DNA from: Candidatus Omnitrophota bacterium
GTDB taxonomy: Bacteria; Omnitrophota; Gorgyraeia; Gorgyraeales; Gorgyraeaceae
Assembly: GCA_030691625.1 (NCBI GenBank)
Contig: JAUYDX010000034.1
Span: 1-50,954, forward strand
Length of the DNA stretch: 50,954 nt
Reading direction: 5' to 3'
The position numbers were made by a program, and so were the translations under genes. Below, in pieces: positions 1 to 50,954 of the stretch (positions within the stretch are counted from its first letter, which is position 1; every line of letters begins with the position of its first letter). The notes beneath the pieces are model-generated. The model worked only from the letters and a program-made list of their open reading frames with translations. It was not told the DNA's origin and searched no databases.

Positions 1-371
1 TTTTCTTTGAACCCGAATAAAAAATTCTCGCCTGTTACCAGGACTTTAAGATTTAATCTGTCCACCAGGAGGCCCCTGATAAATTCTTCCGGGCTAAGCT
101 TTGAAAATCTCTTTGTGAATTTTTTCACAATGCAATAATCCACGCCCATTTTTTTAATCAACCTGACCCTGTGATCCAGGGACATTAAAAGCGGGATCCG
201 CGCGCCGGGCGAAAGGACCCTGACGGGATGCGGGTCAAATGTAACGACTACGCTTTTGAGGCTATTTTTCCGGGCTTCACCAAGGACTCTTTTTAAAATC
301 TTCTGATGGCCTTTATGGACGCCGTCAAATATGCCTATCGTAACTACTGTAGGATATGATATCTTTTTCAT
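1..371 (-). CDS. ribF: Riboflavin kinase/FAD synthetase, N-terminal part (runs off window)
   Basis: Manual translation from ATG 371 (or 377): MKKISYPTVVTIGIFDGVHKGHQKIL...VVVTFDPHP; GxFDGxHxGH motif; follows truB. Not in ORF track because it is truncated. Confidence 0.93.
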   Translation of the reverse strand, partial: MKKISYPTVVTIGIFDGVHKGHQKILKRVLGEARKNSLKSVVVTFDPHPVRVLSPGARIPLLMSLDHRVRLIKKMGVDYCIVKKFTKRFSKLSPEEFIRGLLVDRLNLKVLVTGENFLFGFKE

Positions 372-1020
372 CCGCATCTTCCATGTTCTTCGAGTTTTCC
401 AGCAAGAAATCCCCTGACGCGCTTCTTACCAGTCCTGACATGTGGCTCGGCACGCCGAGCGACCTGCCTATATCCTCGCACAGGGTCCTTACATAAGTGC
501 CCTTGGAGCATTTGACTTTAAAGGTAAGCTCCGGGAATTTAAAATCCAGTATCTCGATACTGGATATATTTATTTTACGCGGCTCTCTGTCTACAGTCTT
601 ACCCAGTCTCGCGAGCTGATAAAGTTTTTTGCCTTTATGTTTTATCGCGGATACCATCGGAGGGATCTGGTATATCTCTCCCCTGAAATCACTAAGCGCT
701 TTTTTTATATCCTCCATATCAATGCCCTGAATATCTTTTTCTTCAATAACCCTGCCTGAGGAATCCTGCGTATCTGTGGTTTTTCCGAAATATAACTTCG
801 CGATATACTCCTTGTCATCCTGGAGAAATGTATTTGAGAGTTTTGTGGCCTTGCCAAGAAGCATTACGAGGACCCCTGTTGCCATCGGATCCAGGGTACC
901 TGCGTGGCCAACGCGCTTTAGATTGAACCTTCTCCTGATAAAATTCACAACGTCGTGGGAGGTGATGCCTGCGGGCTTATTGACTATTAAAATTCCATCC
1001 AGATGCATTGCTGTTTCCAT
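325..1020 (-). CDS. truB: tRNA pseudouridine(55) synthase
   Basis: NKPAGITSHDVV, VGHAGTLDPMATG, CSKGTYVR motifs. Confidence 0.97.
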   Translation of the reverse strand: METAMHLDGILIVNKPAGITSHDVVNFIRRRFNLKRVGHAGTLDPMATGVLVMLLGKATKLSNTFLQDDKEYIAKLYFGKTTDTQDSSGRVIEEKDIQGIDMEDIKKALSDFRGEIYQIPPMVSAIKHKGKKLYQLARLGKTVDREPRKINISSIEILDFKFPELTFKVKCSKGTYVRTLCEDIGRSLGVPSHMSGLVRSASGDFLLENSKNMEDADEKDIISYSSYDRHI

Positions 1021-1032
1021 GCTTTCCCAAAA

Positions 1033-1110
1033 ACTTTACATCGAGACAATGACGCAATGTAAAGAAGTTCCCAAACAACTTGACGCGGAGACATTGTCTC
1101 TATGTAAAGT
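1033..1110. repeat. Family C, long form (78 bp, 19-bp terminal inverted repeats)
   Basis: ACTTTACATCGAGACAATG ... CATTGTCTCTATGTAAAGT (1 mismatch); near-identical copies at 3100 and 20664. Confidence 0.9.
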
Positions 1111-1115
1111 AGTTT

Positions 1116-2078
1116 TCATTGAAGGGCGCGCTTTGCCTGTTCTAATACCTTTTTTTCCACATCTTCCGGCTTACCGAATACGCTGCAGCCGCTCGCAGTG
1201 GGATGACCGCCGCCGCCGAATACGCCGGCGAGTTTATTCACATCCACTTTGCCTTTGGACCTGAAACTCACCTTCACTCTGTCCTCGGTGCCTGTTTCCC
1301 TGAAAAGGATCGCTATCTCCACCCCGTCTATTGACCTGGCAAAATTTATTATCCCTTCTGTGCCTTCAAGAGACGCCTTTGTCTTTTTAAGCATCTCTTT
1401 TGTGACCCAGAGCCAGCCGATCTTTCCGTCATCAGTGAGCTTCATCGTCTGTAGCGCCTCTCCCAGAAGATTTGTATCCTGGACACTGCTTGTCTCGTAA
1501 ATCTTAGTGTGTATTTCATGCGGCCTGATGCCGGATTCTATTAATTCCGCGATTATGCGATGGGTCTTTGAAGACGTATTGGAGTACCTGAAAGAGCCCG
1601 TGTCTGTCATTATGGCAGTGTATAAGGCGGCCGCCTCTTCAATATTTACTTTCACCTTAAACGCCTTAAAAAGGTCATAAACCATCTCTCCCGCGCTTGA
1701 TGTCTCAGGGTCCACCCAGTTAAATTTCCCGAAATTTACATTTGATATGTGATGATCTATATTTATTATCGCTGTTTCCTTTTTAATATATCCGCTCACC
1801 CTTCCTGTCCTGGCCATATCCGGGCAATCCAGTATAATAGCTGCCTGAAAATTAAAATTATTCGGCATCTCCTTGAAAATCTCTTCGCTTCCGGAGAGAA
1901 ATCTCATAACCTGGGGCACAGGGCTGTCATCAAGCATAATAGCCTCTTTCCCCATCCTCTTCAATAAAGAGGCCATCGCTATCTGGCTCCCTATAGAATC
2001 CCCTTCTGGATTTATATGGCTCGTTATCAGAAATTTATTAAATTTCTTTATCGCCTGCTTTACTGTTCTCACGCTCAT
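1116..2078 (-). CDS. nrnA: DHH/DHHA1 oligoribonuclease/PAP phosphatase
   Basis: HINPEGDSIGS, IDHH, TDTGSF, GGGGHPTASG motifs; typical position between rbfA and truB; start chosen at MSVRT. Confidence 0.92.
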   Translation of the reverse strand: MSVRTVKQAIKKFNKFLITSHINPEGDSIGSQIAMASLLKRMGKEAIMLDDSPVPQVMRFLSGSEEIFKEMPNNFNFQAAIILDCPDMARTGRVSGYIKKETAIINIDHHISNVNFGKFNWVDPETSSAGEMVYDLFKAFKVKVNIEEAAALYTAIMTDTGSFRYSNTSSKTHRIIAELIESGIRPHEIHTKIYETSSVQDTNLLGEALQTMKLTDDGKIGWLWVTKEMLKKTKASLEGTEGIINFARSIDGVEIAILFRETGTEDRVKVSFRSKGKVDVNKLAGVFGGGGHPTASGCSVFGKPEDVEKKVLEQAKRALQ

Positions 2079-2412
2079 ACCGTATCCTTTCAAATGTCTT
2101 TTCCAGGTTTATGCTGTACTCTATAGAATTGTCCAGCTTGAAATAAAGTTCAGGCACATACCTCAGGTCCATCCTTTCCGCAATAAGTTTTCTTATAAAG
2201 CCCACGGAACTTTTAATGCCTTTCAGGCTTTCTTCTTTCGCCTTATCGTCGCCCATGATACTGAAATATATCCTGGCGTATCTCAGGTCTCCTGTGAGAT
2301 CGATCCTGGTAATAGTGGTAAAACCTATGCGCGGATCCTTAATGTCTTCCTGCAATATCTTTGAGATCTCTTTCTTTAACTGCTCCTCGACTCTCTCCGA
2401 TCGTATTCCCAT
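2038..2412 (-). CDS. rbfA: 30S ribosome-binding factor A
   Basis: RSERVEEQLKKEIS, DPRIG, DLRYARIY, RYVPELYF; GGAG Shine-Dalgarno before ATG 2412. Confidence 0.95.
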   Translation of the reverse strand: MGIRSERVEEQLKKEISKILQEDIKDPRIGFTTITRIDLTGDLRYARIYFSIMGDDKAKEESLKGIKSSVGFIRKLIAERMDLRYVPELYFKLDNSIEYSINLEKTFERIRYERENSKAGDKEI

Positions 2413-2423
2413 CTCATCTCCTT

Positions 2424-3083
2424 TTATATTAATTTTCCAAACGCCTTTAAGCACTTCCCCGGATCTTTTTCTTTCAAAAACAATTCTATCTCTTTCTTGA
2501 TCCTGCCTTTATTCACCTCTCCTAAAAATCCTCCCAATAGCGCCTCCTTAATAAGCTTTTTTGTATGCGGCTCTATCTTGAATCCGAACCTCACCGAGAA
2601 TCTCACTGCCCTGAAAATCCTGGTAGGGTCATCCATAAAACTTTTATCGTGAAGCGCCCTGATTACTCTCCTTTTCAGATCCTTCTCGCCGCCGTAGAAA
2701 TCCACCAGTTTTCCAAAATTTTTCTTATTTAAGGCCATGGCCATCGCGTTTATTGTAAAATCCCTTCTGAAAAGATCGTCTTTTATAGTGCCGGTTGTCA
2801 CATCAGGATACGCCGCAGGATGTTTATATGATTCTTTCCTGGCAGTTACGATATCTACCCTTTTTCCTTTAAGCTGGATAGTGGCTGTGCCAAATGCCCT
2901 GTACGCGGTTAATCTGCCTTTTAATTTTTTGTTCAATATTTCCGCGAAACTAATGCCGCTGCCCTCTATCACAAAATCCAGGTCGCAGTTAGCTCTGCCG
3001 AGCAGTTTATCCCTTACGGGCCCGCCCACTAAATACGCGCCTACACCCATTTCATCCGCTATCTTCCCAACCGTCTTTATCAT
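2424..3083 (-). CDS. Short class II tRNA nucleotidyltransferase/poly(A) polymerase family protein
   Basis: VGGPVRD, DLD, DDLFRRDFTINAMA, DDPTRIFRAVRF; only 219 aa. Confidence 0.9.
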   Translation of the reverse strand: MIKTVGKIADEMGVGAYLVGGPVRDKLLGRANCDLDFVIEGSGISFAEILNKKLKGRLTAYRAFGTATIQLKGKRVDIVTARKESYKHPAAYPDVTTGTIKDDLFRRDFTINAMAMALNKKNFGKLVDFYGGEKDLKRRVIRALHDKSFMDDPTRIFRAVRFSVRFGFKIEPHTKKLIKEALLGGFLGEVNKGRIKKEIELFLKEKDPGKCLKAFGKLI

Positions 3084-3099
3084 CCCTATCCCCCAACTT

Positions 3100-3180
3100 C
3101 TTTACAGTGAGACAATGACGCAATGTAAAGAAGCTCCCAAACAACTTGACATGGAGACATTGTCTCAATGTAAAGTTGTT
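3100..3180. repeat. Family C, long form
   Basis: CTTTACAGTGAGACAATGACGCAATGTAAAGAAGCTCCCAAACAACTTGACATGGAGACATTGTCTCAATGTAAAGTTGTT; overlaps last codons and stop of the 3165 gene. Confidence 0.9.
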
Positions 3181-4325
3181 ATGAATTCTGCTATGTTCCT
3201 GGCTGCGTCAGGATACGCCAGAAGTTTTATCCTGGCCTTTATACCGAATATCTTTTCAGGGCAGGTTATGAATTCCTCTATGAAGCCGCAGACCTCTTTC
3301 GCGCTGTTCGCCTTTACTGCGGTGCCATAACCTGTCAGGATCTCGCAATTCCTTGTTTCCTGGCCCAGTATAGGCTGGACTATGATCATGGGCAATGTCT
3401 TTGAAAGCGCCTCTGTTATGGTAAGCCCGCCCGGCTTTGTGACTATTACGTCGCTCGCCTCCATAAATTCATCGACATTGTTCATGTAACCAAAGACCTT
3501 TAACCTCACCCCCTCACCCTTCCCTCTCCCCTTCGGGGAGAGGGTTAGGGTGAGGGAATTTCTCTTTAATTCATTAGCCAGTTTTTCGTTTTTGCCGCAT
3601 ATCGCGACCATCTGGATCCTGTCTTTTATTGCCAGAGGCATCTGGTTGATCCCGGTGATTATCTCTTTCATAGGCCCTGTGCCGAATCCGCCGCTCATTA
3701 CCAGGACATTGAAAAATCCCGGCTCGATGCCGAGCTTCTGTATCATCGCGTCCCTGCCTTTAGAAACGCTGAATACAGGATCACATGGGATTCCCAGTAT
3801 CCTTATCTTATCTTCTGGTATGCCGCGTTTTAAAAGATCTTTTTTTGTCCTCTGTATCGCGCCTGTAAAATAATCTGACGAGCGGGCCAGCCAGAAAGAA
3901 TGGCTTATAAAATCAGTCACCACTGTAACCAGCTTTCCTTTAAAATCCCCTCTGTCCTTCATCCAGGAAATAATCTCGCTCGGCACAAAATGCGTGGAAA
4001 CCACCACGTCTGGTTTTTCAGCCTTTATAAAATCTATAAATTTTCCGCAATTCCACCTGTGCAATGCCCTTCTCACAGGCGCCATAAAAAAATCAATGAC
4101 CCTGGCGTCAAGCATGTAATAAAAAATGCCCCAGAGCGTGGGAGTTCTATTTATAAGGAATAAATATACATTCGGGTACGAGGCCTTAAAAAATGGATTC
4201 GCGTAATCCAGGACATCCACACACTTCGCCTGGATGCCAGGAATGCCGGCCAGGGCCTTTTCTATTGCCATGGCAGCCTTCTTGTGCCCCACTCCCGCGT
4301 ACGCGTATGTAATAAGTATCTTCAT
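3165..4325 (-). CDS. MGDG synthase/UgtP-like diacylglycerol glycosyltransferase (GT28)
   Basis: GVGHKKAA, VVTDF, SDVIVTKPGGLTITEA, PILGQETRN motifs. Confidence 0.85.
   Translation of the reverse strand: MKILITYAYAGVGHKKAAMAIEKALAGIPGIQAKCVDVLDYANPFFKASYPNVYLFLINRTPTLWGIFYYMLDARVIDFFMAPVRRALHRWNCGKFIDFIKAEKPDVVVSTHFVPSEIISWMKDRGDFKGKLVTVVTDFISHSFWLARSSDYFTGAIQRTKKDLLKRGIPEDKIRILGIPCDPVFSVSKGRDAMIQKLGIEPGFFNVLVMSGGFGTGPMKEIITGINQMPLAIKDRIQMVAICGKNEKLANELKRNSLTLTLSPKGRGKGEGVRLKVFGYMNNVDEFMEASDVIVTKPGGLTITEALSKTLPMIIVQPILGQETRNCEILTGYGTAVKANSAKEVCGFIEEFITCPEKIFGIKARIKLLAYPDAARNIAEFITTLH
3511..3556. repeat. Family D palindrome inserted in frame in the GT28 gene
   Basis: CCCTCACCCTTCCCTCTCCCC-TTC-GGGGAGAGGGTTAGGGTGAGGG; encodes SLTLTLSPKGRGKGEG. 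Confidence 0.85.
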
Positions 4326-4333
4326 ATCTTTAA

Positions 4334-4429
4334 CTTCTCGACTCTGCTACCGTAACCTGCTCTCGTGACCGCTCGAAGAATATTGTTCGAGCGGTCACTG
4401 GAACGCTCCGCGAGAACAAAGTCGAGAAC
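4334..4429. repeat. Family A doublet (reverse unit 4334-4378 + forward unit 4385-4429)
   Basis: CTTCTCGACT-N25-CCGCTCGAAG then GTTCGAGCGG-N25-AGTCGAGAAC. Confidence 0.93.
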
Positions 4430-4430
4430 A

Positions 4431-4598
4431 TTAAAATAGGGTGTAAATGAACGGCGCTACGGCTGACGACTGGGTAAAAAATATCAATAAGCCGAAAAGT
4501 AAAAGCACCGCCACTATAGGAATCATCCACCAGAGTTTTCTTGCCCATAAAAATCTGAAAAGTTCGCCTATTATCTTGAATCTTCCTTTAATACCCAT
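4431..4598 (-). CDS. 55-aa DUF5989/SxtK-like small membrane protein
   Basis: Manual translation MGIKGRFKIIGELFRFLWARKLWWMIPIVAVLLLFGLLIFFTQSSAVAPFIYTLF; RKxWWxxP and APFIYTLF signature; below ORF-track length cutoff. Confidence 0.88.
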   Translation of the reverse strand: MGIKGRFKIIGELFRFLWARKLWWMIPIVAVLLLFGLLIFFTQSSAVAPFIYTLF

Positions 4599-5122
4599 TC
4601 CACAGCCTCCGTCAGGTCTTTTTTTATAAAATCAGGTTTATGCTGCCATTTTTTCGCGTCCTTAGGGTCTTCTTTACCGGTAAGAAGCAGGATAGTTTTA
4701 CATCCCATATTTTTCCCAGCCCCCACATCCAGCCTGGAGTCCCCTATAAAATATGCCTTTTTAAAATCTATATCCATGCCCTTAGTGACCTTTTTTATCT
4801 GGCCTGTATTGGGTTTCCTGCAATCGCATCCTGCGTCGCTCGCGTGAGTGCAATAAGAAACTGACCTGATCTTCCCGCCTTTTGCCTCTATTTCTTTAAG
4901 CATGTTTACGGTAATCTCATCCAGCGACCCCTGCGAGTAAAGCCCCTTAGCCACGCCTGCCTGGTTTGATATCACGAATATCTCGTAGCCGTTTTTATTA
5001 AGGAGTTTTATAGCGTCTATCGCGCCAGGCATAAACTCAAACTCTGCCCAGGATTTTATATAATCCCCAAACCCCGGATCCCTATTGATCACGCCGTCTC
5101 TATCCAAAAATATCGCTTTCAT
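4571..5122 (-). CDS. gmhB: D-glycero-D-manno-heptose 1,7-bisphosphate phosphatase (HAD IIIA)
   Basis: FLDRDGVIN, ISNQAG, CxH..CDCRKP, IGDS; start may be 5137. Confidence 0.9.
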   Translation of the reverse strand: MKAIFLDRDGVINRDPGFGDYIKSWAEFEFMPGAIDAIKLLNKNGYEIFVISNQAGVAKGLYSQGSLDEITVNMLKEIEAKGGKIRSVSYCTHASDAGCDCRKPNTGQIKKVTKGMDIDFKKAYFIGDSRLDVGAGKNMGCKTILLLTGKEDPKDAKKWQHKPDFIKKDLTEAVEWVLKEDSR

Positions 5123-5144
5123 CCCGTGTTTCCCCATTTCGCCC

Positions 5145-5187
5145 AAAAAACCCTACAAAGTGACATTGTCAGTTTGTAGGGTTTTTT
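5145..5187. repeat. Family C-like palindrome containing the stop of the 5169 gene
   Basis: AAAAAACCCTACAAAG-TGACATTGTCA-GTTTGTAGGGTTTTTT; same GACATTGTC core as family C but different arms. Confidence 0.75.
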
Positions 5188-5930
5188 TGTTTTTTTAGCT
5201 CCCAGTATTTTGCGTAGCTGAAAATCTGATACAACGCGCCGTTCAGGGCCACCACAAACCCCACCATGCCGTCTTTATAGCCTTTTTTTCTGACATACGC
5301 CCTGAAAAACCTGTCAATTGTCTTCCAGGATATTGTCCAGAAACCTATCTTCCTTTTTTCGTCAAACCATTTCTGTGCCTCAAGGGTAGTCTGGCCATTG
5401 AGCCCCCTGAAAAGCTCCGCGAAATCATCATAGCCCTTATGAATAATATCGCTATTCAGCCTGCCGCACCTTCCCTTGTAAAAAACCCTTGGGTGCACGC
5501 CGACTTCCTCATACTTAAATTCTGATTTTTTGAACAATCTATCCTTGCGGCCAGGATACCACCCGCCGTATTTCACCCAGTAATTGCCTATATATGTCCT
5601 GAGGGGGATATTATAAACCACAAATTCATCTGATTCTATTGCGGCGCTTATCTCATTTTTTAATTCAGGCGTCACCTCTTCATCAGCGTCCAGGCTCAAC
5701 ACCCATTCATTTCTCGCCCTCTGGTACGCCCAGTTCCTGTGCGCGCCTTCTATATCCATGTGGCGCTGAAAAACCGCGGCGCCATTGGACTTAGCTATCT
5801 CCACAGTCCTGTCAGAGCTGAAATCATCCACCACTATGTGCTCATCTGCCCAGCCCTTGGCGCTAGCAATGCACGCGGCTATATTCTGCTCCTCATTTCT
5901 CGCTATGGTAACCACTGAAATCTTCTTCAT
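5169..5930 (-). CDS. GT2 glycosyltransferase (WaaE/KdtX-like)
   Basis: ARNEEQNI, VDDFSSDRT, LDADE, GYKDG motifs. Confidence 0.88.
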   Translation of the reverse strand: MKKISVVTIARNEEQNIAACIASAKGWADEHIVVDDFSSDRTVEIAKSNGAAVFQRHMDIEGAHRNWAYQRARNEWVLSLDADEEVTPELKNEISAAIESDEFVVYNIPLRTYIGNYWVKYGGWYPGRKDRLFKKSEFKYEEVGVHPRVFYKGRCGRLNSDIIHKGYDDFAELFRGLNGQTTLEAQKWFDEKRKIGFWTISWKTIDRFFRAYVRKKGYKDGMVGFVVALNGALYQIFSYAKYWELKKQKNPTN

Positions 5931-5945
5931 CACGCCCTTCTCTCC

Positions 5946-5990
5946 AAACAACTTGACACTACTAACATTGTCATAAGTGTAAAGTTGTTT
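5946..5990. repeat. Family C, short form
   Basis: AAACAACTTGACACTACTAACATTGTCATAAGTGTAAAGTTGTTT; supplies the C-terminus QTTLHL* of the 5971 gene. Confidence 0.9.
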
Positions 5991-7791
5991 GTTTTTTCAG
6001 AATGTAGTATTCGCCGAACATAGCGCTTATTTTAAAGTTATCGCGCATGTACCTGAGGATTTTAAATGTCAATGGGTTCGCCTTATCATCAGTGTATTTA
6101 TCTAAACTATCCCAAAGGCCTTTCCCTGTTATTGCCAGTTTAATATTATACCTTACAATATCCTTTATTACATCATCTTGTTTATCAGGCCTGAAAAGGT
6201 CTGTGTGGAGTATATAATAAAAAGAGGCGTGCGCCCTGTCGGATAAAAAATAAAAAAGAGAGCTTTTATACGTGTCGAATATCTTTTCTCCCGGAGACGT
6301 ATTGGATTCTATGTACCTGACAATGCCTTCTATGGTTTCCTTGTCTTTTTCTGTCACCAATATGCCGCTGGCCCGCGGAAGCTTAAGCTCCGAACGCATG
6401 TTTACAATAGGCGGGAATATTGACCTGAAGCCCTCATTTTTAAACGCGGTAAAAAATCCGAAATAACTGACAAATACCAGCGGAAATACGCAGACCGTAA
6501 GGCTGGCGTACCTGGCGGCAGATAGCGCGTCCTTATTTTTCCTGACAAGCCTCTGCTTTAACCTCTGGACAGCTTCGTAACACACAAATGATAGAAGCAT
6601 ATACGCTGGCGGCATGCCCAGTACCAGATGAAGATGGTCCCTGGATATGCACAGAGACGCCCAGATATAAAAAATAGAGAAAAGCGTGATAAAAATAAAG
6701 CCCTTGTCCTCTTTAGCGATATATCTTTCCTGAAACAGCTTTCTCGCAATAACGAATATGCTGAAGACTACAGCCAGCATTGCCAGGTTAAAAAATCCAT
6801 TCACAGCTCCCATCTTTACGCGATCCAATAGGTAAATATTGTCCACATTATTTACCTGGATCACAAAAATAGCCATTAAGGCAATAATAGCGCTGATAAT
6901 ACTCAGCGATAAAAATAGAAACACCTTCTTCCTTCTGGCATTGCCCCAGTAATAATTATAAAAAAGCCAGGCGAGCAGGAAAAACACAGCTAAAATAACA
7001 ACGCTCGCGGATTTAACATGCGGAAAAGGATTAAATATCATGCGGCCTTTGGCAGAAAGCGCGGCAAACCCGAATACGTAATATAAAAATTCTGTTAGCG
7101 CTCCTTTCGCGGCGAAATAAGCGGTACATGACCCCATTACAGCCAGTATCCCTGTAATAAATACAGACTGTTTCCTTAAGATCTCCGCGGGCTTTTCTCT
7201 TTTCTCCTTACCGGAAAATACAAGACTGACAAATAAAAACGCCAGGTACGATCCCAGGCACGCCATGCCTAAATTTTGCTTTATTAAAAAAGCCGCGCCG
7301 CAGAATAGGCCTGTAAAAAATAAATGCGCGTAATTCCCTGAGCCAAGATATTTAAGATAAAAATATAAAAACGCCAAACCCATTGCCAGGCCATACCAGC
7401 CGTACCACGGGTGCCTTATCTGCGGAACGCCCCAGAAAATGAATAAAACTCCTGATATGGCCGCGAAATAATCCGAACGCGTTATGTTCCTGGAGATCCT
7501 GTAGAGAAGCCATGTAATCAAGAGGCCTAAAAATACTACTGTCATCCTTCCCGCCATTACAGTAGGCGCGAAGGCCTTGAATACAAGCGCCTGCAGATAA
7601 AAAGACCCCGGCGTGACATGTAATATAAAATCCTTATAAGGCGTAAACCCTTTCAGGATTAAATTTGACACATAAAGATGAAAACCCTCGTCATCAATAT
7701 CTATCCCATACCGCGAGAAAAATAAAAAATACGCGGCGGCGAACACTAGCAATAAAACCTCAATCTTATGTCTTAGGATAAATCTAATCAT
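5971..7791 (-). CDS. Multi-pass membrane protein, ArnT/PMT (GT-C)-like
   Basis: DDEG after TM1, PYKDF, IKQN, many hydrophobic segments; start moved to MIRFIL because the ORF-track extension lies in family A repeats. Confidence 0.65.
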   Translation of the reverse strand: MIRFILRHKIEVLLLVFAAAYFLFFSRYGIDIDDEGFHLYVSNLILKGFTPYKDFILHVTPGSFYLQALVFKAFAPTVMAGRMTVVFLGLLITWLLYRISRNITRSDYFAAISGVLFIFWGVPQIRHPWYGWYGLAMGLAFLYFYLKYLGSGNYAHLFFTGLFCGAAFLIKQNLGMACLGSYLAFLFVSLVFSGKEKREKPAEILRKQSVFITGILAVMGSCTAYFAAKGALTEFLYYVFGFAALSAKGRMIFNPFPHVKSASVVILAVFFLLAWLFYNYYWGNARRKKVFLFLSLSIISAIIALMAIFVIQVNNVDNIYLLDRVKMGAVNGFFNLAMLAVVFSIFVIARKLFQERYIAKEDKGFIFITLFSIFYIWASLCISRDHLHLVLGMPPAYMLLSFVCYEAVQRLKQRLVRKNKDALSAARYASLTVCVFPLVFVSYFGFFTAFKNEGFRSIFPPIVNMRSELKLPRASGILVTEKDKETIEGIVRYIESNTSPGEKIFDTYKSSLFYFLSDRAHASFYYILHTDLFRPDKQDDVIKDIVRYNIKLAITGKGLWDSLDKYTDDKANPLTFKILRYMRDNFKISAMFGEYYILKKQTTLHL

Positions 7792-7799
7792 AGGCCTCG

Positions 7800-8062
7800 T
7801 AATACTGTTCGAGCGGACGCAGTGACCATCTGCAGGCACCCTTGTATTGTTCGAGCGGACATAGTGACAATGCATGCAAGCCCAGTCGAGAACTTCTCGA
7901 CTCCGCTCCCGTGATAAGCTCTCCTGACCGCTCGAAGAATATTAGTTGATCATGTTTCAGGCTCTGCTAATACTGTTCGAGCGGACGCAGTGACCATCTG
8001 CAGGCACCCTTGTATTGTTCGAGCGGACATAGTGACAATGCATGCAAGCCCAGTCGAGAACT
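7800..8062. repeat. Family A cluster downstream of GIY-YIG gene, including a 95-bp perfect direct repeat
   Basis: 7800-7894 is identical to 7968-8062; full units at 7849-7893, 7893-7937 (reverse), 8017-8061; truncated units at 7807 and 7975. Confidence 0.93.
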
Positions 8063-8333
8063 ACCATTCACTTTTCCACTCTCCGCTTATCAGTTTTTCT
8101 TTCTTCTCCTTATTCCAATCTTTAACCTGCTTTTCCCTTCTTCTCGCAACCTCTAAGTCAGTATGCTCCTCTATATAAGCGATTCTTTTTACGCCGTGTT
8201 TTGCTGTATATCTGCCGCCAAGTCCTGAAACATGCTGGTCATATCTAAGCTCTGGCTTCCAGGTCATACCAGTGTAATAAGTACCGTCTTTGCATTCTAT
8301 TATGTATACATACCATTTCCAGTTGTCTTTCAT
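8061..8333 (-). CDS. Stand-alone GIY-YIG nuclease (UPF0213/YazA/YhbQ-like), 90 aa
   Basis: WYVYIIECKDGTYYTGMT, RYDQH..G.GGRYT, A..REKQVKDW..EKKEKLI. Confidence 0.92.
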   Translation of the reverse strand: MKDNWKWYVYIIECKDGTYYTGMTWKPELRYDQHVSGLGGRYTAKHGVKRIAYIEEHTDLEVARRREKQVKDWNKEKKEKLISGEWKSEW

Positions 8334-8343
8334 AACATTCTAA

Positions 8344-8434
8344 CTTCTCGACTCTGCTCCCGTAACATGCTCCCGTGACCGCTCGAAGGATATTATTTCC
8401 CGTAACATGCTCCCGTGACCGCTCGAAGGATATT
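8344..8434. repeat. Family A reverse unit upstream of GIY-YIG gene plus 37-bp tandem duplication
   Basis: Unit 8344-8388; TCCCGTAACATGCTCCCGTGACCGCTCGAAGGATATT at 8358-8394 and 8398-8434. Confidence 0.92.
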
Positions 8435-8452
8435 GGCAGGGCCGCGGGCATA

Positions 8453-9862
8453 CTAAGAAGCCTTTATCATGCTCACGCCTATGCGCAGCCAGTAAAAAAA
8501 CTCGCCCAGGCTTTTAATTTTCCCGAGTTCTTTAAATATATACCCCGGCCTCAGGTAAAACCTTCTCGTAAAATCCTTCTGGATTTTTTTTAACTCATCT
8601 ATCTTTAAAGATCCAAATCTCCAGGAAGGCGTGCCTCCGTACAGCACGAATTCATCCCATTTTTCCTCGCCCAGGTAACCGCCCTCTTTCATGATCCTGT
8701 TAAGCTCTGTGCCGGGAAAAGGCGCTGTCAGGGAAAACGCCATCAGGTCCGGATCCAGCTCTATAATCAGATCCATAGTGGCCTTTATATCGTCCATCGT
8801 TTCCAATGGGTGATTACCAAGCATAAAAGTGGCCTCAATGTAGCGAAGCCGGGATTTTCTGCAGATACTGAACGCCTTTTTTATCTGATCTATGGTGATC
8901 CCCTTCTTTATAAGGTTAAGCATCTTCTGACTGCCTGATTCCAGGCCGAAAGAAACCTTCTCGCACCCGCTTTCAACCATTTTAGCCACCATCTCCTCAT
9001 CCACCCTGTCCACCCTGGTAAAGCAGTCCCACGTAATCTTCTTTGACTTAAGGTAATCGCAAACAGGGTAAAATACATCTTTTTTAAAGGTAAACGTGTC
9101 GTCAAGTATCGTAAAATGGTTTGTTTTATATTTAGCCGCGCATTCTTCCATCTCCGCGATTATATTTTTTACGCTTCTATATCTTACCTTTGAGCCGAAA
9201 GTCACCTTGCTCGCGCAAAAGATGCAGCTATATGGACAGCCCCTCGCCGTCATTATCTCAGATATATTTTTAGTAGCCCTGGAAAATGCCCTGCTGGTAT
9301 GCGTCCTTTTATAGAGATCCGCGTTTAAGAATTCCCTGTCAGGAAACGGCAGGATATCAAGGTCTTCAATAAGCGGCCTTAAACCAGTATCTATAAAATT
9401 ATTATCCTGAGCCCTGTAAACCAGCCCCCTTACCTTTGAGAGGTCACTGCCTGAAACTATTGTATTATAAAGTTCCAGAAACGTGATCTCCCCTTCTCCT
9501 CTCATTACTATGTCAAAACACGGAAACTCTTTGAGCGTCCTATGAGGTATAGCGGTGGAATGGACCCCGCCCACCACCACTTTTAAATCCGGGAAATTTT
9601 CCTTTACCAGCTTCGCAATATCATGGCCCGCTGTTATGGTAGAGGTCATACAGCTCAAGCCCACTATAAGAGGATTAGATTTTTTTATAATCTCCAATAT
9701 AGCCGGCCTGCCCAGGTTCTCCACCTCCAGGTCCAGCAATTCCGTCCTTACATTATTCTTCTTGAGCCAGGAGGCAAGATACCCGAGATTTATAGGGTGC
9801 TGGGTTGACACGACCCCTTCGGGCACGGATTCATTCTTTGGCCTTACCAGTATTACGCTCAT
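8453..9862 (-). CDS. Cobalamin-binding radical SAM protein
   Basis: N-terminal B12-binding-like domain (VVVGGVH, GEGE), ARGCPYSCIFC, GLESGS, PFPGT. Confidence 0.88.
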   Translation of the reverse strand: MSVILVRPKNESVPEGVVSTQHPINLGYLASWLKKNNVRTELLDLEVENLGRPAILEIIKKSNPLIVGLSCMTSTITAGHDIAKLVKENFPDLKVVVGGVHSTAIPHRTLKEFPCFDIVMRGEGEITFLELYNTIVSGSDLSKVRGLVYRAQDNNFIDTGLRPLIEDLDILPFPDREFLNADLYKRTHTSRAFSRATKNISEIMTARGCPYSCIFCASKVTFGSKVRYRSVKNIIAEMEECAAKYKTNHFTILDDTFTFKKDVFYPVCDYLKSKKITWDCFTRVDRVDEEMVAKMVESGCEKVSFGLESGSQKMLNLIKKGITIDQIKKAFSICRKSRLRYIEATFMLGNHPLETMDDIKATMDLIIELDPDLMAFSLTAPFPGTELNRIMKEGGYLGEEKWDEFVLYGGTPSWRFGSLKIDELKKIQKDFTRRFYLRPGYIFKELGKIKSLGEFFYWLRIGVSMIKAS

Positions 9863-11166
9863 ATTTTTGAACCAAGGAAATCTTTGAAGGCCTTGATAAT
9901 GTAACTAATTTGCGCAGGGCCTATGCCGGGATAAAGCCCTATAAAGAAACCATTTTTCATAACCTTATCCGCGTTTTTAAGAGAGCCTGGGACCCTGCAT
10001 TCTATATTCTTATAACCCGGCTGGTTAAGGATGTTGCCCGCGAATATAAAACGCGTCTCTATATTTTTTGATTCCAGAAATTTCACTATATCCTGCCTTG
10101 TAAACCCGGCGTCCTCTTTCACGCATAAAGGAAACGCGAACCAGGACACATCCGCTCTTTTATCCCAGCCAGGCAGAGAGAAATATTCCTTAAACTCTGA
10201 GAACGCGGAGTAAAGCAGGCTGAAATTTTTCTTTCTCTTTTCAATAAACCCATCCAGCTTCTCCAGCTGTCTCACGCCTATGGCGGACTGAATATCCGTA
10301 GGCTTAAGATTATATCCTATATCGCTGTAAATATACCTGTGGTCATAAGTGGAATCTATCTCTTTAATAAAATAATCGAATCTTTTATCGCACGCGCCCC
10401 TGGGCCCGGAATCATCCCCGCAGAAGCAATCCCTTCCCCAGTCCCTTATAGAGCGTAGTATCCTGGCCAGGTTCTGGTCCTGCGAAGTGACTGCCCCGCC
10501 CTCGCCCATCGCTATGTGATGTGCCGCGTAAAAACTGAATGTGGCTATGTCGCCGAAAGACCCGGTTATCCTGCCGTCAAATTTTGAACCAAGAGCGTCG
10601 CACGCGTCCTCGATCACGTATAAATCATGCCTATCGCTGAATTCCATTATCTTTTCCATGTCGCAGGGGTTTCCCAGGGTGTGCGTAACCTGAATAGCCC
10701 TTACGCGGCCGGAAACAGCTTTTTCCAGCAGACCCTCGTCTATATTAAAGGTGTCCATCCTGGCGTCCACAAAAACAGGGACCAGCCTATTCTGGATTAT
10801 AGGAGCGACCGTAGTAGGAAACGCGAGTCCGCAGGTAATAATCTCGTCTCCGGGTTTCAGCCTGTCTTTTAACCTGTTGGACATAAGGCCGGCGATCGCG
10901 ACAAGATTCGCTGAAGACCCTGAACTCACTAAGATAGTATTCTTAACGCCTAAAATCTCAGAAAATTTCCGCTCAAACTCCTTAGTGTATTTTCCGGCTG
11001 TGAGCCAAAAATCCAGCACAGCGTCCACAGCGGAGATCATTTCCTTTTCATTATAGACCCTGCCGGCGTAGTGAATCTTATCCTTGCCCGGAGAAAAAGC
11101 GCTTTTTTTATGGTATGCCTTGTAATACTCTTTTACTAATTTGAATATATCCTTTTTTTCCACCAC
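9859..11166 (-). CDS. rfbH: CDP-6-deoxy-D-xylo-4-hexulose 3-dehydrase (RfbH/DdhC)
   Basis: SGSSANL, FPTTVAP, HTLGNP, SFYAAHHIAMGEGG (His in place of the PLP Lys), RDWGRDC, YNLKPTD. Confidence 0.92.
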   Translation of the reverse strand: MVEKKDIFKLVKEYYKAYHKKSAFSPGKDKIHYAGRVYNEKEMISAVDAVLDFWLTAGKYTKEFERKFSEILGVKNTILVSSGSSANLVAIAGLMSNRLKDRLKPGDEIITCGLAFPTTVAPIIQNRLVPVFVDARMDTFNIDEGLLEKAVSGRVRAIQVTHTLGNPCDMEKIMEFSDRHDLYVIEDACDALGSKFDGRITGSFGDIATFSFYAAHHIAMGEGGAVTSQDQNLARILRSIRDWGRDCFCGDDSGPRGACDKRFDYFIKEIDSTYDHRYIYSDIGYNLKPTDIQSAIGVRQLEKLDGFIEKRKKNFSLLYSAFSEFKEYFSLPGWDKRADVSWFAFPLCVKEDAGFTRQDIVKFLESKNIETRFIFAGNILNQPGYKNIECRVPGSLKNADKVMKNGFFIGLYPGIGPAQISYIIKAFKDFLGSKI

Positions 11167-12086
11167 TCTATTGTCCTCCTTAATCCCTCGTCCAGGCTGA
11201 CCCTGGGTTTCCAGCCTAAAAGTTTCCTGGCCAGGGTATTGTCGCAGTAAAACCTGGATACCTCGCCCGGCCTGTAAGAAAGTTTTCCTGTCTTAAGCCT
11301 GATGCCTGAACCTGCCATGGAAACAATCTTCTCCGCCAAATCTATTATCCTGTAATCTTTTCCGCACCCTATATTGATTATCCTGCCTATTGCCCTGCTG
11401 TTAGAGCCCAGCCTGATAAAACCATCCACGATATCGCTCACGTAATTAAACTCCCTTGTCTGGTCTCCTTTTGTCATCTCGAAATCATGGCCTCTTAAAG
11501 CGGATTCTATCAGGGACGGTATAAACATATTATTCACCTGGCCGGGGCCGTAAGTCAGAAACGGCCTCGCTGTGACAATGGGCATTTTAAATGAGCGGTA
11601 GAGCATCCCGCAGTAAAATGTGGCAGCCGCCTTTGACGCGGAATAAGGAGAAACCGGGCTTGGCAGATCCTTTTCCCTGAAAGGCGCCTTATTATCCCCG
11701 TATTCCTCGCAGGTCCCGGTATTGACTATCGCTTCGCAATCGGTATCTTTAAGAGCCAGCATAAAATTCATGGCGCCTGAGACATTTACCCTGAGCATAT
11801 CGTCCAGTAAAGACATATCCCGCGAGGCGTTTACCAATGAAGCCAGGTGAAAGGCCTTGTCAGGATTGATTTTTTTTATCTCTGTCCTAAGGCCAGGGCC
11901 GCAGATATCGCATTCGATAATATTGATCTTATCTTCAATCTCTTTTACCCTCCATAAATCCATTCCCGGCTCTATGACGCAGTAAAGCTCAGCGCCTAAA
12001 TCAATAAGCGTTTTTACAAGATGCGAACCTATAAATCCGTCCCCGCCGCTCACCACTACCTTAAGATTTTTATAGTTTTTCTTCAT
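11136..12086 (-). CDS. NAD-dependent epimerase/reductase (possible CDP-3,6-dideoxyhexose 4-reductase)
   Basis: GGDGFIG, SPYSASK; context between rfbG-like and rfbH. Confidence 0.75.
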   Translation of the reverse strand: MKKNYKNLKVVVSGGDGFIGSHLVKTLIDLGAELYCVIEPGMDLWRVKEIEDKINIIECDICGPGLRTEIKKINPDKAFHLASLVNASRDMSLLDDMLRVNVSGAMNFMLALKDTDCEAIVNTGTCEEYGDNKAPFREKDLPSPVSPYSASKAAATFYCGMLYRSFKMPIVTARPFLTYGPGQVNNMFIPSLIESALRGHDFEMTKGDQTREFNYVSDIVDGFIRLGSNSRAIGRIINIGCGKDYRIIDLAEKIVSMAGSGIRLKTGKLSYRPGEVSRFYCDNTLARKLLGWKPRVSLDEGLRRTIEWWKKRIYSN

Positions 12087-13035
12087 ACCACGCTATTGTT
12101 TTTTTAAGGCCCTGGTTTAAGGTATATTCCGGCTTCCAGTTTAAAACCCTTCTCGCCTTCATAGAGCATAAAAACTGGTTTTTTATCTCGTATTTCGCCT
12201 TATTCAGGATCTTATAATCAGGTTTTTTACCTGCCAGCTTATATATCCTCTTTACCATCTCTATCACTGTGATCGGGTTTTCACAGCTGAAATTGAACGC
12301 CTCGCCGTATAACCTCAGTTTTTTCATATTTTCAGCCAGCGCCATATAGCCGTTCACTATGTCCTCCACATAGACATAGTCGCGTATAAATTTTCCGTCG
12401 CTGCGTATAAGAAGCGTCCCTCCTTTTACAGCGCGCCTTATCGCGTCAGGCGCGATCCTTGATAAATGGAAATCCCCTGGGCCGTAGATATTGCCGCACC
12501 TCGTAACGCAAACAGGCACCCTGTACGTATTCCAGTAAGCGCGGCATATAAGGTCTGCGCAGCTTTTAGAAACATCATAGGGGTGGCTTCCTTTTAACGC
12601 TGCGTCTTCTTTATACGGGAGGATTTTATGGCTTCCGTACGCCTTGTCGCTTGATGCCACGACAATGGCCTCTATAAATTTCTTATCCCTTGACGCCTCA
12701 AGTATATTCCACGTGCCCTCTATATTAGACTTAAAAGCCGCCACAGGATCTTTATTCGCCTCGCCCACTATGGCCTCTGCAGCGATATGGAAAATAACCT
12801 GCGGTTTATATTTATTCACTATTTTCTTTACTGATCTTAAATCGCTGATATCCTCTTTGATAGAGATAATATTCTTTCTCAGGCCTTCCAGCATGTTATC
12901 GGGCCTATTTTTAACCTTATCCACGCCTATTATCCTGGCTCCGCTGCCTGATAAAACCCTGGCCATGTTAGAGCCCAAAAACCCCTCATGGCCTGTGATT
13001 AAAACAGTCTTGTTTTTCCAGAAATCAGCCATCAA
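12070..13035 (-). CDS. rfbG: CDP-glucose 4,6-dehydratase-like SDR
   Basis: FWKNKTVLITG, ASSDKAYG, PYDVSKSCAD, RCGNIYGPGD; directly after rfbF. Confidence 0.75.
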   Translation of the reverse strand: MMADFWKNKTVLITGHEGFLGSNMARVLSGSGARIIGVDKVKNRPDNMLEGLRKNIISIKEDISDLRSVKKIVNKYKPQVIFHIAAEAIVGEANKDPVAAFKSNIEGTWNILEASRDKKFIEAIVVASSDKAYGSHKILPYKEDAALKGSHPYDVSKSCADLICRAYWNTYRVPVCVTRCGNIYGPGDFHLSRIAPDAIRRAVKGGTLLIRSDGKFIRDYVYVEDIVNGYMALAENMKKLRLYGEAFNFSCENPITVIEMVKRIYKLAGKKPDYKILNKAKYEIKNQFLCSMKARRVLNWKPEYTLNQGLKKTIAWYEEKL

Positions 13036-13054
13036 TACCTCCTACCGTAACAAC

Positions 13055-13156
13055 AATACTGTTCGAGCGGACGGACTGACAATACATGCGAGCTCAGTCG
13101 AGAACTTCTCGACTCTGCTACCGTAATACGCTCTCGGGACCGCTCGAAGAATATTA
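13055..13156. repeat. Family A doublet (forward 13061-13105 + reverse 13105-13149), 'empty' form
   Basis: Central palindrome AGTCGAGAACTTCTCGACT. Confidence 0.93.
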
Positions 13157-13173
13157 GGTTTTTACAAGAGCTC

Positions 13174-13965
13174 CTACCATACTTTCCAGGCAGCTTTATT
13201 ATTGCGCCAGACATCGTTAAGAAGCTCCATATCCCTTTGGGTGTCCATGCACTGCCAGAACCCGTCGTGTTTATAAATAGACATCTGGTTATTTTTCGCT
13301 ATTTTCTCCAGCGGCTCCCTTTCCAGTATGCATTTATCGTCCTTTTTCAGGTAGTCAAATATACTCTTATTGAAGACAAAAAAACCTCCGTTTATGTAAG
13401 CTTCTTTTACCTGCGGCTTTTCGCTGAATTCCTTTACCGTTTTGCCATCGCTTATAAGCTCCCCGAACCTGGACTGAGGATGCACGCCCAAAACAGTGGC
13501 GATCTTTTTACTATCCTTATGAAATTTCACCAGCTTCCCGATATCAGCGTCTGTCACGCCGTCCCCGTATGTAACCATAAATTCGTCTGAATCTATGTAC
13601 TGCTCTATCTTCTTAAGCCTGGAGCCGGTCATGGATTCAAGTCCTGTGTCCGCGATAGTGATGTTCCACTCTTCCTGAGCGCCCTTGTCATGAAACTTCA
13701 TTTCTGATTTTTTTCCCAGATGTATGGTGAAATCATCGTTCATTGCCCTGTAGTTTAAAAAATATTCCTTTATCATGTCGCCTTTGTAACCCGCGCACAG
13801 GATAAAATCCCTGTACCCGTAATGGTCATATATCTTCATTATGTGCCAGAGTATGGGCCTCGAGCCTATCTCCACAAGCGGCTTAGGCCTGAACTCCGTC
13901 TCCTGCATTAACCTCATTCCTCTTCCCCCGCATAGGATCACAACCTTCATATTTTCCATAACCAT
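13174..13965 (-). CDS. rfbF: Glucose-1-phosphate cytidylyltransferase
   Basis: LCGGRGMRL..ETEFRPKPLVEIG, WHIMKIY, TYGDG, GFWQCMDT. Confidence 0.95.
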   Translation of the reverse strand: MVMENMKVVILCGGRGMRLMQETEFRPKPLVEIGSRPILWHIMKIYDHYGYRDFILCAGYKGDMIKEYFLNYRAMNDDFTIHLGKKSEMKFHDKGAQEEWNITIADTGLESMTGSRLKKIEQYIDSDEFMVTYGDGVTDADIGKLVKFHKDSKKIATVLGVHPQSRFGELISDGKTVKEFSEKPQVKEAYINGGFFVFNKSIFDYLKKDDKCILEREPLEKIAKNNQMSIYKHDGFWQCMDTQRDMELLNDVWRNNKAAWKVW

Positions 13966-13975
13966 ACCTCCTGAA

Positions 13976-14078
13976 TAATACTGTTCGAGCGGACGTTGTG
14001 ACCATACATTAAAACCCAGTCGAGAACTTCTCGACTCCGCTCCCGTGATAATCTCTCGTGACCGCTCGAAGAATATTA
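13976..14078. repeat. Family A doublet (forward 13983-14027 + reverse 14027-14071), 'empty' form
   Basis: Same architecture as 13055; flank contains the TAA of the 14076 gene. Confidence 0.93.
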
Positions 14079-14759
14079 GTGTTTTATTTTATAGGCGAGC
14101 ATCTCGCCTATAAAACCGAACACCGCCTTTATGTTTACCTTTGAAGCGCCTTTTTCCCTTTTTTTAAACACCACGGACACGTCGCCGATCTTTGAACCGA
14201 GATTGGAAAATCTTATCATTATCTCCGCGTCTATGAACCAGCCCTTGGACACAAGGCTTATGCCCTGAAAAATCGACCGCTTGAAAATCTTAGGCGTGCC
14301 ATTCAGGTCGTGATCATTGACAGAAAATAAAAGCGGACATATGATATTGTAAAAAAAACTTATAAATTTCCTGGAAAACCCGTCGTGCCTTTCCACGCGC
14401 TTAACCTTGCATAAATCCAGGCCCTCTTTTTTAAGCTTATCGTAAACGCGGATTATCTCTGAGGCATCCACCTGGTTATCCCCGCACATAAATCCGAGAT
14501 AGTCTCCCCGGGATTTCTCCAGGCCCTGCCTGATGCCCCAGCCGTATCCTTCGTTCACGTTAACTTTTACTACCTTAAGCGCGTTTATTTTTTTCTTCAG
14601 CTCTTCCAGTATCTTGCCTGTCTTATCGATAGACCCGTTATCCACAGCCACTATCTCGTAGCTGATATTACTGCCGGAAAGCACGGCGTCTATCCCGTTT
14701 AAAACGCCGGCCGCATTATCCTCCTCATTGTAAAAAGGTATGACTACAGAAAGCTCCAT
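14076..14759 (-). CDS. GT2, polyprenol-phosphate glycosyltransferase (DPM-like)
   Basis: IPFYNEED, VDNGSID, NEGYG, REKGASK. Confidence 0.85.
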   Translation of the reverse strand: MELSVVIPFYNEEDNAAGVLNGIDAVLSGSNISYEIVAVDNGSIDKTGKILEELKKKINALKVVKVNVNEGYGWGIRQGLEKSRGDYLGFMCGDNQVDASEIIRVYDKLKKEGLDLCKVKRVERHDGFSRKFISFFYNIICPLLFSVNDHDLNGTPKIFKRSIFQGISLVSKGWFIDAEIMIRFSNLGSKIGDVSVVFKKREKGASKVNIKAVFGFIGEMLAYKIKH

Positions 14760-14760
14760 T

Positions 14761-16416
14761 TTATCTCCGTTTTAAAATATTAACCGCTGAATAAGCAGCC
14801 GCGACCCTATAATTCTCATTTAAATAACCATTGACCTCGTCCAGATATTTTCCAAGAGTCGGCCTGTACGGTTCGAGCCTCGAAAAATCCCTGGCGCAGA
14901 TGACAAAATCCGGTTTTTTATCCTTAAGGTCAGCCATCATCTCATTAAACCATTCGGGAATTATAAAAGAAAACTCCGCAGAGTAAAACCTGCCCAGAGG
15001 CTGAGTATCAGTAAGAAAATTATACGCCCCAAGTTCCGGAAAAGTAAAAACTATATCCCGGGCTTTTACGCGCGAAGATATATATCTTATGACATTATCC
15101 ATCTCTTCTGCCTGGGGCCCGGGAACCACTATGCCTTTCGCGCGCTCAGATTTGATTGCCTCGGGAAAAGGGTCTGCGTACGGAATAGCGGCATGGGATT
15201 TTTTTAAAACAAGGCTTTTTACCTCTTTAAAAATAAAAAATCTTTTATCATACTTGGCGAACGAAAAGGCGACAGAATACAGCGGAATCAATACCATCAA
15301 AAAAATCGCCAGCGCCTTCTTATACCCGGTTAAAATCCCTGCCTTTTTCTTTATGAACAGGTACGCCTCTTCAATGTATAAAAACATTACCAGGAGTAAC
15401 GGCTGGAGCGCCATCCTGTATTGAGGCCCCTCTATGTCCCTGAAAGCCCCTCTGTATAAAAACGCGCCGTAAATAACTATGGAAATCACTATTATGTCCG
15501 AAACAGCTATTTTTCTCTTTATAATTTTTTTCAATATAAGCGCGCCTATTAAGATATAAAAGAAAAAAGGCAGGGTGTACTTAAAATTATGATTGAAAGG
15601 CATGACGGCTGACATCAGAAATTCCTTAAAATTTTTTGGGGTGTCGAAATCCAGGCTTACGTTAAACACATCCGTCATCCTAGTAAGCACTATTTTTACA
15701 GTATCGACATAGGATACAAAGGCATTGTTTAAAAATAGATAAACTATAAAAGGGGCTGATGCTATAAAAAACCCTGATATATAAACAGGCGCGTATCTTA
15801 AAATTGATCTCATATCTTTAGATTCAAAATAACTATATAGGCAGATCATGGATATTACAGAAATAAAGCTAAAAGCGCCTATCTCAAAGCTTGTCCAAAA
15901 CGCGAGACCGGACATGGCTCCTGCGAGAAATAACCAGAGCCCTTTCTTTTTATTTAAAAAGTTCGCGGCTAACATTATTGCAGATATCCCCAGCCCAAAC
16001 CTTATACCGCCCCATACGTTGTAGCAGGACCAGGGAAATGTCCTGGCTGTCAAAACCAGGGCGAACAGGTAAACAAAGCCCCTTGTCCTGAATATCTTTA
16101 AAGCGAAAATAGCGCATATTATAAGCGTCAGGACTGTCCCGAAGTAAAAATACGCGTTTAATACGCCTATGTGTTTCCCAAATATGGCCATCATTGACAT
16201 AGGCATAAGCATTTCCAGCGGCCCTCTTAAAATAAACATGTCCCTGTAGAGCGCCTTGCCATGGAACAGTTCATTTATCTGGGGCAGGTATAGCCCTGTT
16301 TCGTAAAAATTTATACTGCCATGCATAAAATAAGGCTGTAACGTAACAATGGCTATTATGGCTCCTAAAAATATATAATCCGATATTAGTGTCCTGTGTT
16401 TTATCATATTTTGCAT
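14761..16416 (-). CDS. Multi-pass membrane protein, GT-C-like
   Basis: Many TM segments; LYRD..LRGP loop; C-terminal part resembles the 5971 gene (RAKGIVV vs RASGILV). Confidence 0.55.
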   Translation of the reverse strand: MQNMIKHRTLISDYIFLGAIIAIVTLQPYFMHGSINFYETGLYLPQINELFHGKALYRDMFILRGPLEMLMPMSMMAIFGKHIGVLNAYFYFGTVLTLIICAIFALKIFRTRGFVYLFALVLTARTFPWSCYNVWGGIRFGLGISAIMLAANFLNKKKGLWLFLAGAMSGLAFWTSFEIGAFSFISVISMICLYSYFESKDMRSILRYAPVYISGFFIASAPFIVYLFLNNAFVSYVDTVKIVLTRMTDVFNVSLDFDTPKNFKEFLMSAVMPFNHNFKYTLPFFFYILIGALILKKIIKRKIAVSDIIVISIVIYGAFLYRGAFRDIEGPQYRMALQPLLLVMFLYIEEAYLFIKKKAGILTGYKKALAIFLMVLIPLYSVAFSFAKYDKRFFIFKEVKSLVLKKSHAAIPYADPFPEAIKSERAKGIVVPGPQAEEMDNVIRYISSRVKARDIVFTFPELGAYNFLTDTQPLGRFYSAEFSFIIPEWFNEMMADLKDKKPDFVICARDFSRLEPYRPTLGKYLDEVNGYLNENYRVAAAYSAVNILKRR

Positions 16417-17276
16417 GCCTGCTGTCGATTTTCCGGCGGCCCTTTCCGCGCGATCAAAATCATTTCATTTGTAGGGGTTTTAACATAAATATCGGGCATC
16501 TTTTTCCTGACGATCTCAGATACAGAATGCAGAAACTTGAAAGATAACAGATTTGCCAGGCGGTAAAAAACCTCATGTAAATAATAATAGAATCCGAAAT
16601 GGGTCTTGTTTAAAATGACTTTGAGGCCCGCCTCTTTAAGCAATAAGGACAGATTGGTATCGTTGAAATAAAAAAGGTGCTCGGGCAATTTATAAGAATA
16701 CAATGGAAAAAAACAAGATGTGTCTATCGTGGTTATTACCACTAATCCCGAAGGTTTTAGGATTCTACTGACAGCGTTAAGGATGTCTTTAGGGCGCATC
16801 AGATGCTCTATCGTGCCTATTAAAAAAATGACGTCAAAAAATTCCGATTCGAAATTAAGCGATTGAAAATCATTGTTAAAGACATCCAGTTTCAGGGTAT
16901 TCTTCGCGTATTCATACGCATACCTGCTTAACTCGACTCCATACGGATGGCATTTTTTGAACTTCCCTGCCTCGTCAAGCAGAAATCCAAAGGCGCAGCC
17001 CACATCTAAAACCCTTGCCCCGCTCAAACATTTTATTCTGTCAACAATTCCCAGGATCCTCTTCGCGTTTTTTCTGTGGATCTTTTCGGCAGCCAGATAA
17101 TCCCTGTAACCCAATTCCGTATCGCTGTCAAAATACTTCTTCGTGTAAAAAGCGTCCAGATCGTCTTCTGTGACTCCGGTAACCCATTCCAGGCCGCATT
17201 TTTCACAGGTATGCACATTGAATCCATTTACAACCTTATGATTTTCAGTTACGAAATCGCAAATATAACAATTCAT
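16404..17276 (-). CDS. Class I SAM methyltransferase with N-terminal CxxC...CxxC
   Basis: VLDVGCAFG, IEH, LKPSG, PEHLFYF. Confidence 0.87.
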   Translation of the reverse strand: MNCYICDFVTENHKVVNGFNVHTCEKCGLEWVTGVTEDDLDAFYTKKYFDSDTELGYRDYLAAEKIHRKNAKRILGIVDRIKCLSGARVLDVGCAFGFLLDEAGKFKKCHPYGVELSRYAYEYAKNTLKLDVFNNDFQSLNFESEFFDVIFLIGTIEHLMRPKDILNAVSRILKPSGLVVITTIDTSCFFPLYSYKLPEHLFYFNDTNLSLLLKEAGLKVILNKTHFGFYYYLHEVFYRLANLLSFKFLHSVSEIVRKKMPDIYVKTPTNEMILIARKGPPENRQQACKI

Positions 17277-17314
17277 TGTTAGCGCCTTTTCAATCTATCT
17301 TGGAAAATTGGGAA

Positions 17315-17413
17315 CTTCTCGACTTCGCTTCCGTAACTGGCTCTCGTGATCGCTCGAAGAATATTGTTGTTCGAGCGGAAATTATGGCTCTACATACGCG
17401 CCCAGTCGAGAAC
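17315..17413. repeat. Family A doublet (reverse 17315-17359 + forward 17369-17413)
   Basis: Both units 45 bp. Confidence 0.92.
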
Positions 17414-17421
17414 CTTTGCTC

Positions 17422-17458
17422 AAGTTGACAAATCTGTCATTGACAGAAGTGTCAACTT
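17422..17458. repeat. Family C-like palindrome overlapping stop of the 17457 gene
   Basis: AAGTTGACAAATCTGTCA-T-TGACAGAAGTGTCAACTT. Confidence 0.75.
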
Positions 17459-18560
17459 AGATGAAGTTGGCATGCATGGGTTTCTGGCCGGGGTTTTGTT
17501 TAAGCTTAGCGTCTCCGCGCTTAAGGTCCCAGAGGAATTCATTCACCCTGTCCTGAAGGCACAGGGTGCCGCACATGGTCTTGGTGTCAAACTCCGGAGA
17601 CGCTATCAGGTTCATGACCTCCCAGTAGCGCTCGCTTTTCCACAGCTCTTTAAAAGGCGTGTCAGCGATATTGCCGATATGATATTTTTTGTATTTCCTA
17701 TTAAACAGCATACCGCACGGGGCCACAAGGCCCGAGCCTGAAAGCTGTATGATAAAAGGCGGGCCAAAACACTGATGATATTTACGGATGCCCTTAGAGA
17801 GTATCTTGGACCACTTGACCTTTATGAGGGTCTTATCGTCAGAATAACTCTCGGCCTCTTTCAGTAAATCAGAAAGCTCATCATATTTGGAGTAATCCAC
17901 TCCCAGGGCGCCTGTCTCGTCATCACTGCAATGCTTGATCACTACATAATCAACGCCTAATTCCCTGCCCAGCTTTGCCATGGGGATGATCTGGTCCTTG
18001 AAATCAGGCATGAGCACCATCTGGAGGCCCAGGGTAACTCCCAGGCCTTTATCTTTCTTTATCTGCGCGCATTTTTTTATTATCCCGAGAACCTTATAAA
18101 AAGCATCTTCCTTACATCCCATTATCTCGGCGTATCTTTTAGGTTCAGCCGCTGAGATATTGAACCTCAGATAAGACAGGCAGGACAGCATTTCTTCCAG
18201 TTTCTCTTCTTTCAATAGATATCCGTTTGTGCCAAGGGCCATGTCCAGGCCATTGGCCTTTCCCCTGGCTATGGCGTCGTATATATGAGGAGAGCACGTG
18301 CTTTCGCCGTCGCTCACAAAACTTATTGCCTTTACCCCTATTTCCGCGGCGTCATCCAGAAACCTGAAGATCACATCCTTTGTCATGCGCTTTTCATCAT
18401 TTGCCTGGAGCTGGCCGTAACAATAGACGCATCTGTATGTGCACCTTCTTGTAAGGGCGCAGTCCATGGTGATAGGCGCTATCCTTTCGCCCCTAAGCCA
18501 GGCCTCTACCCTGTCCCTGTGCCAGTTTAATTTATGTCCGTCCAATATCAGATTATCCAT
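17457..18560 (-). CDS. Radical SAM/SPASM protein (paralog 1)
   Basis: CTYRCVYC; C-terminal Cys cluster C...APC...GN...W...C...C. Confidence 0.88.
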   Translation of the reverse strand: MDNLILDGHKLNWHRDRVEAWLRGERIAPITMDCALTRRCTYRCVYCYGQLQANDEKRMTKDVIFRFLDDAAEIGVKAISFVSDGESTCSPHIYDAIARGKANGLDMALGTNGYLLKEEKLEEMLSCLSYLRFNISAAEPKRYAEIMGCKEDAFYKVLGIIKKCAQIKKDKGLGVTLGLQMVLMPDFKDQIIPMAKLGRELGVDYVVIKHCSDDETGALGVDYSKYDELSDLLKEAESYSDDKTLIKVKWSKILSKGIRKYHQCFGPPFIIQLSGSGLVAPCGMLFNRKYKKYHIGNIADTPFKELWKSERYWEVMNLIASPEFDTKTMCGTLCLQDRVNEFLWDLKRGDAKLKQNPGQKPMHANFI

Positions 18561-19326
18561 GATGAGCATACCGTTTTATCGATACTGAGTCTTTATTGAA
18601 CTTATACTTGTTAAGATAAAATTCTCTTTTTAGATACATGTCTATTGCGAGCTTCAGATACCCTTTAGCCACTTTTAAAAACGAGGAGAATGAAACGGCC
18701 TTTGATTTTCCAGCCTCTCTCACCCCCAGGCTGTACGGCACCTCCGCGAAAAGATAACCCTTCCTGGCCAGCCTTATCAGGATATCTGTCTGAAAAAAGA
18801 AACCGCGGTCGCGGTAAGTAAAATCTGTCAGTACGCATTTTCTATATAAGACAGTGCCGTTGGTATAATTAAAGGATGTATTGAAAGTGAGGTTAATGAT
18901 AAGCTTATAAATATAAGATAATATGTTCCTGAATCCGGAGCGGGCCTTTTTATTAAAAACAAAAGGCACCACCATGTCCACGTCTTCCATGAGTTTCAGA
19001 TAGCGCATTGTCTCGTATGGATTATTTTCATTGTCCCCGGGAAGCATAAATACTATTTCTCCAGCGGCTTTATCCACCCCGTCCCAAAACGAAGCGCCTA
19101 CGCCCTGAGGCGCGGGGTGATTGAGAAGCCTGACTCTCCCGCCCCCTTTTGATATCAATCCTTCCACCAGTTCCTTTGTCTTATCGATAGAGCCGTCATT
19201 AATAACAATGACCTCTCCGGAAATCCCGAGATCGTCAAACGCCTTTAAAGTGACATCAATAGCTGTCAGGATATTTTTTTCCTCATTCAATGCCGGCATT
19301 ATTACGCTCGAAAGAATCTTGTCCAT
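18553..19326 (-). CDS. GT2 glycosyltransferase (DPM-like)
   Basis: MPALNEE, INDGSID, PGDNE, REAGKSK. Confidence 0.85.
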   Translation of the reverse strand: MDKILSSVIMPALNEEKNILTAIDVTLKAFDDLGISGEVIVINDGSIDKTKELVEGLISKGGGRVRLLNHPAPQGVGASFWDGVDKAAGEIVFMLPGDNENNPYETMRYLKLMEDVDMVVPFVFNKKARSGFRNILSYIYKLIINLTFNTSFNYTNGTVLYRKCVLTDFTYRDRGFFFQTDILIRLARKGYLFAEVPYSLGVREAGKSKAVSFSSFLKVAKGYLKLAIDMYLKREFYLNKYKFNKDSVSIKRYAHHG

Positions 19327-19346
19327 CTTAGAATGGCTCCTATCTC

Positions 19347-19838
19347 TTAAACCCGCATGTAACCGGCGCTATTACCAGTTATCCACTCGTCTACCAGCTT
19401 ATCAAACGGTTTTTCCGCAATGTACGGGTCAAATACCTTTATGTTGATCAGCTTCATCAGCGTTACATCGTCTGAAGACGAGCAATGCGAAGGCCCGAGA
19501 AATTTGAAATAGTCGTTAACGCCCGTTGCTATGAATTTGACATTGAGGCCCTGGAGCGCGACGTCGTTTCTCATCTGTTCAAGCGCCCTGTAAACCAGGA
19601 AATTCACTATTGAATATACTATCGGGATGGAACCGCTCAGGCTCATGCCAGCGGCGATGCCCACTATCCCCTGCTCCATGATGCCGCAATTAATCACCCT
19701 GTCGGGAAATTCCTTCCTGAGCTCGTCAATAACTCCGAATCCCATGTCGCATACAAGGAGGCAATACCGTTTATCTTTGCGGAAATACGGCATAAGGCAA
19801 TTGACTATATCCCTTCTGAAATTCTTCGCGTCACTCAT
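19347..19838 (-). CDS. Transketolase-like pyrimidine-binding subunit (short)
   Basis: DMGFG, NCGIMEQ, RALEQMRND, GPSH; 163 aa, lacks the C-terminal domain. Confidence 0.8.
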   Translation of the reverse strand: MSDAKNFRRDIVNCLMPYFRKDKRYCLLVCDMGFGVIDELRKEFPDRVINCGIMEQGIVGIAAGMSLSGSIPIVYSIVNFLVYRALEQMRNDVALQGLNVKFIATGVNDYFKFLGPSHCSSSDDVTLMKLINIKVFDPYIAEKPFDKLVDEWITGNSAGYMRV

Positions 19839-20649
19839 AACTCTTCCCCATTGATAATTCCTCATCTGTAGGAATACGGAAATGGAACTTTGGCACGTTC
19901 TCCATGCATTTTAAGCCGCAGCCTTTTACGGTTTCGGCAATGATAACATTGGGCCTCGTTTCTTTTGACTGCCTGGCCTTTCTTAAAACTTTTGCCAATT
20001 TTTCTGTATCGTGGCCCTGGCACACTACAGGGTCTAGGTCAAAACCTTTGAGTTTCCTGATTTTGTCGTTTGATTTTTTATCAAGGACATTCACGATAAA
20101 ATCCATTGCCCGGAGCTTATTCGAATCAATGATAACAGTGAGATTTCCCACATTATGCTTAACCGCGAACTGCAGCGCCTCCCACGTGGTGCCTTCCTGC
20201 AGTTCTCCGTCTCCCATAACGCAGAAGGTGTGATAAGATTTGCCAAGCAGTTTCGCGCCGAACGCGATGCCGACCGAGATAGGCAGGCCGTGGCCCAGTG
20301 AACCGCAGCTTGCCTCTAGTCCGTATTCAGGCCTCCGCTCTATACATCCGGATAGAGCGCTGGAAGCTGTGTAAAACTCCTTCCATTCTTCTTTAGGCAT
20401 AATGCCTTTATCAGCGAGGATCGCGTAAAGCGCGTAACAGCCGTGGCCCTTGGAAAAAACCAGCCTGTCTCTTTCTTCCCATAGAGGATCCTCGGGCTTA
20501 TACGACATCACGTCGTAATATAGCGCGACTAGAATATCCACGCAGGATAAAGACGGAGCGATGTGCCCTGCTTTATTCTTCACAGAGATTTCTATCACCT
20601 GGTCCCTTATCTCATTCGCCTTTTTCTTCAGAAAGTTTTTTTCATTCAT
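19831..20649 (-). CDS. Transketolase-like N-terminal (TPP-binding) subunit
   Basis: GHIAPSLS, DRLVFSKGH, GSLGHG, GDGELQEG..WEA. Confidence 0.92.
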   Translation of the reverse strand: MNEKNFLKKKANEIRDQVIEISVKNKAGHIAPSLSCVDILVALYYDVMSYKPEDPLWEERDRLVFSKGHGCYALYAILADKGIMPKEEWKEFYTASSALSGCIERRPEYGLEASCGSLGHGLPISVGIAFGAKLLGKSYHTFCVMGDGELQEGTTWEALQFAVKHNVGNLTVIIDSNKLRAMDFIVNVLDKKSNDKIRKLKGFDLDPVVCQGHDTEKLAKVLRKARQSKETRPNVIIAETVKGCGLKCMENVPKFHFRIPTDEELSMGKSYE

Positions 20650-20663
20650 ATACAAACAGCCTG

Positions 20664-20744
20664 CTTTACATTGAGACAATGACGCAACGTAAAGAAGTTC
20701 TCAAACAACTTGACACAGAGACATTGTCTCAATGTAAAGTTGTT
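20664..20744. repeat. Family C, long form
   Basis: CTTTACATTGAGACAATG...CATTGTCTCAATGTAAAG; overlaps stop of the 20743 gene. Confidence 0.9.
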
Positions 20745-21807
20745 AGATGAAGTTTACGTGAGGGCCGGGATTTTTAAGCTCCCAGAGATACCTATTGATC
20801 TCATCCAGCCTGCAGACCTCGCGGCATTTACTGGTGTCGAGTTCCGTGGCAGCCATTTTTAATATAGCCTGGCGCCTCTTACCCTTCATGATATCCAGGA
20901 ATTTATTTTTATACACATTCCCGTACATGAATTTTTTATTGCCCAGATACGCGCTGCAGGCGTAGACATCGCCCTCCGCTGATATATACGCCCAGAAAGG
21001 AAGCCCCAGGCAATGCCTGTAAAACCTTCCCTCCTTAAGCTTTTCCATTGTATGAGACCTGAATATTATCCTGAAATCCTTTGCGGCCAATTTCCCAAGG
21101 CTCTTTTCAAGCCCTGCAAATTTCCCGTAATCAAAACCTTTCTTTATATTGCAATAACTCATAGGGTGCTTGGAAAACGGCTTTACTGTAAAATAATCCA
21201 CGCCTATTTTTTTCAATATCCTGGCCAGCTTAATAACCTCTCCTGTATTTTCAGGTATTAAAAGCATCTGCGCGCCTATAACGCAGCTCAATTTGTTTTT
21301 CTTTTTAAAACTTACCGCCTGTTCCAAATTTGAAATGACCTTTTCAAAATCCCCTTTACGGCCGCGGTGTATCTTTTGATAGGCTTCAGGGCTCCCGGCG
21401 TTAAAACTCACCCGCACCCAGGAAAGGTCTTTAAGGCAATTTTTTATTACCATGCCATTCAGGAACACGCCGTTTGTAGTGATGGATACGTCAAGGCCCG
21501 AATGCTTTGTGAACCCTATTATATCCACTATGTCTTTATGAAGGAGCGGCTCGCCTTCACCAGCGTACATCACGCTTTTTACCCCATATTTGGCAGAGTC
21601 TTTAATAACAGTTTTCAGCACCCCTGTGTCCAGAAATCTCGGCTTATACCCTATGTAATCCAGGGCGCAGAAAATACAGCGGTGGTTACAGCCGCCTGAA
21701 GGCGCTATCTCCATGTAAATAGGCGCTATCAAATCGCCATTTTTCCACTTGGCTACCCTCTCCACATGATATATCAATTTATGGCTGTCTATCCTGAGAT
21801 TATCCAT
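20743..21807 (-). CDS. Radical SAM/SPASM protein (paralog 2)
   Basis: CNHRCIFC, GEGEPLLH, SPASM-like Cys cluster; same N- and C-termini pattern as the 17457 gene. Confidence 0.88.
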   Translation of the reverse strand: MDNLRIDSHKLIYHVERVAKWKNGDLIAPIYMEIAPSGGCNHRCIFCALDYIGYKPRFLDTGVLKTVIKDSAKYGVKSVMYAGEGEPLLHKDIVDIIGFTKHSGLDVSITTNGVFLNGMVIKNCLKDLSWVRVSFNAGSPEAYQKIHRGRKGDFEKVISNLEQAVSFKKKNKLSCVIGAQMLLIPENTGEVIKLARILKKIGVDYFTVKPFSKHPMSYCNIKKGFDYGKFAGLEKSLGKLAAKDFRIIFRSHTMEKLKEGRFYRHCLGLPFWAYISAEGDVYACSAYLGNKKFMYGNVYKNKFLDIMKGKRRQAILKMAATELDTSKCREVCRLDEINRYLWELKNPGPHVNFI

Positions 21808-22837
21808 TTTTATAGCAGATGAGCCTCCAGCTCTTAGGTCTGAAAAATATCCTCAAAGGCGCAAGAAAAAAAAGCAGGAAATTTTCCAGGCGCCTGTGCC
21901 TCGCGATAAAATGCGCGGTCTTTATTTTAAAATTTATTTTTGAGTCCCTGTTCTTGTGCCTTGTTATGTAGTCGTCTGCCAGGGACAGGAATTCTACTCT
22001 CGGCTTTTTAAAACCGCCCGCTGCCGCGCCTCTCTTCCAATCGTCTATAGTGTAAGAGGTGTCGCTAAAGCCTCTTTTACTCATCTCTTCAAAAACAGGG
22101 TGGACCTTTTCGAATACGCCCCTGGCTGACTCATTGATCAAAACGAGCCGGCCTCCGGGCTTTAAGACACGCCGCGCCTCCCTGAACAGCCTGGCTAAAT
22201 CAGCGGTGTGATGAAATACAGCTGAGCCGAACACGATATCAAACGCATTGTCAGTGAAAGGCATATCGTGCATATCAGAAAACACCCTGTCAAAGTATGA
22301 AGACTTTATAAAAAGCTCTGAGACCTTCAGGTAATTACTGATATCCACTGCCACGACACTACAGCCTTTTTTGGCGAATTTAGATGACGCGTAAGAAAAA
22401 CACGCGCCTATCTCCAGTATCCTTTCTTTTCCTGTGAGGCGCAGGTAATCCAGGGTGGCGTAAAATCTGTCTGACGCCTCTTTTATAGTCTGGAAACTCC
22501 CGCCTCTTTTAAAAAAACCGGAATCGTCTCCTTCAGGGAATGAAAGAAATTTATCCTTAAAGGTTTCTATCGTATCAGGCGTTATCCTGTAACGCTTTCC
22601 GCGCTCGTCAGCGATATATTCATCCTCATCCATTGCCTTTCTTTCGCGGACGGCGCTAAGAGGCGCGTTAGTAAAAAAATCCAGTATGCCTTTTTCTATA
22701 TTGTAAGATGCCTGGCAATGGCCGCACAAAACCCTGCCGCTCCTTATCTCCAGGCTATTTTCTTCCTGTCCTTCCAATGAAAAAGAGCTGTGGCCGCATC
22801 CTGTGCACCTCAATATCTCCAGCAGGCCTTTTTTCAT
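21800..22837 (-). CDS. SAM methyltransferase with Trm112-like zinc-ribbon N-terminus
   Basis: LRCTGC...CGHC...Y.I.KGI; LEIGA; RVLKPGG. Confidence 0.82.
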   Translation of the reverse strand: MKKGLLEILRCTGCGHSSFSLEGQEENSLEIRSGRVLCGHCQASYNIEKGILDFFTNAPLSAVRERKAMDEDEYIADERGKRYRITPDTIETFKDKFLSFPEGDDSGFFKRGGSFQTIKEASDRFYATLDYLRLTGKERILEIGACFSYASSKFAKKGCSVVAVDISNYLKVSELFIKSSYFDRVFSDMHDMPFTDNAFDIVFGSAVFHHTADLARLFREARRVLKPGGRLVLINESARGVFEKVHPVFEEMSKRGFSDTSYTIDDWKRGAAAGGFKKPRVEFLSLADDYITRHKNRDSKINFKIKTAHFIARHRRLENFLLFFLAPLRIFFRPKSWRLICYKNG

Positions 22838-23565
22838 ATCTTTTTACATATTACCATAAAATCGACGCATTTAGGCAGATTTTTTCTCTGCCATATAAAA
22901 TCATTCACCGTGATATTTTTATAGTATTTATCCACTATGTTCAGGGGGCCGGGCAGATATCTGAATATCCCGATTTTTTTAAGCCTCTCGAAAATCCTTA
23001 GTTTTTTAGTGTAAAAAAGCCCGGCTATCTCATAGTTATTGAACACCGTTTTTATAGCCGCGCTTAGATCGCTGAACGTAAATTCCTTCACGTGAAAAGG
23101 GTTTTTCGTGTACGGCCTGTTTGTCTTTTTATTCTTATCCAGGTTCAACGTGGATATAAAGACGATCCCGCCTTTTTTTAAAACCCTTTTTATGGACGCG
23201 AGGTACGCCTGGATCTCATTTTCAGGCACATGCTCTATAACCTGGAAGCTTACCACTACGTCAAACATGTCGCCGGAAAAATCCAGGTAGGAGCCGAACG
23301 ACTTCCTGAATTCCAGATTATGCCTTTTATATTTTTTTGAAGCCAACTCCACGTTCCTGTCCAGGACATCCACTGCCTTTACGCTTCTAGCGCGGCCTGC
23401 CAGGAAGTTTGCGCCGTAGCCGTCGCCGAAACCTATCTCCAGGACGTCCTTGCCTTCAACGTAAGGAAACGCGAAGTGGTACGCGCTCAGATGCCTTGCG
23501 AAAAATTTCGGCGGCGTCTCTTCAGGCAGAATCCCTGACCCGCCAGGCCTTAAATCATCTAACAT
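22834..23565 (-). CDS. Class I SAM methyltransferase
   Basis: LEIGFGDGYG, SFQVIEHV, NPFHVKE. Confidence 0.88.
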   Translation of the reverse strand: MLDDLRPGGSGILPEETPPKFFARHLSAYHFAFPYVEGKDVLEIGFGDGYGANFLAGRARSVKAVDVLDRNVELASKKYKRHNLEFRKSFGSYLDFSGDMFDVVVSFQVIEHVPENEIQAYLASIKRVLKKGGIVFISTLNLDKNKKTNRPYTKNPFHVKEFTFSDLSAAIKTVFNNYEIAGLFYTKKLRIFERLKKIGIFRYLPGPLNIVDKYYKNITVNDFIWQRKNLPKCVDFMVICKKI

Positions 23566-23580
23566 ATAATCACCTTAACC

Positions 23581-23645
23581 ACCACCTCAACCTCGCAGGT
23601 TACCTACGAGGTTACCTGCGAGGTAACCTGCGAGGTTGAGGTGGT
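23581..23645. repeat. Family B variant: perfect 25-bp inverted repeat with internal 12-bp tandem expansion
   Basis: ACCACCTCAACCTCGCAGGTTACCT-N15-AGGTAACCTGCGAGGTTGAGGTGGT. Confidence 0.85.
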
Positions 23646-23651
23646 CTATTA

Positions 23652-26147
23652 TCAGAGGAAGCCGTAGAATTTATCGGTCCTGCCTTCCATTATATCCAGG
23701 ACATTCTTTACCCTGATATCGTATGTGTGTTTTTCAATGCCCAGTCTTTCAGCCGCCTCTCTTATCTTACTACGCTCCGCATCGTGAGAAATATAATAAT
23801 CCAGTATGTCGAAAAGCTCTTCTTTGGTCTCAAACCATAATACATGCTTTTTATTCTCAGCGAGAAGCTCTATACCCTTGAATTTTTTAGTAACGTAACA
23901 CGCGCCGCACCCAAGCGCCACGAAGAACCTGTTGGACGTATAAAGCTCGTGATCAAAATCGCTCACCCCGAAAACCATCTTAGACTGGCTGTAAAACTCG
24001 GCTATGTTATTCCTGATGTTATTGCTTATCTTAAGCTGGTATCTGGATTTCATCGCCTCTATAAGCTCTCTTCTTGTCTTATGCAGGGGCTCATTGCTTA
24101 TGGCTCCGGAAAAACCTATGTCGTAAATCTCTTTCATACCCAGGCGGTGCTGGGCGTACGGGCCATAACCCTGAGGCATGTAATAAACCCTTTTAAGATT
24201 ATAAGCGGCCTTGTATTCGTCCAGCTGGCCCCTATTGGTCAGGAACATTGCGTCAATGACATTTGACAGATCCTCTTTTTTAGGATGTTCAGGGTCGCAG
24301 AACCAGTAAATCACTTTTACGCCGATCGCCTTTAAATCCAGGCTGATGTCCTTTATAAAATTAAGATTGTCTTTTAATATCACAAGCAGGTAATCAGGCT
24401 TAAATGAAAGGATCGCGTCCCTCATCTTTTTAGGGTCCTGGTTCCTCATGCCCTCTAAAAGCAGATAATCCATGCCGAGTTTTTCAAAAGACCTGGGCCA
24501 CTCGTCCCAGTCAAAACCAAGCTGACAGTATCTTAAAAGCATATACTGGCCTATAGCGCATATCCTCTTTGACCCGGGGCCCGGCTGTATTATTTTTCTG
24601 GCTCTTATCTCCGTGAAACTGTCTTTCGGCTCCAGACGATCAATGAAATACCCATTTTCATTGACTGCCTGGGCCAGGCTGCCTTTATCCATATACGGAA
24701 CCTTAATGCTTATTTCTCCTCCTTTAAAATTATCTATAAAAGGCGCTTTATAAATGAAGCTTTTTACTGAAAAAAGTTTTTTATAGCTGGCTGACAAAGG
24801 CCTGAAATCATGCCTCGTGATTGTATCGTTCAATTTATCTGAAAAATTATCTATGCTAAGGATGCACCCGGGTATGGACACCCTTCCGAGTTCCGCGAAA
24901 ATCGCGTCCAGCTCAGCCTCTGGTTTCCCTGAAACAGCGTTATGATCCAGGAGTATCCTTTTAACCGAGGCGTCTTCCAGGGGCAGATCCCTGTAAGCGT
25001 ACTTAAAAACCTTTTTATTTGATATCTTCTCGTCAATATTCACATAGCTGTAACAGGCCCGTCCGGCGCAGCCGAGATTCAGGTTTAAGAAGTTAGAGTC
25101 GTCGAGACGCGCGTATTTTTGTATTTTTATCAACTTGCCCCTGTGAAATCTTTTTAAAACCGCAAGGATTTTGAACAACGCCTCATCGTCAGTAATGATC
25201 CTGTCGAATTTCTTCTTTTTTAAAATTATCCTCAAGGCGCATCTTAGCCTGAAACCTAAAGGAAGATACCTGAACCTGGATATATTGGTGTGGACATTGG
25301 CAGGGATCTTTCCTATCGCGAATTTAGAAATGATCCAGACCCAGTTGCATTTCTGGGCCATCAGATACGTCTCTTTCTGGAGCTTCCTGAAATATTCCTC
25401 GTCCTTTTTTGTAAGTATGTACAGGGCTCTTTGAGGTTTTCCAAACATCTCGTAAAACATCTCCCTGTTTTTCTCGAACATCTCCTCGTATTCCGCCACG
25501 AGGTCAAAGGACGCGTTTTCAGCGTGCCACACGTAAGAGCCCCTGGAAAAAACAGACTTATAGCCGTTATGGAATGCCCTTATGCAGTATTCAGTATCCT
25601 CAAAATTCCCAAGGCCATACCCGACCTTTAGTATGCCGATTTTATTTATGACTTCTCTTTTAATTAAATAGCAAAATCCTATGGCTGTGGCCATTTCTAT
25701 ATACTGGCCTTTATGCCTCTTCATTAAATTTTCCGCAAATTTATCCAGGCTCATCCACCAGGGCTTTCTGGTGCCAAGGTTGTTGCTGTTCGGATTCACT
25801 ATGCCTATTTCTTTTGAGGATTCAGCCACGTTTATCATTTCTCTGAGCCAGCCTTTGCAGACAATAGTATCGTTATTGTGAAGGCATACGTAAGGCGCGT
25901 CTGAGATCTCCATACCCTGATTTGTCGCGATAGTGTAACCCTGATTTTCTTCATTTCGTATCAGAATATATCCTGGCAGGCGTTTATCATTTTTAAGTCC
26001 TTCGAGATACTCCTTGGTTTCTTTTTCACTACCGTTATCTATGATAATCAGGCGATACGGACAGTCAGTATTTTTGATAATGCTCTCCACAGCCTGCTCA
26101 GTGTAATGCTTAAGGTTCCAGACAGGAATTATAATATCGCATCTCAT
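23652..26147 (-). CDS. Multidomain glycosyltransferase: GT2 + degenerate methyltransferase-like segment + CgeB/GT1-like C-terminus
   Basis: IIPVWN, IDNGS, EDTEY; LNLGC...NID; SNRFF..LGCG...AERSKI...HTY..R. Confidence 0.72.
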   Translation of the reverse strand: MRCDIIIPVWNLKHYTEQAVESIIKNTDCPYRLIIIDNGSEKETKEYLEGLKNDKRLPGYILIRNEENQGYTIATNQGMEISDAPYVCLHNNDTIVCKGWLREMINVAESSKEIGIVNPNSNNLGTRKPWWMSLDKFAENLMKRHKGQYIEMATAIGFCYLIKREVINKIGILKVGYGLGNFEDTEYCIRAFHNGYKSVFSRGSYVWHAENASFDLVAEYEEMFEKNREMFYEMFGKPQRALYILTKKDEEYFRKLQKETYLMAQKCNWVWIISKFAIGKIPANVHTNISRFRYLPLGFRLRCALRIILKKKKFDRIITDDEALFKILAVLKRFHRGKLIKIQKYARLDDSNFLNLNLGCAGRACYSYVNIDEKISNKKVFKYAYRDLPLEDASVKRILLDHNAVSGKPEAELDAIFAELGRVSIPGCILSIDNFSDKLNDTITRHDFRPLSASYKKLFSVKSFIYKAPFIDNFKGGEISIKVPYMDKGSLAQAVNENGYFIDRLEPKDSFTEIRARKIIQPGPGSKRICAIGQYMLLRYCQLGFDWDEWPRSFEKLGMDYLLLEGMRNQDPKKMRDAILSFKPDYLLVILKDNLNFIKDISLDLKAIGVKVIYWFCDPEHPKKEDLSNVIDAMFLTNRGQLDEYKAAYNLKRVYYMPQGYGPYAQHRLGMKEIYDIGFSGAISNEPLHKTRRELIEAMKSRYQLKISNNIRNNIAEFYSQSKMVFGVSDFDHELYTSNRFFVALGCGACYVTKKFKGIELLAENKKHVLWFETKEELFDILDYYISHDAERSKIREAAERLGIEKHTYDIRVKNVLDIMEGRTDKFYGFL

Positions 26148-27268
26148 TTTAAAAAGTCCTTTATGTGTTTCACTATCATATCCTGCTCTTTTGGGGTCAG
26201 ATCAGGATAAAGCGGCAGGGTGAGTAGCTTTTTCCACACGCTTTCCACCACAGGGCAGTCTGCCTTACAGTTTTTGTACATCCTGTAATGATGGTTCGGG
26301 ATATAGTGGACGCCGGTGGAGATGCCTCTTTCCTGGAGATACGCGTTTAGGCCGTCTCTTTTTTCAGTTTTAATAGCATAGTTATGGTGGGCGCTTTTCG
26401 CGTAAGATTTTACAACCGGAGTTTCTATATCGCCTACGCCTTTTAAAAGTTCATTATACCTGAAGCTCAAGTTTCGCCTTTTATCATTCATCTTATCCAG
26501 TTTTTTGAGCTGTACCAGGCCTATTGCCGCGGGGATGTCATTAAGGTGGCATTTAAACCCTACTTCTTCCACGTCGTAATACCAGGAATATTTTTTTACA
26601 TTAATATCGTCTTCTGAGATCTCCCTGTCCCACGTGCCTTTATTTATGCCGAGCCACCTGAGTTTTTTAAGCCGTTCGTATATCTTCTGGTCATTGGTAG
26701 TGATCATCCCGCCTTCGCCTGTGGCAAGATTTTTAACGGCGTGGAACGAAAAACACGCTATGTCTCCCAGTGTGCCTATTTTCCTTCCCTTATATTCTCC
26801 TCCGCACCCGTGAGCGGCGTCTTCTATCACTTTTACGCCGCGCGACTTTGCGAGTTTTGTAATAGGGTCCATATCGCACGCGTGGCCGCCATAATGGACA
26901 GTGACTATTGCCTTTGTATTTTTGGTAATATTTTTTTCTATTTCTTTAAAGCTTATATTCAGCGTATCAGGCTCCGAGTCGCAAAAAATAGGCATAGCGT
27001 TATTATAAAGAATCGCGTGGTTCGTGGAGACAAATGTCATGGGCGTGGTCAAAACATCTCCGCTCTTTATATCCATTACGAGCATTGCCAGATGAAGAGC
27101 CGCGGTGCAGGAATTAAGTGCCACTGCGTATTTCGCGCCTATATATTTCGCAAATGCCTCCTCAAATTCCTGAGTTTTAGGCCCCAGACCCACCCATCCT
27201 GAATTCATAACCTTTTTAACCGCTTCGAATTCCTCTTTCCCGTACGAAGGCTTAAATACCGGTATCAT
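26144..27268 (-). CDS. DegT/DnrJ/EryC1/StrS aminotransferase
   Basis: NSCTAALH, EDAAH, FSFHAVKNLATGEGG. Confidence 0.92.
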   Translation of the reverse strand: MIPVFKPSYGKEEFEAVKKVMNSGWVGLGPKTQEFEEAFAKYIGAKYAVALNSCTAALHLAMLVMDIKSGDVLTTPMTFVSTNHAILYNNAMPIFCDSEPDTLNISFKEIEKNITKNTKAIVTVHYGGHACDMDPITKLAKSRGVKVIEDAAHGCGGEYKGRKIGTLGDIACFSFHAVKNLATGEGGMITTNDQKIYERLKKLRWLGINKGTWDREISEDDINVKKYSWYYDVEEVGFKCHLNDIPAAIGLVQLKKLDKMNDKRRNLSFRYNELLKGVGDIETPVVKSYAKSAHHNYAIKTEKRDGLNAYLQERGISTGVHYIPNHHYRMYKNCKADCPVVESVWKKLLTLPLYPDLTPKEQDMIVKHIKDFLK

Positions 27269-27287
27269 AACAACTCTCCTCCAGCCC

Positions 27288-27330
27288 AACAACTTGACAC
27301 TTGTGACAATGTTACAAGTGTCAAGTTGTT
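27288..27330. repeat. Family C, short near-perfect palindrome
   Basis: AACAACTTGACACTTGTGACA-A-TGTTACAAGTGTCAAGTTGTT; provides the stop of the 27321 gene (KTT*). Confidence 0.9.
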
Positions 27331-28421
27331 TTGAATTGCTCCACTACGTATCTGATCTCTTGCTCTGTCAGCTCGGGATACATAGGCAAGCTCATGATTT
27401 CTTCGCAGCACTTTTCCGCAACAGGGAAATCTCTCTTTTTATAGCCAAGTTCTTTGTAACATTCCTGCAGATGTATTGGTATCGGATAATGAATAAGGGT
27501 ACGCACGCCTTTATCAGCTAATTTTTCCATGAGGACTGCCCTATTTTTCACCCTGACTGTATATTGGTGATATATGTGCTTCGCGTAACTCTCTTCATAA
27601 GGAAGAATCATATCGAGCTTTGCCTCTTTAAATAGTTTCGTATATAAATCCGCGTTTTTTCTGCGCTTTTCATTCCATTCGTTTAGATGTTTAAGTTTCA
27701 CGCGGAGTATGGCTGCCTGCAATGTATCAAGCCTGGAATTATACCCTTTTATTATGTGCTCGTATCTGCCTTTCCTGCCATAATCATGAAGAAGCGACAT
27801 CCTGTCTTTTATTTCTTCTGAACTCGTGATCACCATTCCGCCATCCCCGAATGCGCCTAAATTCTTGGTTGGATAAAACGAGAAACACGCCGCGTCACCG
27901 AAACTTCCTACCTTTTTATTTTTATAAAGCGCTCCGTGCGCCTGGGCGCAGTCCTCAATAACCTTAAGCTTATGTTTTTTCGCGATCTGCATAATAGGGT
28001 CCATATCAGCCGGATGGCCATAGAGATGGACTAATAGAATCGCCCTGGTCTTTTTGGTAATGGCCTTTTCCAGTTTCGTGACATCAATACAATAGGTCTT
28101 TTCTTCTGTATCCACGAAAACCGGCCTTGCGCCAGCCATGGAGATCCCAAGGCTTGTGGCTATGTAAGTATACGACGGGGTTATCACCTCATCGCCTTGT
28201 CCTATGCCGCAGGCAAGGCACGCTAAAAACAAGGCGTCTGTGCCTGAATTTACGCCTATGCCGTATTTAACCCCGCAGTATTCCGCGAATTCCTTTTCAA
28301 AGAGCCCCACGTCCTCTCCCAGGATAAACCCGCCTGAAAGCATCACATTTTCAATCGGGCCTTTCAGCTCATCCTTTATCTCTTCGTATTGTCTTTTAAG
28401 CGTAAAAATATCGACTTTCAT
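27321..28421 (-). CDS. DegT/DnrJ/EryC1/StrS aminotransferase
   Basis: [35 protein letters not shown]. Confidence 0.93.
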
Positions 28422-28437
28422 GGTTTCTCCTGTTTTA

Positions 28438-28519
28438 CTTCTCGACTCTACTCCCGTAACCGGCTCTCGTGATCGCTCGAAAAATATTAGTGTTCGAGCG
28501 AGCGAAGCGAGTCGAGAAC
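28438..28519. repeat. Family A doublet (reverse 28438-28482 + short 28-bp forward unit 28492-28519)
   Basis: GTTCGAGCGAGCGAAGCGAGTCGAGAAC encodes the C-terminus [10 protein letters not shown] of the GT9 gene. Confidence 0.88.
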
Positions 28520-29563
28520 CTTATCTACTGAAATATCTTCCAGGCATTTTTTATTCGCGCATTCAGGCAGTTTAAATTTCCTATAGCACGGCCTGCATTC
28601 CGCATCCGAAGTTATCACTATGTTCTTTTCGCTTTTCGGATACGGGCCATATACTTTTTCGTCAACAGGGCCAAATATGGATATGGTATTTACTCCCTGA
28701 CTTACCGCGATATGAAGCGGCCCGCCTTCGCTAGTGATCACAAGCTTGCACCTTTTACATAGTTCCGCCATTTCCCTTATCTTAGTAGCCGGGGCTGTGA
28801 GCGGCTTTTTCTTCATTAGAGATGCTATTTCCCTGGCTAAATTTTCTTCGCCAGGGCCCCAGATTAAAACCACTTTCGCGTTGATCTTATCAGCTAATTC
28901 TGTAAATTTTTTAGCGCCCCACCTGCGCCTATCCTGATTCTTCTGGCCAAAGCTCATGCCGCCGCCAGGGGCAATGCCTACCAGGACATCGCTATCTTTA
29001 ACGCCTGACTGCCTTAGAAAATTGTCTATATAGGCCTTGTCTTCGCTAGTGGTTACTAAAACTGTTTTAACCGCCCCAACCTCGTAGGTTGCCTCCGGCA
29101 ACCTACGAGGTTTATCAAGAAGGTCTAAGTAATATTCGGCTACGGGCTTATTATTAAACCCGTCAAATGGAATTTTATGATTTAGAAATCTTCCGCGGCC
29201 TTTGTAATTAAACCCTCTTCTATCTTTTATGCCGATCCACCAGCATAAAAACGCGTATTCCTTGCCGAGCGATAGGTCAAAAACCGTATCGAATTTCCTC
29301 TTCCTTATCTGGCTCCAGAAAGCGAAAAACTTCTTAGCGCCAGAGATCTTTGATCTCTTCCATTCATTTCTGTACTCATCGCGCTCAAATACAAAGACCT
29401 CGCTAATGTCAGGATTTGTAACCAGGATATCTTTTACCTTTAGGTTACATATATATGCTATATAACTATTAGGATTGGCCTTTCTCAGCTCCCTTACCAG
29501 GACAGTTGAAAACAGCGCATCCCCTATGCCGAAAGGGTTTATAATCAGGATATTCTTTGTCAT
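28487..29563 (-). CDS. GT9 (ADP-heptose:LPS heptosyltransferase family)
   Basis: [27 protein letters not shown]...C...C; start chosen at MTKNIL. Confidence 0.88.
29078..29112. repeat. Family B palindrome in frame in the GT9 gene
   Basis: AACCTCGTAGGTTGCC-TCC-GGCAACCTACGAGGTT; peptide [13 protein letters not shown]. Confidence 0.93.
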
Positions 29564-29612
29564 TATCTTGGTGCCTGGCACCATTTAAAAAGGTGCAAGG
29601 CACCAAGATAAT
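29562..29612. repeat. Family G inverted doublet in divergent intergenic region
   Basis: ATTATCTTGGTGCCTGGCACC-N9-GGTGCAAGGCACCAAGATAAT (1 mismatch). Confidence 0.8.
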
Positions 29613-29633
29613 ATATCATAAATTCCAAAAATA

Positions 29634-29642
29634 TGGTATAAT
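29634..29642 (+). promoter_or_regulatory. Candidate extended -10 promoter (TGnTATAAT)
   Basis: TGGTATAAT ending 9 nt before ATG 29652; no Shine-Dalgarno in between. Confidence 0.55.
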
Positions 29643-29651
29643 ATTTTCACT

Positions 29652-30230
29652 ATGGAAAAGTGGTTTAAGTCTATAAATAACCTGGTTGAAGAGCTATATA
29701 GCAATAGTTTTAAAAATACAGGCGCTACAGCTATTGAAAAGACCATTATAGACCTGCTGGCGGCAAACTTCACGCTGTGGGGATACGAGGACGAGGCAAG
29801 GCGTAAAGACGTGCCTGATAAACAAATAGCGGACATTAAGAGAAAGATCGACAAAGAAAACCAGAGAAGAAATGATATCATAGATACCCTGGACGCTCTT
29901 ATCAGGGAAGATGTGGAGAAAAAACTGGGAGCAATAGACCAGGCCCTGCCTATGAACTCTGAGAACCCAGGAAGCCTGTACGACCGCCTGACAATACTGG
30001 CCCTCAGAAGCTATAACCTGAAAAAAGAAATAAACCGCAAAGACGCTGGTATAGCGCACATAGAAAGATGCTCTAAAATGCTCGAGCAGGTTGAAGAGCG
30101 CTCGAAAGACCTGCTCAAATGCCTTAAAGAATTAATGGAAGATATATATTCCGGAAGGAAAAAAATTAAATCCTACAAGCAGCACAAGATGTATAACGAC
30201 CCTGCGTTAAATCCAGCCTTACGTAAATAA
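29652..30230 (+). CDS. DUF4254-like protein
   Basis: N..LW..ED.AR, KRKID..NQRRND, SENPGS..DRL.IL.L, YKQHKMYNDP.LNP; often adjacent to GT9 genes. Confidence 0.8.
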   Translation: MEKWFKSINNLVEELYSNSFKNTGATAIEKTIIDLLAANFTLWGYEDEARRKDVPDKQIADIKRKIDKENQRRNDIIDTLDALIREDVEKKLGAIDQALPMNSENPGSLYDRLTILALRSYNLKKEINRKDAGIAHIERCSKMLEQVEERSKDLLKCLKELMEDIYSGRKKIKSYKQHKMYNDPALNPALRK

Positions 30231-30242
30231 TCGAACCACCAC

Positions 30243-30282
30243 AACCTCGTAGGTTGCGGCTTGCCGCAACCTACGAGGTTTT
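30243..30282. terminator. Family B palindrome between convergent genes; probable terminator
   Basis: AACCTCGTAGGTTGCGGC-TT-GCCGCAACCTACGAGGTT followed by a T run on +. Confidence 0.7.
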
Positions 30283-31356
30283 TTAATATTGGGTAAAAAT
30301 TTTAAGAAACTTTCTTGCGGTGTTCTCCCATGTAAATTCTTTAGCCCTTTCAAGGCCTTTTGCGATCAATCCCTGCCTGAGCGTATCGCTATTTATGATC
30401 TTTAATATAGCCTCGCCTATTTCCCTGTAATTCTCCGGGTCGATCACTAGCGCCGCGCCCCCTGCTATCTCGCCGCAGGACGAAGTCCTGGACGTGACAA
30501 CCGGCGCCCCATAGCCAAATGCCTCCACTATCGGGAATCCAAAACCTTCGTAAAAAGACGGGTAGACAAAGACCGAGGCGTTTTTATAAAGCGCGGCGAG
30601 TTCTTCGTCAGGCGCGTATCCTTTAAATATTATATCGCCCTTAAAATCAGATCTTTCATACTCCTTAAAGATATCCTCGTACATCCAGCCTTTCATGCCT
30701 GCGATGTATAATTGTAGCGGGCGGTCACTGACCGCCCCTACAAGATTTTTTTTGACGTAATTAAATGCCTTTATAAGGCCCTGGATATTTTTGCGGGGCT
30801 CCAGCGTACCTACAAAGAGTATATACTCTTCAACCTCGTAGGATGCCTTCGGCAACCTACGAGGTTGAAGCGGCGAAAGAAGTGGATTCACCCCAGGATA
30901 GATGACATGAATCTTCGACTCAGGCGCAGAGTAAAACTTCATCAAATCAGACTTTGTATTAAACGAATCAGCTATTAATAGATCTGCCTCGCCTAAAACT
31001 CTCTTAATGAGCACATCTATCTCTTTTATTGTTTTTTCGCTGTGGCCGGCCGGATACGCCTTTATGATTACATCGTGGACTGTAACAATTAATTTTTTGG
31101 CTTTTTTTGGCTTTTCCAGGTCATAGCTTGAGGTATGGAATGCGTCTATTTCAGGTAAATTTCTTACATGCCTATAGTTTTTCGCGGGGAAATCCGGCAG
31201 GCGCCTTTTGAAATCAAAAAGCCTTTTTCTATTGTAAAAATAATAACTATTATCCCGGTCTATCTCCAAGAGCGATTTTACAAGATTAATAGTGTATCTG
31301 CCTATGCCGGTGTTTGTTTTTTTAAGGGTTGAACGGATGTCTATGCCTATTCGCAT
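30283..31356 (-). CDS. GT4 glycosyltransferase
   Basis: TGIGRY, TVHD, VGTLEPRKN, YPSFYEGFGFPIVEA. Confidence 0.92.
   Translation of the reverse strand: MRIGIDIRSTLKKTNTGIGRYTINLVKSLLEIDRDNSYYFYNRKRLFDFKRRLPDFPAKNYRHVRNLPEIDAFHTSSYDLEKPKKAKKLIVTVHDVIIKAYPAGHSEKTIKEIDVLIKRVLGEADLLIADSFNTKSDLMKFYSAPESKIHVIYPGVNPLLSPLQPRRLPKASYEVEEYILFVGTLEPRKNIQGLIKAFNYVKKNLVGAVSDRPLQLYIAGMKGWMYEDIFKEYERSDFKGDIIFKGYAPDEELAALYKNASVFVYPSFYEGFGFPIVEAFGYGAPVVTSRTSSCGEIAGGAALVIDPENYREIGEAILKIINSDTLRQGLIAKGLERAKEFTWENTARKFLKIFTQY
30712..30743. repeat. Family F, GTAG-type REP-like palindrome in frame in the GT4 gene
   Basis: Minus strand TTGTAGGGGCGGTCAGTGACCGCCCGCTACAA; peptide LVGAVSDRPLQ. Confidence 0.75.
30828..30870. 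repeat. Family B palindrome in frame in the GT4 gene
   Basis: CTTCAACCTCGTAGGATGCC-TTC-GGCAACCTACGAGGTTGAAG; peptide LQPRRLPKASYEVEE. Confidence 0.92.
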
Positions 31357-31904
31357 AGTATAGTATCGAGGACGCAGTGGCAGATGGCGCCGTGGATAAT
31401 TTCCACAAAACCATATGAATCAGACGGGACAAAAAAATTCAGGCTTCCCATTTTTCTCAAAAGATTATCCTTAGTGAAACCTGACATTGTTATAACCTGG
31501 ATCTTCTTTGCCAGGGCCGCTTTTACGCCTTTAATTATATTTTCAGATTTGCCGGAACTGGATATGGCTACCAGGACATCTCCCTCTTCCCCGAAAAATT
31601 CTATGGGCTTTTCAAAAACGTATTCATATCCGTAGTCATTGGCGAGGCAGGTCAGCTGGGCAGGATCATTGAAGCTGACTGCCTTCATCCGGCCGTTTTT
31701 CCAGAAGTCTATCGCCATGTGGCTCGCGATGCTCGCGCTGCCGCCGTTTCCTATAAATATAATCTTCTTCCCGCTTTTACTCGCCTTTTTCACCGCGGAT
31801 ATAGACAGGTTAAAGGCGGTTTTAATATCGATATTTTTCCCGTCCTGGCCTTGCGCCTGTATCCCGTCACAAAGCTTGCTTAAATCCTCGAAATATTTGA
31901 ACAC
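31347..31904 (-). CDS. gmhA: Phosphoheptose isomerase (SIS domain)
   Basis: GNGGSA..ASH, ANDYG, ISSSGKSENI; start reassigned to GTG 31904 behind GAGGAGGT. Confidence 0.85.
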   Translation of the reverse strand: MFKYFEDLSKLCDGIQAQGQDGKNIDIKTAFNLSISAVKKASKSGKKIIFIGNGGSASIASHMAIDFWKNGRMKAVSFNDPAQLTCLANDYGYEYVFEKPIEFFGEEGDVLVAISSSGKSENIIKGVKAALAKKIQVITMSGFTKDNLLRKMGSLNFFVPSDSYGFVEIIHGAICHCVLDTILCE

Positions 31905-31917
31905 GCGTAACCTCCTC

Positions 31918-31955
31918 AACCTCGTAGGTTGCGGCAAGCCGCAACCTACGAGGTT
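31918..31955. repeat. Family B palindrome (intergenic)
   Basis: AACCTCGTAGGTTGCGGC-AA-GCCGCAACCTACGAGGTT. Confidence 0.93.
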
Positions 31956-31963
31956 ATATATTA

Positions 31964-33481
31964 TTATTTTAACAAGGTAGTTATAAATTTATAAAGCGGC
32001 GCGGGTTCCACTGAGGAACGGTTGCCCACTATTAAAACCTTTAACGCGCCAACGGCATTGCCGATAAACCCTATGGCGTCCATAGGATAACCTCTGGCAG
32101 CGCACGGGGCTGTGATGGATAAAAACGCGTCTCCCGCGCCCATCCTGTCTATGATCTCTTTTGAAAAAACAGGGGTGGCTGAAAAACCCTCTTTGGGGCT
32201 GTAACCTATTGAGCCTTTATGGCCCAGGGTAACTATGACCTTTTTATACTTCACGCTTTTCGCTATTTTAGTTATCAGGCCTTCCACATTATCAAATTTA
32301 GCGCGCATCGCGAGGCGCAATTCAGGCTCGTCAATGCACATATAATCCGCTCGGGGGTATTTGGTTATCAGGTTAAAGCCGGCATTCGCGCTATTGGTCT
32401 GGGCGTTTACAACGAGGAAACCCGCCTTATCAGCCAGAAATTCCACTGTGTTTTTCTCAATAAAACCATGCCCGAAATCCCCGACCAGCACCATGTCATA
32501 TTTTTTTATCATGCCTTTCAAATACAGGTGCAGGCTCTTTTCCAATTTCTCAGGCAATGGCCTGTCATTCAAAAAGCAGACCTCGAAAAGTTTGGATAAA
32601 AACGCGTGCTCTATGAACCTGCGCTTTACAGTGGTCGGCGCGTCATCGCGGAAGATAAACTTTGTCTTTACATTAGGCTTGAGATGTTTTTTTATAAAAC
32701 CCTCGTAGCTATTCTGGCTGCCGAGGCATGTCACGAGATGCACCTCTTTACAGAAACCGGCTATGTGGTTGGCGGCCGCGAGCACGCCTCCGGCAAACGT
32801 CTCTTCGCGCAGATATCTCGTGGGTATTATATTTTCCTTGGAGGATTTGCCCATCGCGCTGCAATAATGGTATTCATCTATAATAGTGTCGCCTATAACC
32901 AGAACCTTCATCTTAGAAAGATCTTTCAGGTATTTAATAATCTGATCGGCTGTGTATTTCTCCCTGAAATCCTTCAAATACCCCTCTGTCTCTTCGGGGT
33001 AGACGCTAAAATGCATATTGAGGAGTTTTGTGGAGCTAAACGTGATGTCGTCAGTAAAATGTATCCTGCCGCCTATTGAGCGAACCGCGTCTTCCTCGTT
33101 TTTTATCTCGCCTGTCAGGTCCTTGTCAGGGTCGCTGTAATCGCTGCCTTTGACATATATATCAGGCCTTAATTTTTTTATGGTGTTGGTGGCTGTAGGC
33201 CATTCATTTATGGCGACAAAATCCACGCTCTCCAGCGCGGCAATGGATTCAGCCCTGAGGCGCTGGTTAAAAACAGGCCTGCCAGGGCCTTTATTGACGA
33301 ATTTATCCTTAGTCAATGTTACGATCAATATATCGCCTTCTTTTCTGGCAGCCTCGAAATGCCTGATGTGGCCGGGATGCAAAAGGTCGAATACGCCATG
33401 GCACTGCACTATTTTCTTGCCCCTCTTTTTCAGGTCCTGAATTATTACAGCTAATTCATCCAATGTTTTAATTTTATTCAT
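31964..33481 (-). CDS. Nucleotidyltransferase + PfkB kinase fusion (HldE/RfaE-like, reversed domain order)
   Basis: N-terminal GVFDLLHPGH, KGPGRP, YVKGSDY; C-terminal IGD.IIDEY, DFGHG, DRMGAGDAF. Confidence 0.87.
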   Translation of the reverse strand: MNKIKTLDELAVIIQDLKKRGKKIVQCHGVFDLLHPGHIRHFEAARKEGDILIVTLTKDKFVNKGPGRPVFNQRLRAESIAALESVDFVAINEWPTATNTIKKLRPDIYVKGSDYSDPDKDLTGEIKNEEDAVRSIGGRIHFTDDITFSSTKLLNMHFSVYPEETEGYLKDFREKYTADQIIKYLKDLSKMKVLVIGDTIIDEYHYCSAMGKSSKENIIPTRYLREETFAGGVLAAANHIAGFCKEVHLVTCLGSQNSYEGFIKKHLKPNVKTKFIFRDDAPTTVKRRFIEHAFLSKLFEVCFLNDRPLPEKLEKSLHLYLKGMIKKYDMVLVGDFGHGFIEKNTVEFLADKAGFLVVNAQTNSANAGFNLITKYPRADYMCIDEPELRLAMRAKFDNVEGLITKIAKSVKYKKVIVTLGHKGSIGYSPKEGFSATPVFSKEIIDRMGAGDAFLSITAPCAARGYPMDAIGFIGNAVGALKVLIVGNRSSVEPAPLYKFITTLLK

Positions 33482-33501
33482 TTATCTTGCTCCTATTTTA
33501 T

Positions 33502-33623
33502 CTTCTCGACTCCGCTCCCGTGATAAGCTCTCATGACCGCTCGAAGAATATCCCTCGACAAGCTCGGGACATGTTAGTGTTCGAGCGGACTTATTGGCTA
33601 TACACGCAAGCCCAGTCGAGAAC
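33502..33623. repeat. Family A doublet (reverse 33502-33546, forward 33579-33623) with nested TCCCTCGACAAGCTCGGGA element
   Basis: Last base of the forward unit is the G of the TAG stop of the 33623 gene. Confidence 0.92.
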
Positions 33624-34618
33624 TACTTCGATAAATATTTGAACCATTCTTTTGTGGCGTCTTTGATTTTTTCAGGCGTCCACACAGGCGCCTCACGCCA
33701 GTAATCTATATTCTCCAGCAAAATCTTCACGCCTTTTTCCAGGCCCACCTCAGGTTTCCATCCCAAAAGCCTTTTAATCTTTGATATATCCGCGAATGTG
33801 GAATCAGGTTCCCCCGGCCTTTTAGGTATATAGACTTTTTCGCCGCCTAAAAGTTCCACCAATTTATTCACGCTATAGGTATTGCCGCTTCCCACGTTGA
33901 AAATCTCCCCGGTCAAATCAGATTCAGCGGCAGCTAAAAAAGCGCTTGCCACGTCAGTGACAAATGTAAAGTCCCTGGTCTGGTTGCCGTCGCCCACCAC
34001 TGTAAAAGGCTTTCCAGCTAATTTCTGCGCCAGGAATACTCCGAATACAGCGCCGTACGTGCCTGATGTCCTTGATCGCGGGCCATAGACATTGAAAAGC
34101 CTTAGCGATACAACAGGCAGTTTATAAATCTTTGCCCAGTTCATCGCGTAACATTCTCCCAGATATTTTGTAAGCGCGTAAGGATATTCCGGCTTAATAT
34201 CTGCGGATTCAGGCGTAGGCACAGTATCAGGCAAACCGTAACAGGACGAGGACGCGGTATAAATAAACCTTTTAACCCCTGCGAGTTTCGCAGCCTCAAG
34301 CGCGCTGAATGTCCCGTCCACATTTGAACGATGATATTCAGCCGGATTTGTAATTGACGGCACTATATCCGCCAGAGCTGCCAGGTGAAACACCCAGTCA
34401 ATGCCTTTAAAATATTCCTTTATGGCGTTAAAGTCGCTTACATCAGCCTCTTTTACTGAAAGATTTTTGTTGCCTTTTAAATGGCCGAGGTTCTGGGGCC
34501 TGCCTGTGGAAAAATTATCCAGGACAATAACCTTGTGGCCAGCCTCAAGAAGCTTATCTACAATATGACTTCCTATAAACCCTGCCCCGCCGGTAACTAA
34601 TGTATTAAGCTTTGCCAT
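33623..34618 (-). CDS. NAD-dependent epimerase/dehydratase
   Basis: TGGAGFIGSH, ADIVPSI, YPYALTK, FNVYGPR. Confidence 0.92.
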   Translation of the reverse strand: MAKLNTLVTGGAGFIGSHIVDKLLEAGHKVIVLDNFSTGRPQNLGHLKGNKNLSVKEADVSDFNAIKEYFKGIDWVFHLAALADIVPSITNPAEYHRSNVDGTFSALEAAKLAGVKRFIYTASSSCYGLPDTVPTPESADIKPEYPYALTKYLGECYAMNWAKIYKLPVVSLRLFNVYGPRSRTSGTYGAVFGVFLAQKLAGKPFTVVGDGNQTRDFTFVTDVASAFLAAAESDLTGEIFNVGSGNTYSVNKLVELLGGEKVYIPKRPGEPDSTFADISKIKRLLGWKPEVGLEKGVKILLENIDYWREAPVWTPEKIKDATKEWFKYLSK

Positions 34619-34635
34619 ATTGTTTTAACCACCCC

Positions 34636-34670
34636 AACCTCGTAGGTTGCCAAAGGCAACCTACGAGGTT
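34636..34670. repeat. Family B palindrome (intergenic)
   Basis: AACCTCGTAGGTTGCC-AAA-GGCAACCTACGAGGTT. Confidence 0.93.
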
Positions 34671-34680
34671 TTTCTGCGCC

Positions 34681-34725
34681 AAACAACTTGACACTACAAA
34701 CATTGTCACAAGTGTAAAGTTGTTT
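34681..34725. repeat. Family C, short form
   Basis: AAACAACTTGACACTACAAACATTGTCACAAGTGTAAAGTTGTTT. Confidence 0.9.
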
Positions 34726-34736
34726 GGGGGACGGCG

Positions 34737-36521
34737 CTATAATTCGCCGGATAAGATGTCCGAGATCTTTTTGTACTTTACGTCAAGGCTGTTGCAGACA
34801 GCTATGATATCCTCTATCACGTGCTTTGACGCCTTTGGCATCGCGATTATGACCTCGTTGATCTCTTTGGTCTTAACCAGCCTCTCTATGTCGCCTCGCG
34901 CGCCCATAACAGGCACCCCGTGTATGCGCTTGCCGAGCTTTTCCTCGTCGTCATCCAGAAACCCTATAGGCTCATAATGCAGGACCTTGTTATTTCTTAT
35001 CTCGCGCAGGGTAAACTCCCCCGCGTCTCCGGCCCCGTATATGAGCACCTTTTTGCCTGAAAGGCTTGCCTGGTCGAATATCTCTTTATACACCCTCTCA
35101 AGCACCCTGGACCCTGAAACAATAATAAATAATAAAAGCCAGTCAATGATAAAAACTGTCCTTGAAAAACCCTGGAACCGCCATATGAAAAGTATTATTG
35201 CCACTGAGGCGATTGAGGCCACGCTGACTGCCTTGAAGATATTGACAAGGTCCATCACGCTCACGTACCTCCACATGCCTCTGTAAATCCCGAACCTGAA
35301 GAACACAATGTATTTCACGATTAATATGATCGGCAGGGATTTTATTATCACATTCTGGCTGTCAATGGATAAAATCCCCTCGTATCTTAAAAGATTCGCA
35401 GATATATACGCCAGGCATATCAGGACAAAATCCACGCCTACCTCTAAGATCCTTCTTTTATGCAGATACACGTTATTCAGCACCACATTCCCGTTTTTCT
35501 TTTTAAGGCCGTTCAGGTCCTTTTCAGCATAGACCCTGACCTTGCCTAAAAATACGCCGAAATAAAGAAGCGTGATGGCTGCCAGTATTATGAGTATGGC
35601 TGTCACCATCGGCTTTACGAACATTGAGAGTATGCTGATGCCGCCGAAAAGGCCGCTTACCAGATAAAGCGCCAGAACAGCTTTTTTTTCAGAAAGGCCC
35701 AGTACCACCATCCTGTGAGAGATATGGTCTTTGCCGCCCTGAAAAATCTTCCTGGAATTAGCGCCTCTCATAAGGGCCACGAACACAGTGTCAAATATAG
35801 GCACTGCCAGGACCAGTATGGGTATAAAAAGCACCATTACTAGATGCGTAGGCTCTTTCCATGTGCCCTGCAGTGTTATAGCGCCAAGCATAAAACCTAT
35901 AAACATGCTTCCGGAGTCTCCCATAAAAATCTGGGCCGGGTTAAAATTATATTTTAGAAATCCAAGGAGGCTTCCAGCCAGGATCAATGCAGGCAGGCAC
36001 ACCTCGTAATTCCCGTTTAAAAATGAGAACGCGAATAGCGCCAGGCCCACTATGGCGCCTATGCCGCATGACAGGCCGTCCATATTGTCCAAGAGGTTAA
36101 AAGAGTTTACTATCGCCACTATCCAGAATATGGTTAAAGGCATGCTTATAAGCGGATAAGGTATCGCGTTTATCCTGACCCCGAAATTCAATAAAAGCGC
36201 TGCCACCACTATCTGACCGAGAAGTTTAGTGTACGGCTTTATGTGGATTATGTCATCGAATATGCCCACCCCGAATATGAAACACCCCGCTAGCAGGATG
36301 CCGAGGTTCGTCATGCTGAATTTGACAAATATGGCGTAGGGAATGATGAAACTTATGAAGATCGCTATACCGCCGAAAAGGGCTGTGGGATTTTTATTCC
36401 ACCTGTCCTCGCGCGGTATCGCTATGTAGCCGTTCATTACAGCTATCCTTTTTACGATAGGCGTGATAAGCATGGACAAGCTGAAAGATAATAAGAATGG
36501 GATAAGGTAGGACTTAAGCAT
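34737..36521 (-). CDS. WecA/MraY-family phosphoglycosyltransferase fused to CapD-like N-terminal (TM + Rossmann) region
   Basis: GIFDD, NSFNLLDNMDGL, FMGDSGS, DHISHR; then YRGMWRY, GAGDAG, GFLDDD..K.G..IHGVPV. Confidence 0.85.
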   Translation of the reverse strand: MLKSYLIPFLLSFSLSMLITPIVKRIAVMNGYIAIPREDRWNKNPTALFGGIAIFISFIIPYAIFVKFSMTNLGILLAGCFIFGVGIFDDIIHIKPYTKLLGQIVVAALLLNFGVRINAIPYPLISMPLTIFWIVAIVNSFNLLDNMDGLSCGIGAIVGLALFAFSFLNGNYEVCLPALILAGSLLGFLKYNFNPAQIFMGDSGSMFIGFMLGAITLQGTWKEPTHLVMVLFIPILVLAVPIFDTVFVALMRGANSRKIFQGGKDHISHRMVVLGLSEKKAVLALYLVSGLFGGISILSMFVKPMVTAILIILAAITLLYFGVFLGKVRVYAEKDLNGLKKKNGNVVLNNVYLHKRRILEVGVDFVLICLAYISANLLRYEGILSIDSQNVIIKSLPIILIVKYIVFFRFGIYRGMWRYVSVMDLVNIFKAVSVASIASVAIILFIWRFQGFSRTVFIIDWLLLFIIVSGSRVLERVYKEIFDQASLSGKKVLIYGAGDAGEFTLREIRNNKVLHYEPIGFLDDDEEKLGKRIHGVPVMGARGDIERLVKTKEINEVIIAMPKASKHVIEDIIAVCNSLDVKYKKISDILSGEL

Positions 36522-36523
36522 AA

Positions 36524-37483
36524 TTACTTTCTGTAATACTCTACCACGCTTTTTATGATGCCGTCTAAATCTATGGTGGGTTTAAAGCCGGTAAAATTTT
36601 TTACCTTTGTGGTGTCAGGCACGCGGCGCTGCATGTCCTCAAAACCCTCTTCGTATGCCTTTTCGTAAGGGATATAGACTATCTTGGACTTGCTCTTTGT
36701 AAAACTGATCACTTTCTTGGCCAGGTCTTCTATGGTGATTTCCTCCTGACTGCCGATATTGAAGACATTGCCCACAGCGTCTTTATTGGCCATTAATTTG
36801 ATCAAAGTCCCCACCACGTCCTTTACATGCAAAAAGCACCTGGACTGCTTGCCTGTGCCATATACGGTAATATCCTCATTTTTAATGGCTTGGTTCACAA
36901 ATCTGGGTATAACCATGCCGTAAGCGCCTGTCTGGCGGGGGCCGACTGTATTAAAGAGCCGGACTATAATGGTCGGCACCTTTTTTTCTTTCCAGTATAT
37001 ATAAGCCAGCATCTCGTCCACTGCCTTGGCAGTGGAATATCCCCATCTCACTTTTAGAGGCGAGCCAAGGATCCTGTCGTCGTCTTCTTTCAGCGGGCCG
37101 TTCTTATTTTTGCCATATATCTCGGATGTAGATGTGATAAGGATCTTTTTGCGGTAACGGTGCGCCATATCAAGCACGATCTCGCTTCCCTTGATATTGG
37201 TAACCAGGGATTCCAGCGGCTTTTTCACCACGAGCTCCACGCCCACCGCTGCTGCCAGGTGAAAAATCACGTCGCATCTTTCCACCAGTTTATCCACCAG
37301 CATCTCGTTCAGGATAGTGCCTTCAATAAACTGAAATGATTTATTTTTTTCCAGATGGGCAATATTCTCAAACCTGCCTGTGGAAAGATCATCCAGGACA
37401 GTTACCTCGTTCCCAGCCGCCAACAATTCATCGCTTAAATGCGACCCTATAAACCCTGCCCCGCCCGTAATGAGTACCTTCAT
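36524..37483 (-). CDS. NAD-dependent epimerase/dehydratase
   Basis: TGGAGFIGSH, HLAAAVGV, STSEIYGK, RWGYSTAK, FNTVGPRQ. Confidence 0.92.
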   Translation of the reverse strand: MKVLITGGAGFIGSHLSDELLAAGNEVTVLDDLSTGRFENIAHLEKNKSFQFIEGTILNEMLVDKLVERCDVIFHLAAAVGVELVVKKPLESLVTNIKGSEIVLDMAHRYRKKILITSTSEIYGKNKNGPLKEDDDRILGSPLKVRWGYSTAKAVDEMLAYIYWKEKKVPTIIVRLFNTVGPRQTGAYGMVIPRFVNQAIKNEDITVYGTGKQSRCFLHVKDVVGTLIKLMANKDAVGNVFNIGSQEEITIEDLAKKVISFTKSKSKIVYIPYEKAYEEGFEDMQRRVPDTTKVKNFTGFKPTIDLDGIIKSVVEYYRK

Positions 37484-37794
37484 AATTCCAATCTCCTTAT
37501 CCTTGTTTCGTGATCATCCACCCTGTGGCTGGTATCAAACAAACCAGTCTTCATGGCGCTAAATTCCAGGTCAAGCCTGTCAAATCTCAAATCAACTTTA
37601 TCAAACCTTCTGTCAATTTCTTCAAACCTACCATCATGTTCCTCAAGCTTTCTGACTATACTTCCATACTGCTCAGCCACTATCCTGATTTCTGAACGTA
37701 AACCCTCCACCAAGACACCCACGTGTCTTCCTAGCTCTTCAAAGCTATCTTTCAATTCCGCTATTTCGCCTTTTTCTTTTCTGTTCATCGCCAT
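37480..37794 (-). CDS. Small coiled-coil hypothetical protein
   Basis: Heptads DGRFEEI-DRRFDKV-DLRFDRL; AAGGAGG before ATG 37794; stop overlaps next start. Confidence 0.7.
   Translation of the reverse strand: MAMNRKEKGEIAELKDSFEELGRHVGVLVEGLRSEIRIVAEQYGSIVRKLEEHDGRFEEIDRRFDKVDLRFDRLDLEFSAMKTGLFDTSHRVDDHETRIRRLEL

Positions 37795-50954: not shown

What the first reader, a model, noticed from the sequence alone, without database searches (positions are those of the whole stretch)
7800..8434. Candidate new element: GIY-YIG nuclease gene at the centre of a family A doublet, with empty doublets elsewhere
Seen: the 90-aa gene lies between a forward unit ending AGTCGAGAAC (8017-8061; its last base is the G of the TAG stop) and a reverse unit starting CTTCTCGACT (8344-8388). 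At 7849-7937, 13061-13149 and 13983-14071 the same two units are joined directly as AGTCGAGAACTTCTCGACT. AACT occurs on both sides of the gene (8059-8062, 8342-8345), so removing the gene between them yields exactly the empty junction. Repeat density peaks around the gene, which is functionally unrelated to the glycan operon it interrupts. Established analogy: RAYT transposases are flanked by the REPs they spread, but no RAYT or transposase is seen here. Inference: an autonomous GIY-YIG/repeat element that recognises, nicks or spreads its own 45-bp units, with non-autonomous derivatives.
Basis: partly seen in the sequence, partly recalled or inferred. Interest (0 to 1): 0.88.

Follow-up and report, generated by a model that had tools for sequence, protein, structure and literature searches.

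The report
Small nuclease gene flanked by its own repeats
A tiny GIY-YIG nuclease gene in a groundwater Omnitrophota genome sits tightly between copies of a hairpin repeat that litters the genome, an arrangement published in 2025 for the related Ssn nucleases, so this is a new branch of a known kind and not a new kind.

Summary
A single-copy 90-aa GIY-YIG gene (8061-8333, minus strand) lies between inverted copies of a repeat unit found 163 times in this 1.44-Mb Omnitrophota genome, and gene-less "doublets" exist (7 in the genome).

The link is not chance. All five Omnitrophota orthologs examined, each among different neighbouring genes, are flanked the same way. So are most of 45 homologs from Omnitrophota, Patescibacteria and WOR-3: 41 of 45 upstream and 31 of 41 downstream, against 0-2 in control windows. 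The repeat's stem sequence changes with the protein tree, and the variant beside the gene is the commonest of the three typed in that genome, in the eight checked.

The kind is already published. Chenal et al. 2025 describe Ssn nucleases, single-domain GIY-YIG ssDNA endonucleases flanked by their own hairpin repeats. This clade fails their operational tests, both BLAST to SsnA and the SRM motif. Its tree position is unresolved: sister to Ssn, or among UPF0213 proteins.

Best reading: an Ssn-like nuclease paired with its own repeat. Spreading of the repeats by the nuclease is unproven. The "AACT duplication" and the "doublet centre as insertion site" are not supported. Verdict: new variant of a known kind, moderate interest.

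The parts
8061..8333 (-). 90-aa single-domain GIY-YIG nuclease gene, single copy in the assembly
   Evidence: ORF. Pfam PF01541 E 1.6e-15. Single copy. Y8, Y10, Y19, Y20, R30, H34 and E67 are invariant in 4 orthologs. dN/dS is 0.03-0.06 where computable.
8011..8061 (+). Full G..C (type 1) unit with a degenerate 5' tag (TGTATT). Its 3' end AGTCGAGAAC overlaps the gene's stop codon. It is antisense to the gene.
   Evidence: Identical to 7849-7893.
7969..8010 (+). Partial type 1 unit: tag AATACT plus the 5' half, lacking the AGTCGAGAA end
   Evidence: family D3
8344..8394 (-). Full C..G (type 2) unit with its tag. Its 3' end lies 10 nt upstream of the gene's ATG, in the gene's sense.
8398..8434 (-). 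Partial duplicate of the type 2 unit, 100% identical to 8358-8394
   Evidence: family D4
7843..7943 (.). Gene-less doublet: type 1 unit (7849-7893, +) joined directly to a type 2 unit (7893-7937, -), with tags on the outside
7801..7842 (+). Partial type 1 unit upstream of the empty doublet, part of the 168-bp tandem duplication 7792-7893 / 7960-8061
13055..13155 (.). Gene-less doublet. As ssDNA it folds at -20.6 kcal/mol, z -3.95.
13977..14077 (.). Gene-less doublet
4335..4429 (.). Typical head-to-head pair: type 2 (-), AATATT, type 1 (+). It lies between two minus-strand genes. As ssDNA it folds at -24.5 kcal/mol, z -5.6.
28439..28519 (.). Head-to-head pair at a site where orthologous loci of five related genomes lack it
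17316..17413 (.). Head-to-head pair between two minus-strand genes
33503..33623 (.). Type 2 (-) and type 1 (+) units with a spacer between them, lying between two minus-strand genes

Best explanation
This is an Ssn-like system: a single-domain GIY-YIG nuclease together with its own genome-wide hairpin repeat.

Each repeat unit is strand-specific. It has a 5' tag (AATATT), then a short stem whose two arms are complementary, then a tandem G.A/A.G step closed by a G-C pair, then a variable insert.

Inferred from the experimentally characterised relatives (SsnA): the protein binds the folded unit on single-stranded DNA and cuts that strand near the tag.

Shown here: the gene travels between genomes and phyla together with flanking units, and the unit's arms change with the protein lineage.

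Not shown: which role cutting serves. It might spread and maintain the units (RAYT-like). It might restrict incoming or recombining ssDNA, as in Neisseria. It might do both.
For: 1. All Omnitrophota orthologs examined are flanked within 0-23 nt by a sense C..G unit upstream and an antisense G..C unit downstream. These are G000, G004, G009 and G039 and G096, 5 of 5. Their neighbouring genes differ. Synonymous sites are saturated while dN/dS is 0.03-0.06.

2. Among 45 non-redundant clade loci from several phyla, a strict unit lies within 120 nt upstream in sense in 41 of 45, downstream in antisense in 31 of 41, and on both sides in 27. Controls gave 1 of 42 and 0 of 34 at 1 kb, 2 of 38 and 1 of 24 at 2 kb, and 0 of 45 and 1 of 41 after shuffling.

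3. Within G000 only 3 ORFs of 50 aa or more, beside about 1263 gene proxies, are flanked this tightly on both sides.

4. The 16 paralog loci at 35-44% identity have no family-A unit within 1.5 kb.

5. The stem arms co-vary: CTTC/GAAG, GTTC/GAAC, CCCT/AGGG, GCCT/AGGC, CCCC/GGGG, CTCC/GGAG, TTTC/GAAA, TGCT/AGCA. The closing pair is G-C, C-G or A-T. The stem class needs 2 changes on the protein tree, against a shuffled mean of 13.0 and minimum of 8.

6. The variant beside the gene is the commonest of the three typed in its genome. CCTGAGC..TCGAAGG gave 47, 24, 33 and 32 in G041 and G043-G045, against controls of 0-1. TTCGACY..RGAGAA gave 257 in G048 against a control of 9. TTCGAGC..TCGAGAA gave 158 and 134 in G000 and G004. 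In the two genomes richest in a second variant, chimeric 5'/3' halves numbered 0 against 70 cognate units in G041 (47 plus 23) and 4 against at least 25 in G039 (15 plus at least 10).

7. Gene and repeats co-occur. In 41 relatives, 4 of the 10 genomes with 10 or more units have the ortholog, and 0 of the 31 with fewer do. In an even sample of 201 Omnitrophota, the 3 genomes with the gene rank 1st, 2nd and 5th by unit count.

8. The published precedent is SsnA and three homologs, which cut ssDNA next to their own flanking hairpin repeats (PMC11893778).

9. Unit termini are at least 90% conserved while the interiors vary.
Against: No biochemistry exists for this clade.

Single units do not fold better than shuffles under nearest-neighbour DNA energies: z was +0.85, -0.30, +0.50, -0.42 and -1.74. 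The hairpin therefore rests on covariation, plus my recalled knowledge that Y-GA-R tandem mismatches are stable.

Covariation of the two arms could also arise from units being copied whole.

G005 (126 units) and G003 (70 units) show no ortholog, though they are 79% and 74% complete. G011, G006, G001, G007 and G226 hold 10-19 units without the gene.

The clade fails the published Ssn criteria. The SRM pattern gave 0 hits. BLAST to the N. gonorrhoeae SsnA homolog gave E 4.7e-9, and only 3 of 42 clade members reach 1e-10.

Kin share labels, so the tree and co-occurrence statistics overstate independence.
Confidence: 0.7

Rival explanations
1. The gene with its two flanking units is, or recently was, an autonomous IS-like transposon. 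The GIY-YIG nuclease is its transposase. The gene-less doublets, pairs and single units are its non-autonomous derivatives, which the nuclease mobilises in trans.
For: The gene occupies different genomic contexts in five Omnitrophota genomes, yet always keeps its units.

It is sporadic in the phylum, found in 3 of 201 genomes. Close homologs (58-82% identity) occur in Patescibacteria, WOR-3 and other MAGs, each with matching units.

G039 is the only genome outside family f1 among the 41 relatives that has the ortholog. It is also the only one of the 17 non-f1 genomes searched with family-A units (10, against none in the other 16).

One MAG holds two copies (L061 and L063).

A head-to-head pair is present or absent at an orthologous site: present in 2 of 7 genomes.

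The gene-less doublets have exactly the gene's flanks.

The Ssn authors raise the same idea.
Against: The gene is single-copy in the five Omnitrophota genomes where it was found.

No target-site duplication or conserved junction is seen.

The long units are old and diverged, and the only identical long pair lies next to the gene.

The commonest arrangement is not the doublet (53 against 11).

No excision or empty-site joint appears in the contigs of the source-like run, though contigs drop rare variants.

GIY-YIG enzymes cut but have no known strand-transfer chemistry (recalled).
Confidence: 0.25
2. As in Neisseria, the nuclease is a host ssDNA-restriction or recombination-control factor. The units are chromosomal marks that make incoming or exposed single strands cleavable. 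The units spread by other means.
For: This is the only in-vivo role demonstrated for any relative: an ssnA knockout raises transformation with NTS-bearing DNA 5-fold.

The units are strand-specific and oriented relative to genes: 28 starts against 10 stops, and 45 stops against 11 starts.

The window's units cluster in a glycan or surface-polysaccharide gene region, with DegT, radical-SAM and PMT_2-like neighbours. This resembles the NTS clusters around surface genes.
Against: Competence was not examined in this genome.

This reading does not explain why the gene itself is always tightly flanked, or why it moves between phyla with its units.

Nothing here tests it.
Confidence: 0.2
3. The repeats are REP-like RNA or DNA structural elements, such as terminators, mRNA stabilisers or protein-binding sites, maintained by the host. 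The nuclease gene is a selfish or homing-type gene that merely prefers to land in them, or hitch-hikes with them.
For: Pairs fold strongly: z -5.6 and -3.95.

They sit between co-directional genes with a fixed polarity relative to transcription.
Against: The protein is a bare 90-aa catalytic domain with no DNA-binding module, which homing enzymes have (module content recalled).

Only one of 7 doublets is filled.

The arms of the flanking units track the protein phylogeny across phyla, which a passive landing site would not do.

There is no Rfam match.
Confidence: 0.08
4. The flanking is chance or an assembly artefact, in a repeat-rich MAG.
For: The MAG has 101 contigs. Logan contigs of the best run break at the repeats.
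Against: The same arrangement recurs in independent assemblies from many studies and phyla. The gene's depth (7.3) matches that of its flanks (6.7-8.8).
Confidence: 0.02

Closest known systems
Ssn family (SsnA with NTS/SRM repeats; Chenal et al. 2025, Nat Commun, PMC11893778)
   Same: Both are single-domain GIY-YIG proteins of about 90 aa. In both, the gene is flanked on both sides by a strand-specific repeat made of a conserved 5' tag plus a hairpin, present in tens to hundreds of copies, mostly intergenic, with sequence varying alongside the protein. In my tree the clade is sister to Ssn-type proteins at 96/83 support.
   Different: BLAST to the N. gonorrhoeae SsnA homolog gives only 45 bits, E 4.7e-9, and 3 of 42 clade members reach the paper's 1e-10.

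The mean score to UPF0213-type proteins is higher: 64 against 51.5 bits. Grouping the clade with UPF0213 is not rejected (p-AU 0.63).

The published SRM pattern finds nothing here.

The repeat is built differently. The tag is AATATT rather than CGTCA. There is a 4-5 bp stem plus a tandem G.A step. The loop ranges from 5 to about 31 nt. There are two unit types, usually head-to-head on a shared palindromic tag.

The hosts are uncultivated Omnitrophota, Patescibacteria and WOR-3, which the paper's main text does not mention.
RAYT / REP-REPIN-BIME systems
   Same: A single-copy nuclease gene is flanked by inverted copies of a short repeat that is abundant in the genome. There are two alternating unit types in inverted pairs. 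Pairs form long hairpins.
   Different: The flanked gene is GIY-YIG, not a Y1 HUH transposase. The three PF01797 genes of this genome lie 3.3, 16 and 12 kb from the nearest unit. There is no GTAG-type 5' motif.
IS200/IS605 and their palindrome-bearing miniature derivatives
   Same: Both have subterminal hairpins, strand-specific ends and miniature gene-less derivatives. The left and right units differ.
   Different: There is no Y1 transposase and no TnpB. The gene is single-copy. No conserved target tetranucleotide was seen.
UPF0213 / YhbQ small GIY-YIG proteins (PDB 1zg2, 1ywl; E. coli YhbQ)
   Same: These are the closest solved structures by sequence, at E 7e-16 and 9.8e-12. They share the H-x-S-G-x-G-x-K-Y-T motif and a similar length.
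   Different: The UPF0213-type genes examined have no flanking repeat family. These are E. coli yhbQ, one Legionella plasmid gene, one Radiobacillus gene, and 14 of 15 Omnitrophota paralogs. The clade also has its own TWKP and C-terminal GEWxKW signatures.
GIY-YIG homing endonucleases (I-TevI type)
   Same: Both share the catalytic fold, and both are mobile genes found in variable contexts.
   Different: There is no linker or DNA-binding domain, no intron or phage context, and only one distant relative in IMG/VR.

Membership tests
GIY-YIG superfamily | Match to the GIY-YIG catalytic domain model above the curated cut-off | tested here: met
   PF01541 at 57.6 bits against a cut-off of 22.6, covering residues 6-79
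GIY-YIG superfamily | Conserved catalytic Tyr, Tyr, Arg and Glu | tested here: met
   Y8/Y10, Y19/Y20, R30, H34 and E67 are invariant in 4 orthologs and kept across the clade. Assigning these residues to catalytic roles is recalled knowledge. SsnA Y6A, Y17A and E64A lose cleavage.
Ssn family (Chenal et al. 2025) | Single-domain protein shorter than 150 aa | tested here: met
   90 aa with one Pfam domain
Ssn family (Chenal et al. 2025) | blastp hit to N. meningitidis SsnA at E <= 1e-10 with 75% coverage, searched proteome by proteome | tested here: not met
   I used the N. gonorrhoeae homolog (L077) as a stand-in, with a search space of 400,000 residues. The window protein gave 45.1 bits, E 4.7e-9, 91% coverage. 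3 of 42 clade members pass, while 5 of 5 other Ssn-type references pass.
Ssn family (Chenal et al. 2025) | Top CDD model is cd10448 (GIY-YIG_unchar_3) | not testable with these tools
   No CDD or rpsblast is available here. Indirect evidence is mixed: sister to Ssn-type in the tree, but higher scores to UPF0213-type.
Ssn family (Chenal et al. 2025) | SRM motif (HGTCWY..RNCYNB) on both sides within 500 bp | tested here: not met
   0 matches within 1.5 kb in L001-L004. The same expression found 9 of 9 NTS in the Neisseria locus. It found none in four other Ssn-type loci that have visible hairpins, so the expression is strict.
Ssn family (Chenal et al. 2025) | Gene flanked by its own hairpin repeat, which is abundant in the genome | tested here: met
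Ssn family (Chenal et al. 2025) | Site-specific cleavage of ssDNA only, next to the repeat | not testable with these tools
   Needs biochemistry
RAYT/REP | The flanked gene encodes a Y1 (HUH) transposase | tested here: not met
   The flanked gene is GIY-YIG. The PF01797 genes lie 3.3-16 kb from any unit.
Insertion sequence / autonomous transposon | Multiple copies per genome, defined ends and a target-site signature | tested here: not met
   The gene is single-copy in G000. Junction spacers are variable. One MAG has two copies.
UPF0213/YhbQ | Closest sequence relatives are UPF0213 proteins | tested here: inconclusive
   The best PDB hits are UPF0213 proteins, and the mean bit score is higher to UPF0213-type. 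The ML tree puts the clade with Ssn-type. The AU test does not reject either placement.

The most novel reading that the evidence does not exclude
A GIY-YIG nuclease clade acts as the mobilising enzyme of a hairpin-repeat family. That would be a second, non-HUH route to REP/REPIN-like elements. The gene-plus-units cassette moves horizontally between Omnitrophota, Patescibacteria and WOR-3 and seeds each new genome with units. The arms of those units then co-evolve with the protein, giving a natural recognition code built on a mini-hairpin with a tandem G.A step.
Probability: 0.25. Interest if true: 0.8.

Novelty: new variant of a known kind. Interest (0 to 1): 0.45.

Why it matters
It extends the Ssn principle, a tiny nuclease with its own genomic hairpin repeat, in three ways. 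It reaches a separate protein clade, a differently built repeat, and uncultivated small-genome phyla, where the gene is sporadic and appears horizontally transferred together with its repeats.

The natural series of compensating stem variants offers a ready-made test of how a 90-aa domain reads an ssDNA hairpin: CTTC/GAAG, CCCT/AGGG, GCCT/AGGC, CCCC/GGGG and TTCGACC/TGGAGAA. It could also widen the toolbox of site-specific ssDNA nucleases.

For annotation, it explains a repeat family that breaks assemblies and gets translated into the ends of neighbouring ORFs.

Tried and rejected
- **Empty orthologous site for the gene.** The radical-SAM neighbour has no ortholog in 12 genomes of the genus; the best match is 35% identical. 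A filled-against-empty comparison at the gene's own locus was therefore impossible. I used another site instead. That site shows presence or absence of a repeat pair, but the genomes are too diverged to define a target site.
- **Reads.** Only Logan contigs of one study were on offer, and no RNA holder was listed. Laid on 6800-9400, the contigs break at the repeats. No joint skips the gene. This is no evidence against rare empty alleles.
- **Viral contigs.** One distant relative at 40% identity, so no vector was found.
- **Rfam.** No match at E <= 1 in 3500-15000.
- **NCBIfam.** No family.
- **Thermodynamic support for a single-unit hairpin.** Not obtained.
- **The AACT direct repeat as a target duplication.** Rejected, because orthologs have other spacers.
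- **RAYT as the partner enzyme.** Rejected.
- **Inverted repeats flanking the 16 paralogs.** Only L014 and L017 showed any. L017 is an Ssn-type protein with repeats of the GTCATTGCGAG...GAAGCAATC kind.
- **Literature.** No paper held both GIY-YIG and 'repetitive extragenic palindromic'. None linked GIY-YIG with REPIN or RAYT. Searches turned up only PMC11893778 as relevant. Of that paper I read the abstract and outline, Results parts 1-2 of 4, section 10, the Discussion, Methods sections 17 and 18, and some found passages. Its supplements were not seen, and they may list whether proteins of this clade fall in cd10448.

Rows I left out:
- L072-L075, which are partial or distant matches.
- L025, L028 and L076, which duplicate L002-L004.
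- L030, L053, L068 and L070, whose ORFs I could read for fewer than 74 aa.
- For the tree, only clade proteins of 84-98 aa were used, de-duplicated to 39.
- Stem labels for L027 and L059 were set by eye, because the strict finder found no unit there.
Full report
**What is there**

The window is contig C94 of a 1.44-Mb, 101-contig, 44% G+C assembly. It is an Omnitrophota MAG, judging by the titles of the closest public records.

At 8061-8333 on the minus strand lies a 90-aa ORF. It is a bare GIY-YIG domain: PF01541 at E 1.6e-15, with no NCBIfam model. It is the only such gene in the assembly apart from a UvrC-like ORF.

Its stop codon overlaps the last base of a repeat unit ending AGTCGAGAAC at 8052-8061. 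Ten bases upstream of its ATG lies the inverted unit starting CTTCTCGACT at 8344. There are seven such doublets in the genome.

The neighbours are a PMT_2-like membrane protein (weak hit), a B12-binding radical-SAM enzyme and a DegT-type aminotransferase.

**Anatomy of the repeat**

I found 163 units in G000. A unit has a conserved 5' tag, AATATT, which sits directly upstream of 101 of 163 units. Positions -6 to -1 are 80-99% conserved, and nothing is conserved downstream.

After the tag comes [G/C]TTCGAGCG, then an interior of 2-40 nt, then AGTCGAGAA[C/G].

The first and last bases are complementary in 154 of 163 units: 85 are G..C and 69 are C..G. The termini are at least 90% conserved while the interior of the 45-nt units varies. 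The median is 12 (G..C) and 9 (C..G) differences between copies. The only identical long pair is 7849-7893 and 8017-8061, next to the gene.

Short units carry inserts such as GCGAAGC or GGCCGAAGGCC.

Because the tag is a palindrome, two inverted units commonly share it.

Units have a polarity relative to genes. The 3' end of C..G units abuts a gene start 28 times and a stop 10 times. The 3' end of G..C units abuts a stop 45 times and a start 11 times (the gene models are ORF proxies). So the picture 'gene at the centre of a doublet' is what any gene between two pairs looks like. Even so, only three ORFs in the genome are flanked that tightly on both sides.

**Is the link to the nuclease real?**

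Yes.
- Among 41 relatives, close orthologs (76-82% identity) exist in G004, G009 and G039. All are flanked in the same way, yet among different neighbouring genes. A fifth case, G096, came from an even sample of 201 Omnitrophota and is flanked too.
- Synonymous sites between these orthologs are saturated, while dN/dS is 0.03-0.06 where it can be computed. Conservation of the flanking unit ends is therefore not mere recency.
- Sixteen paralog loci (35-44% identity) carry no family-A unit.
- A scan of one genome per species returned 52 loci. I used 48 of them and left out L072-L075 as partial or distant. They come from Omnitrophota, many Patescibacteria lineages, WOR-3 and MAGs labelled Gammaproteobacteria.
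- After removing duplicates and unreadable ORFs, 45 loci remained. A strict unit stands within 120 nt upstream in sense in 41 of 45, downstream in antisense in 31 of 41, and on both sides in 27. The strict definition is a 4-nt arm, GA, a base N, 3-46 nt, the complement of N, GA, then the complementary arm. Controls gave 1 of 42 and 0 of 34 at 1 kb, 2 of 38 and 1 of 24 at 2 kb, and 0 of 45 and 1 of 41 after shuffling.

**Co-variation**

The arms differ between lineages but stay complementary: CTTC/GAAG, GTTC/GAAC, CCCT/AGGG, GCCT/AGGC, CCCC/GGGG, CTCC/GGAG, TTTC/GAAA and TGCT/AGCA. The GA...GA steps stay fixed, and the pair next to them is G-C, C-G or A-T.

On the protein tree the stem class (TTC-type against CCT-like) needs 2 changes in 39 rows. 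The shuffled mean is 13.0 and the minimum 8 in 300 shuffles. Two labels were set by eye, and related rows share labels.

The variant beside the gene is the commonest of the three variants typed in the same genome:

| Variant | Counts (control) |
|---|---|
| CCTGAGC..TCGAAGG | 47 in G041, 24 in G043, 33 in G044, 32 in G045, 5 in G042 (0-1); 0 in G000 |
| TTCGACY..RGAGAA | 257 in G048 (9) |
| TTCGAGC..TCGAGAA | 158 in G000, 134 in G004 |

Some genomes hold two variants: G041 has 47 and 23, and G039 has 15 and at least 10. Chimeric halves are nonetheless rare. There were 0 in G041 and 3 plus 5 in five genomes, and several of those span neighbouring units or look spurious.

**Co-occurrence**

In the 41 relatives, 4 of the 10 genomes with 10 or more units have the ortholog, and none of the 31 with fewer do. 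In the 201-genome sample the three gene-bearing genomes rank first, second and fifth by unit count, at 158, 134 and 13.

There are exceptions. G005 (126 units) and G003 (70 units) have no detectable ortholog, but they are the least complete of the repeat-rich genomes, at 79% and 74%. G011, G006, G001, G007 and G226 hold 10-19 units without the gene.

The Y1 transposase-like genes of G000 lie 3.3, 16 and 12 kb from the nearest unit.

**What is already known**

A literature search led to Chenal et al. 2025 (PMC11893778). They describe the Ssn family as follows.
- The proteins are single-domain GIY-YIG proteins of about 94 aa (CDD cd10448).
- Their genes are flanked by hairpin repeats (NTS in Neisseria, SRM in general) that occur in hundreds of copies.
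- Four purified homologs cut only ssDNA, on one strand, a few bases upstream of their own repeat.
- In N. meningitidis the enzyme lowers transformation by NTS-bearing DNA.
- The authors themselves liken NTS-ssnA-NTS to an IS and to RAYT/REP, and leave mobility as a hypothesis.

**Is it a member of that family?**

I recovered a canonical SsnA homolog from a N. gonorrhoeae record. It is 94 aa and is surrounded by nine NTS copies. I also recovered E. coli YhbQ and six other named small GIY-YIG genes.

- **BLAST criterion.** With a proteome-sized search space, the window protein scores 45.1 bits and E 4.7e-9 against the Neisseria protein. Only 3 of 42 clade members reach the paper's 1e-10 threshold, whereas 5 of 5 other Ssn-type references do.
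- **Similarity to other small GIY-YIG proteins.** Mean scores are higher to UPF0213-type proteins (64.1 bits; hhalign 170.6) than to Ssn-type (51.5 bits; hhalign 124.2). The nearest solved structures are UPF0213 proteins (1zg2 at E 7e-16).
- **Tree.** An ML tree with a UvrC domain as a long-branched outgroup puts the clade (94/90 support) as sister to the Ssn-type clade (100/99), with 96/83 for the pair. Holding it with the UPF0213-type proteins instead is not rejected (p-AU 0.63).
- **SRM motif.** The published expression finds nothing around the gene in four genomes.
- **CDD.** The CDD assignment could not be tested here.

I therefore file it as a distinct Ssn-like clade, not as a member of Ssn in the strict sense. 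At least 286 clusters at 90% identity belong to it. They are named only 'GIY-YIG nuclease family protein' or 'putative endonuclease', and many sit on contigs of about 1 kb.

**How it most likely works**

Shown:
- a strand-specific unit with a conserved tag, complementary arms and two fixed GA steps;
- selection on the unit ends;
- tight two-sided flanking of the gene;
- joint horizontal distribution of gene and units.

Inferred:
- The unit folds on single-stranded DNA into a mini-hairpin, with the arms paired, a tandem G.A/A.G step in a pyrimidine-GA-purine context, and a closing pair. In Patescibacteria the whole unit is just this 19-nt hairpin.
- The nuclease binds the hairpin and cuts near the tag, as SsnA does.

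Weakness: nearest-neighbour energies give single units no advantage over shuffles (z from +0.85 to -1.74). The head-to-head pair and the doublet, by contrast, fold strongly (z -5.6 and -3.95). That tandem G.A steps and GNA-loop mini-hairpins such as GCGAAGC are unusually stable in DNA is recalled knowledge, not tested here.

**Does it spread the units?**

This remains open.
- **In favour:**
  - The gene sits in changing contexts.
  - Its distribution is sporadic and crosses phyla, always with matching units.
  - One MAG has two copies.
  - A repeat pair is present at an orthologous site in G000 and G004 but absent in five other genomes of the genus. One of those (G006) carries an Ssn-type GTCATTGCGAGG...GAAGCAATC pair there instead.
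- **Against:**
  - The gene is single-copy.
  - There is no target-site signature.
  - The long units are old.
  - Doublets are the minority arrangement.
  - No empty-site joint appears in the contigs of the one available run.

**Verdict**

In kind it is already known, so it rates as a new variant of a known kind, of moderate interest.

Noticed in passing
L100 (G006:C46, upstream of the ortholog of window gene 27324-28421); L017 (G016:C123): The same genus also carries canonical Ssn-type repeats of the form GTCATTGCGAGG...GAAGCAATC. One inverted pair sits at the very intergenic site where G000 and G004 have a family-A pair. A related genome (G016) has an Ssn-type protein (96 aa, with ESFTSKYN and a W-x-DL tail) flanked by such repeats. 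Two nuclease-and-repeat systems therefore coexist in this lineage.
   Followed up: partly
window 5971-7875 (-) and window 28487-29584 (-): Repeat units get translated into the ends of ORFs. The first 28 residues of the 634-aa ORF are unit sequence (MHCHYVRSNN...), so its real start is probably MIRFILRHK. The gene upstream of the 28439-28519 pair ends inside the unit in G000 and G004, which replaces the C-terminus seen in G009 and G008.
   Followed up: partly
window 7792-7893 and 7960-8061: A 168-bp tandem duplication places an empty doublet directly beside the gene-bearing one. 7834-7893 and 8002-8061 are identical, while the partner type 2 units are only 86% alike.
   Followed up: partly
G000 C96:186-467, C23:822-1097, C47:51023-51280: There are three Y1_Tnp (PF01797) matches in ORFs of 215-303 aa. 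Such genes occur in 37 of 41 relatives. None is near a family-A unit, and whether they have repeats of their own was not examined.
   Followed up: partly
window 17440; G000 C4:21446, C7:12418, C9:20364, C60:15820, C87:7015, C87:17843: A palindrome, TTGACA-N(4-9)-TGTCAA, occurs 7 times against about 2.2 expected from shuffles. Similar TTGACA...TGTCA motifs stand next to some units and at the orthologous intergenic site in G011 and G012. It may be a promoter or operator, or another small repeat.
   Followed up: partly
run X3, record 13: A 490-nt contig from another sample of the same study carries a diverged ortholog of the nuclease gene. Its loose end contains GTCGAAGGG, the Patescibacteria-type unit arm.
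   Followed up: no
L014 (G007:C21): One UPF0213-type paralog (89 aa) has an imperfect flanking inverted repeat of about 60 nt, of a third kind (GAGTCCCGAGC...GCGAGGGA.ACA), with z 4.5. Its abundance in that genome was not checked.
   Followed up: no
L056, L058 (Patescibacteria loci): Downstream of the gene, a second unit is followed by a copy of the gene's first bases (..ATACCTTTATGA..), or by a repeat of the whole unit array. This suggests tandem or decayed copies of the cassette.
   Followed up: no
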